Positions 1-64,000 of a stretch of DNA of 64,000 nucleotides are shown one piece after another. Origin of the DNA: a virus. Every line of letters begins with the position of its first letter. The stretch's first letter is position 1. The position numbers were made by a program, and so were the translations under genes. The stretch spans positions 64,001 to 128,000 of the IMG/VR virus record IMGVR_UViG_3300032401_000001; one strand, 5' to 3'. The notes under the pieces were generated by a model. That model worked only from the letters and a program-made list of their open reading frames with translations, was not told the DNA's origin and searched no databases.

Positions 1-57
1 CCCGCGGCGCCGAAGAAGAGCGATCACGACGCAGTCGTCGAGGGTTATCTCGATACG

Positions 58-1110
58 TTGAATGCGATGTACTACGCGACCACGCTGCCGGCGGCACCGG
101 ATCGTCTCGTGTCGCAGCAGGACTACCGCCACATCTATGCCGCTTTGAAAGAGGCACGCATCTACGAGCTCACGTCGACCGATCTTTCACCGGGCCTCAT
201 GCAGCCGGCTTGGCAGTACTTGGCGCAAATAGCCGGTATCGACGGACCACCTGCGGAACATATAAACGAAATTCGGCGAGCAGCAGCCTTGTTGATTCCG
301 CAGATGCCGATGCCTAGTCCTCTACCCTTTCCGTCTATCTACGTCGGTTGGGGACAGGGCTACAGCTATGTCGACGAGACGAATCCCACCGAACGCGTCA
401 TCGGTTGGTTGCTGACCGAAACTGGTGACCTCATCGCATTCAGTTGGCGCCTCGTCGGAGATGCACGGCACTACGAAGTAGCTGCACTTCCATTCCGGCG
501 CCCCGCTGGCTGGAACGTTCGCCCCGAGGATAACCCAGCGGTACCGGAGTACGATTACTGCGACATTCCCTGGATCGCTACCTTGCTCGTCGCTGCGCTC
601 AACGACAAGCAAACCATCGTCCTGCGCCAGGAGAAGACGCCGCTGCGCGAGCGGCTGCAGTTCGAGAAGGCCTCGAAAAAGGCGCGCCAGCGGTTCCTGC
701 CCCGGCCGTACTACACGGTGACCATCCAGGAGCAGGTGGTACAAGACCACGCCCGGAAGCTGCCTCGTCTGGTCATTCCGCGCGAGTGGTCGCATCGCTT
801 CGATCGTGACGCTCACTACCGCCACTTTGTACGACGTGGCCCCCTACCTCTAGGAGACCGCAAACGCCAGGCGTTACAGCAGGTCGGCTTCGCGATCTTC
901 ACCGATCCAGCTGAGGTCACCGGTGAGGCCATGGCCATCCTTATGCGCCGGGGCGTTCCGCAGATGAAGGCCGGCGAGTGGTTGGCCACCAAGAAGACGC
1001 ACGTCGATGCTCAGCTGCAGATCCCGCACGGACGGACAGACCTGCCGTACGTTCCCGCGGTGCGTAAACCCGAAGGACCGTTGATCCCAGATCCGTCGAA
1101 GTCTAAGTGA
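58..1110 (+). CDS. hypothetical protein (350 aa)
   Basis: Long ORF with normal protein composition; no family recognised. Confidence 0.75.
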   Translation: MNAMYYATTLPAAPDRLVSQQDYRHIYAALKEARIYELTSTDLSPGLMQPAWQYLAQIAGIDGPPAEHINEIRRAAALLIPQMPMPSPLPFPSIYVGWGQGYSYVDETNPTERVIGWLLTETGDLIAFSWRLVGDARHYEVAALPFRRPAGWNVRPEDNPAVPEYDYCDIPWIATLLVAALNDKQTIVLRQEKTPLRERLQFEKASKKARQRFLPRPYYTVTIQEQVVQDHARKLPRLVIPREWSHRFDRDAHYRHFVRRGPLPLGDRKRQALQQVGFAIFTDPAEVTGEAMAILMRRGVPQMKAGEWLATKKTHVDAQLQIPHGRTDLPYVPAVRKPEGPLIPDPSKSK

Positions 1111-1337
1111 ATAGGCGGTGGTCAGGGGTAGATCGCTGACTGCCACCTCTCTCGAGTGCCGCTACGCGCGCACGCTGGTGCCACACCAGCACAGCAGGAC
1201 GACCTTGCGGGCACCGGGATCTCGAGACGCTCCGGGCCACCCAGCTCGGCACAAGCGCCGCTGGGCCGCCCGGACGTCTCTGGATCACAGTGCAGAGTTG
1301 CGTGTTCATCGAACACGCCATCGAGGAGAGAGGTACA

Positions 1338-1667
1338 ATGCGGAAGAAGCGCAGCAAGCTGTGCACCACGACGTTCATGCTCGACGTTCACTACGACTCG
1401 AAGCGGATCAACCTAGCGAAGATTGGTGCCGCACTCAATCGGCTAGTCAGCACGTTGGAGTTCGGCGCTGCTGATGTCGATGGGCTCGGGGTCATTGCGG
1501 GTGAAACCAAGACCATCTCGTTGGCACGCTGCCAGGACTGCACGCGGGTCTTCGCCGAGGAGAACCTGGAAGAAATCCGGCACCTCGACACGCGCGTCCA
1601 CCCCGGTGAACCGATGCCCGCTGGACAATGCCCCGCATGCGGAGCGCTGTGCCAGCTGATCACGTGA
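1338..1667 (+). CDS. hypothetical protein with CxxC pairs
   Basis: RBS gaggag before ATG 1338; CQDC and CPAC motifs. Confidence 0.75.
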   Translation: MRKKRSKLCTTTFMLDVHYDSKRINLAKIGAALNRLVSTLEFGAADVDGLGVIAGETKTISLARCQDCTRVFAEENLEEIRHLDTRVHPGEPMPAGQCPACGALCQLIT

Positions 1668-1668
1668 C

Positions 1669-2088
1669 ATGCGCTGCGCCGAGTGTCCGCTGAGCCTGGC
1701 GTGCTGGAGTGGCCACCTCGGCGTCACTCGAGCCCGCCCAGAACTGTGTCCGCGTTGTAAACGCTTCGTCGTAGCAGTAGTCCCCGATGCCGGAGAGATT
1801 GATGAAGGCGTTGGTGGGTTGTGGTACGCCCTGAAGTGCGAACAGCGTCCGTTCGACCGGGCTATGAATCGGCGCTGGCAGCAGCTGATGAAGAAGCAAC
1901 GCGAAGAGATGGCACGAACCCGTCAACAAGCGCACATAATTCCTCGAACGACGGAGGACCCCGTCAACCGGTTGCCCATGGGCTTGGTCCTCGGTGAATG
2001 CGTCATCTGCAGCGGCTGGGTGGCGCGCTGGAACGGCAAGTATATCGACCTCGACGAAGTCGCCCAGGCGGCCTTGGAGGACGCATGA
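1669..2088 (+). CDS. 8-Cys paralogue family member 1
   Basis: MRCAECPLSLACWSG...CPRC...C...CVIC. Confidence 0.8.
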   Translation: MRCAECPLSLACWSGHLGVTRARPELCPRCKRFVVAVVPDAGEIDEGVGGLWYALKCEQRPFDRAMNRRWQQLMKKQREEMARTRQQAHIIPRTTEDPVNRLPMGLVLGECVICSGWVARWNGKYIDLDEVAQAALEDA

Positions 2089-2273
2089 AGAAGGACATCT
2101 CGGTGAAAGGTGAGACATACCAACGCCTGCAACGTGAAGCCAAGCAGCGGGGGGTCAGCGTCACCGCGCTCGTGGCGGACATCGTGCATCGCTTCTTCCA
2201 CGGCGGCGCGGCCCCGAAGGTATCGAAGAAGGCACCGGCGTCCTCGCCGCCGGCGATGCCGACGACGTTCTGA
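2085..2273 (+). CDS. ribbon-helix-helix DNA-binding protein
   Basis: MKKDISVKGETYQRLQREAKQRGVSVTALVADIV: beta-alpha-alpha RHH pattern. Confidence 0.7.
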   Translation: MKKDISVKGETYQRLQREAKQRGVSVTALVADIVHRFFHGGAAPKVSKKAPASSPPAMPTTF

Positions 2274-2578
2274 TGATCGCGCTCCGCACCGCGGCTGACT
2301 GCCAGTACTGCCCCTACTCGCTGATCTGCCTCGGTGAAGCGTGGACGCCATCGATGCGCCGTGAAGCGCGACTGCGCCAGTGCATGAGCTGCCACGCCAT
2401 GTTCTTCAACGTCGGCCACCGGACGTACATCTGCGGAGTTTTTCGGCAGCGCAACACTGAGGTGCAGCACGTGTACATCACTACGCAGCGGTGTCATGGT
2501 CGTCGTAGTGACGGTCGGATATACGCCGAGAACTGCTTCGAGCTCTATCAGAACCACCTAGAGAAACCCCACTCCTAG
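2273..2578 (+). CDS. 8-Cys paralogue family member 2
   Basis: DCQYCPYSLICLG...CMSC; C-terminal cysteines diverged. Confidence 0.75.
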   Translation: MIALRTAADCQYCPYSLICLGEAWTPSMRREARLRQCMSCHAMFFNVGHRTYICGVFRQRNTEVQHVYITTQRCHGRRSDGRIYAENCFELYQNHLEKPHS

Positions 2579-2593
2579 AGAAGGAAACCCCCG

Positions 2594-2896
2594 ATGATCG
2601 CATTCAACATTGACCTCGGCAAACTGCGTGGCTTCTCGCACGACCCGTTGGCCTTCATGACGGGCTTCGTGCACGGCTACCGAGAAGGCACGGAGAAGCC
2701 GGGCAACACGGTCGATCAGACCCTCGACAAGGACGAACCCCCGGTAACGCTCGACAGCCAAGGACAGATCTTGGCCAAGGAGTACCTCCGCGGCCGCCGA
2801 CTGGGTGTCGCGGTCCTGGAGAAGCGGCGCCCGATGCCGAAGTGGGCGCACCCCAGCAACGGCACCGGTGGAAAGGGCAAGACCCGATGCCTGTGA
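2594..2896 (+). CDS. hypothetical protein
   Basis: RBS aagga, coding-like composition. Confidence 0.7.
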   Translation: MIAFNIDLGKLRGFSHDPLAFMTGFVHGYREGTEKPGNTVDQTLDKDEPPVTLDSQGQILAKEYLRGRRLGVAVLEKRRPMPKWAHPSNGTGGKGKTRCL

Positions 2897-3081
2897 GCTA
2901 CGTTGGGATTCGTGCCGGCCGAACCTTCGAAACATGGCTCGAAGAAGTTCACCGTCATCTCAGTGAAAAGCTTACTGAAGCAGACGTGACGAAGCTCCTT
3001 GCTCGTCAACCTCTGTGGGACTACTGGAGTAGCCAGTATTCTCCTAGTGATGCTGCTGACGACATGACGCCGGAGGAGTGA
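2887..3081 (+). CDS. hypothetical protein
   Basis: Overlaps the previous stop; start ATG 2887 or GTG 2893. Confidence 0.6.
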   Translation: MPVSYVGIRAGRTFETWLEEVHRHLSEKLTEADVTKLLARQPLWDYWSSQYSPSDAADDMTPEE

Positions 3082-3082
3082 C

Positions 3083-3502
3083 ATGCCGAAGCCGAAGAAA
3101 GCGACGCCGTTTCGTCTCACCCTCGATGTCGACGTGGAACTGAATGGCCTGAAGCCGGCCGACATGCTCGCCGAACTGGAAGCGGCCGCGAAACACCTCT
3201 TCGACGAAGGCCTCATCACCAACGAAACACCGGCGGAGGTCACGCGCTGGACCACCGCAGTCGTTGCTGATCCGCCCCACGAGTTGGCGCCATTGCTGGA
3301 GTACGCACGGGCACTCGAAGCTCTCGAAGAATTCGTCGACACTGTCAACGCCACGGGCGGTGTCTTCATTGACCGTAAGGGACTGACCTGTCCCCGTGGC
3401 GACGAAGAGTGGTGTGATTTGGGCACCGCGTACCTCAAGGCTTGCACCATGCTGAAACGCAGACCCAAGCTCGATCGGAGCTACCATGGCGAGACTCCGT
3501 AG
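3083..3502 (+). CDS. hypothetical protein
   Basis: RBS ggagga, strong GC3 bias. Confidence 0.75.
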   Translation: MPKPKKATPFRLTLDVDVELNGLKPADMLAELEAAAKHLFDEGLITNETPAEVTRWTTAVVADPPHELAPLLEYARALEALEEFVDTVNATGGVFIDRKGLTCPRGDEEWCDLGTAYLKACTMLKRRPKLDRSYHGETP

Positions 3503-3755
3503 CGACTACGAACTCATCGAGCTCATGCAGACCAAGATGTTCTTCGTCGAAGATGAGACGCTGAGCACCGCTGAGAAGAAGCTCGAGCGCATCCACTACT
3601 TCATCGACGCCTACAACGACACCAACCAGGACACCGTCGAGTTCGCCCCAGAGCTGAAGATCGTCGTCGAGCGCATCCTCGACGGTAAGCGCCCGGTGAA
3701 GCTGCACTACCTCACGGACTTCGAAGGAGAAGCTGAGCCCGCCACTCCGCCATGA
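3486..3755 (+). CDS. hypothetical protein
   Basis: Overlapping operon gene, strong GC3 bias. Confidence 0.75.
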   Translation: MARLRSDYELIELMQTKMFFVEDETLSTAEKKLERIHYFIDAYNDTNQDTVEFAPELKIVVERILDGKRPVKLHYLTDFEGEAEPATPP

Positions 3756-4093
3756 CCTGCGAGACCTGCCCCGACACCATTCTGTGCTGGCAGAATCAAC
3801 TTCGTCGACGGCAGTGCTGGTACTGCAAGCGCTGGGAAGTGGCGTCCTACGATCAGCCGTGGGCTAAGATCGCCGACCGACTCAGTAGCACCACGGCGAG
3901 CGTAATCGCAGCTCACCGGCACATCCACGTCCGCGCTTGCCCTGACGCGGTCGGTGCTTCACGTAGTCTAGTAGAAGGTGACCCGTCGAGGTTCTATAAG
4001 ATGGGTACCATCTGTAGCGCGTGTCGCCGGAAGTACCGCTACACCTCGCGCGGTGAGATAGCGCACGCAGCCACGTACGTCTACGACGACTGA
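3752..4093 (+). CDS. 8-Cys paralogue family member 3
   Basis: MTCETCPDTILCW...CWYC...C...CSAC. Confidence 0.8.
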   Translation: MTCETCPDTILCWQNQLRRRQCWYCKRWEVASYDQPWAKIADRLSSTTASVIAAHRHIHVRACPDAVGASRSLVEGDPSRFYKMGTICSACRRKYRYTSRGEIAHAATYVYDD

Positions 4094-4102
4094 GGAGGTC
4101 TC

Positions 4103-4291
4103 ATGAAGCTCAGGCGCACCCTCCCTCCCACCGTGATGGCGCAGATGCGCCGGGACGGAGCGACGCTGGCGGAGATTGCCGCAGTCGCACACATAGGTAG
4201 AGAACGAGTTCGCCAGCTGGTGAATCTCGTAAGGAGGCGCGGTTCACGCGCCTCCCATCGTTTCGATCCCAGAGCCAAGGTGTCGCGATGA
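4103..4291 (+). CDS. small HTH DNA-binding protein (sigma4-like)
   Basis: GATLAEIAAVAHIGRERVRQLV helix-turn-helix. Confidence 0.75.
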   Translation: MKLRRTLPPTVMAQMRRDGATLAEIAAVAHIGRERVRQLVNLVRRRGSRASHRFDPRAKVSR

Positions 4292-4560
4292 AGATGAAGC
4301 TCGCCGTCCTACTCTTCAACCACAGCGCCGGAACCGACGTGCTAGTGCACCCGGTACCTGACGCTTGGACCTCTGACCAAGCGATTGCCTACGCCCGCTG
4401 CGAGCTCGAAGAGCAGTACGGCAAGGACGACATCGCTTACACGCTGCAACACCACGGCGACATCGAACACCGGCTCTTCCTCGACGAGAAGGGCTACTGT
4501 GCCTTCAACCATGCCGACGGATTGAGCGAGAAGTTCAGCGTTCAACTGGTGCCACGATGA
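4288..4560 (+). CDS. hypothetical protein
   Basis: ATGA overlap, coding bias. Confidence 0.7.
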   Translation: MKMKLAVLLFNHSAGTDVLVHPVPDAWTSDQAIAYARCELEEQYGKDDIAYTLQHHGDIEHRLFLDEKGYCAFNHADGLSEKFSVQLVPR

Positions 4561-4889
4561 AGACCAAGCGGCGCAAACGACGCAAGCCACTGACGTTTCT
4601 TCAAATCGACGATCTGCGTCACGACATCCTCAAGTGCGTGCACGCGGCGCTCGATCCCGACGACGCTGAGGAGTGGCTGACGGAGTACCTCGAGCCCCTG
4701 GTGCAGGAACGAGCCGAAGTGGAGATCGAGAATGTCAACATCGCGGGTCCCGAAGCGCAGCTCGAGTACCTCCTCAAAGGGTACAACGGGCCGCAGTTCG
4801 AGAAGATCTTCAAAGACCTCCGGCGGGAGCTCCATACCAACCCTGCGCAGAAGCCCGACCCGGCGCGACCCGTACGAGGTCATGGCTGA
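4557..4889 (+). CDS. hypothetical protein
   Basis: ATGA overlap, coding bias. Confidence 0.75.
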   Translation: MKTKRRKRRKPLTFLQIDDLRHDILKCVHAALDPDDAEEWLTEYLEPLVQERAEVEIENVNIAGPEAQLEYLLKGYNGPQFEKIFKDLRRELHTNPAQKPDPARPVRGHG

Positions 4890-5037
4890 GCTGTCGCGGC
4901 CCCAGCTGCACGATCTCGTGCGTGAGATCTACGACCTGCTGTGGATTCCTCCCGCCAACGACTGGAACCCTGACACCGTCGACGAAATCGGCCAAGCGCT
5001 GATCAAGCGGGGCATCCATCCGCGCGAGGACCACTGA
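4882..5037 (+). CDS. small hypothetical protein
   Basis: RBS gagg, MAELSRPQLHDLVREIYDLL. Confidence 0.65.
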   Translation: MAELSRPQLHDLVREIYDLLWIPPANDWNPDTVDEIGQALIKRGIHPREDH

Positions 5038-5038
5038 C

Positions 5039-5389
5039 ATGGCGCGGGTAGTGCGCTGCCAGGGCTGCCCGGGGCTGTGCTGCAAGGCTTTCGACGCCAT
5101 CGTGCTCGCACCTGGAGATGCGTCGCGCCTGGCCAAGTTCCTGAAGTTGTCGATGCGGGTCTTCGACCACCGCTACCTCGAGCATGAAACCCCGTTCAGT
5201 TTGCTCACCCGAATCATCGATGGTTGGGGACAAGATGGACCGCGCACGTTCATCCAGATCAGCCGCATCGCGTGTCCGTTCTTGCTGCCAACAGGGCGTT
5301 GCCGCGTCTACGCGGCGCGGCCGCGGGCCTGCCGCGTCTTCAAGCCTGGCAACCACTATTGCCGCCAACTGCGAAGGGAGCGTACGTAA
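5039..5389 (+). CDS. YkgJ-family cysteine cluster protein (putative Zn/Fe-chelating)
   Basis: CQGCPGLCC ... CPFL..TGRCRVYAARPRACRVF signature. Confidence 0.85.
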   Translation: MARVVRCQGCPGLCCKAFDAIVLAPGDASRLAKFLKLSMRVFDHRYLEHETPFSLLTRIIDGWGQDGPRTFIQISRIACPFLLPTGRCRVYAARPRACRVFKPGNHYCRQLRRERT

Positions 5390-5814
5390 TGGGACGCGAT
5401 ATGCTGATCTCGTTCGTCGAGATCGAACACGACAAGAAGCCGAACTTCAAGAAGGCCGCCGCGGTCCTGAAGAAGCTCGACGCTGAAACGTTGCAACACG
5501 CCATCGAGATAGCTACGGGCAACGAACACTGTGAAGCCCAAGATGCGCGCAACCGCATCGAGAAAGCGCTCGAAAACACCGTGGCGGGTTGGAACGACAA
5601 CTTGCGCATGATGGTCAAGTGCCGCGGCCTCGCCACGACATTGCTCATCGCTGCTGACGGCAGCTGGGGCGATTCTGTCGAGGAGTGCGACGACCTCAAT
5701 CTCTTCGCCGAGAGCGGGTTGGCCGAGGCCGCGGGGTTCCTGACCAAGCCCGTCAAGATCATCGTGCCCAAGCCCAAACCCTGGAAGAAGAAGGCGAAGG
5801 TGAAGCGTGGGTAG
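5389..5814 (+). CDS. hypothetical protein
   Basis: TAATG overlap; MGRDMLISFVEIE. Confidence 0.75.
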   Translation: MGRDMLISFVEIEHDKKPNFKKAAAVLKKLDAETLQHAIEIATGNEHCEAQDARNRIEKALENTVAGWNDNLRMMVKCRGLATTLLIAADGSWGDSVEECDDLNLFAESGLAEAAGFLTKPVKIIVPKPKPWKKKAKVKRG

Positions 5815-6166
5815 CATCAGCCGTGGCAACCGCTGCGAGCGGTTCATCAAGGAGTTCAACGATGACGTCGTCAAGTTCTACGACGTCCCGGTCGCCGATG
5901 GCGGTCCCTTCGTTTCGGTGGGGCTGGGCGTCCACGATGTCTTCGAGCAGGTGTTCCTCTACGTGACCGTGAAATTGCCCAGCGGCGAGTACGAGCTCAT
6001 GTTCGACGACATCCTCTTCGACCCGGAAGGCCCGTGTGTGCGGGACCTCGTCGAGAGTGTCAAGCCGTACTGCCATGACGACGCCAGTGAGGCGCGCCAG
6101 CGCCTCGTGAAAGCGGAGCTGATCGATGCCGAAGAAGCCGAAGACGACGCCAAAGAAGACCCCTAG
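5807..6166 (+). CDS. hypothetical protein
   Basis: Operon gene, coding bias. Confidence 0.7.
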   Translation: MGSISRGNRCERFIKEFNDDVVKFYDVPVADGGPFVSVGLGVHDVFEQVFLYVTVKLPSGEYELMFDDILFDPEGPCVRDLVESVKPYCHDDASEARQRLVKAELIDAEEAEDDAKEDP

Positions 6167-6449
6167 CGTGACGAAGCCCAAGAAGAAACGTCGACCACGC
6201 GCCCAAGACACGCTGCAGCTACCGGTCTGGAAGACGGTCTACAAGTTCACCGTCTACAGCAACGTGCAGATCTCGGGACAAGCCAACCTCAGCCGTGTCA
6301 TCGAAGAGACACAGAGTGGCGACCTCATCGGTGAGGAGGAGCTGATCGAGTCGAAGACCATCGACCCGCGCTGCGTGCGGCGGGCACTCATCAAGATCGG
6401 CAACGACGGCACGTTCTTCGATCGCGAGCCCGACGAAGAGGACCGCTGA
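6126..6449 (+). CDS. hypothetical protein
   Basis: Lys-rich N-terminus, coding bias. Confidence 0.7.
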   Translation: MPKKPKTTPKKTPSVTKPKKKRRPRAQDTLQLPVWKTVYKFTVYSNVQISGQANLSRVIEETQSGDLIGEEELIESKTIDPRCVRRALIKIGNDGTFFDREPDEEDR

Positions 6450-6643
6450 TGCCCTGCGAAGCGGTCATCGACCTGCGACGACCCGTCCGCTCCGAGAAGC
6501 GGCGGGGCTTCCAGCCGCCTTGGTACACCGTGTACGTCTACCAGTGCCCCACCTGCCAGCGTGAAGTCACGGTGCGCGCCGGCAGCTTCCGGGGCCGCCG
6601 GCCGGAGCCCGGCGTCGGCGGCATTCGCTGCGGCGGACCATGA
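6449..6643 (+). CDS. small Zn-ribbon-like protein
   Basis: TGATG overlap; YQCPTC motif. Confidence 0.65.
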   Translation: MPCEAVIDLRRPVRSEKRRGFQPPWYTVYVYQCPTCQREVTVRAGSFRGRRPEPGVGGIRCGGP

Positions 6644-7065
6644 TCTGCGAGAAGTGCCCAGTCGCCCTGCTGTGCTTCGCCGACACGCTCGACGTGCGCT
6701 ACTGCACCCGCTGCAAAGGCCTGGTCTGCGGCGTCCCCAGCGACGATGAACGTGGCGTCAATCTATACTTGCGCATCATCGTGACGGTGCGCTGCACGCA
6801 GTACCATCTCGTACACCCCGACAAAGTTCGCCGGACGGCGCCAGCGATGACCAACTTCGACGGCTGTATCCGCTGCGATCCCATTGGTCACGCAAACACC
6901 GCGGAATTCTCACGCAGCGTCGATCACTACCACCACGGGCGTGACGGCAGCGTCTTGGGCTTCTCGCACGCCAAGTGGTGCAAGCGCGAGCGCTGGTGGT
7001 TGTACCGTGACAGCGATGAAGCGTCGCTGGGCTTCTACCTGCCCCGGCCGGTAGAGGCGCCATGA
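6640..7065 (+). CDS. 8-Cys paralogue family member 4
   Basis: MICEKCPVALLCFA...CTRC...C...CIRC. Confidence 0.8.
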   Translation: MICEKCPVALLCFADTLDVRYCTRCKGLVCGVPSDDERGVNLYLRIIVTVRCTQYHLVHPDKVRRTAPAMTNFDGCIRCDPIGHANTAEFSRSVDHYHHGRDGSVLGFSHAKWCKRERWWLYRDSDEASLGFYLPRPVEAP

Positions 7066-7292
7066 ACGACTGTGGCACCTGTCCGGCGGCGTTGTTGTGC
7101 CTGGCAAGCGACTACATCCACACCAGCTGTCAACAGTGTGGTTGCGGGGTGCATATTGACCCCTACTGCGACACGGTACTGCTTGTGCGAGAAGCGTGCT
7201 GCCAAACGCTGATAGGACGCTGGGTCTGGGGTCCTTGCTGCAGCACGAATCCCGCGTGGCAGCGCTGGAAGGTCATCGATGCCCGCACCTGA
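7062..7292 (+). CDS. 8-Cys paralogue family member 5 (short)
   Basis: MNDCGTCPAALLCLA...CQQC. Confidence 0.75.
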   Translation: MNDCGTCPAALLCLASDYIHTSCQQCGCGVHIDPYCDTVLLVREACCQTLIGRWVWGPCCSTNPAWQRWKVIDART

Positions 7293-7722
7293 GCCGAAGA
7301 ACGACTGCGGCACCTGTCCCTGGTCGCTGCTCTGTCTCGGCGACGGGTTGCTCTTCAATCGCTGCCATAACTGCCTGCGCGTCTTCCTGATGGATGGCAC
7401 CGCCCGTGCAGTATACTATCCCCCTTACGACGATCGGAACCTACTCCACAATGAAGACACGATCGAAGGTCTCGCGTACAGCTGTCCGGCGTGCCTCCCG
7501 GAGAAGTGGCTCGGCTGGCAAGTCGGCTGTGACTTCCAAGAAACGCCCGGCCTCGCGCAGCGCCGTGAAGCAGCCAGTTTCTGGGCGGGGTACCGCAAAG
7601 GTGAAGACCTCCTACGACTTTGCCGGCCTGGCGGAGAAGCTCGAAGCGCTGTCGCTGTGCTGGCATCTCCCGGCGCCGGATGCTCCAGCGCAGCTGGTGG
7701 CGCCCAGCGGACTCGAAGCTGA
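7279..7722 (+). CDS. 8-Cys paralogue family member 6
   Basis: NDCGTCPWSLLCLG...CHNC...CPAC; 3' end overlaps the next gene. Confidence 0.75.
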   Translation: MPAPEPKNDCGTCPWSLLCLGDGLLFNRCHNCLRVFLMDGTARAVYYPPYDDRNLLHNEDTIEGLAYSCPACLPEKWLGWQVGCDFQETPGLAQRREAASFWAGYRKGEDLLRLCRPGGEARSAVAVLASPGAGCSSAAGGAQRTRS

Positions 7723-7996
7723 AATCGTCAATAGCGGCGGCAACGCCTTACTGGCGCTCCTGGCCGATGGCGTCACGAATCGGCTGCGGCGCGCCGGGGT
7801 AAAGCGCAGCCACTGGATGGGCTACCTCGTGGCCAAGGCGTTGATCAACCTGGCGCTGGGCATCGCCCAGAGCGATCACATCCCCCGTGAAGTGGTGACC
7901 GGCATCTTCGCCCACGCCCTCGACGAGATCGAGTTGCCGTACCTGCGGCAGGTCATGCAGCCGCTGGGCAGCCCCCGCCAGCGCGACCGCAACTAG
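7601..7996 (+). CDS. hypothetical helical protein
   Basis: GTG 7601 after aaagg; amphipathic helices. Confidence 0.6.
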   Translation: MKTSYDFAGLAEKLEALSLCWHLPAPDAPAQLVAPSGLEAEIVNSGGNALLALLADGVTNRLRRAGVKRSHWMGYLVAKALINLALGIAQSDHIPREVVTGIFAHALDEIELPYLRQVMQPLGSPRQRDRN

Positions 7997-8020
7997 CTCC
8001 TCCTTTCCGGTATCAGGAAG
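7988..8020 (+). promoter_or_regulatory. phage promoter motif (CGCAAC-17 nt-TATCAG)
   Basis: Matches the recurrent ...CGG-TAYMAG-RA motif found ahead of several operon starts. Confidence 0.55.
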
Positions 8021-8069
8021 TGTGACGCGGCCCTCTCTCCCAACCCGCGCCACCGGAAAGGAGTGGTCT

Positions 8070-8429
8070 ATGGACGCAGCACTCAGCAACATGTTGGCGG
8101 CGCTCGCCGTTATGTTTCCCCAACTGCGCGTCGTTCATCTCTGCAACATTCTCGAGGCGTGTGGGGTCACGCTGGAGAAGGTGGCAACGCGGCTCGACTT
8201 CGTTTGTAAGACCGATCAGGGTGACGAACCGCAGTTGACGGTGCGTAACGCGTCCGGTTACACCGCTACCATCAAACTGGACCACTGGTCTGAGGCCAAT
8301 GATGGTGGCGGCATTCGGGCCAAATACTACAACATCATGGAGTTTCCTCGGCACCACGGTTGGTCAGCGCCAGATGGATTGGTGTTGATGAGAGCCATCG
8401 ACACGCTACTGCACCCGGACGGGCAGTGA
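8070..8429 (+). CDS. hypothetical protein
   Basis: RBS aaggag before ATG 8070. Confidence 0.7.
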   Translation: MDAALSNMLAALAVMFPQLRVVHLCNILEACGVTLEKVATRLDFVCKTDQGDEPQLTVRNASGYTATIKLDHWSEANDGGGIRAKYYNIMEFPRHHGWSAPDGLVLMRAIDTLLHPDGQ

Positions 8430-8566
8430 TGCGCCTCTCCTACCTGATGCTGCTGTGGGTGCTGGTCGTGGCCGCCGTGTTCTGCGCGGCTGAGCCCATC
8501 CCCACCAAGAACGTCTCCCCGCCGACCACCGTGGCGTCATGCCACGGTCTCACCTGCACTGGTTGA
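8429..8566 (+). CDS. small secreted/membrane peptide
   Basis: Hydrophobic N-terminal signal-like stretch. Confidence 0.5.
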
Positions 8567-8580
8567 AAGGAGAATCGTAC

Positions 8581-9387
8581 ATGCGCAACAACTACGTCCT
8601 GCTGCTCATGGTCATCCTCTTCGCCAACTGCGGTGGCGAAACCGCAGGTGGCTCTCCCGACACCGACGCGGGCACCTCTACCCGCGATGGTGGCAGCGTC
8701 GTCACCTGCAACGACACCGACTGCATCTGCGTCGGTGACCCCGGTCCGACGGGACCGGCAGGACCGGCGGGACCGACGGGACCGACGGGTCCCCAAGGAC
8801 CCGTCGGTCTCAACGGCGCCACCGGCGCTACCGGCGCCCAAGGGTTGCAAGGACCCGCAGGGGCTACGGGCGCCACCGGTGCTCAGGGACCGCAAGGCCC
8901 CATCGGCCTCACCGGTGCCCAGGGCGCCCAGGGTGCCCAGGGGGTGCAAGGCCCCAAGGGTGACACCGGCGCTGCCGGGGCCACCGGCGCCACCGGCGTC
9001 ACCGGCGCCCAGGGATCACAGGGACCGACGGGACCGCTGGGACCGACGGGTCCCCAAGGACCCGTCGGTCTCACTGGCCCGGGGTTCTCGCGCGATGACA
9101 TCTACCACGCGCCGCTGACCGGGGGCTGCGTCGACATCCCGGCCAGTGGCACTGGTCCGGGCACCATCACCCTGCAGTGCCTCAACGCCGCTGACCTGAT
9201 GGTCGGTTGCAGCTGCGTGGTCTTCCCGCCCAGCGGTTCCGACTACCGCAACGTCATGCTGACCAAGAGCGGGTTCGAGAACCCGCCCAACACCGCGCAG
9301 AAAGCGTGGTGCCAGTGCCAAGCCTACAACTACTGGTCGCAGCCCGGTCGGGTGTGCGCCAGCGCACAGTGCGCTGTGCTCCCGTGA
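8581..9387 (+). CDS. collagen-like (Gly-X-Y) lipoprotein with Cys-rich C-terminal domain
   Basis: Signal peptide ending LFANC, about 38 uninterrupted G-X-Y triplets, 8-Cys C-terminal domain; RBS aaggag. Confidence 0.88.
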
Positions 9388-9394
9388 AGTGACG

Positions 9395-9760
9395 GACGAC
9401 GGCGTAGTCCATGCTCACCGCGGAGGAGGAAGGGGCGGTGGGCATGGGCTACGGGCGTCGCGGCTCTGCTTTACCCCGTAAAGAACTCGCTCGAGCGTGC
9501 CCACAGCGTGCGCACGCAGGCGACGTCACGTCGCTATGGCGGGCTCACGCTCGCAGATGAGGAATCGACGGTGCTTGAGCTTGCCCCCGTGGGACAAGCT
9601 CACCCGATGAGGCTGCCACCTCATTCTGAGGTGGCTGCCTCATCTGGGCCGCACCTCGTCGGCTCACTGGCGACCTCCGGCCAACCTCGAGATGTGGGCT
9701 GCCTCATCTCGAGGTCAGGCCGGAGGCGCCTGCTCGTAACGAACTCAGGAGCGAGAAGAG
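9395..9760. ncRNA. candidate structured non-coding element
   Basis: Consecutive long hairpins: 9403-9421/9435-9453, 9606-9622/9628-9644, 9685-9694/9705-9714; no convincing ORF. Confidence 0.5.
9469..9483. promoter_or_regulatory. palindromic operator-like site CTTTAC-N3-GTAAAG
   Basis: One of 6 intergenic copies in the window. Confidence 0.7.
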
Positions 9761-9799
9761 AATCACGCAGATCAACGAAGCACCACGAAAGGACTCCGC

Positions 9800-10474
9800 A
9801 TGAACCCCGTGATCCGCATCACCTTTCAGAGCCTCACCGACTTCATCGAGGAGCTGCAGAAGCTTGGTCTCAAGCGCGTCTTCCGGTACGACAACGCGTC
9901 GTACGCCGGCGGGGCGTACACCGCGCTCGAGCCGACCAGCATGACCTACCTGGTCGCCGACGTGCACTACCCCGAGGGCGTCGAACTCCAGCGTGCCCTC
10001 AACCCGCAGTACGAGATCTGCGGGGATCACTACGGTCGCCACGGCGGCAACTGGTCCAGCAACGGTGACTGGTGCACCGCCAGCACCGGCGGCAAGAAGG
10101 AGTTCGTCGACTGGCTCAAGCGCCTGAAGGTCGATCAGGGCGCCATCAAGGGGCTGCGCAGCACCAAGATCTCCGACCTGACCACGTTGATCGACGATTC
10201 GAATGTCGACGATGACACCGACTTCTCGATCACGCTGCAGGAGAAGCGCGGCCGCGGCGAGACCGACCTCACGGTGAACCTGTGCGGCGGTCTCATCACC
10301 AAGCTACTCATGCGCATCCAGAAGGAGCGGCACGGCACTTCACTGACCTACCAGCTCATCATCGAGAACTGGCCGGCGCTGCTGCAGGCGATGCGCGAGA
10401 AGAACGAAGCCGCGTTCGTGACGGCGGGCGTCGAGATCCTCGTCGGCAAGATCGAGGTGCTCTGCAAGGAGTGA
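9800..10474 (+). CDS. hypothetical protein (224 aa)
   Basis: RBS aagga, very strong GC3 bias. Confidence 0.85.
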   Translation: MNPVIRITFQSLTDFIEELQKLGLKRVFRYDNASYAGGAYTALEPTSMTYLVADVHYPEGVELQRALNPQYEICGDHYGRHGGNWSSNGDWCTASTGGKKEFVDWLKRLKVDQGAIKGLRSTKISDLTTLIDDSNVDDDTDFSITLQEKRGRGETDLTVNLCGGLITKLLMRIQKERHGTSLTYQLIIENWPALLQAMREKNEAAFVTAGVEILVGKIEVLCKE

Positions 10475-10764
10475 TGATGGCGTGTGAGACCTGCCCCGTT
10501 GCGCTCATCTGCTTCGGGGCGGGTACTTTTCACGCCTACGAGTGCGCCTGTGGCCGCCTGAGCTTCATAGAGTATTTTCCGGCGTATGAGAAGTACGAAG
10601 CGGAAGAGGACTTCGATCTGCGCCCGCTGATTCACGTCGTCTGGTGTCCGACGCCCCAGCAATGCGGACGTCGGCGCCACACGGCGGGCTGTCCTCACTG
10701 CAAACCCGAGGAGTGGCGCAACTCGAACAACCGCCGTGTGAAGTTCACGGACCACACGAAATGA
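10474..10764 (+). CDS. 8-Cys paralogue family member 7
   Basis: MMACETCPVALICFG...CAC...C...CPHC. Confidence 0.8.
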   Translation: MMACETCPVALICFGAGTFHAYECACGRLSFIEYFPAYEKYEAEEDFDLRPLIHVVWCPTPQQCGRRRHTAGCPHCKPEEWRNSNNRRVKFTDHTK

Positions 10765-11198
10765 CCTGTGACCGCTGCCCGCTCTCGTTGATCTGCTTCG
10801 CCGGAGAGCTCGACAATCGGATCTACGCTTGCCACAAGTGCCAGACCGGCGTCATGCTGCCAGACTTCTGGCGCTGGTACTTCTGGCGCTGTCCGGAGCA
10901 GCATCGACCGGACGGGATCGCCGGACTCTGTGTCGAATGCGACCCACTGCATTGGGACGACCGACCCGGCCGCTTGGCAGTCGTCCGTAACCGGGACTGT
11001 ACCGACAGCCGGCGACACAAGAAGTGGCGCAGTCGGTTGGCGCGCCAGGCGACCCATCAGCGCCGCGAGCGAGAAGCAGATAAAGTCGAAAAGCAGCGCT
11101 TGAAAGAACTGGCGTGGGGAACCCAAGCACAACGTTCAGCACCACGTCGTGTAGCCAAGAAGCAAGATCGTCCGGGACGGAGGTACAAGCACCTATGA
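10761..11198 (+). CDS. 8-Cys paralogue family member 8
   Basis: MTCDRCPLSLICFAG...CHKC...C...CVEC, basic tail. Confidence 0.8.
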   Translation: MTCDRCPLSLICFAGELDNRIYACHKCQTGVMLPDFWRWYFWRCPEQHRPDGIAGLCVECDPLHWDDRPGRLAVVRNRDCTDSRRHKKWRSRLARQATHQRREREADKVEKQRLKELAWGTQAQRSAPRRVAKKQDRPGRRYKHL

Positions 11199-11491
11199 CC
11201 TGCGACCACTGTGAACTGTCGCTGATGTGCCTCAGTGGCAACGTCGACGAGTCGGTGCGATTGAAATTGTGCCTCATCTGTGGCCGCGTCTGGCTTCCGG
11301 GGATGAACGTCTTCCGTTGTGCGGCACCGATGCAGCTGTCTACAGCCCTTGCACATCGCCTGACGCAGCTCTTCAGTCCGCGCGGCTGTGACATCTGTGG
11401 GCCGCATGCGCAGCAGCACCTACGCAGCGGCGTACCCATCATCAAGACAGTGTACTTCGACCTGGATGACCACGATCTGCACAGCGCCTAG
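11195..11491 (+). CDS. 8-Cys paralogue family member 9
   Basis: MTCDHCELSLMCLSG...CLIC...C...CDIC. Confidence 0.8.
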   Translation: MTCDHCELSLMCLSGNVDESVRLKLCLICGRVWLPGMNVFRCAAPMQLSTALAHRLTQLFSPRGCDICGPHAQQHLRSGVPIIKTVYFDLDDHDLHSA

Positions 11492-11501
11492 GAGGCCTCC
11501 C

Positions 11502-11735
11502 ATGCCGCTGCAGCACCTGCAGGATTCCCCGTTCCCCATGACGCTCAAGGCACGCGTCGGGGGCCATGAAGAAGTATCGATCGACGAGAAGTGCACCTGT
11601 GGCCACCTGCGTTCGGAGCACTACGATACCCTGGCCTACGGCCACGGCTCGTGCGCCATGGCCATCGCCGCAGACGCCACCACGATGTGCGACTGCCCCC
11701 AGTTCACCTGGACCGGGCACGTCTTCGCGTCGTAG
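11502..11735 (+). CDS. small Cys/His protein
   Basis: RBS ggagg; CTCGH..EH...C...CDC. Confidence 0.7.
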   Translation: MPLQHLQDSPFPMTLKARVGGHEEVSIDEKCTCGHLRSEHYDTLAYGHGSCAMAIAADATTMCDCPQFTWTGHVFAS

Positions 11736-11746
11736 AGGAGCACACG

Positions 11747-11986
11747 ATGGCCCATCAGAAGTTCGACCCCGGCACGTTCCGTGCGGAGATGGAGGATCTC
11801 ATAGTCGTTGCTCGACGCGGGGTCCGGGCACGGACCCGTGAAGTCGCACTGAAGACGTTCTTCCAGCTCCTCCGGGAGCTGCAGATCAGCGCCGAGTACC
11901 TGGGCGGAGCGTCGGCCTGTGCGGCCATGGGCGCAGTGCGGGAGCCCCTGGCCGTCATGATGACCAAGGACGGCGTGGAGCCATGA
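11747..11986 (+). CDS. hypothetical protein
   Basis: RBS gaggag. Confidence 0.7.
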   Translation: MAHQKFDPGTFRAEMEDLIVVARRGVRARTREVALKTFFQLLRELQISAEYLGGASACAAMGAVREPLAVMMTKDGVEP

Positions 11987-12303
11987 TCGTCGACGCACGG
12001 ACTCGCGAGCTCTTCCAGCGCATCGGTGAAGCCCGCATCCGCCAGCTGCCTATCCTGCTCAGCCCCGATGATCTCGAGACCCTCATCAACGTCGTGCAGC
12101 AGCAGATGGCGGATTTCAACCAAGCCAAGGATCTCGCTGAGGCGTCGAATCAGATCATCGAAAGCTACAAGCAGCTGCTCGAGGAGAGCAAAGCTCGCGA
12201 AGCTACGCTGCGCACCATCGCTGAAGAGACCGTCGAGATCGCCAAGCGGCTCGGCAACACCCCTACATTCGAGATGCTGTACAAGCCGGTGGGCAAGGCG
12301 TGA
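11983..12303 (+). CDS. coiled-coil hypothetical protein
   Basis: ATGA overlap; heptad pattern. Confidence 0.75.
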   Translation: MIVDARTRELFQRIGEARIRQLPILLSPDDLETLINVVQQQMADFNQAKDLAEASNQIIESYKQLLEESKAREATLRTIAEETVEIAKRLGNTPTFEMLYKPVGKA

Positions 12304-12596
12304 CCTGCGCGGAGTGTCCCTACTCGCTGCGTTGCCTCATGGACGATCTGCAGCGACAACAGTGTCGCTACTGCAGTCGAGTGGTAGTGATGATCGAACC
12401 GCCTCAGATGTTCGACGTGATGCGTGGTGAGTACGTTGACCAAGAAGAGTGGCCGGGGCACTTCGCGCTGATCCGCTGTCCTTCACCTGCGTACGAACAC
12501 GCTGGGGTCGTCACCATGGGCTGCGCCGTGTGCTGCCCCACCGACCCATTGTGGACGGACGTCGGCATCACCATCGAGGACCTCAGTGACCTGTGA
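12300..12596 (+). CDS. 8-Cys paralogue family member 10
   Basis: VTCAECPYSLRCL...CRYC...C...CAVC; ends IEDLSDL. Confidence 0.8.
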   Translation: MTCAECPYSLRCLMDDLQRQQCRYCSRVVVMIEPPQMFDVMRGEYVDQEEWPGHFALIRCPSPAYEHAGVVTMGCAVCCPTDPLWTDVGITIEDLSDL

Positions 12597-12936
12597 CCGT
12601 TGCCCCTACTCGTTGCTCTGCCTCCGCGGCCAGCCGCGCCGGCGCTGCAAAGGGCGCTGCGGCCGCACCATGCTGATCCTCAGCATCTCCACGTTCCACT
12701 TCAACGAATGGCGGGTGCGCGACCTGAGCGGCGAGACGCTCACGGCCATTGGCCAGATGGTGCCCGAGACGATCCAGGGACACGCAGTGTTGCTTCGCTG
12801 CCCCCACGAACGGCGGGCGCCGGTAGCCGAGTACCGCTGGTGTCCTCACTGCATCGTTTCGTTGGGGAACCGCATCAACGAAGACGACCGACACGTCTGG
12901 GACGATACCGACGTCGAGGATCTCGGTGATCTGTAG
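12586..12936 (+). CDS. 8-Cys paralogue family member 11
   Basis: VTCDRCPYSLLCLRG...CKGRC...C...CPHC; ends VEDLGDL. Confidence 0.8.
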   Translation: MTCDRCPYSLLCLRGQPRRRCKGRCGRTMLILSISTFHFNEWRVRDLSGETLTAIGQMVPETIQGHAVLLRCPHERRAPVAEYRWCPHCIVSLGNRINEDDRHVWDDTDVEDLGDL

Positions 12937-13273
12937 CGAGTGCCCGTTCTCGCTGGTCTGCCTCAGCGGCGCGCAATACCAGCAGTACTGTGTGGCCTGT
13001 CGTTGCCTCATCGTGCAGATCCCGCGCGAGCACGGACGTATCGAACTGGCGACGCTGATGTGTGAACCATTGCTCGACGGTACTCGTCCCTTCAACGTGC
13101 GCGAGCACTCACAGATGCGCTTTTCCCCAGCCAGCTTCTGTTGTCGCTGCTATCCGCAGAACTACAACTTCGATCCCTCGCCCGCCTGTCGTCGCGAAGT
13201 CGTCCACTACGTCGCGACGCAGGCGTTCACGCACAAGCAGTGGCGGTACTTCCGCCGAGGGAAGAAGGCATGA
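12926..13273 (+). CDS. 8-Cys paralogue family member 12
   Basis: VICSECPFSLVCLSG...CVAC...C...CCRC. Confidence 0.8.
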   Translation: MICSECPFSLVCLSGAQYQQYCVACRCLIVQIPREHGRIELATLMCEPLLDGTRPFNVREHSQMRFSPASFCCRCYPQNYNFDPSPACRREVVHYVATQAFTHKQWRYFRRGKKA

Positions 13274-13656
13274 AGTGCGCTACGTGTCCGCTGTCGCTAC
13301 TGTGCCTGAGCGACCACCTCACCGAGTACTCCGAAGCGTGGATCGGCATGGTGGGGTCCGTGTGCACGCGCTGCGGGCGTTTCTCGACGCGTCCTGACGA
13401 GTCCAGCGGCATCTACATCTTCCACTGCGAACGCCGCTCGCCGGCGGTGATCACCGACGCCTACATCATCGGAGCCACGATTCGCGTGGGCGTGCCTTCA
13501 GTCGCGTCTGACCCCCAGGCCAAAGACGTCAAGCTGCCCGACTGGTTTCGTGATCCGGTGACTGGGCGGCGTTTGATGCGCACCATGCCAACGGGTTGTC
13601 TCCACTGTCGCGGTGAAACCCAACATGGCCCGACGCGGATCGAGGTGCTCGATTGA
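13270..13656 (+). CDS. 8-Cys paralogue family member 13
   Basis: MKCATCPLSLLCLS...CTRC...C...CLHC; ends IEVLD. Confidence 0.8.
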   Translation: MKCATCPLSLLCLSDHLTEYSEAWIGMVGSVCTRCGRFSTRPDESSGIYIFHCERRSPAVITDAYIIGATIRVGVPSVASDPQAKDVKLPDWFRDPVTGRRLMRTMPTGCLHCRGETQHGPTRIEVLD

Positions 13657-13904
13657 CCTGTGGCGAGTGTCCCCTGTCGCTGTTGTGCTTCAGCGAACTG
13701 GTCACCGAGAACGACGTAGCTATCTGCGACGACTGCAAACGGGTCATCATGTACGACGCCCGTGACAGCACCAACGCAATCTTCGCGTGTGCTAACCCCG
13801 CGCAGCTGGAATGCGCCATCGCCGCCGGCCGGGTGCACCGCCGTAGCGATTGTGAGTACGTCGCGTGCCACGACTGCTTGCGAAAGGCCATGAACCATGG
13901 CTGA
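13653..13904 (+). CDS. 8-Cys paralogue family member 14
   Basis: TTG start; TCGECPLSLLCFS...CDDC...C...CHDC. Confidence 0.8.
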   Translation: MTCGECPLSLLCFSELVTENDVAICDDCKRVIMYDARDSTNAIFACANPAQLECAIAAGRVHRRSDCEYVACHDCLRKAMNHG

Positions 13905-14208
13905 GTTCGAAATCACCTGTGCGCGTTGCAACGCGAAGATCGAGCACGTCTGCCACGAAGAGCTGCGGCAGTGGTTGGTGCGCATGCTGCGCATCCAGAT
14001 CGCGGCGCCCCGCGGCTTCAAGTCCTCACCGTTCTACTCGAAGGGGGACGAGAAAGCCCCGTTCTACACCGAAGCCTTCTTGTACTCCCTCCTGGGGAAA
14101 GAAGATGGCCGCACCATCTGCTACTCCTTCGAGCGGCTCATCCAGCTGTGCGGGTACGACCCAGTGCAGCTAATGCACGAAGCCGAAGCGGCGACCAACA
14201 AGAAGTGA
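13897..14208 (+). CDS. hypothetical protein with N-terminal CxxC
   Basis: Operon gene, coding bias. Confidence 0.75.
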   Translation: MAEFEITCARCNAKIEHVCHEELRQWLVRMLRIQIAAPRGFKSSPFYSKGDEKAPFYTEAFLYSLLGKEDGRTICYSFERLIQLCGYDPVQLMHEAEAATNKK

Positions 14209-14549
14209 CCTGCGATCGTTGCCCCATCTCGCTGCTGTGCTTCGGCGGGTCGATTCCGCCCGACATCATCTACCGCTGCGCTGCTTGCCGCGGCATCAAC
14301 TTCGAGCTGGGAAGCAATCGGCGCAGCTACTTCCGGTGCGATCGACTGCAGCTGCGCGAAGCGTACAAGCACACGCGGCAGCGTCGGCAGAGCTGCCTGC
14401 ATTGCAGCATGTCGATGGTCGTCTTCTATGACCACGAACACGGCAAACGCGTGCTCTACGAACGCCGCAAGCCTGGCGCCCGGTTGAAGCTGCACGCGTT
14501 CGAGACCGGAGCCCACTTGCCCCGGATACCGCCCTCCCCGGAGCCGTGA
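14205..14549 (+). CDS. 8-Cys paralogue family member 15
   Basis: VTCDRCPISLLCFGG...CAAC...C...CLHC. Confidence 0.8.
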   Translation: MTCDRCPISLLCFGGSIPPDIIYRCAACRGINFELGSNRRSYFRCDRLQLREAYKHTRQRRQSCLHCSMSMVVFYDHEHGKRVLYERRKPGARLKLHAFETGAHLPRIPPSPEP

Positions 14550-14836
14550 TGAAGTGCGAACAGTGCCCCATCTCACTGCTCTGTCTCGGGGGTCCGATCT
14601 CCCGCCACGCTGCGACCTACTGTAACGTCTGCAAGTGCGTCGTGGTGCGCCGCTTCAACTACGCCCACAGACATAACGAACCCCTGAGCATCGTCGACCG
14701 ACGCTTCCCTTGTCGCGAGGAGGCGGCGCAGTTGCACCTGACGCACGTCCCGTGTCACATCTGTCGAGGACAACGTCGCCATCAACGACACCAGGCGCAG
14801 CGCCAGCGACGGTTGCAGCCCAAGAAACATCGATAA
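14546..14836 (+). CDS. 8-Cys paralogue family member 16
   Basis: MKCEQCPISLLCLGG...CNVC...C...CHIC. Confidence 0.8.
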   Translation: MMKCEQCPISLLCLGGPISRHAATYCNVCKCVVVRRFNYAHRHNEPLSIVDRRFPCREEAAQLHLTHVPCHICRGQRRHQRHQAQRQRRLQPKKHR

Positions 14837-14856
14837 GCGACGCGCGACGAGCGTAA

Positions 14857-14889
14857 TCGAAGTCCCCTCTCTTTCACGGTACAAGAAAG
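14857..14889 (+). promoter_or_regulatory. phage promoter motif (TCGAAG-17 nt-TACAAG)
   Basis: ctttcaCGGTACAAGAAAG upstream of the 14939 operon. Confidence 0.55.
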
Positions 14890-14938
14890 TGGACGCAGCA
14901 CTCGACGACCGAGCGATGTCTCGGCCAAGGAGACAAGC

Positions 14939-15457
14939 ATGCCCGATCTTTGTCAGAAAGCTCAGCTGAGCCAGCAGATCGTACTGCGCATGATCGCACT
15001 CGAGAAAGAAGTGATCGAGTGGACGAAAGTGATCGAAACGCGCCACAAGGAAGTCGAGCTCAAAGCGACGGCTTTCGAGCTTGAACGCGTGCAGCTCGTC
15101 CAGGAGCTGAACGCGCTGCACGGCAGCAAGACCAAGACCCGGAAGACCAGCGCGAAGCCGATCACCATCCGCACGGCGACCCGCGGCGGCAAGCACTGGA
15201 CGCCCGAAGAGAAGCAGAACCTCGAGAACCACATCGAGCAGCTCATCAACGGTTCGCCTGGGTTCGTGGCGGGCACCGTCGCGCGTCTGCTTCACATTGA
15301 CCCCGCAACCTGTCGTACCGTGATGCAGAGCATGGCGGAGAGAGGCCTGCTGCGCCGAGTCAAGATCGCGGTCACCTTCGGCCACGGCATGACGCGCAAG
15401 ATGCCGGGCTACGCCCGGTCGCTGCGGGTGGTAGCGAACGTGGAGAAAGCCGCGTGA
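14939..15457 (+). CDS. coiled-coil plus C-terminal winged-helix-like protein
   Basis: N-terminal heptads; VARLLHIDPATCRTVMQSMAERGLLRRV. Confidence 0.65.
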   Translation: MPDLCQKAQLSQQIVLRMIALEKEVIEWTKVIETRHKEVELKATAFELERVQLVQELNALHGSKTKTRKTSAKPITIRTATRGGKHWTPEEKQNLENHIEQLINGSPGFVAGTVARLLHIDPATCRTVMQSMAERGLLRRVKIAVTFGHGMTRKMPGYARSLRVVANVEKAA

Positions 15458-16257
15458 GCGCGGGTGGTGGCCAGTCGATTGCCTTCGACGGGGCCATCGA
15501 CTTCTTCAATGGTTGCCGTCCAAAGCGCATCGGCTGCGCCGGTTGTCCAGCGTGTCGACTACTGACGCAACACGGCATACCATTGGGCGTCGTCTACCGC
15601 AATACGGTGTGGGAGTGGCAGAAGATCCACAACCGGGACCGCGTCAAGCCCCACGGCCTCTACCTCCTGTGCTCGACCAGCGACTTCTTCATCGAAGACG
15701 GGGAACTGTGGTGGTCGGAGATCGTCGAGCTGCTCGGGTCGCGCCTCGACGTGACGTTCGTAGCGCTGACCAAGCGCCTCGAAGTTGCTCAGCGCTTCGT
15801 TACCCGGTTCGGTGCCTTGCCGAACCTGTGGCTTGGAGCGTCAGCGGAGAACCAAGAGATTCTCGAAGAACAAGTCGCGCAGTTGTACACCCTTCCCGCC
15901 GCGGGATACGTCCTCTCGCTACAGCCACTGCTGGCGCCGCTGGACCTCGCCACGAGTCTCGACAATCCGCGTCTGAATTACGTCATCACGGGCTGCGAAT
16001 TCGGTGACCACGCTCGTCCCTGCGAGAAAGCGTGGATCGATAGCATCGAATTCCAGTGCCAGCGCCAGCAAATCGACTACTTCGTTACTCGCTGGCGAGA
16101 TGAACAAGGCCACATTCAGACGAATCACTGCCGCAACAACCGGGGTGGCAACCACTGGGAATACCCTGGATTCAACTCCAACGCGAAGAACGAGCCGACC
16201 GTCGGCAGCATGGTGGCTGCAGTACAGTCGCGCCGGAGCGCAAGGCAACGTGGATGA
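15454..16257 (+). CDS. DUF5131 / phage Gp37-Gp68 family protein (radical-SAM-like)
   Basis: GCx5GCxxC, STSDFF, LTKR, PNLWLGASAENQ, SLQPLL, VITGCEFG..ARP match the family motifs. Confidence 0.85.
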   Translation: MSAGGGQSIAFDGAIDFFNGCRPKRIGCAGCPACRLLTQHGIPLGVVYRNTVWEWQKIHNRDRVKPHGLYLLCSTSDFFIEDGELWWSEIVELLGSRLDVTFVALTKRLEVAQRFVTRFGALPNLWLGASAENQEILEEQVAQLYTLPAAGYVLSLQPLLAPLDLATSLDNPRLNYVITGCEFGDHARPCEKAWIDSIEFQCQRQQIDYFVTRWRDEQGHIQTNHCRNNRGGNHWEYPGFNSNAKNEPTVGSMVAAVQSRRSARQRG

Positions 16258-16463
16258 CAACTGCAGAAAGACGTGATCGGTTGACGCAGGCGCAGCAGCT
16301 AATCACTGAAGTGCGAGAGGACCTCGATACTCAGGGCTCGGCGTGCACGACGTGTGGGTTGAAGCGTTACGCCAACTGGTCCGAGTACCTGCTGCACACG
16401 CAGCTGGCCGGGATGAGCACTCGTCTGCAGAGCTTGATCACGAAGTTCCTGCCCCCCGCATAA
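16254..16463 (+). CDS. small hypothetical protein
   Basis: ATGA overlap, CTTC. Confidence 0.65.
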   Translation: MTTAERRDRLTQAQQLITEVREDLDTQGSACTTCGLKRYANWSEYLLHTQLAGMSTRLQSLITKFLPPA

Positions 16464-16467
16464 CCAG

Positions 16468-16506
16468 CGTCGGGCGCCTACTACGGGCGCCCGACGTTTC
16501 CCTTTA
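16468..16506 (+). terminator. intrinsic terminator-like hairpin
   Basis: 11-bp stem cgtcgggcgcc/ggcgcccgacg followed by tttccctt. Confidence 0.65.
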
Positions 16507-16520
16507 GCGAAAGTGAAGCG

Positions 16521-16796
16521 ATGACCAAAATCAAGAAGGCCAAGCTGACGCCGCCTGACCCCAAGCGCTGCCAGGCCGAATGGCGCGGCGGGTCTTTCAT
16601 GACTCTCGGACCTCGACAGATGGAGCGCTGCGAAGACCCACCGGTCGTCATCGTCAAGGAGCTGAAATCCAGCGAGAAAGATGGGCAGTGCGGCGCGATG
16701 AGCCTGTGCCCCGCCTGCCTCACCAAGTTCCTGGCGATGGCCCAGAAGGAAGGCCGCGGCGCGAACTACGAGTTCACGGCCGTCCCCGCGTCGTGA
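16521..16796 (+). CDS. hypothetical Cys-containing protein
   Basis: RCQA...RC...CPAC; coding bias. Confidence 0.75.
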   Translation: MTKIKKAKLTPPDPKRCQAEWRGGSFMTLGPRQMERCEDPPVVIVKELKSSEKDGQCGAMSLCPACLTKFLAMAQKEGRGANYEFTAVPAS

Positions 16797-17065
16797 CCTG
16801 CGACCGCTGCCCCGTCGCGCTGCTCTGCTTGGGCGACCAGCTGCCTACCTCACGGGGGAAGTGCCGCGTCTGCGGTTGCACGGTGGTGGTGCTGGAGAAC
16901 AATCACGAGACTGGTCGTGGTCGCGTCACGCTGCTGCGTTGCCCACCGGAACGCGATGCTGAGCTGGGACAACCGTGGGAAAGCTGCCACCGTTGCATGG
17001 ACGTACGGCAGAGGTGGCTGCTCCACGTCGATCGAACCGACATCGAGGATCTCCGTGACCTGTGA
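16793..17065 (+). CDS. 8-Cys paralogue family member 17
   Basis: VTCDRCPVALLCLG...CRVC...C...CHRC; ends IEDLRDL. Confidence 0.8.
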   Translation: MTCDRCPVALLCLGDQLPTSRGKCRVCGCTVVVLENNHETGRGRVTLLRCPPERDAELGQPWESCHRCMDVRQRWLLHVDRTDIEDLRDL

Positions 17066-17315
17066 CCACTGTCCGGTGAGCCTGTGCTGCCTCGGTGACC
17101 GGCTGCACCTCTACAGCATCTGCCCTCGCTGTGAACGCGTAGTCATTCAACTCCACGAGCAGGTGCGCGCTCAGCCACCCTACGGTGACTACCTGGTGCT
17201 GCGCTGCGAAACTCTACGGCAGCACGGCAGTGTCAATCAACTGGGGGCCGGTTGTCCCCTGTGTCAGCCCGGCACCTTCGGCTGGGAGAAGAACCATATC
17301 GAAGTGCTGGAGTAA
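17055..17315 (+). CDS. 8-Cys paralogue family member 18
   Basis: VTCDHCPVSLCCLG...CPRC...C...CPLC; ends IEVLE. Confidence 0.8.
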   Translation: MTCDHCPVSLCCLGDRLHLYSICPRCERVVIQLHEQVRAQPPYGDYLVLRCETLRQHGSVNQLGAGCPLCQPGTFGWEKNHIEVLE

Positions 17316-17321
17316 CCGCGG

Positions 17322-17681
17322 ATGACCTGCGACCAGTGCCCGATTTCACTGCTCTGTCTCGGGAACCAGCTCGCGCTGCACGGTCAGACGGGCATGGTGT
17401 GCTTCCACTGCTGGCGCTTCTTCACCGCCTTCGGTGAATGTACCTACGCCCTGCATTGTGAACCCCGCACACAACGTCGTCACCAGCATCGGCACTACCA
17501 CTTCGCCGAAGACCCGCAGGATCACCACGCTCAGCTTCAATACAGCAGTTGTCACCTGTGTGGCCCAGCGCCAGGACGACCGATCTACGACATCTGGGGG
17601 TACGACGACCACGGCGTCGCCACACTGCTCTACCAGGTGCCACGACCCGGTGACTGGGGCTACCACTCGAGGTTCCTATGA
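17322..17681 (+). CDS. 8-Cys paralogue family member 19
   Basis: MTCDQCPISLLCLG...CFHC...C...CHLC. Confidence 0.8.
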   Translation: MTCDQCPISLLCLGNQLALHGQTGMVCFHCWRFFTAFGECTYALHCEPRTQRRHQHRHYHFAEDPQDHHAQLQYSSCHLCGPAPGRPIYDIWGYDDHGVATLLYQVPRPGDWGYHSRFL

Positions 17682-17992
17682 GCACTGCTGCGAAGACCAA
17701 GAAGCCACCCAAATTCTCCCCGCGGCTGAAGCAGGGCACCGTCGGTGCCATCGTGCGCTATTGCGGCCACGAAGGGACGTTCGTCGCGGACATTCTGTTG
17801 GTCGCCGGCGCTGCGGTGGTCCGCGCGCCCGGCCCGGTCAACGGCGAGAACTTGAATCGCGACCCGGTCTCCTACCGCTGGGCCACGCATTGGCTGCTCG
17901 ACTTCCCTTGCGCCGGCTACTGGCGTCCGGATCAGGGAACGTTCGTGGTGCCCCTCAAGCAGGTGCGGGTTCTCCCACCGGAGCCGTGCTGA
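17678..17992 (+). CDS. hypothetical protein
   Basis: ATGA overlap. Confidence 0.7.
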   Translation: MSTAAKTKKPPKFSPRLKQGTVGAIVRYCGHEGTFVADILLVAGAAVVRAPGPVNGENLNRDPVSYRWATHWLLDFPCAGYWRPDQGTFVVPLKQVRVLPPEPC

Positions 17993-18306
17993 TGACGTAC
18001 TACCTCTACGCCCAACAGAAGGGCGAAGGCTGCGACTACACCATCGGCTGTGCCCAGGCCATCTACCGGCTCAAGGCTACGTGCCTGGAAGAGCTCGAGG
18101 CGGACGTCAAGCAGGTGTTCGACGAGTACGGCCTCGCCGGCGAGAAAGAGCTCGCCGAGCTGAAGGTCTTCGAGCTCATCGAGACGCCGGTCATGGGCTG
18201 GTATCGCGACTTTCTCGGTGAACGCGCCATCACCGCCGAACAACGGCGGAAAGACGCGCAGCGGGCGGAGCTGGCCCGGCTCAAAGCGGAGTTGGGCGAG
18301 GACTGA
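17992..18306 (+). CDS. hypothetical protein
   Basis: TGATG overlap; MTYYLYAQQKGEGCDYTIGC. Confidence 0.8.
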   Translation: MTYYLYAQQKGEGCDYTIGCAQAIYRLKATCLEELEADVKQVFDEYGLAGEKELAELKVFELIETPVMGWYRDFLGERAITAEQRRKDAQRAELARLKAELGED

Positions 18307-18310
18307 GGCT

Positions 18311-26893: not shown

Positions 26894-28017
26894 CCGTACG
26901 TTGTAAGCACGGTATGCGGACGGAGTTCTGCAGTGTCTGTACACCGGCACCGCTTCCGGCCAGTGTGCCTCGCCACGTTACGGTGAAACAAGGTCGAGTG
27001 CTACGAGAACGTACGCCACCGTTGGAAGCGCCGTACTTGGGCGGTCGTTACGCTCTGGTCCATGTTGCTGGTCCCCACTTCTGTGGACACGTCCACGCCG
27101 TTGAACACCTCACGACGCAAACTGAAGTGGTTCACCTGCATGGTCACCCTTACGTGTGGGTCGTCGAGGCTGTGTTGGCGCAGGCGCCGAATCTGCGCAG
27201 GCTTCAAGTCATCCCGTCAATGGTACGCGCCTGCAAAGAGACCGTTCGGACTTTATGCGCCGCGCGTGGTGTGCAGATTGTAGCGGGACACCATCGTCCT
27301 GACCTGGCGTGGGCGGAAGACGAGATTCGACACACTCCGCTCTATGGTCACTACCAGCGCTTCTTGCGCGGTTTAGCTGGAATCCAGTACGAGCAATTCC
27401 AGGAACTGCTCGTCATGGGGTTCGAAGCGGCGCAGCTTGCAGCGCGCTATTATTGTCTTGCAAGCGAAGCGCCTATCACGCTACGGGTTCTCGCAGACGA
27501 CCACGGTCTCGAAAGCATCTCTGGCGCTTCGTCGCACATTCACGCTGTGTTCTACTATCTTGACTCTTCGATTCAAGCTGGAAAAGCTTCGGTTCGTCTA
27601 GCCCGGAATCTCTACCTGCGCGTGGTACGTTTGCGCCCGCTGTTAGCATCTGTTGCGGCGCTGGATGCGCAGTTGCGTGCGCACGGGGTCACGGCGTTGC
27701 CCGCTGGTTTTCCATTGTCCCGTTTGGACATCTATCTTGACCTCGTGGCGGCGTCACGCGATGGTCGATTGGCATCGTTGAAGGCGGATCGTCCGAAAGC
27801 GCATCAGGCGTTGATACTGCGCTTCGGTCTTGAAGGCGAGTTCGTGTACCGGACGCTTCGGGAAGTAGCGGTCCTGTTTGGTGGCGTGACGCGGGAGTGG
27901 ATCCGCTTGTTGGAAACGCAGGGTTTGACTCGGTTGAACATCGTCGATGAAGATACGATCGAAACAACGGCAATCGCCGCAACAGATGTGGAGACGACGG
28001 GACCGGAGAAGCCGTAG
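26890..28017 (+). CDS. sigma70 region-4 HTH-containing protein
   Basis: LILRFGLEGEFVYRTLREVAVLFGGVTREWIRLLETQGLTRL matches the sigma4 consensus. Confidence 0.75.
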   Translation: MTVRCKHGMRTEFCSVCTPAPLPASVPRHVTVKQGRVLRERTPPLEAPYLGGRYALVHVAGPHFCGHVHAVEHLTTQTEVVHLHGHPYVWVVEAVLAQAPNLRRLQVIPSMVRACKETVRTLCAARGVQIVAGHHRPDLAWAEDEIRHTPLYGHYQRFLRGLAGIQYEQFQELLVMGFEAAQLAARYYCLASEAPITLRVLADDHGLESISGASSHIHAVFYYLDSSIQAGKASVRLARNLYLRVVRLRPLLASVAALDAQLRAHGVTALPAGFPLSRLDIYLDLVAASRDGRLASLKADRPKAHQALILRFGLEGEFVYRTLREVAVLFGGVTREWIRLLETQGLTRLNIVDEDTIETTAIAATDVETTGPEKP

Positions 28018-28034
28018 AAGGGAGAAAGACCGAC

Positions 28035-28403
28035 ATGTCGATACTCAACCATCCGTTTTGGTCGAAACTGCAGCCGTACGTCTACAAGAAATTGTCTCAT
28101 TACGCTCTCAAGACGAAGGAACCTATCTACCGTCTTGAGCTCAGCAACGATATACCGCAGGCGTTGCTCGATGGCATACGGGAGATCGAAATCGAGTGTG
28201 CCAACACTTTGTGTCGTCAACTTCACACGCCGGTGCGGCCTCGATCGGTGAAGGACAAGAAGACCGGCATTCGTCGGTGGACCAATCGCTTCTATCTGGC
28301 CACCAGTTGTAGGAACTTGAGCTGTACGCGTACCGATGACGTGACCGCCGCCAAGCAAGCCATCGAAGCTGCGGTGAGCGAAAGGATGGATGACGATGCC
28401 TGA
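28035..28403 (+). CDS. hypothetical protein
   Basis: RBS ggag; scattered cysteines. Confidence 0.7.
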   Translation: MSILNHPFWSKLQPYVYKKLSHYALKTKEPIYRLELSNDIPQALLDGIREIEIECANTLCRQLHTPVRPRSVKDKKTGIRRWTNRFYLATSCRNLSCTRTDDVTAAKQAIEAAVSERMDDDA

Positions 28404-29103
28404 ACCCCTCATCCTCGTCCTCAAGACCGACCCCGACCGTGCCGTCGCCTACGCCTGTCCCGACTGCCACAACGTCATCCAGGCGGCGAACGACAACCCC
28501 GACATCGACGCCGCGGCGCGCAAGCACGCTGCGGAGCACTGCATCTTCCACTGCGAGAAGTGCGGTGTGCGCCTCATCAAGAAGCCCGGCCCGGAGCAGA
28601 ACTACCCGGGCTGGGGCACGCTGTGCTCAGCGTGCGACAAGCAGCGCAACCTCGACCGCTACCAGCAGCGCTTCGATGCGGCCGAGAAGCTCACTGAGCA
28701 GCAGTTCAACGAGCGCACTGACCTCGACCCGGTCGTCTACCTCGAAGGCGAAGATCACTTCTTCCCCGAGGGCATCGATGAGCTGCGCGAGTGGTGGTGC
28801 GAGTTCCACTACGACCCGAAGAAGCCCGACGAGATGCCGGACTTCCCGGAGTACGTCTTCACCTGCACCAGCATCACCGGCGTACGCCTGGACGCCGATA
28901 GCATCCTCGAGAGTGCCCTTGATGAGCACCACGAGGACGCCGTCGAGAGCGTCAACGTCGAGGCGCTGCAGAAGCACCTCGACGAGTGGTCGGCTGACCC
29001 CGCCAACCAGGTCACCTCGTGGGAGGCGAATCACAAGCTGCTGGTGCTCCTCGATGACGACGTGAACGAGGCGTTCTTGAAGAAGTGGCGCGAAGAGGCG
29101 TAG
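28390..29103 (+). CDS. acidic hypothetical protein with Zn-finger-like N-terminus
   Basis: YACPDC...HCEKC...CSAC; strong GC3 bias. Confidence 0.8.
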   Translation: MTMPEPLILVLKTDPDRAVAYACPDCHNVIQAANDNPDIDAAARKHAAEHCIFHCEKCGVRLIKKPGPEQNYPGWGTLCSACDKQRNLDRYQQRFDAAEKLTEQQFNERTDLDPVVYLEGEDHFFPEGIDELREWWCEFHYDPKKPDEMPDFPEYVFTCTSITGVRLDADSILESALDEHHEDAVESVNVEALQKHLDEWSADPANQVTSWEANHKLLVLLDDDVNEAFLKKWREEA

Positions 29104-29105
29104 CC

Positions 29106-29435
29106 GTGTGGAAGAAGCATCCATTGGCACTGCCGGCCGACGAGGCGTCGTTCCATGTCTGGCGTCTCCATGAGCTGGGACGCATCTCTATGCTACGGGC
29201 GTTTATCGCAATCGGTGCCGGCGCACTGTTGGGTTTGGTGCCCATGCTGTTGTTGTGGGCCTTCGCTGGTGTGCCGTTGCGGTGGTTCATGTTCGGTTGG
29301 ATGCTCGCAGCCGGCGTGCTCATGATGACCAGCCACAGCCTGCTCGTCTGGCGCTGTGCGCGTAATCAGCGGGTCATCGCGGCGCTCAAAGCGGAGGGGC
29401 GGCTGCGAGTCATCACGCATGAGGAGGAGCCGTAG
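29106..29435 (+). CDS. two-TM membrane protein
   Basis: Two long hydrophobic segments. Confidence 0.7.
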   Translation: MWKKHPLALPADEASFHVWRLHELGRISMLRAFIAIGAGALLGLVPMLLLWAFAGVPLRWFMFGWMLAAGVLMMTSHSLLVWRCARNQRVIAALKAEGRLRVITHEEEP

Positions 29436-29436
29436 C

Positions 29437-29640
29437 ATGGTCAAGTCCAAGCCGATCTACATCATCGAGGAGCTGAGCGCGGAGTGGGGTTGGTCCCCCG
29501 TGGGCGACGACTACAACCAGAAAGCTGCGCTCAACTATGCTCGTGCCAATCAAGAGCGTGAGGGTACGCAGCACCGAGTGACCCGCTACCTGCCTGATCC
29601 CAAGTACAAAGTTCAACAGTTCGGGTCCAAGGAGAAGTAA
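29437..29640 (+). CDS. small hypothetical protein
   Basis: RBS gaggag. Confidence 0.7.
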   Translation: MVKSKPIYIIEELSAEWGWSPVGDDYNQKAALNYARANQEREGTQHRVTRYLPDPKYKVQQFGSKEK

Positions 29641-29823
29641 ATGGCAGCGAATCTCAGCACGCTGGCACGTGGCCCAGCGACGAAGCCCTACACCAAGAAG
29701 CAGCTGCAGCAGATCCGCCGGTGGGTCATGGATGACTGGGAGTCGCACGACATGGAGACCGATCTGGTGAAAGTCGTGCTGCGGCTGCTCAACACCATCG
29801 AGTCGAGAAAGAAACCGTCATGA
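29641..29823 (+). CDS. small hypothetical protein
   Basis: Abuts the previous stop; RBS aaggag. Confidence 0.7.
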   Translation: MAANLSTLARGPATKPYTKKQLQQIRRWVMDDWESHDMETDLVKVVLRLLNTIESRKKPS

Positions 29824-30173
29824 AGACCCACGTCGCCTACGAGAAGAAGTACCGTCGGGTGAAGGCCAAGCTGCTCGACAGCCATTACACGTTGAGCGCG
29901 TATCTCAGCACCATCGAAGCTGAGCGCGATGCGATTCGGCGCCGCAACGGCGTCACTCATCAACGGCTGCATCGCTGGATCAAGCGCTTGCTGGACGACG
30001 TGCGTCTGGGCACGCTGGTCGCGGGCAAGCCGACCATCGCGACCAACGTGCTCGATTCGCTCCTGGTGGAGCTCCAGGACGAAGCGCGCCACTACTACCT
30101 CAACTCGGATGAGCTGCTCGCCGATTGTGAACGGTGCCAGAATCGGCGGGCCAAGAAGGTGAACGCACGATGA
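29820..30173 (+). CDS. hypothetical protein
   Basis: ATGA overlap. Confidence 0.75.
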   Translation: MKTHVAYEKKYRRVKAKLLDSHYTLSAYLSTIEAERDAIRRRNGVTHQRLHRWIKRLLDDVRLGTLVAGKPTIATNVLDSLLVELQDEARHYYLNSDELLADCERCQNRRAKKVNAR

Positions 30174-30251
30174 CTTTTCTCCCCGGGGAGAACGACAGCA
30201 GCCTGGCGCGGGTGCGCCTCGAAGCGTTGGCGCTGGTGGTAAGAAGCGCAC

Positions 30252-30761
30252 ATGAGCGACTCTGGCAACTACTTCAGCGATGGCACCAATCGTTGGAAGG
30301 CGGAAACGCTGTGGCAGGCCGCGAAAGACCTGCCAGTCGAAGAAGTGCCCATCGAGACCCTGCTGTCGACGACTGAGGTTCGGCGCATCCTGCGTGCGGG
30401 ACTGGAGCATCCCGTCATTCTTGGGCCGCAGGGTGGCGTGCTAGATGGTTTTCATCGCATCGCCAAGGCATGGCTCACTGGTCAGCAGTCGCTGTTGGTG
30501 CAGCGCTTGCCGGTAATGCCAGTACCCGACGACGACATCAACTATAATCGCAACGCTCTGCTCGATCTGCTCGAGTACTGCCTCAACTACCTCACACCCA
30601 CGACTTCGACGCACGAAGAGATCGTCGGTCTCTTGCATAAAGAACGCGGTTACGTCTGCATGTGCGGCTACTGCCCGCCGACGGCCCGGGAGCGCAACAA
30701 CGGGCCGTGTCCGGCGTGCGGGGCGACGATGTCGCACAACTGCCCAGGGGAGAAGCCGTAG
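30252..30761 (+). CDS. ParB/Sulfiredoxin-like domain protein
   Basis: LEHPVIL..QGGVLDGFHRIAKA motif; C-terminal CxC..C..CxxC. Confidence 0.75.
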   Translation: MSDSGNYFSDGTNRWKAETLWQAAKDLPVEEVPIETLLSTTEVRRILRAGLEHPVILGPQGGVLDGFHRIAKAWLTGQQSLLVQRLPVMPVPDDDINYNRNALLDLLEYCLNYLTPTTSTHEEIVGLLHKERGYVCMCGYCPPTARERNNGPCPACGATMSHNCPGEKP

Positions 30762-31087
30762 TGCGCATCTCTCTCGTCATGTTGTACTTCGGCTACGCGG
30801 GCATCTTGCTGGCGCTGGGCGACTACTTCAGCAAGCGCTGGGCGAGTGGGACGTTGGGAGTCAGCGGTCTCTTGCTGGCTACGACGATGTACCTCTTGTC
30901 GCTGCCGGGTTGGTTCCTGGGCATGAAGCACCACCCGCAGCTGGTGAAGATGGCGCTGCTGTGGAACCTCGTGCTCACCTTGGCCAGCGTGCTGGTAGGT
31001 CTGCTGGTTTTCCATGAGCGTCTTTCGGCAGTGCACGTTGCCGGCGGGGTTCTAGCCCTGGCGAGTATCGTGTTACTCTCGCTGTGA
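30761..31087 (+). CDS. SMR/DMT-like 4-TM small membrane protein
   Basis: 108 aa, four TM helices, GDYFSK in TM1, GLLVFHERLS...G motif. Confidence 0.8.
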   Translation: MRISLVMLYFGYAGILLALGDYFSKRWASGTLGVSGLLLATTMYLLSLPGWFLGMKHHPQLVKMALLWNLVLTLASVLVGLLVFHERLSAVHVAGGVLALASIVLLSL

Positions 31088-31096
31088 GAGGTTTCG

Positions 31097-31306
31097 ATGC
31101 CCTACGAGTTCCACGTTCAGACGCCCGTTGTCGTGCAGAAAACAGGCGCCTGTGTGCACTGTGGGAAGTACACTGACGAAGGTGTCGTGTACCAGCACGG
31201 TCTCTTTCCCCTGCACCACCTCCATCTCGAAGAGCTGACACTGGAGCAACGTATGGCGCTGTTCCAGCGGCTCTTGGTCGAAGCTCAGGTCCAGAAGGCC
31301 GCATGA
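31097..31306 (+). CDS. small hypothetical protein
   Basis: RBS gagg; CVHC. Confidence 0.65.
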   Translation: MPYEFHVQTPVVVQKTGACVHCGKYTDEGVVYQHGLFPLHHLHLEELTLEQRMALFQRLLVEAQVQKAA

Positions 31307-31821
31307 CGCTGCTCGAGCTCAGCCAGAAGGGGGTGCGGGTCATCCGGGCGATGCTGTTCGCCTTCGATGTGCCCGGCCGCCGCGTCATCATGCAGCGGCG
31401 CCTCTGGCCGTCCTGGGAACGGAGCACCTACGGTGGTGGTGACGAAGCCACCTATGTTCTCTCTGGCATCGAAGGCCGCATCCCGCTGGCCAGCCCGGCC
31501 GGGGTGGCGATGTGCGTCGAGCAGCTCTTTCGTGAGGTCACTGGGCTGACCATCCCCGCAGTTCGCTGGCAGCTGACCGGCATGAGCGAGATCGCCCCGC
31601 GGGTTCACTCGCCGATTCCCTTCGCCCCGGAACATCCGTCGCCGCTGTGTGTCTTCGCCGCGGCCTGTGATCCGCCGGCGCAGGTCGATAGCGCTCAGGC
31701 CCTGGTGGGCGATGTCCTGGCACCGGTGCGCATCGACGAAGTGCTGCTGGGCCAGTCGCAAGCACTGCTCGACCCGCTGCCGCCGTTGTTGGCGACGGCG
31801 TTCCAGGCCGTTGGTGGCTGA
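31303..31821 (+). CDS. hypothetical protein
   Basis: ATGA overlap. Confidence 0.75.
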   Translation: MTLLELSQKGVRVIRAMLFAFDVPGRRVIMQRRLWPSWERSTYGGGDEATYVLSGIEGRIPLASPAGVAMCVEQLFREVTGLTIPAVRWQLTGMSEIAPRVHSPIPFAPEHPSPLCVFAAACDPPAQVDSAQALVGDVLAPVRIDEVLLGQSQALLDPLPPLLATAFQAVGG

Positions 31822-31822
31822 A

Positions 31823-31837
31823 CTTTACGGCGTAAAC
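31823..31837. promoter_or_regulatory. palindrome CTTTAC-ggc-GTAAAC
   Basis: Intergenic copy, 20 nt upstream of the 31858 start. Confidence 0.65.
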
Positions 31838-31857
31838 CATCAGCAAGGAGCAGACAC

Positions 31858-32154
31858 ATGGGCAGCAAGATTGTCACGCGACCGACGTTCCAGAAGGGTG
31901 ATCAGGTCAAGTGGGGCAGCCAGGCCGGCGGCTTCGTTCTCGAGAAGACCGGTACCGTCGTGGCGGTGTTGCCGCCCGGCATGCAGCCGCTGACGCACTG
32001 CAAGTTCGATGAGACTCAGTTCAACCCGGATCCCATCGACAGCCGCACCAGCGCGCGCAACCACGAGAGCTACGTGATCATGGTGGCGGCGAAGTCCGCC
32101 AAGGCGCGGCCGAAGCTGTACTGGCCCGTCGTGTCGATGCTGCGCAAGGCGTAG
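31858..32154 (+). CDS. SH3/KOW-like hypothetical protein
   Basis: FQKGDQVKW..G.VVAV..SYVI...LYWP; RBS aaggag. Confidence 0.75.
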   Translation: MGSKIVTRPTFQKGDQVKWGSQAGGFVLEKTGTVVAVLPPGMQPLTHCKFDETQFNPDPIDSRTSARNHESYVIMVAAKSAKARPKLYWPVVSMLRKA

Positions 32155-32156
32155 TC

Positions 32157-32690
32157 GTGGCCTACGATCATCAGAAGGTACAGGCGTGGTTGCAGGATGT
32201 GCCACGTGGGGCGCCGGCGTTTCTGACGTTGCGGCTCTGGATGGCGTGCATCAATCCACGGAACTTCGGTCTGGAAGTGACGCGGTATCACGACCTCGTT
32301 GATCAGTTCCATGCGGCGTCGCCCTGGGAGCAGGTCAACATGCTCTACGGGCTCAAGGATCTGCTCATCGTCGATCTGGATAGCAGTCTCCAGGTCTATG
32401 GGCGTAAGACGCGGGCTGAAGACGAAGCCGCTGATCCAGAGCTGCAGCGCATCTTGCGCGAGCGCTACGAGAAGTCCAAGACGTCGACGCAGAACATCCC
32501 CGACGGGAGCATGGGTTGCTTCGCGCCAGATCCGCTGTGCTCGATCTGTGGGCAGCCCTACGTGCATCATCAGCACCCCATGAAGCCACTCGGTGTTATC
32601 ATCAGCTCAACCTGTGGTTGCACTGGGGAGACGGACAATGCCCAAGAAGCCGAACGGCGCCGACGTGGATCAGCTGGACCCCGACGCTGA
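32157..32690 (+). CDS. hypothetical protein
   Basis: GTG start, coding bias. Confidence 0.7.
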   Translation: MAYDHQKVQAWLQDVPRGAPAFLTLRLWMACINPRNFGLEVTRYHDLVDQFHAASPWEQVNMLYGLKDLLIVDLDSSLQVYGRKTRAEDEAADPELQRILRERYEKSKTSTQNIPDGSMGCFAPDPLCSICGQPYVHHQHPMKPLGVIISSTCGCTGETDNAQEAERRRRGSAGPRR

Positions 32691-32937
32691 GGAGTTCCCG
32701 GATCCGGAGTTTGTGCCGCTGGAGACGCTCGACGAGGACACGGACCCCAACCATCCGCTTCCTGATGCCGACGCCGAGAAGTCTCCTGACGACTCCGAAG
32801 AAGAAACGGACTACTGCACCGGGTGCAAAGAAGAGTTCCCGCTTTGTGACTTGTGCGATGAGTGCGGGGAGTGCTGCGACTGTTGCGTCTGTCACATCAA
32901 TGACGCCGACAAGGTGCGGCCCGATCCCGAGGAGTGA
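32638..32937 (+). CDS. acidic protein with dense Cys-rich C-terminus
   Basis: D/E-rich N-terminus; CTGC...CDLCDECGECCDCCVCH. Confidence 0.7.
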   Translation: MPKKPNGADVDQLDPDAEEFPDPEFVPLETLDEDTDPNHPLPDADAEKSPDDSEEETDYCTGCKEEFPLCDLCDECGECCDCCVCHINDADKVRPDPEE

Positions 32938-33326
32938 CCATGCTCGTGCTCGCTGAAGTCTTTCTGCCGCTCGGCCCCCAGGCCAAGATCTGCAAGGTGG
33001 CCCTGCCCGAAGGTACCAAGGTCCTCAAGTTCGGCGTGCAGGTCGAGAAGGGCATGATTCAGCAACCGGGACCGCAGAGCGGTCAGACCGTCGTCAATCT
33101 GAAGCCGGTGATGCTGTGCCTGTTCGACCCGCAAGCTCCGGTAGCGCCACGGCGGTTCATCATGGCGAACATCGGTGACCCGATTCCCGACGGTGCGACT
33201 TACCTCGATGGGTTGCAACTGCCGGACGGGAACCTGGTGCACCTGCTCGAAGTTCCGCTGTTGTCTGAGCTGCCGCAGAAGACTCAGCCGCAGCTGCGGC
33301 CGGTGGTACTGTCGGGAGACGCCTGA
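32934..33326 (+). CDS. conserved phage protein (DUF7352-like)
   Basis: LPEGTKVLKFGVQ...CLFDP...RRF....G..IPDGATYL...VHLLEV resembles a common phage family. Confidence 0.55.
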   Translation: MTMLVLAEVFLPLGPQAKICKVALPEGTKVLKFGVQVEKGMIQQPGPQSGQTVVNLKPVMLCLFDPQAPVAPRRFIMANIGDPIPDGATYLDGLQLPDGNLVHLLEVPLLSELPQKTQPQLRPVVLSGDA

Positions 33327-33360
33327 TGCGCTCGCTCGACTTGCCACAAGAAGCGGAGCT

Positions 33361-33567
33361 TTGACGGTACAAGCAGGCGTCACCGAACGGCTCTATCGCA
33401 TCACTGCTCCTCATTTCTGCGCTGGTTTCGTCGTGCATGGTCACTACGTGCGCGATACGGCGCCCATCCTTCATTGGCTGAAAGGCTGGCCACTCACGGC
33501 GGTGCTGGTCTACTGCCGGCGCAAGCGGTGGCAGCTTGAACGCATTTCTGACACGCCGGTTCAATAG
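33361..33567 (+). CDS. small phage protein
   Basis: TTG start; LYRITAPHFCAG...APILHWLKG. Confidence 0.6.
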   Translation: MTVQAGVTERLYRITAPHFCAGFVVHGHYVRDTAPILHWLKGWPLTAVLVYCRRKRWQLERISDTPVQ

Positions 33568-33575
33568 AGGACGAC

Positions 33576-34055
33576 ATGAGCGTATGGCGTAGCTTGCTCA
33601 TGGGCATCACCTGGCCGACGCGTCGCTGGCGCGTCGCCGCCGGGCGTTGTCCGTGGTGCAACGAAGAGCTGCTCAAGGCCGTGCTGCAGGGCGGTCCGCT
33701 CGATCATCGGCTGGGTGAGGTTGCCTACTGCCAGCGCTACCACTACTTCTCGAGCGTCTGCAAGTATCGGCAGCGTATCTTCGATGCAGTCACCGCGCAG
33801 AGCACTGAAGACGCCTACACCGTGAAGGTGCAGCTGCAGGACCCCAAGGGGAACCTGCCGCGGGAGACCCGGGAAGTCATCGACGCGCTTGTCTACGCTC
33901 TGCATCGCGTCGTGCTGTACGAGCGCATCGACGAGATCGACATGCAGTACTACAAGGAGCAGGCGACCCAGGCGGCGCTGCGGTCCAGTGAGCGGCTTCT
34001 TGATCGGCTGCTCTGTTTGGACGGCGGGGCTAGGGTGGCAAAGGGGTCACGATGA
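33576..34055 (+). CDS. hypothetical protein
   Basis: RBS gagga. Confidence 0.75.
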   Translation: MSVWRSLLMGITWPTRRWRVAAGRCPWCNEELLKAVLQGGPLDHRLGEVAYCQRYHYFSSVCKYRQRIFDAVTAQSTEDAYTVKVQLQDPKGNLPRETREVIDALVYALHRVVLYERIDEIDMQYYKEQATQAALRSSERLLDRLLCLDGGARVAKGSR

Positions 34056-34461
34056 TGTCGGTGCCCGAGAGCGTGGCCAGCGGGAGGTAGTAGCAGTTCT
34101 CGCGGATGATTCGCGTGGTCGTGACACCTTGAATCGTCAGCGTCTGCGTGGTGGCGTCGTGGATGAGCACACCGGCCGGTGAACGCGCGATCGCACGGAC
34201 CACACGCTGCAAGCCACCGTCGGTGTTCTCGGTGAGCAGCGTGACGAAGCTGCCACTGAGTTCACTGCCTTGAACGCCGGCGATGAAGAGCTCGAGGTCC
34301 TGGGCACGCAGGGTACGGCTCTGCGAGAGCACCGTGGTCAACACGTTCAGGATGACGCCACCAACTCCGGTGCCACCATCGCTGCAGTTGTAGTAGCGGA
34401 ACGTCCGGGTGTAGTTGGTGGCGGGGGTCTCGGTGCGCAGTGTGGTGTAGGCGAAGCTCAC
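34030..34461 (-). CDS. Thr-rich beta-strand protein, virion-like
   Basis: Isolated minus-strand ORF with TAGAAT just upstream. Confidence 0.7.
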   Translation of the reverse strand: MSFAYTTLRTETPATNYTRTFRYYNCSDGGTGVGGVILNVLTTVLSQSRTLRAQDLELFIAGVQGSELSGSFVTLLTENTDGGLQRVVRAIARSPAGVLIHDATTQTLTIQGVTTTRIIRENCYYLPLATLSGTDIIVTPLPP

Positions 34462-34487
34462 GGGGCCATTCTACTACGCTTCCCACC

Positions 34488-34520
34488 GTCGTAAACGCGC
34501 TCTTTCTTTCGGTACAAGGA
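34488..34520 (+). promoter_or_regulatory. phage promoter motif (CGTAAA-17 nt-TACAAG)
   Basis: ctttCGGTACAAGGA upstream of the 34539 gene. Confidence 0.6.
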
Positions 34521-34538
34521 CTTGAAAGGAAGGTGTCC

Positions 34539-35018
34539 ATGCGCGACGAGAAGCAGGGAATCCCGGAGTATGGCCCGGCTCTGATGGCCATCCTCATGGC
34601 CTACGAGTGCATCGCCGAACTCCCTCTCCAGGCGATGGCTCGCGCGTGCGGGTGCGACCTCGACGCGCTCAACGCGCGCGTCAACATCGCGTTCGACGGC
34701 GCCGTCATCTACATCGCGGTCGACGGGGCGACGTGGAGGTCGGCGATGAAGGACGGCGACAGTGGTCGCTGGCTCCTGACGCAGGAGCACCCGATCCCGC
34801 CCTCTGCGCGGGTGTGGTGCGACGTCTTCGGCAACGCCGAGGCGGCGGTGCGCGACACCCTGCGGGCGCTTGCCAACCGGCTGGCCAAGCCGGTGCCCTC
34901 CTACGAGGCCCAGCGGGGGGCCAACGAGGAGTACTACGAGAACGGCTGCGTCTCCGACTTCGCGCACGACCGCGCATGTCAGGAGATTGCAGGCAACGAG
35001 AAGCTGTCCGCTGCTTAG
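34539..35018 (+). CDS. hypothetical protein
   Basis: RBS aaggaagg, strong GC3 bias. Confidence 0.8.
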   Translation: MRDEKQGIPEYGPALMAILMAYECIAELPLQAMARACGCDLDALNARVNIAFDGAVIYIAVDGATWRSAMKDGDSGRWLLTQEHPIPPSARVWCDVFGNAEAAVRDTLRALANRLAKPVPSYEAQRGANEEYYENGCVSDFAHDRACQEIAGNEKLSAA

Positions 35019-35019
35019 C

Positions 35020-35390
35020 AGCGACTCCAGACAGTTAGCAGGAGGCTGGTACCGACTTCCCGCCCGGTGACCTCCAGTCCGTCGACGACGGCTCCTGGGG
35101 TGAGACCTGGTTATTCGGTGCGTGGAGTAGGATTTCCCGATTCGAGGAGGACGCCATGAACCCTGGGCAGTGTGCATCTACTACGGTCTGGCCGGGCGTT
35201 GCCCGCCAACTGGAGTAGATGGTCCTGGTCGCGGGCAAGGCCCGGTCAGACCTCGATGGCGTACCGCAGCCGCCAGCCGGTGTGAAGCTGGGAAGCGGGA
35301 GTTCCACCTGGAAGGATAGGTTGAGTCGTGGCGTCGCCCATCCGACGCCGTTTGTTGTGAGAACCGGGGACTCGAGTCCGGTTCTCTTTA
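35020..35390 (+). ncRNA. candidate structured non-coding element ending in a terminator
   Basis: catctact/agtagatg and ggcgtcg/cgacgcc helices; terminator gagaaccgg/ccggttctc-ttt at 35359-35389. Confidence 0.4.
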
Positions 35391-35393
35391 GGC

Positions 35394-35426
35394 GCAAAAC
35401 GGGGGCCTCTCTGCGGTACAAGGAAG
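35394..35426 (+). promoter_or_regulatory. phage promoter motif (..CGG-TACAAG-GAAG)
   Basis: ctctgCGGTACAAGGAAG upstream of the 35536 gene. Confidence 0.55.
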
Positions 35427-35535
35427 TGTCCCGGAACCATCGACCCTCTCTCCCAAGGGTAATCGGTGGTCGGCCGGGCACTCGTCGTGCGTCTCTCAGC
35501 TGAACGCATGACGGCACACGCATCAGGAGGCTCCC

Positions 35536-35889
35536 ATGAAAGCTGCTCGGCTGTTCGGCGTCACCGTTCTCTACGTCATCGTCGCGGCCATCTATGTGCC
35601 GGTGGTCGCCCTCCACATCGCCAGCTGGCCGGTCCGCATGGCCGCCTGGATCCTCGTCGGTCGGAATGCCCAGGGTGGGCTCGCCGGGGTGTGCGTCGGT
35701 CTGGCGAACCTCCTGCGGCGCCTGGCGCGCACGCAGACCGCGCTGGCCTACGGGTACAACAACCTGCAGGCGTACGACGAGCACGTCGCTGAGGAGGCCG
35801 CCCGCATGAAGGCGGAGTTCGAGGCGGGCCTCGCGGCGGGTCGGGCACACGCGGCTGCGGCCGCCGGTGCGGTGCCCAGCGCTACGTAA
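35536..35889 (+). CDS. membrane protein
   Basis: RBS aggagg; hydrophobic N-terminal half. Confidence 0.75.
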   Translation: MKAARLFGVTVLYVIVAAIYVPVVALHIASWPVRMAAWILVGRNAQGGLAGVCVGLANLLRRLARTQTALAYGYNNLQAYDEHVAEEAARMKAEFEAGLAAGRAHAAAAAGAVPSAT

Positions 35890-35973
35890 CACCTTCGTCC
35901 GTAGTACACTCCGGCTTCAAAGGGGCGCGCGTTGGGAGGCGTGCGCCCCTGCCTCTTTAGCTAGGGAGCGCGC

Positions 35974-36270
35974 ATGGACATCGGTGACGAAGTTGAAGTC
36001 GTGACCGCTGACAAGCATCACGAATGTGCTCGCATTGGTCAACGAGCGCGGGTCATTGGGCGTCAGGGACCGCTGTTGCAACTGCACCTGCGCTGTGGGC
36101 ATGTCTGGCCGATGCCCGAAGCTTCACTGCGCCAGCTCGATGCCACCGAAGTTGAAACGCCGGTGCGCGGTGAAAGCAACGCGGACCGCAAGCGTCGTGA
36201 GCAGGAAGAGGTCGAAGAGCAGAAACGCCTCGCACGAGAAGACGACCTGAGTTCTTTCGACGACGAGTGA
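35974..36270 (+). CDS. KOW/SH3-like small protein
   Basis: IGDEVEVV...GQRARVIG. Confidence 0.7.
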   Translation: MDIGDEVEVVTADKHHECARIGQRARVIGRQGPLLQLHLRCGHVWPMPEASLRQLDATEVETPVRGESNADRKRREQEEVEEQKRLAREDDLSSFDDE

Positions 36271-36301
36271 CCTGGCGGCGTGGTTGCGGTACCATGGGGA
36301 C

Positions 36302-36889
36302 ATGACACCTGACGACGAGAAGACTACGGATTCCCGGATCATCGAGAGCGCGGTGGCGGGTGCCGTAGCTGGATTGGCTGATGACGATGCGCCACTGGTG
36401 AAGGTCGAAGAGACGGCGTCACAGCGCTTCGCCAACTACTGCAAAGGCGTCGGGGGGCTCGTCAGCGGTATCACAGCGGTTGCGGCGGTGGTGCTCAGCA
36501 TCTTCGCATTGACGCGCGGTGAGCCGACAGCGAAGAAGGGCTACCAGGCCGTCGACGTGGTCGTCAAGCAACTCTCGACGGACATGCAGAAGGAACACGA
36601 CGACCGTATTCGAGTCGAGGCCCTGATGGGCAAAGACGTGACCTCAGTGCGCGAACAGCTGCAGTTGGTGGTGCAGCTGCTCTCGGTGCGCGCGACTCCG
36701 GCGGTGCGTCGACCCGTACGCTTGCCGCCGGTGACGAAGAGCAACCCGCCCACCGCCGCTCCTCCGGCACCGGCGTCACAGCCGGCGGAGATCCTGCAGA
36801 CCCTCACCTTGAAGTCGCAGGTGAAGATGACGAAGAAGGCACCGCCATCAGCGCGGCCACCGCTACGGAAGCTGCCGCCGCTTCCGTGA
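36302..36889 (+). CDS. single-TM protein with coiled coil and Pro-rich tail
   Basis: TM GGLVSGITAVAAVVLSIFAL; promoter-like cggTACCAT upstream. Confidence 0.75.
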   Translation: MTPDDEKTTDSRIIESAVAGAVAGLADDDAPLVKVEETASQRFANYCKGVGGLVSGITAVAAVVLSIFALTRGEPTAKKGYQAVDVVVKQLSTDMQKEHDDRIRVEALMGKDVTSVREQLQLVVQLLSVRATPAVRRPVRLPPVTKSNPPTAAPPAPASQPAEILQTLTLKSQVKMTKKAPPSARPPLRKLPPLP

Positions 36890-38020
36890 GTCGTGGTAGA
36901 GCGCGCGGACTCGGGCTACGGTCTCCTGGGGCTTGAGTTGCTTGCCCTGCGCTTGTGACCCTACGGACGTAGGGCCAGCGGTGCCTGGTGCCTTTGGTCG
37001 TGGCATAGTGGCCATGCTTTGATTCTGCCACAAGCTGAGATTCGCTGGTTTCCCTTTCCGTTCAGAACGTGCCAACGCGCGTCGTCGGTGCTACACCGAC
37101 AGAAGAGGCTACGGTAGAGGTGGTTGCGCCGCCGCAGTGAAACTCATCGCCCAGCTCGAGCCGGCTTCGCGGGCCTCCGGTGGTCTACCTCCTTCGTCCC
37201 AGCTCACCCGCCTCGAGCTGGGCGTATTCGCAACAACGAAGTGAACGGAATTTTGCTCGTCTGGTGTAGGGCTGTTCGTGAGTCGCGAATCACGAATCGC
37301 TGCCGCCGGCGTCACGCCGGCATTCTCGTGGGCACGAGAGTTCTCGGGTATGCGGTTGCTCGGACCAGGCCTGGTGCCGGTCCCCGCAACCAGCGATAGC
37401 AGACGAGGGTCGTCAGCCGGCTGCTGCGCCCGAAGAAGGGCTACGAATGCCCTTCTTCGCGCGCTGCCCCCCGGCTGTCGAACGTAGCAGACGAGAATGT
37501 TCTCTGCTGATGACCACCGCGTCCGGCGGTAAGTGCCCCCGGACGCCAGGTCATCAGCATGAAAACGTAGCAGACGAGAAGCGATGTGCGCGGCTGTCTA
37601 ACGTCCCGCCTCGGCTGCGCCGATCTGGGACGTCGACAGACCGTGCAACGAAGCAGACGAGCTTTGAGGCCTCAGTGCGCTGTCTGTCAGCGCTGGTAGT
37701 GCAACGCTACTCTGGTAGCTGCAGTGTGGCTCACCTCGTGATGTCGACCCGCCAGGCTGCGCTGCGCTTTCCTGGCGGTCGACATCCCTGCGGTGAAAGC
37801 CGAGCACCCACAGCCAACCGAGCTAAGTGAGGCTTCTACGAACCCTAGTACGCTGTCCCACAGCGTCGACGGCGTTACGGCCGTCTCTGGAGCTCCACTC
37901 GAGGTGACGAGGGCGCATGTCAGCTCCCAGTCGCCTCGACTGGGAACCGACATGCTTTCGGCGCCCGCCGAATGCCCAAGGCAACTGTAGGGTTCGGGAG
38001 TATCATCGGCACAGCAGCGG
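36890..38020. ncRNA. candidate very large structured non-coding region (~1.1 kb)
   Basis: Near-continuous hairpins, e.g. 37148-37160/37212-37224 (13 bp) and 37740-37756/37771-37786; no convincing ORF. Confidence 0.55.
37397..37661 (+). repeat. 4 x (AACG)TAGCAGACGAG repeats separated by unrelated hairpin spacers
   Basis: Cores at 37397, 37485, 37568, 37651 (period 88, 83, 83 nt). Confidence 0.8.
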
Positions 38021-38032
38021 AGGAGGTCGGCG

Positions 38033-38314
38033 ATGGCATACTTCGATCGCCGGGCGTGCCGGGACTACATGCACCTGGTGCTGTCACAGTTGGACGTGCC
38101 CCAGGTGCCGCTCCTATGGCACTATCTCGCGTACCGTGACGCGCGAATTCTCAGCTGCTTCGACGAAGATCAGCGCGCCAAGGTGCGTGGTCTCGTACAA
38201 GCCTGGGAGTGCCTCTTGCCGATGGAACAAGAGGACGTCATGGCGCATTTCGCTACTGTCCTCGAGGAGCTGGCGCGGCACCACGCCGCATTACCAAGTA
38301 AAGGACCTGGATGA
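38033..38314 (+). CDS. hypothetical protein
   Basis: RBS ggaggagg. Confidence 0.75.
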   Translation: MAYFDRRACRDYMHLVLSQLDVPQVPLLWHYLAYRDARILSCFDEDQRAKVRGLVQAWECLLPMEQEDVMAHFATVLEELARHHAALPSKGPG

Positions 38315-38943
38315 GCGCCAAGAACCGCAAGCAGGCTGCCAAGGCCTTTGACCAGTACCCCACTGATCCGCGCTTGGCGCGTGCCGGCTTCGAGAAGCTC
38401 TGTCAGCGGTACGGCAGCCGCCTCACGGAGATGACGACGTTCCTGGAGCCCGGTGCGGGTCGTGGTCCCTTCTGCCAGGCGGCACGTCTCTACTTGCCCA
38501 ACGTGTGCCGCGTCGTGGGCGTCGAGCGGCATGCGCCGCCACCGGACCGCTTCAAGTACGAGCTCGTGACGCAGGACTTCCTGGCATGGCAGCCCAAGTT
38601 CCGGCCCGACCTCATCGCTACCAACCCGCCGTTCACGCCGGCGGCAGAGTTCATCCGGCACAGCCAGGAACTGCTCGCGCAGGGCGGGTTGATGTTCTAC
38701 CTCATGCGCGTCGGTATCCTCGGGTCCAAGAAGCGACGTGAGCTGTGGCAGCAGGTCAACTTGCTCGAGACCTGGATCATTCGACCGCGGCCGAGCTTCC
38801 AGTACGAGGGTGGCAGCGATGCTTCGGAGTACGCATTCTTCGTGATGGACGGGCGGCAACCCAAGGCGGGGTGCAGTCAGCAGGTGCGGCAGGACTGGGT
38901 GGACTGGGACGGGGATACAGATGAGTTGTTCGAGGAGGAGTGA
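38311..38943 (+). CDS. SAM-dependent (amino/N6-type) DNA methyltransferase
   Basis: FLEPGAGRGPF (motif I), DFL, IATNPPF (motif IV). Confidence 0.85.
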   Translation: MSAKNRKQAAKAFDQYPTDPRLARAGFEKLCQRYGSRLTEMTTFLEPGAGRGPFCQAARLYLPNVCRVVGVERHAPPPDRFKYELVTQDFLAWQPKFRPDLIATNPPFTPAAEFIRHSQELLAQGGLMFYLMRVGILGSKKRRELWQQVNLLETWIIRPRPSFQYEGGSDASEYAFFVMDGRQPKAGCSQQVRQDWVDWDGDTDELFEEE

Positions 38944-39407
38944 TGGGACGCCTTCGCCACGGTCATACCCAGGGTGCGCGAATGACCGTTGAGTACCTGG
39001 CGTGGTGCAACATGATTCAGCGGTGTACGAACCCCAAGGTGCAGAGCTATGCTACGCACGGTGCTCGTGGGATCAAAGTTTGTGTGCGCTGGTTGACTGA
39101 TTTTCAGAACTTCCTGGCGGACATGGGACGGAAACCGCGTCCGAGTCATCGGTGGAGTCTTGAACGGAAGGACAACAACGGAGACTACGAACCTGGAAAT
39201 TGTTGCTGGGCAACTTCGAAAGCGCAGGGACGCAACAAGAGAGGTAATCGGCTATTCACCGTCTGGGGTCGAACTCAGTGCGCAGCTGCTTGGGCCGAAG
39301 AGTACGGAATGTCGAAGCAGACGCTGCGCGCACGCCTGCTCCGGGGTTGGTCGATGGAGCGGATTCTCACTACCCCAATTAAGTCGCCATTGCATCAAGC
39401 CTCTTGA
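38943..39407 (+). CDS. HNH-type homing endonuclease
   Basis: WCNMIQRC.NP...GARGIKVC.RW..FQNFLADMG...SLERKDNNGDYEPGNCCWAT...Q..N. Confidence 0.88.
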   Translation: MGRLRHGHTQGARMTVEYLAWCNMIQRCTNPKVQSYATHGARGIKVCVRWLTDFQNFLADMGRKPRPSHRWSLERKDNNGDYEPGNCCWATSKAQGRNKRGNRLFTVWGRTQCAAAWAEEYGMSKQTLRARLLRGWSMERILTTPIKSPLHQAS

Positions 39408-39432
39408 CGACGCTTTGTAGGCCGATTATCTT
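39404..39432 (+). promoter_or_regulatory. sigma70-like promoter
   Basis: TTGACG-17 nt-TATCTT. Confidence 0.55.
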
Positions 39433-39507
39433 ACGTAAAGTTACAGGTTTGTTGTGGCCTCCCTTCAGCCTCGTGTTCTTCCTCCTCCAGGCGGAAGAAT
39501 TGCTTGC

Positions 39508-39547
39508 AAACCCCCGGCGGGTGGCGCCTTGCCGGGGGTTTTCCTTT
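39508..39547 (+). terminator. intrinsic terminator-like hairpin upstream of the RRM gene
   Basis: aaacccccggc/gccgggggttt plus T-rich tail. Confidence 0.6.
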
Positions 39548-39589
39548 CTGCGCCACTTTTCGCAGTACGACCAAGGAGTGACTGAGAAC

Positions 39590-39958
39590 ATGCCCGACAC
39601 GAACCTCTACGTGGGCAACCTGCCCTGGGACATCACCAAGGAAGAGCTGGCGGCGCGCTTTGCGCAGTTCGGCGAAGTCCGTGGGGTACGCATCATCACC
39701 GACAAGGAGACGAGCCGATCGCGCGGCTTCGGTTTCGTCGAGTTCGCGCAGGCGGCCGACGCCCAGGCGGCCCTGGTCGAAGATGGCCAGGACTTCGGGG
39801 GCCGGGCGTTGCGCGTGAATCTCGCCAACCGCCAGAGCGAAGATCGACCGCGCAGCGGTAACGGCAACGGGCAGCGGCCCAAGAGCAACAGTGGCGGCGG
39901 CAAGCCCCGCGGCCACGGCGGCGGGCGTCCGCGCACGGCGTACGGCGACGAGGGCTGA
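39590..39958 (+). CDS. RRM (RNP-1) RNA-binding protein
   Basis: LYVGNL (RNP2), RGFGFVEF (RNP1), Gly/Arg-rich tail. Confidence 0.95.
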   Translation: MPDTNLYVGNLPWDITKEELAARFAQFGEVRGVRIITDKETSRSRGFGFVEFAQAADAQAALVEDGQDFGGRALRVNLANRQSEDRPRSGNGNGQRPKSNSGGGKPRGHGGGRPRTAYGDEG

Positions 39959-40044
39959 TGCTACGCGTCGTTGGTTGGTGTATCGTAGGACCAGTGCTAC
40001 TGTTCTTCACCATGGTAGTTCACGTGATGGAGTTCTTCTGCTGA
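39958..40044 (+). CDS. small hydrophobic peptide (28 aa)
   Basis: TGATG overlap; MLRVVGWCIVGPVLLFFTMVVHVMEFFC. Confidence 0.4.
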   Translation: MLRVVGWCIVGPVLLFFTMVVHVMEFFC

Positions 40045-40133
40045 TAGAGGCGCCCCACCGGGACCATCGGGGTATTCAACCGGACGTCGCCCACCGGCTA
40101 GTCACCGGCCGCTGCCTCGAAAGGGCGACACGA

Positions 40134-40469
40134 GGGCCTGAAACGGTTTCGACAGGGGTACAGAAGGCAGAGTAGCGTGCCGTGGTTGATCGGTGGGCCA
40201 CGTTAAAAGCCGATCAAAACCGAAAAGCGAACGACAACATCGTCCGCCAGCCCCTCCGCGCCGCGGCCTAGCCGAGGCGGGAGGAGCGGGGAAGCCCTCA
40301 GAGCTCCTGGCAACAGAAAGAGGGATGGTGGAGGCGCCGCAAGGCGCCCTGTAGCACCGGGTGAGGCTGGCCATACCGGTAACTACGCCAGCACGCCTCG
40401 CAAGAGGCTACGCACGTAGAAGCTCTACTGGAGTACTGCTGGACCCGGGTTCGACTCCCGGCAGGTCCA
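40134..40469 (+). ncRNA. ssrA: tmRNA; tag (A)ANDNIVRQPLRAAA at 40227-40271
   Basis: gggcctg/caggtcc acceptor with G3-U70, GGTTTCGAC D-like region, pk1, resume GCG AAC GAC AAC, TTCGACT T-loop. Confidence 0.95.
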
Positions 40470-40576
40470 ACTAAGCCCCGCCGGCGCGCGGTCAATCGTA
40501 TGGTAAACGCCCAGCGGCGCCGGCGGGGTGATACATTCGCTGGGCACCTCAAACTCAACATGACAGGAGCACGATC

Positions 40577-41314
40577 ATGAAGGCACAGCGGCTGAACCAG
40601 GTCATCTCCGTCGAGAAGGGCATCCGGAACAAGACCACGGAGCGCATCACGGAGCTGTATCACACCGTGCAGAAGCCGGCGCTCTTCGACGGCTTCAACA
40701 AGAAGTACCGCCCACTCGCCGAGGACGGCGAGCAGTTCCCGCCCGAGGACAAGCGGGTGCAGGTGAAGGGCATCGACGTCGTCAAGGAGCTGTTCGCGTG
40801 CATGCGCGAACTCTTCGACGTGACCCTCATCAAGGACAGCGCCAACTGCATGGCGAAGGCCGACGTGGTGGTAGGCGACAAGGTCGTCCTCAAGGACTGC
40901 CCGGCCACCTACCTGCTGTTCCTCGAGAAGCAGCTGACGGACCTCCACACCGCGATGTCGAAGATGCCGGTGCTCGACCCGGCCGAGGAGTGGGAGTTCG
41001 ACAAGAACGCGTCGCTGTACCGGACGCAGCCCGTCGAGACCGGCCGCACCAAGAAGGTGCAGAAGTCCCTGGTGCTGCTGGCGCCGACCGACAAGCACCC
41101 GGGACAGGCGCAGCTCATCACCGAGGACATGACGATCGGCTACTGGGGCACCGTGAAGTTCTCGGGGGCGATGGCACTGCCCGACAAGGAGCGGCTGCTC
41201 ATCCGCATCGAGAAGCTGCACCATGCGGTGAAGTTCGCCCGTGACGAAGCGAACACCGCCGGGGTGATCGACCGCAGCACCGAAGCGGTCTTCGACTACT
41301 TGACCAGCGCCTAG
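40577..41314 (+). CDS. conserved helical phage/bacterial protein (245 aa, RLNQVISVEKG family)
   Basis: RBS aggag; strong codon bias; resembles a widespread uncharacterised family. Confidence 0.85.
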   Translation: MKAQRLNQVISVEKGIRNKTTERITELYHTVQKPALFDGFNKKYRPLAEDGEQFPPEDKRVQVKGIDVVKELFACMRELFDVTLIKDSANCMAKADVVVGDKVVLKDCPATYLLFLEKQLTDLHTAMSKMPVLDPAEEWEFDKNASLYRTQPVETGRTKKVQKSLVLLAPTDKHPGQAQLITEDMTIGYWGTVKFSGAMALPDKERLLIRIEKLHHAVKFARDEANTAGVIDRSTEAVFDYLTSA

Positions 41315-41336
41315 CGATAGGCGTACAACGAGTTCA

Positions 41337-41510
41337 GGAGCACAAGCTCAAGCTCAAGCTCAAACTGAGAAGACCGGCGTCGGGGATACCCCCGTGGAGG
41401 TTCGAGTCCTCCGGCTCCCACTGCGTAGCGTTTTCGGGAGTCTGGCGAAATGGCAGACGCAGCCGCTGGTCGAACGTTCAAGCTCAACTTGTTGCTCCAA
41501 GCTCAAACTG
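41337..41510 (+). ncRNA. YrlA-like Y RNA 1 (circularly permuted tRNA mimic)
   Basis: Order: stem, variable arm, T arm (41396-41412), loop-closed 7-bp acceptor (41413-41442), D arm (41445-41460), stem; GTCGAACG at 41469; outer helix ggagcacaag/cttgttgctcc. Confidence 0.8.
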
Positions 41511-41533
41511 GGAACGTCGACACCGAATCGAAC

Positions 41534-41653
41534 GCGAAGCAAACCACGACGGAAACGCGGGTTCGAATCCCGCCGGGATCTCCAGGCAGTGCTGCACCCT
41601 TTGATCCTGTAGCCCAGCGGAAAGGCGCCGTCGCTCAGATCTTATCGCTTCGC
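41534..41653 (+). ncRNA. YrlA-like Y RNA 2 (circularly permuted tRNA mimic)
   Basis: T arm 41557-41573, loop-closed acceptor cgggatc/gatcctg, D arm 41612-41626, cgacgg/ccgtcg stem, outer gcgaagc/gcttcgc. Confidence 0.75.
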
Positions 41654-41723
41654 TTAAATGCCGTCGGTGGCGTATGCGTTCCAGCGCAAGAGTCACCCTT
41701 GAAAGGTGAATATCTACGCACCC

Positions 41724-41760
41724 GGCCGGGGGAGAGGATACCTCCCTCGGCCACTTTTTT
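41724..41760 (+). terminator. intrinsic terminator
   Basis: ggccggggg/ccctcggcc followed by T6. Confidence 0.75.
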
Positions 41761-41991
41761 AGCTTGACAGGCGTTTCAGATACGCTCATAGGTGGAGAAG
41801 AGGCAGATCTTCCGTGACCAGAAAAGCCACAATGACGCAGTTGCTGTCCAGCCAGGCCATTCGGCCATGGTCGGACGCGTGCGTCTTTGTGCGCCCGACC
41901 TCACAAAAGCCCGAGGGTACCGCGTACGCCAATACCCTCGGGCACGAAAGGCCACCAGGCGGCTAAGCTCGAGGGGAACTGAAGAAGAGCG

Positions 41992-42024
41992 AGGCCGCCT
42001 GGGAAAGAACCCCGGCGGCCTTTT
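41992..42024 (+). terminator. terminator-like hairpin immediately before the tRNA array
   Basis: aggccgcc/ggcggcct-ttt; alternative pairing with 41955-41963. Confidence 0.55.
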
Positions 42025-42048
42025 CGCATTTCAGGGGTACGAAGTCAC

Positions 42049-42136
42049 GCACGTGTAGGCCCGTAGGGCTCGGGGACCGGCTGTAAACCGGTTGGACACA
42101 GCGCCCAGGTTGGTTCGACTCCAGCCACGTGCACCA
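42049..42136 (+). tRNA. trnY: tRNA-Tyr(GTA)
   Basis: Cloverleaf, loop ctGTAaa, long variable arm, CCA. Confidence 0.9.
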
Positions 42137-42178
42137 TGACCAGACGATTGAAACGCGAGGCGTGTCCTGTGTTCCCAC

Positions 42179-42251
42179 GCCTCCGTGACGCAACTGGTAG
42201 CGTAGCGGGCTTTTACCCCGAAAGTTGCAGGTTCGACTCCTGCCGGAGGCA
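42179..42251 (+). tRNA. trnK: tRNA-Lys(TTT)
   Basis: Cloverleaf, loop ctTTTac. Confidence 0.9.
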
Positions 42252-42266
42252 CTGACGAGACGACAC

Positions 42267-42339
42267 ACGCGCCTAGCTCGACTGGCTGAGCACTCGGCTC
42301 TTACCCGAGAGGGTGTGGGTTCGACCCCCACGGCGCGTA
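42267..42339 (+). tRNA. trnK: tRNA-Lys(CTT)
   Basis: Cloverleaf, loop ctCTTac. Confidence 0.9.
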
Positions 42340-42346
42340 CCGATGA

Positions 42347-42419
42347 TCGGGACTAGCACAACTGGTGGTGCACACGGCTCTGACCCGTGCGGCTTCAGGT
42401 TCGAATCCTGAGTCCCGAA
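42347..42419 (+). tRNA. trnQ: tRNA-Gln(CTG)
   Basis: Cloverleaf, loop ctCTGac. Confidence 0.9.
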
Positions 42420-42472
42420 CCGAGGGTGGTTGATCACCACCGTGACAACCGAATAGTCGTCGTGGTCAGTGT

Positions 42473-42543
42473 CCACCAGTGGCTCGAAGGTCGAGCGGCT
42501 GCCTTATGAGCGGCAGGTGAGGGTTCGATTCCTTCCTGGTGGA
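42473..42543 (+). tRNA. trnI: tRNA-Ile(TAT)
   Basis: Cloverleaf, stem gctgc/gcggc, loop ctTATga. Confidence 0.85.
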
Positions 42544-42549
42544 CTTCAT

Positions 42550-42621
42550 GCCTCGTGAGCTTGTAAGGTCGAGCGCTCGCCTGAAGAGCGAGAGGGCTCC
42601 GTTCGATTCGGAGACGAGGCA
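42550..42621 (+). tRNA. trnF: tRNA-Phe(GAA)
   Basis: Cloverleaf, loop ctGAAga. Confidence 0.9.
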
Positions 42622-42628
42622 CCGACGA

Positions 42629-42700
42629 TCGGCCGTCGTCCAACGGTAGGACACTCGGCTTTGACCCGAGTAGTTGCACGTTCGAATCGTGCCGGCCGAA
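42629..42700 (+). tRNA. trnQ: tRNA-Gln(TTG)
   Basis: Cloverleaf, loop ctTTGac. Confidence 0.9.
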
Positions 42701-42704
42701 CTGA

Positions 42705-42781
42705 CGGGGTGTGGCTCAGCCTGGTAGAGCGCCTGCTTTGGGAGCAGGACGTCGCTGGTTCAAATCCAGTCACCCCGACCA
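42705..42781 (+). tRNA. trnP: tRNA-Pro(TGG)
   Basis: Canonical cloverleaf, CCA. Confidence 0.95.
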
Positions 42782-42782
42782 T

Positions 42783-42854
42783 TCTGGCGTCGCCTACTGG
42801 TAAGGCAGCCGGCTGTTAACCGGCCCTATGCAGGTTCGAATCCTGCCGCCAGAG
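42783..42854 (+). tRNA. trnN: tRNA-Asn(GTT)
   Basis: Cloverleaf, loop ctGTTaa. Confidence 0.92.
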
Positions 42855-42860
42855 CAACAC

Positions 42861-42933
42861 GCAGCTCTAGCTCATTTGGTAGAGCACTCGCCCGATAAGC
42901 GAGAGGTGCCGAGTCCGAATCTCGGGAGCTGCA
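42861..42933 (+). tRNA. trnI: tRNA-Ile(GAT)
   Basis: Cloverleaf, loop ccGATaa (C33), T-loop tccgaat. Confidence 0.88.
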
Positions 42934-42935
42934 CT

Positions 42936-43006
42936 GTGGCCGTGGCTCAATGGCTGAGCGCCGGGTTGTGGCCCCGGTTATGTGAGTTCGATTCTCACCG
43001 GTCACC
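42936..43006 (+). tRNA. trnH: tRNA-His(GTG)
   Basis: Cloverleaf, loop ttGTGgc, C73; G-1 not encoded. Confidence 0.88.
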
Positions 43007-43010
43007 CCGC

Positions 43011-43081
43011 GGGTCGATCGTCCAATGGGAGGACAGTGCTCTCGCACGGCGCAGATCGGAGTTCAACTCTCCGTCGATCCA
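43011..43081 (+). tRNA. trnA: tRNA-Ala(CGC)
   Basis: G3-U70, loop ctCGCac. Confidence 0.88.
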
Positions 43082-43085
43082 CAGA

Positions 43086-43156
43086 GGGGCCATCGTCCAA
43101 AGGGAAGATGCTGGTTCGGCAGACCAGAGATCGGGGTTCAATTCCCCGTGGCTCCA
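43086..43156 (+). tRNA. trnA: tRNA-Ala(GGC)
   Basis: G3-U70, loop tcGGCag (C33). Confidence 0.82.
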
Positions 43157-43159
43157 CGA

Positions 43160-43236
43160 GAGGTAGGAGCGGGTTCGATTCCCGCCGAGGCATCGAGCGA
43201 TGGTGCTTCGTGGTGTAACCTGGCGAGCACAACCTC
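43160..43236 (+). ncRNA. circularly permuted tRNA-like element inside the tRNA array
   Basis: gaggt, T arm (43169-43185), cgaggca, 11-nt linker, tgcttcg, D arm (43213-43230), acctc. Confidence 0.75.
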
Positions 43237-43241
43237 GTTAT

Positions 43242-43324
43242 GGAGAGTACTGGGGACGGTGACCCAACGCGGCTCGAACCCGCGGGCAGCCTCCGGGCTG
43301 GGCGTTCAACTCGTCTACTCTCCG
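43242..43324 (+). tRNA. trnS: tRNA-Ser(CGA)
   Basis: Long variable arm, loop ctCGAac, G73. Confidence 0.88.
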
Positions 43325-43330
43325 CAGCAT

Positions 43331-43403
43331 GCCGCTGAGCTCACCTGGTGGTGAGGCCCGCCTGTCACGCGGGAACCGGCGAGTTCGATCCTCGTCAGCG
43401 GCG
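43331..43403 (+). tRNA. trnD: tRNA-Asp(GTC)
   Basis: Loop ctGTCac, G73. Confidence 0.88.
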
Positions 43404-43462
43404 CCGAGCATCGGAGACCGGAACGCGTCCCGTGGGTACCCGGGCCGGAACGATGCTCATCT

Positions 43463-43549
43463 GGAAGCGCTGTGGGCATCGGTGCCCCACGCCGGTCCGC
43501 TACACCGGTGAGCCTCACGGCTCTGCTCGTTCAACTCGAGTCGCTTCCG
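43463..43549 (+). tRNA. trnS: tRNA-Ser(GCT)
   Basis: Long variable arm, loop ccGCTac (C33), G73. Confidence 0.82.
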
Positions 43550-43554
43550 CTCTC

Positions 43555-43630
43555 GCGGCCATAGTTCATTCAGTAGAACGCCGGCTTGCCAAGTCGGAGG
43601 TGCCGGGGGCAGAGCCCGGTGGCCGCTCCA
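43555..43630 (+). tRNA. trnG: tRNA-Gly(GCC)
   Basis: Loop ttGCCaa, U73, CCA; atypical T-loop ggcagag. Confidence 0.88.
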
Positions 43631-43666
43631 ATTGCGAAAAGTCTCGGGTTAGAGTAGACTGTTTCC

Positions 43667-44062
43667 GTGCCCTACAAAGACCCTGACCAACAACGAGCAT
43701 ACATTCGAGCTTGGCGTCAGCAAAGACGGCGTACGTGGCTCACTGAACACGGACCGTGCATATACTGCAAGAGCACCCGACGTCTTGAAGTACACCACCG
43801 TGACCCAACAAAGAAGGTCACACACAACGTGTGGTCATGGTCAGAATCCCGTCGCGAAAGAGAACTCGCGAAGTGCGTCGTAGCGTGTCACCAGTGCCAT
43901 GAAAGAATCAGTACGACCGCACGAGAACCAAAGCACGGGACGAACAGTCGCTACACCAGTTACCGATACCGCTGTCGATGCACCGATTGTCACACTGCGC
44001 ACATCGCAGCAGATCGTGCATATCGACGAAAGAAACATGGAGAGGCCGACTCGCATCGGTGA
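43667..44062 (+). CDS. HNH endonuclease inserted in the tRNA array
   Basis: CIYC...LEVHHRDP...CHQCH; HGT..Y..CRC..C; lower GC. Confidence 0.85.
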   Translation: MPYKDPDQQRAYIRAWRQQRRRTWLTEHGPCIYCKSTRRLEVHHRDPTKKVTHNVWSWSESRRERELAKCVVACHQCHERISTTAREPKHGTNSRYTSYRYRCRCTDCHTAHIAADRAYRRKKHGEADSHR

Positions 44063-44126
44063 CGAGCGCGTGTCTGGAAAGCACGTGTACCGAAAGGTAC
44101 TGAGCGTTCAACTCGCTTCCTCTCCG
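44039..44126 (+). tRNA. trnS: tRNA-Ser(GGA)
   Basis: Loop ctGGAaa, long variable arm; overlaps the 3' end of the HNH ORF. Confidence 0.88.
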
Positions 44127-44133
44127 CTACAAC

Positions 44134-44208
44134 GCGAGCTAAGTCACCGGGCGTGACGCCAGCCTTCCAAGCTGGACATGACGGGTTCGAGCCCCGTAGC
44201 TCGCTCCA
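44134..44208 (+). tRNA. trnG: tRNA-Gly(TCC)
   Basis: Loop ctTCCaa, U73, CCA. Confidence 0.92.
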
Positions 44209-44209
44209 T

Positions 44210-44282
44210 CCGGGTGTAGGGCAGTGGTTGTCCCGCCTGTTTCGGGAACAGGAGCACGCCAGTTCGATCCTGGCCGCCCGGA
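44210..44282 (+). tRNA. trnP: tRNA-Pro(CGG)
   Basis: Loop ttCGGga. Confidence 0.9.
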
Positions 44283-44286
44283 CAAC

Positions 44287-44375
44287 GCCAAGGTGGTTCG
44301 GAATTGGTAGACATCTCCGGCTGAGAACTGGAGGGGCGAAAGCCCGTGCGGGTTCGAGTCCCGCCCTTGGCACCA
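44287..44375 (+). tRNA. trnL: tRNA-Leu(GAG)
   Basis: Type II cloverleaf, loop ctGAGaa, CCA. Confidence 0.92.
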
Positions 44376-44376
44376 T

Positions 44377-44465
44377 GCACAGGTGGTTCGGAATTGGTAG
44401 ACATCCACGGCTCAGAACCGTGGGGGCGCAAGCCCGTGAGGGTTCGAGTCCCTCCCTGTGCACCA
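44377..44465 (+). tRNA. trnL: tRNA-Leu(CAG)
   Basis: Type II cloverleaf, loop ctCAGaa, CCA; near-duplicate of the previous gene. Confidence 0.92.
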
Positions 44466-44466
44466 C

Positions 44467-44542
44467 GCCGCTGAAGCTCACCAGGTAGAGCGCTCGGCTC
44501 GTATCCGAGAGGAAGCTGGTTCGAATCCAGTCAGCGGCTCCA
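44467..44542 (+). tRNA. trnT: tRNA-Thr(CGT)
   Basis: Loop ctCGTat, CCA. Confidence 0.92.
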
Positions 44543-44545
44543 TTC

Positions 44546-44618
44546 GCTGCGGTAGCACAATTGGCGGTGCATCTGATTTGTAATCAGAAGGTTCTCGGTT
44601 CGAAGCCGAGCCGCAGCT
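44546..44618 (+). tRNA. trnT: tRNA-Thr(TGT)
   Basis: Loop ttTGTaa. Confidence 0.92.
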
Positions 44619-44623
44619 CCGCT

Positions 44624-44638
44624 CTTTACGCGGTAAAG
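44624..44638. promoter_or_regulatory. palindrome CTTTAC-gcg-GTAAAG between tRNA genes
   Basis: Direct sequence. Confidence 0.7.
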
Positions 44639-44641
44639 AAC

Positions 44642-44712
44642 GGCCCCATCTGCTAACGGAAGGCAACTGGGTTCTCAACCCGGAAACGAGGGTTCAACTC
44701 CCTCTGGGGTCA
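44642..44712 (+). tRNA. trnE: tRNA-Glu(CTC)
   Basis: Loop ttCTCaa. Confidence 0.88.
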
Positions 44713-44717
44713 CCGAC

Positions 44718-44792
44718 GCTCTCATGGTCTAACGGACAGGATACTGGACTTTCACTCCAGGGGCGGGAGTTCAACTCTCCCTGAGAGCACCA
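44718..44792 (+). tRNA. trnE: tRNA-Glu(TTC)
   Basis: Loop ctTTCac, CCA. Confidence 0.9.
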
Positions 44793-44793
44793 T

Positions 44794-44868
44794 CCGGGAT
44801 TGGTTCACTGGCGGAACGGCAGCCCTACAAGCTGCTCTAAGGGGGTTCGATTCCCTCATCCCGGACCA
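44794..44868 (+). tRNA. trnV: tRNA-Val(TAC)
   Basis: Loop ccTACaa (C33), CCA. Confidence 0.87.
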
Positions 44869-44869
44869 C

Positions 44870-44941
44870 ACGCGGTTGGCTCAGCGGCTGAGCACCTGCT
44901 CGACGCGCAGGTCTAGGCAGGTTCGACCCCTGCACCGCGTA
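44870..44941 (+). tRNA. trnV: tRNA-Val(GAC)
   Basis: Loop tcGACgc (C33). Confidence 0.85.
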
Positions 44942-44946
44942 CTGAT

Positions 44947-45019
44947 GGGTGCGTAGCTCACTTGGGAGAGCGCGAGCTTTGCAAGCTTGAGGCAGAGGGT
45001 TCGAATCCCTTCGCATCCA
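44947..45019 (+). tRNA. trnA: tRNA-Ala(TGC)
   Basis: G3-U70, loop ttTGCaa. Confidence 0.92.
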
Positions 45020-45025
45020 CTTCAT

Positions 45026-45101
45026 GCCGACGTAGCACATCTGGCAGTGCGCATCCTTGGTAAGGATGAGGTAGCCGGTTCGACTCCGGCCGTCGGCTCC
45101 A
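45026..45101 (+). tRNA. trnT: tRNA-Thr(GGT)
   Basis: Loop ttGGTaa, CCA. Confidence 0.93.
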
Positions 45102-45102
45102 C

Positions 45103-45174
45103 GGGTCACGCTCTGGGTCAGCGCACTGGACTCCAAACCCGGTTGGCGGCGAGGTTCGATTCCTCGGTGACCCG
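45103..45174 (+). tRNA. trnW: tRNA-Trp(CCA)
   Basis: Loop ctCCAaa, G73; short D arm. Confidence 0.8.
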
Positions 45175-45178
45175 CTAC

Positions 45179-45252
45179 GGTACCGTCGCCAAGAGGCCAG
45201 GCTCCGGTCTGCAAAACCGGCAACGCGGGTTCAACTCCCGCCGGTACCTCCA
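45179..45252 (+). tRNA. trnC: tRNA-Cys(GCA)
   Basis: Loop ctGCAaa, U73, CCA. Confidence 0.92.
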
Positions 45253-45253
45253 C

Positions 45254-45324
45254 GCTCCGCGGTGCGGCGCCAGCCGGGCCTTCTAATCCCAGCACTCCGG
45301 GTTCGACTCCCGGGCGGAGCTCCA
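45254..45324 (+). tRNA. trnR: degenerate tRNA-Arg(TCT)-like gene
   Basis: Perfect acceptor and T arm, CCA; weak anticodon stem, loop ctTCTaa, reduced D arm. Confidence 0.6.
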
Positions 45325-45346
45325 GTTTCACCGTCTGCTGAAACCT

Positions 45347-45418
45347 GCCCCGCTAGTGAAACGGAGATCACAGCGCACTCCTAAGGCGCGAGTCCCAGTT
45401 CGACTCTGGGGCGGGGCG
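45347..45418 (+). tRNA. trnR: tRNA-Arg(CCT)
   Basis: Loop ctCCTaa. Confidence 0.88.
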
Positions 45419-45422
45419 CTGC

Positions 45423-45494
45423 ACCGTCGTCCAAGCGGCTTGGCCTCGCCCTCCGAAGGCAAGTGTGAGGGTTCAACTCCCTCCGACGGTACCA
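45423..45494 (+). tRNA. trnR: tRNA-Arg(CCG)
   Basis: Loop ctCCGaa, CCA. Confidence 0.85.
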
Positions 45495-45495
45495 T

Positions 45496-45567
45496 CTCCT
45501 CCTAGTGAAACGGACATCACTCTGGTCTACGGAACCAGCATTCCGAGTTCGAATCTCGGGGAGGAGG
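45496..45567 (+). tRNA. trnR: tRNA-Arg(ACG)
   Basis: Loop ctACGga. Confidence 0.9.
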
Positions 45568-45571
45568 CTAC

Positions 45572-45653
45572 GCGAGCGTGGCGGAACTGGCAGACGCGCC
45601 GGACTTAGGCTCCGGTGTCGCAAGACGTGCAGGTTCAACTCCTGTCGCTCGCA
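45572..45653 (+). tRNA. trnL: tRNA-Leu(TAG)
   Basis: Type II, loop ctTAGgc. Confidence 0.92.
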
Positions 45654-45658
45654 CCGAC

Positions 45659-45746
45659 GCGTGAGTGGGTGGAACCGGCAGACCCGGCTGCCTTAAAAGC
45701 GGCTGCTCTTCGGAGCGTGCGAGTTCGAGTCTCGCCTCACGCACCA
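45659..45746 (+). tRNA. trnL: tRNA-Leu(TAA)
   Basis: Type II, loop ctTAAaa, CCA. Confidence 0.92.
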
Positions 45747-45747
45747 C

Positions 45748-45823
45748 TGCGGGGAGGACCGGCTGTCCGGCCCGGCCTCATAAGCCGGCTTGCACGAGGG
45801 TTCGACTCCCTCCTCCGCAACCA
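45748..45823 (+). tRNA. trnM: tRNA-Met(CAT)
   Basis: Loop ctCATaa, CCA; Met versus Ile2 identity not resolved. Confidence 0.8.
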
Positions 45824-45824
45824 A

Positions 45825-45897
45825 CAGGGTAGGGCTCGGATGGTTGAGCGCCAGTCTGGGGGACTGGAGGACGCGGGTTCGAGTCCCGCTGCCCTGA
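45825..45897 (+). tRNA. trnP: tRNA-Pro(GGG)
   Basis: Loop ctGGGgg. Confidence 0.88.
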
Positions 45898-45901
45898 CTA
45901 C

Positions 45902-45986
45902 GCGAGCGTGCTTGGAATTGGCAGACAGCACCGGCTCAAACCCGGTGGCCCTTCGGGACATGAGGGTTCGACTCCCTCCGCTCGCA
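45902..45986 (+). tRNA. trnL: tRNA-Leu(CAA)
   Basis: Type II, loop ctCAAac. Confidence 0.92.
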
Positions 45987-46053
45987 CTGACGATGACCAC
46001 GTCGGCTATTCTTAGGGAGTACCATGACCTGGAAGATACGCTTGAGGTGACCC

Positions 46054-46563
46054 GTGCAAACGACCTTAGTACTGGACCAATCGATGCAACCCATCAACAT
46101 CGTCTCCTGGCATCGTGCTGTCGGCATGATGCTGACGGGGTCAGCGGACGTGCTCGAAGAGTACGACCAGCTCGTGCATCCGTGGATTCAGATGCCGGCC
46201 GTCGTCCGCCTCAAGCACAACGTCAGCCGCGGCAAGCAGAAGGTGAAGTTCAGCCGCGCCAACGTGCTGATGCGGGATCGTTGCCGGTGCCAGTACTGTG
46301 GGCAGAAATTCTCGGCCCGGGAGTTGACGTTCGACCACGTCGTGCCCCGCTGCCGCGGCGGCAAGACCGAGTGGGAGAACATCGTCATGGCTTGCTGGCC
46401 GTGCAACGATGCCAAGGGTGGGCGGCTACCTCAACAGGCCGACATGCGGCTCCTCCGCGCGCCGGTACGGCCCTCGTGGGTGCCGCACTACAACCCTCGG
46501 CTGAAGACGTGCGATGTTCCACCCGAGTGGCGATGCTACTGGACGGTGGAGCTCGAGTCGTAG
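46054..46563 (+). CDS. HNH endonuclease (McrA-like)
   Basis: FSRANVLMRD...CQYCG...LTFDHVVPRCRGG...WENIVMACWPCNDAKG. Confidence 0.93.
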   Translation: MQTTLVLDQSMQPINIVSWHRAVGMMLTGSADVLEEYDQLVHPWIQMPAVVRLKHNVSRGKQKVKFSRANVLMRDRCRCQYCGQKFSARELTFDHVVPRCRGGKTEWENIVMACWPCNDAKGGRLPQQADMRLLRAPVRPSWVPHYNPRLKTCDVPPEWRCYWTVELES

Positions 46564-46597
46564 TAGGATGAAATCTCTGGTGATCGTCGTGCTGGTA

Positions 46598-46639
46598 GAC
46601 GGCGCTCCGTGTCGCTACACGGGGCGCCGTCGCTATTTT
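46598..46639 (+). terminator. long hairpin / terminator-like
   Basis: gacggcgctccgtg/cacggggcgccgtc. Confidence 0.5.
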
Positions 46640-46723
46640 GGAGACGTCGCTCAGTTGGTCGAGCAGTCGCCTTGAAAGCGGCCAGGCCGAAAGGCTCTGC
46701 GAGTTCGAATCTCGCCGTCTCCG
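46640..46723 (+). tRNA. trnS: tRNA-Ser(TGA)
   Basis: Loop ctTGAaa, long variable arm, G73. Confidence 0.88.
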
Positions 46724-46733
46724 CTTCTTTAGG

Positions 46734-47159
46734 TCAGACGTTGAACGGGGGGATCATCCGCGCTTCGATCGGCGCCAGGGCAGCGGCGAGCGTCTCTTGC
46801 GTCGGGGGCTTGAGCACCCAGCTATCGAGGATGGTCTCACGCAGCATCTCGCGCGCGAAGCCGACGCTGTTCATGTCGACGGCCATCAGGATGGCGATGA
46901 GCTTGATCTTGTAGTCGCTGCGGATGATGGACAGCAGCTCCTGGCCGTTCTTCTGCCCCTGGAGCACCCAGTCGAGGTAGACCAGCCCAGAGGCGCTGTT
47001 GCCGAAGCGGTCAGCGTTGTGAAGGCGCTGGATGGCCACGGGGGCGCTGTTGGCCATGTCGGTGTCAGTGTAGCCGATGGTGTGGAAGAGGTCGACGACG
47101 CGCATCATCTCGCGGTTGTCACCGCCCACCACCATCACTCGGGTCCGCAGGTCGAGCAT
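46734..47159 (-). CDS. single-domain response regulator (CheY-like receiver)
   Basis: RVMVV..D...LVYLDWVLQGQKNGQELLSIIR...IAILM...KP. Confidence 0.82.
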   Translation of the reverse strand: MLDLRTRVMVVGGDNREMMRVVDLFHTIGYTDTDMANSAPVAIQRLHNADRFGNSASGLVYLDWVLQGQKNGQELLSIIRSDYKIKLIAILMAVDMNSVGFAREMLRETILDSWVLKPPTQETLAAALAPIEARMIPPFNV

Positions 47160-47382
47160 CGTTCTCCTCGGGGACGCAGGCTTTGAAGAGCTCCCGTTCG
47201 CGGTCCGTCAGTTCCTCGAGCAACTTCACCAGCACGAACCGCTTGATGTAGCCCGTCGGGATTGTATCAAGGAACGCGCCCCGGTACTTGCCCCGCAGTA
47301 AGATGTGCCGTCCACCCACAGACTCCGAAAGGTAAGCCCCGAGAGTGGTGCTGGGCGTGAGTTCTTCGAAGCCCAGCTTCAT
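47119..47382 (-). CDS. hypothetical protein
   Basis: ATGA overlap with the ATPase gene. Confidence 0.65.
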   Translation of the reverse strand: MKLGFEELTPSTTLGAYLSESVGGRHILLRGKYRGAFLDTIPTGYIKRFVLVKLLEELTDRERELFKACVPEENDARPADPSDGGGR

Positions 47383-49118
47383 GCGAAGACGTCCTGGTTG
47401 ATGCGCTGAGCCCCGCTCTGCTTGGTGATGAGTCCGTTGCTGTTGAGTCGGGCCAGGTAGCTGTTGAACGTACCGCTAGTCGCACTGAGTCCGACGGCGG
47501 TGGCGAGCTCATCACGGGTGTACCACTGATCCGGATGCTCAAAGAGGAAACGCAACATCTCGGCCGCTTTGCCGACGAGGTTGTTGCACCACATCGTGAC
47601 GACCTCTTCAGGCGTCTTGGGGGCGTCACAGCTGGCCGTCAGGTGCAGCCCGGTCTCGGTGAGTGCGATGAACTTGTCACCCTTGGTGATGGCGCCCATC
47701 ACGTTGATGCGGGCCATGTAGCTGTTGAACGTCCCGCTCTTGTGTGAGAAGCCAGCAAGGGTGGCGACCTGCACTTTCGTCAATGGCTGGGGGTGGCGGC
47801 TGCGCAGCGCGATGAGCAATGACAGCGGGCCGCGGCTGAGGCCCACTTCATCGGCGGTTTCGGTGCGTACCGGTGCTTGCGGCGTGTTGGGCTTCTCGAA
47901 CTGCGCCCACAGGTGCTTCGATGTCGGCATCAGTGGCGGCGGCGCAGCCTTGGGGCTCAGCACGACGGGGCGCGCGAGCCGGGCGTTGCAAGCCGCGAGC
48001 TCTTGCGTGAGTTTCTTGAGATCGTCCCCGAGCTCTTCGGCCCACTTGCTCAGCTTGGCGAGCCGGTTGCGGTCCCGCTTGCCCAGCACCGGGACCTCGA
48101 TGAACGTCTTCACGATGCGCTCGACGGTCTTCTCGACGGTCTGGGGACGCGGCGACGGCGCGCGCTGCGTCTTGGCCAGTTCTCCCTGCAGTCGCCGTAC
48201 TTCGGTGCGCAGATGCCCGGGGTCGTTGGCCTGGGCGCGTTCCACCGTCGCGGCCATGGCCTTCTTGATGCGGTTGAGATCGATGGCCTTCGGGTTGTGC
48301 GCCTTGTCGTGCTTGCCGAACGTCGGCGTGGCCGAGGCGTCGTAGGTGTGCTTGGAGGCGAAGGTGATCTCGCGCAGGAGCTTCAGCCACTGCGGGCTCC
48401 AGAAGAAGGCGTGGCCCACGGGTAGATGTGGCAGCGCTTCGAGCAGATTGTGGTCGAGTCCCTTGTCGGTGATCCAGTCGTCGATGGCGTCTCGGTCGCG
48501 TTTGCCAGTGAGCTGGAAGCAGACCAGGATCTCCGTCTGGCTGAGCACGTCTTTGTTGACGGCTTGCGGTCGCTGGCTGATCAGTGTCGTGCCGAGCCCG
48601 AAGTTGCGGCCCTGCTTGATGAGGGTCTCCATGGCACCGACCATCACCGAGTTGCTGTGGTCGACCCGCTGCGGCACGAACTCCTGGCATTCGTCCCAGA
48701 CGACCATCAGCGGTGAACGGGCCTGCTTCTTGCGCTGGAGCAGGCGCGCGGCGAAGTCGGCGACGAAGCGGCGCGTCTCCCCTTTGGTGAAATTGGAGAC
48801 GTCGATGACCAGCGATTGGTCATGTTCGACGACGATGTCGGCGACCAGCGTACCACCCGTCGCTTCCAGGGGGACGTCGCCACGGAAGCCGCCGAAGATG
48901 GGGATCTCGAGTCCCTGGTTCTTGCCGTCCTTGGCGAGTCGCAACCCCCACCAGACGCCCACCGGATCGACGATGACCACTTGGGCACGGTGCTTCAGCA
49001 TCTCTTCGACGAAGCGGCCGGCGCCGTAGGTCTTCCCGGAGCCGCTGCGACCCATGAAGCCGAACTTCTGGGTGACCGCGTCGGCGGGCAGTGAGAGATC
49101 CTTGCTGATGCGGTACAT
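47379..49118 (-). CDS. HerA-like (DUF87/DUF853) P-loop ATPase with C-terminal winged-helix repeats
   Basis: GRSGSGKT, VIVDP.G, VVWDECQEF, GRNFGLG...SQRPQ; two SGTFNSY.AR.N repeats. Confidence 0.88.
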   Translation of the reverse strand: MYRISKDLSLPADAVTQKFGFMGRSGSGKTYGAGRFVEEMLKHRAQVVIVDPVGVWWGLRLAKDGKNQGLEIPIFGGFRGDVPLEATGGTLVADIVVEHDQSLVIDVSNFTKGETRRFVADFAARLLQRKKQARSPLMVVWDECQEFVPQRVDHSNSVMVGAMETLIKQGRNFGLGTTLISQRPQAVNKDVLSQTEILVCFQLTGKRDRDAIDDWITDKGLDHNLLEALPHLPVGHAFFWSPQWLKLLREITFASKHTYDASATPTFGKHDKAHNPKAIDLNRIKKAMAATVERAQANDPGHLRTEVRRLQGELAKTQRAPSPRPQTVEKTVERIVKTFIEVPVLGKRDRNRLAKLSKWAEELGDDLKKLTQELAACNARLARPVVLSPKAAPPPLMPTSKHLWAQFEKPNTPQAPVRTETADEVGLSRGPLSLLIALRSRHPQPLTKVQVATLAGFSHKSGTFNSYMARINVMGAITKGDKFIALTETGLHLTASCDAPKTPEEVVTMWCNNLVGKAAEMLRFLFEHPDQWYTRDELATAVGLSATSGTFNSYLARLNSNGLITKQSGAQRINQDVFA

Positions 49119-49119
49119 G

Positions 49120-49359
49120 TCATGCTCCTTGCGGTGCTACTTTCTTCTCTCGACGGTTGCAAACCTGGAAGTCAGGACACGCTGCGAAAGAACCGTAGCC
49201 GCGACACAAGCTGTGCCGGCGCACCGTCGGTGGCATTGTCACGAAGTAGAGGCAGTAGCGGCTCTTCTCCTCGAGTAGGATGTGCCCGTCGATAGGTTGA
49301 CGAAGCTTCGTCGGCTCCTTCTTGATGCGGGGGCCGTCTTGTACCTTGGGCGCGGGCAT
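49120..49359 (-). CDS. small hypothetical protein
   Basis: TGATG overlap with the kinase stop. Confidence 0.6.
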   Translation of the reverse strand: MPAPKVQDGPRIKKEPTKLRQPIDGHILLEEKSRYCLYFVTMPPTVRRHSLCRGYGSFAACPDFQVCNRREKKVAPQGA

Positions 49360-50015
49360 CAGCTGAGACTGCGGCAAGCATCCTTGACTGTACTGGCGAC
49401 CGCGTCCCACTGCTCGGTGCTGATGGTGTCAGGGTCCCAGGGGATGCGACAGACGCGGATGGCGTGCGCCCAGGGCAGTAGGCCGCGCTCCGCCTCGTTG
49501 ATGAGGTCCTGGTAGCCCTGGCGTAGCGTGATGAGGTAGGCGAGGGGTACGCCGGCCTCAGCACCGCGGTTGCGCTTCTTCATGCGGGCGTAGGCGGTCT
49601 CGGGCTGGATGTCGAGAAACACCAGCAGCGTTGGTGGCAGCAGCGAACGGCACATGATGTTGTAGGCCATCTCGTAGGTCTGCCAGTCGAGTTGGTCGAT
49701 GTTCTCGGCGTCGCGGTGCAGCTTGGCGAAGACCCGGTCACCGGAGAGGGACCGATCGAGCAAGGCGCCGGCATAGCCACCGACACCGGTAGCTTCGTAG
49801 GATGCGAGTTGCTGCATGGCGTAGCGCTTGTGGAGCAGGAAGATCTGCATGCCGAAGGCGTAGCGCTTGGGGTCTTCGTAGAAGGGCTTGAGGTAGGGGT
49901 TGCTCTCGACCGGCTCTTCGATGCAGCGGAGGTTGAGGCGCTTGGCAACCTCACGGGAGAAGGTCGTCTTGCCAGCGCCGATGATCCCTTCGCACCAGAT
50001 GAGCACGCCCATCAC
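49359..50015 (-). CDS. deoxynucleoside kinase family protein
   Basis: EGIIGAGKTT, EPVE..PYL..FY, DRS...DR.F, R..KRNR..E. Confidence 0.93.
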   Translation of the reverse strand: MMGVLIWCEGIIGAGKTTFSREVAKRLNLRCIEEPVESNPYLKPFYEDPKRYAFGMQIFLLHKRYAMQQLASYEATGVGGYAGALLDRSLSGDRVFAKLHRDAENIDQLDWQTYEMAYNIMCRSLLPPTLLVFLDIQPETAYARMKKRNRGAEAGVPLAYLITLRQGYQDLINEAERGLLPWAHAIRVCRIPWDPDTISTEQWDAVASTVKDACRSLS

Positions 50016-50287
50016 TTCCCTCCCTTGGGGTTCTCCGGTGATTGCCCGCCGCCGTAGCCGACCTGCGTCTTCGTGGCGGGTTGAGGCTTGCCGATGTGCT
50101 GGTAGCCGGCCTTGCGGGCTTTGGCGCCGGGGTAGGTCGGCACGATGACGGAGAAGACGTGCGGCGCTGAGTCGAGACGCGTCATAGCAGCACCGCAGGG
50201 GCAGACGACGGTGCTCTCCGCACTGTCAACCAGGACGTTCTCTTCTCGCTGATTGCACTCGGGGCACTGGTAGTCGAAGACCAGCAT
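50012..50287 (-). CDS. FmdB-family zinc ribbon protein
   Basis: FDYQCPEC...E.V......CPCG..MTR..SAP. Confidence 0.85.
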   Translation of the reverse strand: MLVFDYQCPECNQREENVLVDSAESTVVCPCGAAMTRLDSAPHVFSVIVPTYPGAKARKAGYQHIGKPQPATKTQVGYGGGQSPENPKGGK

Positions 50288-50724
50288 CAGCGGACCTCGA
50301 CTTCGAAGACCACGCCCAGCTCTTCCAGCGCTTGGAGCAGCTCGAGCGGGGCGAAGCGCTTGTCAGCGAAGGTTATGAAGACGAAGCGCGGTTCGGTATG
50401 GTGCAATCGAACCTGGAGTGCCGTCAGTCCACCGAGAGGTCGACTGCCCAGCGTCACCATGGTTTCGTCAGGGTTGTGCGTCGTGCGGATGCGTAGCGGG
50501 TACGCGGTGTTGCTGTTGGCGTCATCGGGCGCCGGCCCAGGGATGGGGAAGCAGCCAGCGATGTTGAAATGCGTGGTCATCCCGGTAGGGCTGATCAGCA
50601 GTTCGAAGGATGTGATGCGCTTCAGTACCTGGCCGTTGTAGAGAACCAAGTCTTTGGGCGGGGTTTCTTGCTGGCGGGCGAGGTGGATGCTGAGCGGTAG
50701 CGGTGAGTCGAGGACTAAGGGCAT
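50287..50724 (-). CDS. hypothetical protein
   Basis: RBS aggag. Confidence 0.7.
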   Translation of the reverse strand: MPLVLDSPLPLSIHLARQQETPPKDLVLYNGQVLKRITSFELLISPTGMTTHFNIAGCFPIPGPAPDDANSNTAYPLRIRTTHNPDETMVTLGSRPLGGLTALQVRLHHTEPRFVFITFADKRFAPLELLQALEELGVVFEVEVR

Positions 50725-50780
50725 GCGAGCTCCTGAGCTATGCTAATGAGATAAGCACAGCTCAGGCGGGCTTGTCAACG

Positions 50781-51149
50781 CTACTTCGTCGGTGGCTGGG
50801 GGTTGCGGACGGCTTCGACGCCGCTGGCGATGACGTTGGGGATACTGCCGATGCCAGCACCGGCGACGAAGCCACGCAGGGCGCGGTAGGGGGCGCCGTG
50901 TCCGGTGTGCATCGAGAGCTCGAGAGGTACGCCGATGGCGGCGCCGGCGAGCGGGCCGAACTTGCGGATGAAGGGCAGGACATGCTGAGTGTCGCGTTGT
51001 TCTTCTGGCTCCGGTAGATACGGGATCCCGGCGGTCAGACCCACGTCTCCTGACGGTTGCATGCCGAGTTGCTCGAGGCTGCCGGCGGGCAACAGGCCCA
51101 TCGCTTGTAGCGCCTGAATCTGCCCGATGCCGCGGATGAACTCGTCCAT
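50781..51149 (-). CDS. putative internal virion protein (G-x3-AL motif family)
   Basis: FIRGIGQIQALQAMGLL; Gly/Ala-rich hydrophobic segments. Confidence 0.7.
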   Translation of the reverse strand: MDEFIRGIGQIQALQAMGLLPAGSLEQLGMQPSGDVGLTAGIPYLPEPEEQRDTQHVLPFIRKFGPLAGAAIGVPLELSMHTGHGAPYRALRGFVAGAGIGSIPNVIASGVEAVRNPQPPTK

Positions 51150-51219
51150 GGTACCCTCAGCAAACCGCCGTCAGGGCCGGTATAAGGATGTGATGGCCCC
51201 CCACTCGAAGGAGGAAACC

Positions 51220-51447
51220 ATGAAGGCGATCATGAAGGCCTTCGTCGTGTCTGGCATGTGCGGCGCAGTGCGTAAGCCGGTGGTCGGTCTCGACGGCGTC
51301 TCGGTCTCGTACGATGAGTCCCAGGTGGCTCCTCGTCGCCTCTACCTCACATTCCCGAACGGCAAGACGCAGACCTACGAGCTCCAGGGTGAGACGCTCG
51401 AGGCTTGTGCGCGCAACGCGGCTGACATCGTTGGTTTGCCGGCGTAG
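51220..51447 (+). CDS. small hypothetical protein with its own promoter and terminator
   Basis: cggTATAAGga at 51178, RBS ggagga, terminator 51458-51490. Confidence 0.75.
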   Translation: MKAIMKAFVVSGMCGAVRKPVVGLDGVSVSYDESQVAPRRLYLTFPNGKTQTYELQGETLEACARNAADIVGLPA

Positions 51448-51500
51448 CTGCTGTACGGCGCTGCCCCTCCGGGGGTGGCGCGCTTCTTTAGTCTGCAGCG

Positions 51501-52214
51501 TCACTTGGGGATTCCTCGGGCTACGAGTTTGCCAAGCGACTTGAGCCGACTGGTGGCAGGGGCTACGAATTCTTCAGCTTTGGTTGCTGCTGCTGCTCCA
51601 GTTCCTTCGAGGACGTTTCCGGTACCGATGTTGGTGAGGTGCTCGGCGGTGGTTCTTGGATCCAGTGGCATGAGACCGACGTGCCGAGGGTAGGGCTGCG
51701 GCTTGGAACTGGGGAGATCGGCACGGAACGGTGCAAGGCGCTCGACCGGTGGTGGCAACGGTTCACCGGGACCTTGTGTGAACCGCTGCAGGAATTCTCC
51801 GCGTTCGCTCAAACGTGACCTGAAAGGTTCTTCGGCGACGGGTCCGCCGCGTACTGATACTGGTGCTTCGCCGGTAGGACCACCGGACGCGTACCAGCCC
51901 ATCCGCGGTGCGCCTCGACTGGGTTCGACACCTATTGCACGGTGCTGTTGATTGATGGCGTCGAGAGCGCGCGAGAATTCTGGTCCCGGTGCTGCAGTGG
52001 CGCGAGCGCGCATAAGTGTCTGCATGCGGTCAGTGGGTGTCATCGCGCCCCAGTTCTCGGGCACGGTGACGCCGGCAGGTGGCCGGGCCGTGAAGACTTG
52101 AGGCCAGTGTTGCTGCATGGTCTCGAGCTGCCCGGCGCTGTAGTCAGCTTGCTTGAGCAGACCGAGCGCCTGCAGTGCGTGTTGCTGCCCCCAGCGCTGT
52201 GCTTGCGTGAGCAT
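51501..52214 (-). CDS. putative internal virion protein (motif family)
   Basis: QRWGQQHALQALGLLKQA. Confidence 0.7.
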   Translation of the reverse strand: MLTQAQRWGQQHALQALGLLKQADYSAGQLETMQQHWPQVFTARPPAGVTVPENWGAMTPTDRMQTLMRARATAAPGPEFSRALDAINQQHRAIGVEPSRGAPRMGWYASGGPTGEAPVSVRGGPVAEEPFRSRLSERGEFLQRFTQGPGEPLPPPVERLAPFRADLPSSKPQPYPRHVGLMPLDPRTTAEHLTNIGTGNVLEGTGAAAATKAEEFVAPATSRLKSLGKLVARGIPK

Positions 52215-52669
52215 CACGCCTGTTCCGGTGCCATCCCCGCCATCGAGCCGTCGTCGGCGCCAGGCATGCCTGGTGCACCGGGCGCGCCGCTGGCCATCTG
52301 TTGCTGTTGGCCCTGGACGGCGACGTCGGGACCACCTTCCGGCGCTTGCATCTCGATCTTCGCGGTCGGGTCAGCCTGGAACATGGCTTGGAGCGCTGCG
52401 GGATCGATGAGCGCATCCGGCGACACCTTGACGCTGGTCGACTTCTCGCCTTCGGGCGTGATGCGGATGCTGGCGCCCTGGAAGGTGCCACCGGGCAGCA
52501 GACCGATGGCTTCTTCTGCGTCCTGGGGCTGCGGTGGCGCCTGTTCACTGCCGCCCTGCCAGTAGTTCGGATCGCCCAGCGACGGGTCGGCGCGCTTCGT
52601 GAAGATGGCCGCGGCGGCATGGGCGCCGAGCTTGTAGGCCAGAGAGACGTCGTTGAGACCCATGGTCAT
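52214..52669 (-). CDS. putative internal virion protein (motif family)
   Basis: AYKLGAHAAAAIFTKRA; low-complexity P/G/A/Q. Confidence 0.75.
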   Translation of the reverse strand: MTMGLNDVSLAYKLGAHAAAAIFTKRADPSLGDPNYWQGGSEQAPPQPQDAEEAIGLLPGGTFQGASIRITPEGEKSTSVKVSPDALIDPAALQAMFQADPTAKIEMQAPEGGPDVAVQGQQQQMASGAPGAPGMPGADDGSMAGMAPEQA

Positions 52670-52673
52670 CCTC

Positions 52674-52937
52674 CTACTGCGTAGGCTTGCTGCTGGACTT
52701 GGCTGCGGTCAAGGGAGCGCCACCGGGCGGTGCGGCCAGTCGCGGCGCGCCTGCGGCTGCGGCAGGCGTCTGACGCCCATCGATGAGGCTGCCGGTGAAG
52801 GCGCCCGGGATGTCGCCGAACGTCGCACCGCCGGGCTTGGCCCCGGCGCTGGTGCTGGTGATGTTGTCCGCGGCTGCGCGCTTCATGAGCTGCGCGAGTG
52901 CGTGCTGAACGCCGAGCTGGTAGGCGGTGCTGGTCAT
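52674..52937 (-). CDS. putative internal virion protein (motif family)
   Basis: AYQLGVQHALAQLMKRA. Confidence 0.7.
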   Translation of the reverse strand: MTSTAYQLGVQHALAQLMKRAAADNITSTSAGAKPGGATFGDIPGAFTGSLIDGRQTPAAAAGAPRLAAPPGGAPLTAAKSSSKPTQ

Positions 52938-54262
52938 CGGCCCGCTTGATTCCAGTCGGTGAAGGCCGCGCGCGACGCCGTCAGCTTCTGGTTCTGTGCG
53001 ACGGCGGGCGGCGGTTGTTGCGGTGGTGGTTGCGCTTGGGTCACGTTAACTGGCTTCTGGGGCCAGCGCATCGGTTGGGTCTTGTCGACGGGAACCGAAT
53101 AGCCGGCGGCGACTGCAGCGCCTCGCTGAGACTTCTGGGCTTCAGGACCCAGCGTGCCGAGGGTGGGCTTGCTCCACGGCCAGCCGAGCTTCTCGGCGGC
53201 GCGCTTGCAGCGGCGTTCGTAGATGGCCGCGTGAGCCGCTTTCGTCGGCAGGTCATCGAGCGTCTTCGAGGCCAGGTTGTGCGACGATTCGGTGCCCAGC
53301 ATGTCGGGGGTGCGCCGGGCGAAGCTGCGCAGCTGCCGGGAGATGGTGTCGGCCTCGTGCACGCTCTCAGAGAGCGTCTTGGGACGGGCCATGCTGGTCT
53401 TGAGCCCCAGTTGTTGTGCTGCGCCTTCAGCCCCATCAGCACGGCGTGCTGAACGACCACCGAGGTGAGCACCTATGGCTAGCCCACCAATGCCGAGAGC
53501 GCCCATCAAACCGCGGCGCATGCCCAACGATTCAGGAGCTACGCGGCGCAGGAGCGCAGCGAGACCTGCACCTGTGCCGAGACCAACAGCACCACCTGCG
53601 GCGCCACCACCCATGCCGCGCAGCGCGGGGCTGGTGTCGGGACGAGCACGACCGCCGGCCGCACGATGTCCGATGCCGGCGCTAAGACCCATCGCGGCCA
53701 TCGGGATGCCAGCGGCCAGCAGGGCGTGTCGCACGCCGGCAGCCCGGTAGGCTTCGCGGAGTGAGGCGCCAGCCGCACGGAGGGGCTCCATCGAAGGCAG
53801 CGGCGAAGGCATGTCGGGCGGCAGTGGCATCGCAATCTTCCTTGGACTCTCGAAGGTCGCGAGTACCTTCGTCTTGAATTTCTCGAATGGTAGCACGCTC
53901 ATCGAGCCGAAGAACCGGTCGTCGTTGTAGTGGTTCTTGTACGCGGTCTTGGCTTCGTCGGCGGTGTGGAAGCCGAGCATGCACTTGTCTTCGTCGAAGG
54001 ACTTGAAGTCGGGGGCCTTGCGCTGGTGGATGACGTAGACGTTCTCGGCGTCTTCGTGTGGGCCGACGAAGACGTCCACGTGATCGCCATCGACGCCTTC
54101 GGTACGGCGGATGTAGCCGTAGGGCACCGACATCTTCGTCTTGCCCGCTTCGCCGGTGCTGGCGTCGGTCCAGTGACGCAGTTCTCCTTCGTCCGTCTCG
54201 ATCGAGACGTCAAGGCCGCGAAACTTCAGGCGCCGGGAGAGGCGGTGTTGGGCGAGCTTCAT
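52934..54262 (-). CDS. inorganic-pyrophosphatase-like (InPase) domain protein with Gly-rich membrane segments
   Basis: VSIE...R.W...M.VPYGYI..TEGVDGDHVDVFVGP...DEDKCMLGF. Confidence 0.85.
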   Translation of the reverse strand: MKLAQHRLSRRLKFRGLDVSIETDEGELRHWTDASTGEAGKTKMSVPYGYIRRTEGVDGDHVDVFVGPHEDAENVYVIHQRKAPDFKSFDEDKCMLGFHTADEAKTAYKNHYNDDRFFGSMSVLPFEKFKTKVLATFESPRKIAMPLPPDMPSPLPSMEPLRAAGASLREAYRAAGVRHALLAAGIPMAAMGLSAGIGHRAAGGRARPDTSPALRGMGGGAAGGAVGLGTGAGLAALLRRVAPESLGMRRGLMGALGIGGLAIGAHLGGRSARRADGAEGAAQQLGLKTSMARPKTLSESVHEADTISRQLRSFARRTPDMLGTESSHNLASKTLDDLPTKAAHAAIYERRCKRAAEKLGWPWSKPTLGTLGPEAQKSQRGAAVAAGYSVPVDKTQPMRWPQKPVNVTQAQPPPQQPPPAVAQNQKLTASRAAFTDWNQAGR

Positions 54263-55062
54263 CGGTTGTACCAGGGTCGCTGAGTTCGGCCGCCGACGTA
54301 ACTACCTGCGAGTGTGCCAGCGGCGGTACCACCAAGGATAAGGGGTACCGCGGCTCTTCCTCTCGTCGCTAAGCTGGCGAGGGTACCTAGGGTGCCGCCG
54401 GCAAGACCGCCACCTAGACCACCAAGCATTCCATGCCCGATGACACGACCGACGTTCCACCGGGTGGGTGCGCTACCATAACCGCTGTAGGCAGCAGATG
54501 GTCCGCCAACAAGGCCAGCAGCGAGTGCCGTGGCTGCTACGGCAGGGACTAGGCCTGTGTAGTCATTTGAGAGACCTTCTCCAGGTTTGTAGTCAGACCG
54601 ATATTGGGGCGGTGCGTCTGCTGGTCCGTACGCGCCTGGATTTCGATTCCAGTGTTCTTCTGCGCGTTGTTGAGCCGTCTGTGAAGTACTCTGGTTGGTG
54701 CGCTGGCCACGTGCACGCTCGTAAGCGGCTCTGACCTGTTCTTTGCTGGCCGGATGGACCGGGTTTTGTTGCCGCCACTTTGTGTAGAGTTGATCGAAGT
54801 CGGAGGGCGCAGCGACGTTCTTCAATGCGGCTTCGAGACGCTGCGCGAGATCTGGCTGGGTCTTCCAGATGTCGGCGCGAATGCCGCCGGCGGCGCCGGA
54901 GGTGACGTAGTGGCGCAGTGCTTCGACTTCGTCCGGTGTCATTTTCGAGAGGATCTTGGGTAGATTTTCGACTCCTTCTTCGGTCACGGCGCGTAGGACT
55001 CCACCCACGGAGAGTCCGAGTTTCTCAAGGGCTGCAAGTTTGCCGAAGAGGTAGGGGGTCAT
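54259..55062 (-). CDS. putative internal virion protein with glycine-zipper segments
   Basis: YLFGKLAALEKLGL; GGLGGGLAGGTLG. Confidence 0.75.
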   Translation of the reverse strand: MTPYLFGKLAALEKLGLSVGGVLRAVTEEGVENLPKILSKMTPDEVEALRHYVTSGAAGGIRADIWKTQPDLAQRLEAALKNVAAPSDFDQLYTKWRQQNPVHPASKEQVRAAYERARGQRTNQSTSQTAQQRAEEHWNRNPGAYGPADAPPQYRSDYKPGEGLSNDYTGLVPAVAATALAAGLVGGPSAAYSGYGSAPTRWNVGRVIGHGMLGGLGGGLAGGTLGTLASLATRGRAAVPLILGGTAAGTLAGSYVGGRTQRPWYNR

Positions 55063-55066
55063 GGGG

Positions 55067-55324
55067 TCACAATCTGATCGGCGGCGACTTCCCTGCCAAC
55101 TGCTTGCCGATGATCCGGAATGGATTACGAAACAGTCGTTTGATCAGCTTCGAGAAGTCGAACTTTGGGAGCTTCAGCTTGAAGAGTCGCTTCATCCGTC
55201 GATGTAGCGAGGTGAGCGGGTCGGGACGCTGACGGGCGCGCAGCGGCGGTGCGTGCTTGGCTTCCTTGAGGAGGCCGAGTTCGCACAGTGCGTCGTGAAC
55301 ACCGCTGTCATAGAACTGCGTCAC
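55067..55324 (-). CDS. putative internal virion protein (motif family)
   Basis: FYDSGVHDALCELGLLKEA. Confidence 0.7.
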   Translation of the reverse strand: MTQFYDSGVHDALCELGLLKEAKHAPPLRARQRPDPLTSLHRRMKRLFKLKLPKFDFSKLIKRLFRNPFRIIGKQLAGKSPPIRL

Positions 55325-55327
55325 GGT

Positions 55328-56200
55328 TCACTGCAGGAAGGGCATTCCTGTGCCGGCCATCGATCCGCGCATCTTGGTCAGCCAATCACTGGCTTGCTGT
55401 GCGCGCGATGGTGGTTCACTGGGTGCAGCCATGGCGCCACCCGTGATGCCACCGATGAGACTTCCGCCAGCGACGCCAGCGCCACCGCGTGTGAAAGGTC
55501 GCTCGAGTTGTGGATGTCGCGCGAGGATTTGTTGAACGCGTGCAGTTCCTTCTTCTCCGGCACGGGCTGCGCGTACCGGACTGACGATGCCGCTGAGGGT
55601 TCGCTTTCCGGCGTCACTCAAGCCACGGCCAGCAAATCCTCCAGCAGCGCCGCCGAGCAGTGCACCTCCGGCAGCGCCGCCGAGAGCACCACGCGCAGCT
55701 CCGCTCCAACCCCTGCCTTCCGGTGCTGCGATGGCGCCGCTGATGGCGCCGGGGATGGCACCACCGAGGCCACCGGCCAGAGCACCGCGGCCGATGAGAC
55801 CGAGCAGAGGGCCGATGCCGAGCTTCTCGACGGCGGCGATCTTGCCCTGCAGGACGAAGCGATTCTCGTTCACGGCGGACTCCTTCTTGCGCGCAGGTGA
55901 CTTTGTGATTTCTTCGGGCTTGCGGAGTGCTTCGCGTGCGTTGTGCTTCGGCAAGTTCGCGATCATACGCGAGCGACGCGCGTCGATTGAACCAGGTCCT
56001 GGCGATGCCCAGGCGGTGTCGGGGCTGAAGAGCATACTGTTCACGCGTCCGCGCTGATGTTGTTTCAGCAGACCGAACAGTCGGTCGTCGATCGGACGAC
56101 GAGCAATCTCCGTGAGTTGGTGGCCACCGTAGTGATGGGACCCTCTGCGGAGCATGTCCTTGAGGTAACGCGGCACACCTGCGCGTTTCTCTTCGTTCAC
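55328..56200 (-). CDS. putative internal virion protein with glycine-zipper segments
   Basis: FVLQGKIAAVEKLGI; repeated GGxxGGxxG. Confidence 0.75.
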   Translation of the reverse strand: MNEEKRAGVPRYLKDMLRRGSHHYGGHQLTEIARRPIDDRLFGLLKQHQRGRVNSMLFSPDTAWASPGPGSIDARRSRMIANLPKHNAREALRKPEEITKSPARKKESAVNENRFVLQGKIAAVEKLGIGPLLGLIGRGALAGGLGGAIPGAISGAIAAPEGRGWSGAARGALGGAAGGALLGGAAGGFAGRGLSDAGKRTLSGIVSPVRAARAGEEGTARVQQILARHPQLERPFTRGGAGVAGGSLIGGITGGAMAAPSEPPSRAQQASDWLTKMRGSMAGTGMPFLQ

Positions 56201-56688
56201 GGCAGATTCCTTTGCGAGGCGGCGAGGATGGGCGCGGTGTTGTTGAAGCCCAGTTCCTGCAGCGCGGCGATCTTGCCGAAGTCGTAGGCGCTGCGCTTCT
56301 CGTGTGACATCGACCAGCGGCGACCGAGATGGGCACCGGTACCACCACCGACTGCGCCACCAAGGACTGCGCCGAGCAGCGCGGCGCGCATAGTGGTGTC
56401 CTTGTTCTTGTCACTGAAATGGTGACCAAGGGCACCACCGAGATAGGCGCCTCCGGTCATGCCCAGGATGCTCCCGAGCGCGGCGCCACCACCACTGGCG
56501 AGTCCGCGTTGGGCAGCGTGCCGATCTGGTCCGGTGAGGCCACCGGTGAGCATACCACCGGTGAATGCTGGAAGCGGCCCGAGAGCTCCACCAAGTGCAC
56601 CGACGACTGGCGTGGCAATGCTGCCCTGTTCGGCGTTGCGAGCGCTGGTCTTGACGAGCTGACGCACGACTTCACTGGCGTACGACAT
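56197..56688 (-). CDS. putative internal virion protein with glycine-zipper segments
   Basis: EKRSAYDFGKIAALQELGF; GGxxGG repeats. Confidence 0.75.
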   Translation of the reverse strand: MSYASEVVRQLVKTSARNAEQGSIATPVVGALGGALGPLPAFTGGMLTGGLTGPDRHAAQRGLASGGGAALGSILGMTGGAYLGGALGHHFSDKNKDTTMRAALLGAVLGGAVGGGTGAHLGRRWSMSHEKRSAYDFGKIAALQELGFNNTAPILAASQRNLP

Positions 56689-56697
56689 GGGTGGCTC

Positions 56698-57057
56698 CTA
56701 CGCGAAGACGTACATTTTCAGCGTCGCGGGCACCGTAGTGGTGCTGACCTTCACGCCGGTGATGGCGCCGTCGGGGTTGTGGATGAGGATGAAGCCAGCA
56801 CCGGTCTTCACGGTGAGCGCGATGGTGCTGTTGTTGAGCTTGATCTGCAGGTCGGCGCCGCTGGCTTCGATGAGCAGCAGCTTGGCGCTGGCAACTGGCA
56901 GGTCGATGACTTCGTCGACGGCGGTGACGCTGAACGGCTTCTCGACGTACAGCGCGGCGGTGTACGCCAGCGAGATGGCGAGGTTGTGCTTGGCGGCTTG
57001 TTTGCCATCTTCGAGGGGCCAGGTGAGTTCGCCGGCGAAGGTCAGGGTACGAGCCAT
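56698..57057 (-). CDS. beta-rich virion-type protein
   Basis: RBS gaggag; composition typical of a structural protein. Confidence 0.75.
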   Translation of the reverse strand: MARTLTFAGELTWPLEDGKQAAKHNLAISLAYTAALYVEKPFSVTAVDEVIDLPVASAKLLLIEASGADLQIKLNNSTIALTVKTGAGFILIHNPDGAITGVKVSTTTVPATLKMYVFA

Positions 57058-57070
57058 GGAAATCGCTCCT

Positions 57071-57085
57071 CTTTACGGCGTAAAC
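57071..57085. promoter_or_regulatory. palindrome CTTTAC-ggc-GTAAAC
   Basis: At the junction between two minus-strand genes, next to an RBS. Confidence 0.65.
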
Positions 57086-57771
57086 TGGCTCATTACTTCG
57101 CCAGTGTTGACGTTGGTGACGCCCTGGGTCAGACGGTTGTTCTCACCCCGGTTGGCCTTGAACGGCGGCACCGTGGCGTAGAAGTGGGCGGCGATGTAGT
57201 TGGCCCCGTCGAGTGCGACCATTCCGGCGATCACGTCGTCAAGATGCTTCGCTAGTTGGCGGAGTTCGAAAGGCCCGAAGCGACCAAAGCGGTGGCCCTG
57301 CCCGAGAGTGCGAATCCACTGTTGAACGCCGGCCGTCGATCGATACGCGGCGCCCGCCTGGTTGACGGTGGTGAACAGCTTCTCCGCTGAGTTGAGTCCG
57401 AGCACGAAGACGATGCGAACGGCGGCCCAGAAATCCAGATCGGCGCGGGTCCACCAGGTAGCGTACTGCGCGTGGAGCTGACGACCGTAGTCGTTTGCGA
57501 GTTGGCACCAGAGGTAGAGATTCTGCTGTGGGTCACGCGCCGCAACTTCCGTCTGTCCCAGATGGGAGACCTCGGCGACGCGCAGGCGCATGATACCGAC
57601 GGTACGCTGGGTCGCGTCACGGGTGGGCGGGTCGGCGCTGCCGTTGGTCTCGGCGGCCATGTGCGCCAACCCCAGGCTGCGGGGTGCGGGTCCCCGCCAA
57701 CGGTCCAGTGTCGCATTCCACAGGACGCCGAGTTCGCGCAACCGGGTGGGGCTGGTGCCGTACAGGATCAC
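57073..57771 (-). CDS. hypothetical protein
   Basis: GTG 57771 after gagga, GTGA overlap. Confidence 0.7.
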   Translation of the reverse strand: MILYGTSPTRLRELGVLWNATLDRWRGPAPRSLGLAHMAAETNGSADPPTRDATQRTVGIMRLRVAEVSHLGQTEVAARDPQQNLYLWCQLANDYGRQLHAQYATWWTRADLDFWAAVRIVFVLGLNSAEKLFTTVNQAGAAYRSTAGVQQWIRTLGQGHRFGRFGPFELRQLAKHLDDVIAGMVALDGANYIAAHFYATVPPFKANRGENNRLTQGVTNVNTGEVMSQFTP

Positions 57772-58157
57772 GCTGTCCTCAGTGCTGTGGCTAGTCCCCG
57801 TACGACCTGGGCGAGGTGGGGCGACATGGCGGACGCCGTCACGACTCGGGCGGCGGCGGTGGGCGCTGCGGCAGCGGCCGCAGGGGCTGCGGCAGCTGCG
57901 GCGGGGGCACCAGCGGCCGCTGCGGCGGCCCGGCGCGCCAGGTAGCCCTTGCCGAGGCCACGGAGCCCCAGCGCGGCCAGCAGGCCGCCAGCGATGAGCC
58001 CAGTGGGCAAGGCCCATTTTGGCCAGGCGTACGGATCCCACTGCGGCGGCGCGTAGAACTGCGGGGGCAGTTGTGTGGGGTCGTCGATGCCGGGATTGTA
58101 GCCCGACTCACCGTAGGTGCCGGCCGGCATCGCGGGCACGTCTTGGGCAGTCTTCAT
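57768..58157 (-). CDS. single-TM Ala/Pro-rich protein
   Basis: MKTAQ start, TM GLIAGGLLAALGL, poly-Ala tail. Confidence 0.7.
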   Translation of the reverse strand: MKTAQDVPAMPAGTYGESGYNPGIDDPTQLPPQFYAPPQWDPYAWPKWALPTGLIAGGLLAALGLRGLGKGYLARRAAAAAAGAPAAAAAAPAAAAAAPTAAARVVTASAMSPHLAQVVRGLATALRTA

Positions 58158-58180
58158 CTGGGATCCTCGACGGGTTCGCC

Positions 58181-58190
58181 CAATTATAGG
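58181..58190 (-). promoter_or_regulatory. late-type promoter CCTATAAT
   Basis: Same motif at about 62054-62061 and 63545-63552 (CCTATACT), 22-30 nt upstream of starts. Confidence 0.5.
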
Positions 58191-58215
58191 CTCTCCGCGA
58201 CGTTCCCGGTAGCCG

Positions 58216-59997
58216 TCAAGGATCGAACGGCACGTTAGCGCTGTCGTCGGTAGCGGCGACGGGGGCCATGGTGTCGTCGAAGGTCTGCTGCGCTTCGGTC
58301 ACTTCGGGTGCCGGACCGGGCAACATGGCTTCGGTGAATGTCTTTTGCTCAACGACGGTCAGTACTTGGTCGATGCTGTCGACAGCTTGTTCGAACGCCG
58401 TTGGTCCCGAGGAGAGCCCGAGCAGCAGGCTGATGAGGGCTTGTACCGAAGCCAGGTTGGCTGGATTGGGCGCCCCCGCGAAGAGGACGACACCGGCGGT
58501 GACGCCGTGCCGGAAGTACGGGGGTGCGGTGATGTCGGACTCATCGCTGAGACGCTGGGTCAAAGCGCTGGCGAACGCCTGTGTGCCACCACGGCTGCCG
58601 GAGATGAGCGTCACGTAGATGCCACTCTGGGGCAACCGCATGAGCTCGATGAGCGATTTCACCCGCTCGTTGATCATGGTGGCGTAGGCGATGTAGCGGT
58701 CCACCTCGCTCTTCAGGAACGCCAGGTAGCTCTGCAGGGCGTTGGAGGCGCCGACTACCTGGCTCTTCAGCGTCTCGACGTAGTCACGGAGCAGGGCCAG
58801 GAAGTACTTGAGGTCGGGGAAGAGATCGAGGGCGCTGGGCGTGGCGTCCCAATCGGGCGGGGTGCCACCGTACGAGAAGGGGATCTTGTCGGCGTCGACG
58901 CGGACCTTCACGGTGTTGCTGATCTGCTGGTAGCGCTGCGAGACGAACGTCGTGTACTTGCCAGACCGATCGGCAACGGCGAGGCCATAACGGTACGCGA
59001 GCGCGTAGTAGTAGTCTTGGCCTTTGGCGAGCGTGGCGTCGTTATCGACGTAGCTATCCTGGGCACCGTCGAAGAGCTTGAGCTTCAGCAGCGTGGTCTG
59101 GCCTTTACCCGTGGTGAAGGTTTTGACGTTGCTACGCTCACGGTCTTCGCCGCCGAGCGGGGTGGGCTGATAGCCGAGCATGAAGCCGTCCCAGCCCTTG
59201 GCGGCGATGGTGCGTGGGTCAGTCGAACGCAGGATGGCGATTTCCTGGATGCTGACGCGGGTGTTCTCCCCGAAACCGGTGAGGACTTGGTCCGTCGGGG
59301 GATTCGTCCAGTTGAGGTGTACGCCGACGCGGGGTGTGCCGGGCGCGGCGATGGTGCGGGCACGCAGGTCTTGTGGTGTCCGCGCTACTACGGCGGGCAG
59401 CATCTTTCGACTCTTGAGGGCACCGTCGAAGACCGCCATCAGGCGGATGACGTAGTCGAAGAGCTCGAGGATGCTGGTGCCACCGGCGAGGATGACCACG
59501 GCGTAGTAAGCGTCTGTGTCGCTGTACTGAGGTCGATTCAGGTCGCGTTCGTCAGCGATGGATTCCATGACGGTGCGGCCGTAGGACGCATTGCCGCCTT
59601 CGACGTTGAAGACGGCGTTCAGCTTATCTTGGAAGCTCATGTCCGAGACATCGTTCGGACGCAGGTTCGTGGTGAGTCCGTCGTTGTACGGGGACAGGGA
59701 CAGCAGCTCCTGGGCGTCAGGCGGCAGGGCGACGCGCGGCGGCACTGTCAGAAGATGAATCTTGGCGGCGCCTTCGATGTACTGCGTGAGGACGTCTTCA
59801 ATGGCTTGCAGCGCGGTCTGGATGAGCAAGGCTTCGGCGCTGAGGATGTCGACGATCAGCTTGGCGACGATGTCCGTGGCGGTCTGGACGATGGTGAGCA
59901 CCAACGTCAGGGTGTCGGTGAGTCGTTGAACGCCTTCCGCGAGCGGCTTGATCGGTCCTAGATCGAAGCTCAGTGATTTCCACTGGCCGTCAGCCAT
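58216..59997 (-). CDS. virion structural protein (593 aa, baseplate/tail-type)
   Basis: Long ORF, Fn3-like central segment (VHLNWTNP...ILRS...YVD...DYYYAL), helical termini. Confidence 0.7.
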   Translation of the reverse strand: MADGQWKSLSFDLGPIKPLAEGVQRLTDTLTLVLTIVQTATDIVAKLIVDILSAEALLIQTALQAIEDVLTQYIEGAAKIHLLTVPPRVALPPDAQELLSLSPYNDGLTTNLRPNDVSDMSFQDKLNAVFNVEGGNASYGRTVMESIADERDLNRPQYSDTDAYYAVVILAGGTSILELFDYVIRLMAVFDGALKSRKMLPAVVARTPQDLRARTIAAPGTPRVGVHLNWTNPPTDQVLTGFGENTRVSIQEIAILRSTDPRTIAAKGWDGFMLGYQPTPLGGEDRERSNVKTFTTGKGQTTLLKLKLFDGAQDSYVDNDATLAKGQDYYYALAYRYGLAVADRSGKYTTFVSQRYQQISNTVKVRVDADKIPFSYGGTPPDWDATPSALDLFPDLKYFLALLRDYVETLKSQVVGASNALQSYLAFLKSEVDRYIAYATMINERVKSLIELMRLPQSGIYVTLISGSRGGTQAFASALTQRLSDESDITAPPYFRHGVTAGVVLFAGAPNPANLASVQALISLLLGLSSGPTAFEQAVDSIDQVLTVVEQKTFTEAMLPGPAPEVTEAQQTFDDTMAPVAATDDSANVPFDP

Positions 59998-60199
59998 GGG
60001 TCTTCTCGGGATCGGTCAGGTTGATTGGTTGGCGCAGCAGGGTGCGCGCGGCGGTTAGCTGCGCTTCAGCCTCAGCGATAGCCTTACCGCCACCAGGTAC
60101 GCGACGGAGTTCTGGGGCTTGACTGCGAATCAGCGCTTCGAGTTGATCGAAGCGGCGCAGGATGACCAGCCGCTGGGCACGCAACGCCAAGTTCGCCAT
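59990..60199 (-). CDS. small hypothetical protein (start uncertain)
   Basis: Overlaps the start of the 593-aa gene; helical. Confidence 0.4.
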   Translation of the reverse strand: MANLALRAQRLVILRRFDQLEALIRSQAPELRRVPGGGKAIAEAEAQLTAARTLLRQPINLTDPEKTHG

Positions 60200-60317
60200 C
60201 CGTGCAGCTAGTGGTGGTTTGCCCTGTGGGGATTGCCAGGCGCCGATCACAACGCGAATCGTAGCACGGTCGCCGGTATAAGAGATAGAGACCTCACTAC
60301 GACGAAAGGAGCTGACG

Positions 60318-60692
60318 ATGTGGGTAATTGGGATTGTCGTCTTCACGGTAGTGGCCCTCGCCATCATCGGCGGGGGTAAAGAGGCGAAGCCGGTCACGGA
60401 TCGGCTCGCGCAGATGGTGGCGTCACACGCACCAGTGCTGTTGGACTACGGGAAGGCTCTCTACGCAGTGCGCCTGGTGGGGCTCGAGGAGAAGATGGTG
60501 GGCGTGGTCGATGGCGCAGGTCGTTATGCGACTTTCGTGCTCGACAAGATCGTGCTCACGGAAGCGCCAGAAAGCGCCCTGGCGGAGGTTGGACTCCGTT
60601 TGCCGAATCTGGACAACGGAGTTCCGTCGACGTCGGCGGCGGCGGAGGGTGCAGTGGGCGCGACAGCTGCTGACGACATGGCGCCGGTGTAG
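60318..60692 (+). CDS. N-terminal TM protein
   Basis: cggTATAAGag at 60274, RBS aaggag, terminator 60707-60740. Confidence 0.75.
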   Translation: MWVIGIVVFTVVALAIIGGGKEAKPVTDRLAQMVASHAPVLLDYGKALYAVRLVGLEEKMVGVVDGAGRYATFVLDKIVLTEAPESALAEVGLRLPNLDNGVPSTSAAAEGAVGATAADDMAPV

Positions 60693-60759
60693 TCGATAAG
60701 CCGGTGGCGGCGGGGCATCACTGCCCGCCGCTTTTCTTTAGCTGTGATACCGTAAGGCC

Positions 60760-61194
60760 ATGACGGCCGAGATGGTGGTTGATCTACGTCCCCTCGCGGT
60801 GGATAAGTTGGTGACGCTGTCCGCTGAAGCCGTGGTGCAGCGTCGACAACGGGCTGAAGAGTTGGTGCTGCACTTCGAGCAGCGGTGCAGTGATCTCCGT
60901 ACTCGACTCGAAGATGCTCAGACCATGTACCGGTTCCTGGTTCAGGAGCGCGACAACGCGGTGCTGGCGTTGCGGCTGCAGGCGAACGAAGTTGTGCGGG
61001 TCATCTGTCCGACGTGCAAGGGCAGTGGGCTGAAACCCACCGATGTACTGGCAGGACAGATACACCGCAAGTCGGCCTTTGAGAGCGTGGGTGAACCGGT
61101 ACGGCGCATCGAGCCGAGTGAAGTGCCCGAGACAGAGCGCTGCAGTGCGTGCGGGGGGAAGCGTTGGGTGCTGATGGATCGGTTCTGCGGCTAG
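60760..61194 (+). CDS. coiled-coil plus DnaJ-like Zn finger protein
   Basis: CPTCKGSG ... CSACGG. Confidence 0.75.
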   Translation: MTAEMVVDLRPLAVDKLVTLSAEAVVQRRQRAEELVLHFEQRCSDLRTRLEDAQTMYRFLVQERDNAVLALRLQANEVVRVICPTCKGSGLKPTDVLAGQIHRKSAFESVGEPVRRIEPSEVPETERCSACGGKRWVLMDRFCG

Positions 61195-62024
61195 GTGACG
61201 ACGGGGACGGAGAGCCGGGAGACGTGCGGGCCACAACGGTACTCGAGCGGCACGATGCGGCCGTTGGCGGAGACGCTGCCCGGGGGGTCGAAGGTGACCG
61301 AACCGGTGACCAGCTCGGTGATGGCACAGGCGGTGCCGCCGAGGGTGAGACTCACGCCCGGGCCGATTCCGCCGGTCAGGAAGGTCTCGGCGGCTGCGGC
61401 GTTGATGGTGCCGCCCACGCCCGTGGTGGCCTGCACCAGCAGCTTGGCGCCGGCGTAAGCGTTGATGGCGCTGACGATGTCGGCGACGGTTGAGCCACCG
61501 ACGGCGGGACGCACGATGACCTTGCTGCCAGAGATGCTCACGTCCAGTGTGCTGGACGGCGTGATGATCTGGCAGGAGATTCCGTTGCCAGGTGCGCCCG
61601 GGACGACGGCTTCGAGATCGAGACGCGCTGCGCCGATCAGGATCTGAGTGGTGGCCTTCACCTGGTTGCCGAGCAGGTTGGTACCGGTGACGACCTTGCC
61701 GGTGCCCGGGGTGCCGGTGCTGTAGTTCGCGGCCTGGAACTCGTTCAGCGTGGGCAGGCCCTGCACGCCTTCCGGCTGGGCACGGTCGTCGGCGCCATCG
61801 GCGATGACGGACCAGCGCAGGCCGATGAGGACGTTCCCGAGGGCGTCCTTGACGGGCTGCTGTTCCAGCGCGCGCAGTTGGGGCGCCAGGCGTTGCATGA
61901 GGTCGACGGAGACATCGAAGTCGCTGGTGTGGCCACCTTCCACCTCGGCGACGAAGTAGGTGTAGCCCTGGGGGTCCTTGACGACGACGCGGGCCAGGCC
62001 AACGTTCTGCAGGCGGAGTTTCAT
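61191..62024 (-). CDS. virion structural protein
   Basis: Sheath-like insertion segment (AVVPGAPGNGISC...DIVSAINA); N-terminus paralogous to the 63131 gene. Confidence 0.75.
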   Translation of the reverse strand: MKLRLQNVGLARVVVKDPQGYTYFVAEVEGGHTSDFDVSVDLMQRLAPQLRALEQQPVKDALGNVLIGLRWSVIADGADDRAQPEGVQGLPTLNEFQAANYSTGTPGTGKVVTGTNLLGNQVKATTQILIGAARLDLEAVVPGAPGNGISCQIITPSSTLDVSISGSKVIVRPAVGGSTVADIVSAINAYAGAKLLVQATTGVGGTINAAAAETFLTGGIGPGVSLTLGGTACAITELVTGSVTFDPPGSVSANGRIVPLEYRCGPHVSRLSVPVVT

Positions 62025-62086
62025 CGCGCGCTCCTCTCGAAGGAATCGTCGGAATTATAGGGTGATAGGAGACGGCTCACAAGCGG

Positions 62087-63115
62087 CTAGGTGACGTTGT
62101 GAGCGTGGCTGCCGCTGCTGACGCTGTGGGTGTGGGTAGCTTCGCCACCGGTGGCAGCGCCGTGGTCGTGCGCGGCTTGTGCAGCCGTGGGCAGCACCCG
62201 GTACTGCACGTTGTAGACGTGCGTGCCGTTGGGGGTGGTGCCCGGGATCACGGTGCCGGAGGCAGTGTGGATCGAGCTGTAGCCCTCCGCGCCGCCGTTC
62301 AGACCGACCCTGTCGACGTCGGAAACGGCGACCCCCAGGCCGAAGCCGTTGCCGGTCTGGACGTCGGTGGTGCCCACCGGGTCTACGTTGCTGCGGACCC
62401 GCGTGATTGAGGCGAACGCCTTGATGCCCTGGAACGTACCAGCGCCCGAAGCGTTGATGATGTCCTGCAGTGCGACGCCGTCCTGGTCGAGCCCGTCGAT
62501 GGTGTAGACCGTGGCTACGCCACCGACACCGACGACGATCCGTACTGTACGGCTGGGGCTGTACACGTAGAAGGGACCGACGGCGTCGTCGATGATGGCG
62601 CCACCGGCGTAGGGGCTGGCGATGTAGGCCTCGCCGGGAGCTTCGACTGCTCCCATGAACTGCTGCATCCGAATCTTGTCGGCGGTGATCCCCGGTGTGG
62701 CCGAGGCCACTGAGTGGGCGTGAGAGGCTCCGGCACCGGTGGCGGTGACGCCCGTGCCGGCACTGGCTACGGCCAGCACGTCGGTGCCGCCGGCGGTCTT
62801 GTGCGTCGTGGCGTGTGCACCGGGCGCCGGGCCAGTGACGACGAGCGTACCAAGACTGAACTCCGGCTGGTGCGTCCAGGCGTACTCGACAGTGCCGGCG
62901 GCGACCTGAACTTGCAGCGCGGTGAAAGCACTCGCGGCGAGTCCGCCGGTTCGACCATGGGCCGGATCGACCGTCAGGTTGGGCCACAGTTCGGCGGTGA
63001 CGTCGAAAGCCTTGCCGCGGGCGCCGGGGATGAGACTGGCGGGCAGCGTGACTACGGGGGATCCAGCGGCGAGCGCCACTGGCGAAGTCGTCTTGTTGTA
63101 CGCGAGCAGTGGCAT
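62087..63115 (-). CDS. virion structural / decoration-type protein
   Basis: G/A/T/V-rich, HxH repeats (HAHS, HDH, HTH, HAH). Confidence 0.75.
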   Translation of the reverse strand: MPLLAYNKTTSPVALAAGSPVVTLPASLIPGARGKAFDVTAELWPNLTVDPAHGRTGGLAASAFTALQVQVAAGTVEYAWTHQPEFSLGTLVVTGPAPGAHATTHKTAGGTDVLAVASAGTGVTATGAGASHAHSVASATPGITADKIRMQQFMGAVEAPGEAYIASPYAGGAIIDDAVGPFYVYSPSRTVRIVVGVGGVATVYTIDGLDQDGVALQDIINASGAGTFQGIKAFASITRVRSNVDPVGTTDVQTGNGFGLGVAVSDVDRVGLNGGAEGYSSIHTASGTVIPGTTPNGTHVYNVQYRVLPTAAQAAHDHGAATGGEATHTHSVSSGSHAHNVT

Positions 63116-63130
63116 TGTCGTCTCCTTCGT

Positions 63131-63523
63131 CTACGAAAGGTTGCCGTCAGCGTCGACCCAGGCAGTGCCGTTCGACCACTGCGGCGCGCCGTTCGCACCT
63201 TCGTCGGTGACGAAGACAGCCGTGCCGGCTGGTACGGTGTTGGCCAGCGGCCGGTTGATGGTGGTGCAGGCGAACTCGAACATGTCCTGCGCGCTGGTGA
63301 TCGCTTTGTAGGCGATCTTGAGGTAGTAGTCGCTGAGATTGGGCGCCAGCACTGGATGCGCCACCGCGTCTTGCAGGGCGGGTCCGAGGCGGTACACGAC
63401 ATCGGGAGAGATCTCGAAGACCTTGGTCGAGAGCGGGGCGACCTCGCCGACGAAGGGCGAGTAGCCCTGGGGATCCTTGAAGACGAAGGGCGCGATGCCC
63501 AGGTTCTGAACGGACAGTTGCAT
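63131..63523 (-). CDS. small virion protein
   Basis: RBS aaggag; C-terminal RP.A.TV..GT.VF.TD......W.NGT.WVDA fibre-tip-like motif. Confidence 0.75.
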   Translation of the reverse strand: MQLSVQNLGIAPFVFKDPQGYSPFVGEVAPLSTKVFEISPDVVYRLGPALQDAVAHPVLAPNLSDYYLKIAYKAITSAQDMFEFACTTINRPLANTVPAGTAVFVTDEGANGAPQWSNGTAWVDADGNLS

Positions 63524-63555
63524 GCGCGTTCTCCTTGCCCCGCAAGTATAGGGCA

Positions 63556-63845
63556 TTGCGTCAGAGCGCGAAAGACGCTAGTCTAAAGGCAGTCGGAACT
63601 ACCGGGTCCGACGGTGCGGGCTGAGGGTGTTACACTCCAGCGTTGGCGTACGAAAGCCGTGGGGATGTCCTGAGACGCTCGTCGTCAACGGCTCCTGCAG
63701 CTGCCCGGCCCCGAAGGACGGCGTAAGCCGTTCGACCCAGGTTCGGTTGCGTGGTTCGGGGACGTGAGAACCTGGTCAAGCCCCTCGAGGGCAGGGCGCA
63801 AGCCCGACGAGCCTCGCCGCACTTCGGTGCTCGCGGGGCTCGTCA
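63556..63845 (+). ncRNA. candidate structured ncRNA (~290 nt)
   Basis: GTAA, GCAA and TTCG tetraloops on the + strand; long-range ccaggttc/gaacctgg. Confidence 0.55.
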
Positions 63846-63860
63846 CTTTACGGGGTAAAG
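63846..63860. promoter_or_regulatory. palindrome CTTTAC-ggg-GTAAAG
   Basis: Direct sequence. Confidence 0.7.
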
Positions 63861-64000
63861 TCAGGCAGTGAACACCTTCGCGGAGAGGGTGGTGGGCAGC
63901 GCCGCTTGCAGCGTCGAGAGCGCCGAGCTGAGCGTCGAGAAAGCTCCCATCAAGGTACTGACGAAGGCGAGCAGGACGCTGCCATCGACGGGGATTCCCG
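63861..64000 (-). CDS. 3' end of a gene cut by the window edge (spike/baseplate-like C-terminus)
   Basis: Open frame ...LQAALPTTLSAKVFTA* with stop at 63861-63863. Confidence 0.55.
   Translation of the reverse strand, partial: GIPVDGSVLLAFVSTLMGAFSTLSSALSTLQAALPTTLSAKVFTA

Follow-up and report, generated by a model that had tools for sequence, protein, structure and literature searches.

The locus described here belongs to an uncultured phage detected in sediment metagenomes, represented by a 197,792-bp IMG/VR virus record with 63% G+C that is rated complete. Bases 64001 to 128000 of this record form the window, the 64,000-nt stretch of DNA that was analyzed; positions given below are those of the window unless indicated otherwise. 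The nearest named relatives are Arthrobacter phages of ~194 kb, recognized through one conserved protein (DUF7873, 47% identity). These phages show no synteny with the present genome at the hairpin locus, and Arthrobacter phage Racecar (DUF7873, 47%), examined as a possible carrier of the same gap, was rejected given that its annotation contains no equivalent.

The genes located 3' of the locus encode a 93-aa protein, a DNA methyltransferase of the TaqI type, an HNH endonuclease, a protein with a single RRM (39404 to 39958, probably with a later start), tmRNA, and DUF7873; weak YrlA-like matches and ~40 tRNA genes are found on this side as well. This downstream operon holds ~6 kb of structured RNA genes, and the hairpin locus lies directly 5' of it in the same orientation. 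A sigma-70-like promoter and a strong terminator are present 5' of the RRM/tmRNA part of the operon. The 93-aa protein is 59 to 89% conserved among relatives; its structural model is helical, of moderate confidence (mean pLDDT 79.5), and yielded no match to PDB folds at E<=0.001 and no family assignment. The 210-aa neighbor is the TaqI-like DNA methyltransferase and no obvious RNA enzyme, and a PADLOC scan of seven neighboring proteins matched methyltransferase models only.

The original prediction had proposed a homologue search as a check, and six related metagenomic phage contigs, reached via homologues of two flanking proteins, indeed keep the locus in the same gene order. These contigs, denoted L124 (= L129), L125, L126 (= L127), L131, L132, and L133, contain a gap of 0.6 to 1.2 kb between the same two genes, with flanking proteins that are 51 to 89% identical. 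The RRM gene is found 1.1 to 1.4 kb downstream of the gap in every relative whose contig extends there. The start region of the downstream operon (38001 to 38035, plus strand) comprises a -10-like hexamer TATCAT (38001 to 38006), a ribosome-binding site GGAGGAGG (38019 to 38026), and the ATG of the 93-aa gene at 38033; the window, L124, L131, L132, L125, and L126 all have a TANNNT hexamer ~26 to 32 nt 5' of this ATG.

A small gene at the left end of the locus

The stretch 36890 to 38020 was originally described as an ORF-free, hairpin-packed region. At its left end, the alignment of the relatives displays period-3 conservation, which corresponds to a small conserved ORF on the minus strand (36863 to 37015). 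This ORF overlaps the final 27 nt of the upstream plus-strand gene and encodes a basic, Pro/Gln-rich product of 50 aa in the window and 50 to 57 aa in the relatives. It is intact in all six relatives, with 56 to 94% identity and with indels that are whole codons; the differences at codon positions 1, 2, and 3 stand at 280:208:498. By these signatures of coding sequence, positions 36890 to 37015, the first 126 nt of the stretch, correspond to the 5' portion of a small gene that is conserved and lies on the minus strand. A conserved protein-coding frame, the finding that the original prediction named as contrary to it, is thus present in this part of the stretch only.

A promoter-like element of the extended -10 type (37021 to 37039, minus strand) precedes the small ORF, reads TGGCAGAAT, and ends 6 nt before the ATG. 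The 19-mer that contains TGGCAGAAT is nearly invariant in 7/7 loci, with the ATG always 5 nt beyond, and the 9-mer itself has four occurrences in the genome, of which three are at or near the edges of non-coding gaps. Conservation and position suggest that the element serves as the promoter of the small gene, and its short distance to the ATG suggests a leaderless mRNA, so that the gene is probably leaderless.

The remainder of the stretch, 37040 to 38032, is non-coding. GC3 is flat from ~36900 to 37950 (spread of 0.18 or less versus 0.3 to 0.6 in the flanking genes), and the several mechanical ORFs of 53 to 127 aa that are present in the stretch encounter stops, lost coverage, or no counterpart in the relatives, where some indels also break the frame by not being multiples of three. 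The label "ORF-free" is accordingly sound for 37040 to 38032 and wrong for 36890 to 37015.

Folding strength is also unevenly distributed. Folded as single-stranded RNA, 37250 to 37960 reaches -378 kcal/mol compared to -299 +/- 6.8 for dinucleotide shuffles (z -11.7), and the fold of 37040 to 37250 has a z of -3.0. In a genome-wide scan of 120-nt segments, 37280 to 37960 alone stands out, and 36890 to 37280 is average for a genome with 63% G+C. Folding far beyond chance is accordingly limited to 37250 to 37960, with a modest excess in 37040 to 37250. Each of the inverted repeats listed in the original prediction was found at its place, for example, the 13-bp arms 37148 to 37160 and 37212 to 37224, the helix 37740 to 37786, and the hairpin 37925 to 37945; the list did not include the four-copy direct repeat that is the main regularity of the locus.

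Architecture and exchange of the hairpin units

The non-coding locus begins with a variable hairpin segment, denoted B (37040 to 37255; z -3.0), which comprises a 7-bp hairpin capped by a CUA triloop (37084 to 37100), a 77-nt hairpin with 13-bp closing arms (37148 to 37224), and the conserved word AACGAAGTGAACGG (37235 to 37248). An extra hairpin module of ~175 nt is present in this segment in five relatives and missing from the window and L126; in L126, the entire segment is only 40 nt long. Segment B is followed by an anti-motif, CTCGTCTGGT (37256 to 37265), an inverted copy of the linker core (see below) with 8 contiguous complementary bases, located 120 to 143 nt 5' of the first linker in 7/7 loci. 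The next block, the conserved core (37275 to 37391), is the most conserved part of the gap and consists of hairpins at 37275 to 37296, 37305 to 37321 (7 bp, near-invariant), 37323 to 37341, and 37351 to 37391 (covarying). Between the first two of these hairpins lies the word TCGCTGC (37297 to 37303), which is complementary to a part of the linker other than that matched by the anti-motif.

The core leads into the linker-hairpin array (37394 to 37661), a series of long hairpins with copies of the linker AACG-N-AGCAGACGAG between them. The four linkers (37394 to 37407, 37481 to 37495, 37564 to 37578, and 37647 to 37661) correspond to a direct repeat of 11 to 17 nt, with copies at 37397, 37485, 37568, and 37651 (spacing of 88, 83, and 83 nt). 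The hairpin units U1 (37408 to 37484), U2 (37496 to 37563), and U3 (37579 to 37646) each fold as a 25- to 28-bp hairpin with a loop of 7 to 12 nt, bulges, and asymmetric internal loops, and lack U-tails. The array is followed by a composite unit, U4 (37662 to 37838), which includes several hairpins, among them 37740 to 37786, and ends in a degenerate fifth linker (37812 to 37822).

The conserved tail (37839 to 37996) contains words that are invariant in five loci. The 9-mer CGAACCCTA (37839 to 37847) and its inverted copy TAGGGTTCG (37988 to 37996) are 140 nt apart; also in the tail are hairpins at 37851 to 37865 and 37868 to 37885, a degenerate linker AGGTGACGAG (37902 to 37911), a 19-bp hairpin (37915 to 37955) followed by TTTC, and a small hairpin (37957 to 37972). 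The tail would seem to include a terminator and a long-range helix.

Neither the linker AACG-N-AGCAGACGAG nor the apex of U1 occurs elsewhere in the 197,792-bp genome. The same genome contains at least two further hairpin-rich non-coding gaps. One of these, outside the window (G000:C1:7836-8667), contains the word AACGAAGT(G/A)G four times, together with two paralogous copies of the core hairpin, and a T-run follows one of these two copies; the other (window 19075 to 19938) folds with a z of -9.4. Words of the form AACG(A/T)AG(T/C)(A/G)G are located in non-coding gaps in 8 of 12 cases.

The linker is intact in nearly all copies across the seven loci, despite the divergence of the neighboring proteins to ~55 to 60% identity; the comparison of these loci shows the linker sequence to be under strong purifying selection. 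The number of copies is variable, namely, four in the window (plus the degenerate fifth), three each in L131, L132, and L125, and two each in L124 and L126; a further locus, L130, has the same two-copy array as L124. This range of two to four refers to the loci with a complete array and excludes L133, which has at least two complete copies before it is cut by the contig end. The units also differ in distribution. U1 is common to six loci, U2 is common to the window and L131, and L133 carries other units. The window, L131, and L132 share U4, which L124 and L125 lack. In L131, L132, and L125, the same slots are filled by different units, and the window, L125, and L132 each have a unit with a small CGGC-UGC-GCCG hairpin as its cap but with stems that differ markedly among the three loci. 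In L124 and in a DNA contig from another sample (run X6), linker 2 is joined directly to 37839, a variant that amounts to a 343-nt deletion exactly between linker copies. The differences in copy number, the swapped slots, and this inter-linker deletion indicate that the linkers are the sites at which the array gains, loses, and swaps units, and the alignments of these loci thus show exchange of array units between strains at these sites.

Pairing within the units was assessed for U1, where 94% of the cells are paired and 11 of the 25 pairs are changed on both sides (0/500 column shuffles; at most 2 in slid controls), in a test that rests on six sequences whose relatedness inflates results of this kind. 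Almost all the changes replace one Watson-Crick pair with another, with one G-U intermediate. Additional two-sided changes were detected at 5 pairs of the pre-array hairpin (37351 to 37391), and in U2, an A-U pair is swapped for G-C between the window and L131. By eye, several paired positions of the terminal hairpin (37915 to 37955) differ from the counterparts in L132 and L125, with pairing kept. For these six or seven related sequences, the evidence is indicative of U1 pairing being maintained by compensatory change.

Long-range pairing is also predicted. In the alignment fold, the anti-motif and the TCGCTGC word are both paired with linker copies, and in the minimum-energy folds of 5/6 loci, the anti-motif is paired with the last linker copy, enclosing 250 to 720 nt. 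By duplex energy, the anti-motif is not biased toward any one of the linker copies. The motif and the anti-motif never vary, so the helix that they form draws no support from covariation. In these models, the anti-motif can pair with a linker and close the array into one domain.

A candidate modular RNA and the rival readings

Both strands of the locus fold equally well (alignment folds of -81.5 kcal/mol for the plus strand and -84.6 kcal/mol for the minus strand). Folding without G-U pairs combined with mismatch typing, one-sided substitutions (G-U versus A-C), and counts of UUCG and GNRA loops lean slightly toward the plus strand. In L131, two C-to-T changes in the 37305 to 37321 hairpin keep pairing only as plus-strand G-U; the terminal hairpin contains two A-C mismatches that would be G-U on the minus strand. 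On balance, there is a slight lean to rightward (plus-strand) transcription of a modular RNA. The sequence 5' of the array yielded no convincing promoter for the plus or the minus strand. In metatranscriptomes, one 181-nt contig (depth 2, 4 differences) covers 37541 to 37681, for which DNA carry-over is possible, so that it is a weak hint of expression; RNA run X18 gave low cover from 37406 into the downstream genes and no cover at 36803 to 37405. Two specific roles were considered and rejected: the linker as a minus-strand extended -10 element (TGnTACGTT), of which the second hexamer base varies between copies and lineages, and the U1 arm as an antisense sequence to the upstream gene, where a 14-nt identity is lost in L125.

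The reading that we favor, with slightly less than even confidence, is that 37040 to 38000 is a conserved non-coding locus and a candidate new modular structured RNA, in which the linker would be a binding, pairing, or processing site. The original prediction of one very large non-coding RNA or several processed RNAs fares well insofar as the region is non-coding and conserved, shows compensatory substitutions in the tested hairpin, and has a closable fold; it has to be given up for the leftmost 126 nt, which are coding. Under the favored reading, the linker could be recognized sequence-specifically by a protein or could take part in intramolecular pairing, and the hairpins could be spacers or arms that display several linker copies or could be released through cleavage at the linker. 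The nearest candidate partner of the linker would be the single-RRM protein encoded 1.1 to 1.4 kb downstream. A more specific version, which we consider rather doubtful, is a new class of modular phage RNA of ~250 to 720 nt, closed by an invariant 8- to 9-bp helix between the anti-motif and the last linker, with arms exchanged like cassettes and with the linker as the putative site for an RNA-binding protein, the syntenic RRM protein being the candidate. If true, this RNA would be a modular part of a phage "RNA module" along with the RRM protein, tmRNA, Y-like RNA, and tRNAs. Few large structured phage RNAs, such as GOLLD and ROOL, are known, and their function is still poorly understood; to our knowledge, hardly any RNA partners have been identified for the RRM proteins of bacteria and phages. 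The present locus is a compact case, in which an invariant word of 10 to 15 nt is placed between hairpins that covary, variants with two, three, or four units occur naturally, and a conserved RRM gene lies nearby.

The same features could also be read at the DNA level. The linker and the anti-motif would then be duplex sites for a phage protein involved in origin function, partition, packaging, or recombination, and the hairpins would be extruded or form in single-stranded DNA. The direct copies, 79 to 88 bp apart (~eight helical turns), the one conserved inverted copy, the equal folding of both strands, and the failure to find a promoter all fit such an array, and stem changes that are almost all Watson-Crick to Watson-Crick are what a DNA hairpin would show. 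However, large asymmetric loops and bulges are more easily accommodated in a folded single strand than in a cruciform extruded from a duplex, and the conserved apical sequences of the hairpins are strand-asymmetric, which suits duplex extrusion poorly as well. Furthermore, the cumulative GC-skew minimum is near 19 kb of the window, away from the locus, and no replication, partition, or terminase gene adjoins the locus among the neighbors checked. We regard this DNA-level reading as unlikely.

By analogy with REP/BIME, PeSL, and Gut-1 elements, the locus might instead be recombinogenic punctuation without a dedicated RNA function, the hairpins being terminators or insulators and the linker mainly promoting the shuffling of units. 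The gain, loss, and swapping of units at the linkers agree with this possibility, and the other hairpin-rich gaps in the genome keep it alive, given that words of the AACGAAGT type are common to them, as is a GCCGG..CCGGC hairpin, of which one copy precedes a T-run; the locus may be one example of a broader non-coding punctuation of the genome rather than a dedicated RNA gene. Nevertheless, the linker is confined to one locus, the hairpins are without U-tails, and no ORFs are flanked by the units. Stems of 25 to 28 bp, conserved apical loops, and a 10-mer that is invariant across ~55 to 60% protein identity exceed what termination or recombination needs. We assign a low probability to punctuation alone. 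Even if this were the whole explanation, the analysis sets a genuine small gene, with its putative promoter, apart from the "ORF-free" stretch and shows that the lineage keeps several hairpin-rich gaps of ~1 kb.

A cis-acting leader of the downstream operon appears improbable; it could, for example, provide a long transcript with little translated sequence with processive antitermination of the HK022 put or boxA type, or affect the processing or stability of that transcript. In favor of such a leader, the locus lies directly 5' of a co-oriented operon rich in structured RNA genes, and the low cover of the RNA library from 37406 into the downstream genes agrees with it, as does the start of the anti-motif, TGCTC, which we take to resemble boxA. 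However, a long hairpin with TTTC and a conserved -10-like hexamer separate the array from the 93-aa gene, the RRM/tmRNA part is already preceded by its own sigma-70-like promoter and strong terminator, and no similarity to put or boxA was found in Rfam.

Finally, that the whole stretch is protein-coding or belongs to a known large non-coding RNA family such as GOLLD or ROOL is barely credible: the mechanical ORFs of 53 to 127 aa, the size of the stretch, and its proximity to tRNA genes speak for it, but coding sequence is confined to 36863 to 37015, GC3 is flat, the relatives contain stops and frame-breaking indels, and there is no Rfam match.

Comparison with known systems

Kinship with GOLLD and ROOL, which the original prediction had brought up, was not borne out by a cmscan search of 14 kb (34000 to 48000) at E<=1, which returned no Rfam match in 36890 to 38032, including GOLLD (RF01998), ROOL (RF03087), Gut-1 (RF01706), and YrlA. 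At E<=10, the search of 36800 to 38100 produced only miRNA-precursor-like matches of 10 to 23 bits, far below gathering thresholds. At the DNA level, INPHARED searches with the region and with the surrounding 12 kb gave no match. In IMG/VR, a 14-mer motif scan yielded single chance matches only, protein-guided scans, for which the queries were the 201-aa, 93-aa, and DUF7873 proteins as well as a 201-aa alignment, did not reveal any relatives, and scans with a two-linker pattern and an invariant-core pattern found none either. The two-linker pattern retrieved two related contigs from JGI metagenomes, where the array occurs only in contigs of the present phage lineage; another JGI match, L128, proved to be a 47-nt tandem repeat that has no relation to the array and is flanked by two ABC-ATPase genes, and two matches among ~185,000 prokaryote genomes were dismissed as chance, as they look like coding sequence.

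The locus is similar to GOLLD and ROOL in being a large structured non-coding phage region a few kb from a tRNA cluster, possibly with one multi-arm domain; it differs in having a variable number of interchangeable arms and a repeated linker in place of a fixed fold. With CRISPR arrays and ToxI, the RNA of type III toxin-antitoxin systems, the locus shares the alternation of constant and variable segments at a regular period. However, the constant part is only 10 to 15 nt long compared to the ~23- to 47-nt repeats of CRISPR, and the "spacers" are self-complementary hairpins of 25 to 28 bp conserved in the relatives through covariation, whereas CRISPR spacers are unique and non-self-complementary; PADLOC detected no defense family among the seven neighboring proteins beyond the DNA methyltransferase models. 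ToxI repeats are near-identical and ~34 to 36 nt long, whereas the present units differ except for the linker, and no gene for a ToxN-type endoribonuclease was found among the neighbors scanned. The units also deviate from integron attC sites, in that the RYYYAAC and GTTRRRY core sites expected at the hairpin bases are lacking and the units end in G(T/C)(C/T)(G/A)AAC-G in most loci; by eye, GTTRRRY fits in L125 only. Protein-sponge RNAs of the CsrB/RsmZ type, in which a short motif is repeated on a hairpin-rich RNA, provide a working analogy; there is no sequence relation, and the present locus has just 2 to 4 copies of the motif.

REP/BIME and Gut-1 elements are comparable in that stable hairpins are arranged in rows, with a short linker of constant sequence between them, and in that their function is unknown or regulatory. 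Their hairpins are short, and REP elements are dispersed in many copies, in contrast to the single locus per genome, 25- to 28-bp stems, and conserved apical loops observed here; of the elements of the locus, only a 17-nt core hairpin has paralogues, namely, two weak ones.

PeSL cassettes of T4-type phages offer another parallel. In these phages, short conserved motifs beside stem-loops are described as points of homologous exchange, with indels between close strains (Arbiol et al. 2010, PMC2839356; Comeau et al. 2014, PMC4122927), and PeSLs are presented as composite terminator/promoter (early promoter) sequences that mediate gene swapping in hyperplastic regions (PMC4122927). The present locus likewise has a constant motif that acts as a recombination point, as seen in the 343-nt deletion of X6 and L124 and in the swapped units of L131, L132, and L125. 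The differences are that the linker has no promoter consensus, no ORFs lie between the units, the hairpins are long, covarying, and without U-tails, and there is one locus. Here, strains exchange non-coding "arms" at a short linker; this way for an RNA or a regulatory DNA to evolve has so far been described mainly for the promoter-terminator cassettes of T4-type phages.

Hairpin-rich stretches elsewhere in the genome

Outside the window, the 197,792-bp phage genome contains a second non-coding locus (G000:C1:7836-8667, whole-genome numbering), flanked by convergent genes. Words of the form AACGAAGT(G/A)G occur four times in this locus. It also holds two paralogues of the GCCGG..CCGGC core hairpin, one of which is followed by a T-run and is terminator-like, and a CUA-triloop hairpin with a 7-bp stem. 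Within the window, another stretch of 0.86 kb (19075-19938), left uncalled by a crude GC3 filter, folds far more stably than its shuffles (z = -9.4) and contains long hairpins at 19544-19599, 19750-19793, and 19794-19841, along with a CUA-triloop hairpin. Genome-wide, the plus strand encodes five CTA-triloop hairpins with perfect stems of at least 6 bp (three of the five in non-coding gaps), compared with a single complementary TAG-loop hairpin. The most stable fold in the whole genome maps to 9-nt-periodic collagen-like (Gly-X-Y) repeats at window positions 8430-9300; judging solely by this period, we infer that the block is coding sequence and not an RNA.

The linker 15-mer AACGCAGCAGACGAG, located between hairpins of the main array, is also present in a 47-nt tandem repeat of an unrelated metagenomic contig (L128, 781-883), between two ABC-ATPase genes (EcfA-like by inspection). 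This sharing was judged to be a coincidence.

Genes near the main array

A small conserved gene encoding 50 aa, together with its upstream element, occupies 36863-37039 on the minus strand and appears to be leaderless. The extended -10-like element TGGCAGAAT belongs to this gene, and further copies of this 9-mer, at 3788 (plus), 19014 (minus), and 124099 (plus; outside the window), are located close to borders of other non-coding gaps. Within the 50-aa ORF, a hairpin (36960-36976) is preserved by paired synonymous changes in two relatives, contigs L125 and L126.

Downstream of the array, an HNH endonuclease gene (38940-39407, plus strand) lies between the methyltransferase and RRM genes. Because this gene is missing in every relative, where RRM directly follows the methyltransferase, it probably represents a recent mobile insertion. 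The RRM ORF (39404-39958, plus strand) was called at 184 aa, compared with 116-128 aa in the relatives. A sigma-70-like promoter (39404-39432) falls within its first third, as does a strong terminator-like hairpin (39508-39541). The call probably extends too far at the 5' end.

RNA-family matches near the tRNA array

Two segments, 43555-43627 and 45102-45174, were matched by the Rfam tRNA clan, with no tRNA called there by ARAGORN; these could be extra or unusual tRNA genes of the array. None of the proteins scanned was recognised as Ro60. Immediately 3' of the DUF7873 gene, the segment 41525-41654 showed a weak match to YrlA (Y RNA-like), scoring 31.6 bits where the gathering score is 69.

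Follow-up and report, generated by a model that had tools for sequence, protein, structure and literature searches.

A conserved, permuted tRNA-like RNA gene without an anticodon in the tRNA array of an uncultured phage

In this work we describe a small RNA gene at positions 43160-43236 (+) of the window, the 64,000-nucleotide stretch of DNA that was analyzed, which is part of the complete 197,792-base (198-kb) IMG/VR virus record of an uncultured phage. Read directly off the sequence, the element is a tRNA body in permuted order, in which a 5-bp closing stem is followed by AGGA, a consensus T arm, a closed acceptor hairpin, U8-G9 and a GG-bearing D arm. It lies within a large tRNA array and is a real, conserved RNA gene. 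The reading we favor, with modest confidence, is that this gene encodes a permuted tRNA body with a sealed 9-bp acceptor and no anticodon, corresponding to a handle-less head of the YrlA type, and that the RNA acts as a translation-inert ligand.

All parts of the element are on the + strand, and the segments listed for it in the initial annotation proved correct to the base. The 5' strand of the closing stem, GAGGT (43160-43164), takes the place of tRNA positions 39-43 and pairs with ACCTC (43232-43236). It is followed by the 4-nt variable region AGGA (43165-43168) and by the T arm GCGGG-TTCGATT-CCCGC (43169-43185), which was recognized by the tRNA and YrlA consensus as well as by the fold. 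Its sequence is exactly that of the T-arm consensus in the Rfam tmRNA model, and it agrees with the T arm of the YrlA model as well. The closed acceptor-like hairpin predicted by RNAfold spans 43186-43210. In the tRNA register it comprises 7 bp between CGAGGCA (43186-43192) and TGCTTCG (43204-43210), the fourth of them a G.U pair. Inside the 11-nt linker (43193-43203) two extra pairs are formed between 43193-43194 and 43202-43203, so that the total is a closed 9-bp hairpin with the 7-nt loop GAGCGAT (43195-43201). The U8-G9 linker (TG, 43211-43212) leads into the D arm GTGT-AACCTGGCGA-GCAC (43213-43230) with its equivalents of A14, G18-G19 and A21. The last segment (43231-43236) consists of the A26 equivalent (A 43231) and the 3' strand of the closing stem. 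Among the tRNA landmarks the consensus T loop, U8, A14, GG and A21 are therefore all present; the equivalent of position 15/48 is A/A, which is not a standard Levitt pair. The acceptor linker is devoid of CCA, and pair 3:70 is C:G.

The minimum-energy structure calculated by RNAfold is the four-way junction including the two added linker pairs, in agreement with the initial description of four stems that pair in permuted order. The fold energy as such is unremarkable (z = -1.0). Since the energy alone is not exceptional, the case for the element rests on its tRNA consensus features and its conservation. Neither ARAGORN nor the Rfam tRNA model (RF00005) makes a canonical tRNA call on the element, as had been anticipated for standard tRNA finders. 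The initial annotation had also placed the break of the permuted gene exactly in the anticodon loop. This part does not hold, as anticodon loop and arm are absent altogether rather than broken.

The element is not a chance occurrence. A strict permuted-cloverleaf scan was set to demand a T stem of 5/5 pairs with a T-loop-like loop, an acceptor of 7/7 pairs, a closing stem of 5/5 pairs and a fully paired D stem of 3 or 4 bp with GG in its loop. Two matches were obtained in the 198-kb genome, namely the element and a head (41548-41632) of the RNA associated with the DUF7873 gene of the same phage. As a control, 30 dinucleotide-shuffled genomes were scanned and gave one match in total. When the two halves of the element were compared with the tRNAs of the array, the match was limited to the universal T-arm region; judged by sequence, the element is neither a recent nor a rearranged copy of any tRNA in the array.

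The element occupies the gap between tRNA-Ala(GGC) and tRNA-Ser(CGA) and is thus embedded among ordinary tRNA genes, as had been noted initially. The upstream neighbor tRNA-Ala(GGC) (43086-43156, +; ARAGORN, 50 bits with the Rfam tRNA model) has its discriminator A at 43156, and CCA is not encoded. Between this gene and the element there is a spacer of 3 nt (CGA, 43157-43159, +), and a spacer of 5 nt (GTTAT, 43237-43241, +) separates the element from tRNA-Ser(CGA) (43242-43325, +; ARAGORN). Within the window ARAGORN counts 38 tRNAs and one tmRNA, the latter being the ordinary one-piece tmRNA of the phage (40134-40472). If the unannotated genes for Asp, Gly(GCC) and Trp are included, the array serves all 20 amino acids. 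No terminator-like site was found on the + strand between 41752 and 45987, an interval that brackets the element.

Furthermore, the conservation of the element was assessed in a related phage of about 77% identity. The JGI contig L067 was reached through the neighboring DUF7873 protein, which is 81% identical to that of the window, while the nucleotide sequences are about 74-80% identical. The gene order of L067 (RRM protein, tmRNA, DUF7873, tRNA array, HNH, HerA-like) matches that of the window, and so does the order of the tRNAs. At L067 10380-10451, in the same slot between tRNA-Ala(GGC) and tRNA-Ser(CGA), a 72-nt ortholog is found that scores 45.3 bits (E about 1e-8) with the single-sequence model R1. 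It has a 5-bp closing stem, a 4-nt variable region, the same T stem, UA and a D arm, and its acceptor is again a closed 9-bp hairpin, here capped by a GCGA (GNRA) tetraloop. The acceptor sequence differs between the two orthologs. The D stem of the L067 ortholog is GCUC/GAGC, the YrlA type, as compared to GUGU/GCAC in the element.

Pairing was then counted over the element and the L067 ortholog, the only diverged ortholog found. Standard pairs are present in 45 of the 46 pair cells (97.8%), and 8 of the 23 pairs show compensatory double changes. Two of these are located in the closing stem (of five pairs), four in the acceptor and two in the D stem (of four pairs); the T stem is invariant. The observed pairing and double-change values were reached by none of 500 shuffles, and sliding the partners by 1-3 columns as a control left 34-55% paired. 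The two orthologs are 63% identical, as compared to 64-82% for the neighboring genuine tRNAs of both phages, with tRNA-Ala(GGC) (98.6%) and tRNA-Ser(CGA) (100%) as exceptions. An identity of 63% with the helices kept indicates that the element diverged like a working tRNA gene. The initial annotation had linked a lack of conservation to a rearranged pseudogene. Instead, the search in related phages revealed conservation with compensatory changes in the same slot of L067, as well as an identical copy on the independent metagenome contig L077.

YrlA RNAs (Rfam RF02553; Chen et al. 2014, PMC4201824; structure by Wang et al. 2018, bioRxiv 10.1101/312249), which also occur in actinobacteria and mycobacteriophages, contain a tRNA-like domain that has been likened to a circularly permuted tRNA whose acceptor stem is closed (PMC4201824; bioRxiv 10.1101/312249). 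Their heads take the tRNA fold, and an elbow-reading effector has been proposed as the ligand (bioRxiv 10.1101/312249). The GNCGAAN0-1G motif in the 5'/3' handle of YrlA is taken to contact Ro60, and in the YrlA of M. smegmatis, which has a 7-bp stem, RNase P cuts in the acceptor loop (PMC4201824). The element has the same head topology, consisting of outer stem, short variable region, T arm, closed acceptor stem-loop and D arm, and it keeps the T-stem sequence GCGGG/CCCGC. It differs from YrlA in its D stem, which is not the conserved GCUC/GAGC, and in its ends, which adjoin tRNAs, would be set by the processing of these neighbors and carry no handle. When the element was searched alone, the Rfam YrlA model aligned its head (positions 26-82) to 43164-43231 and left positions 1-25 and 83-114 unmatched; the score of 16 bits (E = 0.32) compares to a gathering threshold of 69 bits. 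An 8-kb scan around the element yielded no YrlA match. No GNCGAA motif was read in 43157-43241, and with tRNAs on both flanks and only the head aligned, the earlier remark that the long Ro-binding stem of YrlA is lacking was confirmed. A TROVE/Ro60 gene was found neither in the complete 198-kb phage record, in which positive controls were detected, nor in five large relatives. Our preferred interpretation is that the element is a YrlA-type tRNA mimic that stands alone and has no handle for Ro60 binding; by the definition of the YrlA family, it is not a member. In their survey, Chen et al. set aside candidates that overlapped tandem tRNA genes and retained only RNAs at most 4 kb from Ro60 (PMC4201824), so that elements in such slots fell outside that survey. 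Handle-less, array-embedded permuted modules were not found described in the literature searched.

The two-headed tRNA-mimic RNA of DUF7873 in the same phage (41330-41760) shares the permuted tRNA-body module with the element, and its head at 41548-41632 scores 28.4 bits with model R1. This long multi-domain RNA is linked to a protein gene and has a terminator at its end, whereas the element is a single minimal module within the array. Two-piece tmRNA, the product of permuted ssrA, is likewise a bacterial permuted tRNA-like gene that is processed within the acceptor linker. Characteristic features of tmRNAs are a tag reading frame, pseudoknots and the alanine identity pair G3:U70. The element has neither a tag frame, for which 85 nt are too short, nor pseudoknots nor G3:U70. 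Of the element, tmRNA models matched only the 17-nt T arm (RF00023), and the match of the permuted-tmRNA model RF04321 lies away from the element, at 40014-40271.

With regard to biogenesis, the element is probably co-transcribed with the tRNA array, as no terminator-like site on the + strand lies nearby. An RNase Z-type cut after tRNA-Ala together with an RNase P cut before tRNA-Ser would then release an RNA of ~85 nt, with RNase P at the 5' end of tRNA-Ser setting the 3' end of the element. The released RNA would fold into the tRNA L-shape. Sealed at its acceptor and lacking an anticodon, it should be neither charged nor able to decode, and would consequently act as a translation-inert ligand, i.e. 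as a decoy, sponge or tether. Its target may be a factor that recognizes the tRNA elbow and the acceptor/T helix; candidates are a host defense nuclease targeting the tRNA body, or the effector of host YrlA RNAs. A decoy function is something that we purely infer. A decoy for factors reading the tRNA body is plausible, whereas a decoy for anticodon nucleases, one of the functions proposed initially, is unlikely because the anticodon loop is absent.

Other explanations have to be weighed against that of a sealed, inert ligand. The product of the gene might be a two-piece, CCA-tailed tRNA-like RNA. RNase P would cut the acceptor loop before U43204, and the upstream piece would be trimmed to U43193 and receive CCA, resulting in an anticodon-less split 'tRNA' with a free acceptor that might be chargeable. 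Opening by RNase P and CCA addition have been reported for the YrlA of M. smegmatis (PMC4201824), and the host of the phage is probably an actinobacterium, because the closest cellular DUF7873 homologues are those of Streptomyces and Micromonosporaceae. In both orthologs, however, the helix runs two pairs past 1/72, which together with the 4-nt GCGA cap in L067 weakly favors a closed hairpin. Moreover, there is no G3:U70, no long variable arm and no other anticodon-independent identity set, and the orthologs do not share their acceptor sequence, so that we consider a two-piece RNA unlikely. The head topology and the T stem shared with YrlA would also suit a handle-less Y RNA that serves a host Ro60/Rsr particle, either through another contact or by competing with the host YrlA for the effector. 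The YrlA-type D stem of the L067 ortholog and of a second, 78-nt module (see below), the handle-bearing YrlA-like RNAs of the distant relatives G021 and G027, and the combination of Ro60 and in-array modules in the mycobacteriophage Myrna point in this direction. The missing GNCGAA motif and handle speak against it, as does the missing TROVE gene in the phage and its five large relatives, and we regard a role in a host Ro60 particle as distinctly improbable.

The element might alternatively be a non-functional relic, left behind when each of two tRNA gene copies in tandem lost its outer half, e.g. via homing-endonuclease breaks in the array, so that a 3' half and a 5' half of the same tRNA gene remained. 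Homing endonucleases cut within tRNA genes and thereby drive the rearrangement of phage tRNA regions (PMC13096335). Two HNH genes are located inside the array (one at 43667-44062, assigned by eye only, and a clear one at 46054-46563), a tRNA-Asp followed by a duplicated 5' half in Myrna is a possible intermediate, and the content of the slot differs in L078. Nevertheless, the array holds no parent tRNA, and pairing in 45 of 46 cells together with eight compensatory double changes was kept at 63% identity. In addition, both boundaries coincide exactly with the ends of the closing stem, and what would be former spacer forms two extra pairs in both phages. We therefore give the relic slightly less credit than the Ro60-related role. 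Permuted tRNA genes of Cyanidioschyzon merolae and of some archaea resemble the element in that the 3' half comes first, a linker closes the acceptor and the ends pair as an anticodon stem; they give rise to decoding tRNAs by means of a BHB motif, splicing endonuclease and ligase. Maturation of this kind by cleavage and ligation had been proposed initially. The RNA would be circularized at its open ends to form an anticodon loop, and opening of the acceptor would yield a decoding tRNA as in C. merolae. The gene order fits, with the 3' half before the 5' half and the linker at the acceptor end, and the ends produced by RNase Z and RNase P, a 5'-phosphate and a 3'-OH, would be suitable for ligation. 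However, the element cannot form a canonical anticodon loop: the joined loop would comprise 8 nt (GUUAU+CGA, GUUAUCGA) with C at position 37 instead of the canonical 7 nt with U33 and a purine at 37, and the L067 flanks (CGUAU with G or CCAG) would create a different loop and a different 'anticodon'. The enzymes needed are not evident either. Genes for the RNA ligases RtcB and Rnl2 were not found in the phage genome, and to our knowledge bacteria lack the splicing endonuclease that permuted tRNA genes require. The acceptor is closed, its linker provides no CCA, and all 20 amino acids are already served by the array. On the grounds of the non-canonical, unconserved 8-nt loop, the complete amino acid coverage and the missing RtcB and Rnl2, a decoding permuted tRNA was rejected as extremely improbable.

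Returning to the translation-inert ligand, it is conceivable, although we hold this wider view only tentatively, that phages with large arrays carry genes for a family of tRNA bodies that stand free and are inert in translation; released by tRNA enzymes, these would serve as decoys or sponges for a host factor reading the elbow and the acceptor/T helix, such as a defense nuclease that cleaves the tRNA body or the YrlA effector. If true, this family would constitute an RNA-based counter-defense or host-takeover device that has been overlooked by every tRNA finder. The tRNA arrays of large phages are usually read as decoding supplements or as spares against tRNA-cleaving defenses. A conserved, covarying, non-decoding occupant of a slot indicates that the output of tRNA operons includes tRNA-shaped RNAs with a different task. 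It further suggests that Ro60 can be dispensable for a Y-RNA head to function, and is relevant to the question of what such a head binds. The class is probably under-counted, as the element escapes ARAGORN and the thresholds of the Rfam tRNA and YrlA models, and overlaps with tandem tRNAs were excluded from the YrlA survey.

A counterpart in a cultured phage, Mycobacterium phage Myrna (host M. smegmatis), opens the way to bench testing. In NC_011273.1 the 80-nt gap between tRNA-Asp and tRNA-Met (94338-94417) shows the same fold; its acceptor hairpin is capped by GAAA, and its D loop ends in CUGGCGA, as in the element. The unannotated elements in gaps of the Myrna array further include a handle-bearing YrlA-like RNA and the tRNA-Asp with a duplicated 5' half, a possible evolutionary intermediate. 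The coordinates given for the array-gap elements and the Ro60/TROVE gene of Myrna are 94338-94417, 92689-92827, 95152-95260 and 131411-132430, and the Ro60/TROVE gene is 37 kb away from the array. In G025, whose polymerase is about 40% identical and which has 37 tRNAs, two tRNA-Pro genes flank a permuted module that has a long acceptor arm and lacks the handle. The YrlA-like RNAs of G021 and G027 have long handles and are located near the tmRNA. The relative L080 has almost no tRNA array.

In these comparisons model R1 was noisy in arrays, where tandem-tRNA junctions reach scores of up to about 26 bits. For this reason only matches in tRNA-free gaps that fold as a four-way junction were accepted; R1 matches in coding DNA of L041 and L042 were dismissed as spurious. 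A MAFFT alignment of eight modules was structurally inconsistent and was left out of the pair counts. When the element and the second module were compared with GenBank phages by BLAST, the matches were confined to the T or D arms of ordinary tRNAs. Neither the element nor tRNA-Ser(CGA) was found in IMG/VR by exact-word scans, and a DUF7873 peptide scan of IMG/VR gave no match either. In the 99%-identical IMG/VR relatives L003 and L004 the tRNA array is outside their coverage, and most of the DUF7873 or HerA-like neighbors taken from a large protein collection were without an adjacent array.

Downstream of tRNA-Ser(CGA), the contigs L078 and L079 share about 90% identity with the window, with individual tRNAs at 100%; upstream of it they belong to a different lineage. 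In their Ala(GGC)|Ser(CGA) slot (L078 2611-2712; L079 2883-2984, minus strand) they carry a different, 102-nt tRNA-like RNA. It has the normal tRNA order, a 7-bp terminal stem, two T-arm-like hairpins and an extra hairpin, and matches only the tRNA-Sec model, weakly (17 bits). The element is thus replaceable. We had at first considered the slot to be a cassette that is rapidly exchanged between tRNAs of unusual conservation. This idea lost ground, since 63% identity is ordinary for the array; what is left of it is that this third lineage holds a different RNA in the slot. Directly after tRNA-Ser(CGA), L077, L078 and L079 contain the second permuted module of 78 nt (L078 2799-2876; L077 about 419-496; L079 about 2720-2798, minus strand). 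Its acceptor hairpin of 7 bp has a UGCA loop, its D arm is of the YrlA type (GCUC/GAGC) and its 8-nt T loop is aberrant; it scores 29.7 bits with the head of the YrlA model. This module is missing from the window at 43325|43330, although the contigs are otherwise 90-100% identical to the window, and is a presence/absence polymorphism between near-identical phages. In L077 permuted modules are found on both flanks of tRNA-Ser(CGA). This tRNA is 100% identical in the three lineages represented by the window, L067 and L078, as compared to 64-82% for other tRNAs, and the gene in the window scores higher with the tRNA-Sec model than with the tRNA model.

Several further observations concern the surroundings of the element. 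Four tRNA genes of the array are unseen by ARAGORN (43332-43406, 43555-43627, 45102-45174 and about 45254-45322). In this order, the first is Asp(GTC), which has A8 and a D stem of 3 bp, and the second is Gly(GCC). The third, Trp(CCA), has an anticodon stem with an A.C mismatch at its base, and the last resembles Arg(UCU) but is unusual in its D region. The two small endonuclease-type genes inside the array could drive its rearrangement. The one at 46054-46563 has a clear HNH domain; the one at 43667-44062 has no Pfam match, shows Cys/His HNH-like motifs by eye and is missing from L067. In the 169-kb DUF7873-bearing phage contig L073 (ENA), a TROVE/vWA Ro60 gene (6018-7628) is located about 2.4 kb upstream of DUF7873 and has a PNK/phosphatase-like gene (AAA_33 + Metallophos) upstream of it; at about 5 kb on the downstream side of DUF7873 there is a gene for an Rnl2-type RNA ligase. 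This layout indicates that in some relatives DUF7873 loci are linked to RNA-repair and Ro60 modules. Finally, the phage encodes a protein with a eukaryote-type RRM_1 RNA-recognition motif (39404-39958, E = 7e-23), whose gene is syntenic just upstream of tmRNA, DUF7873 and the tRNA array in the window, L067 and L080, and which is a candidate partner for these RNAs.
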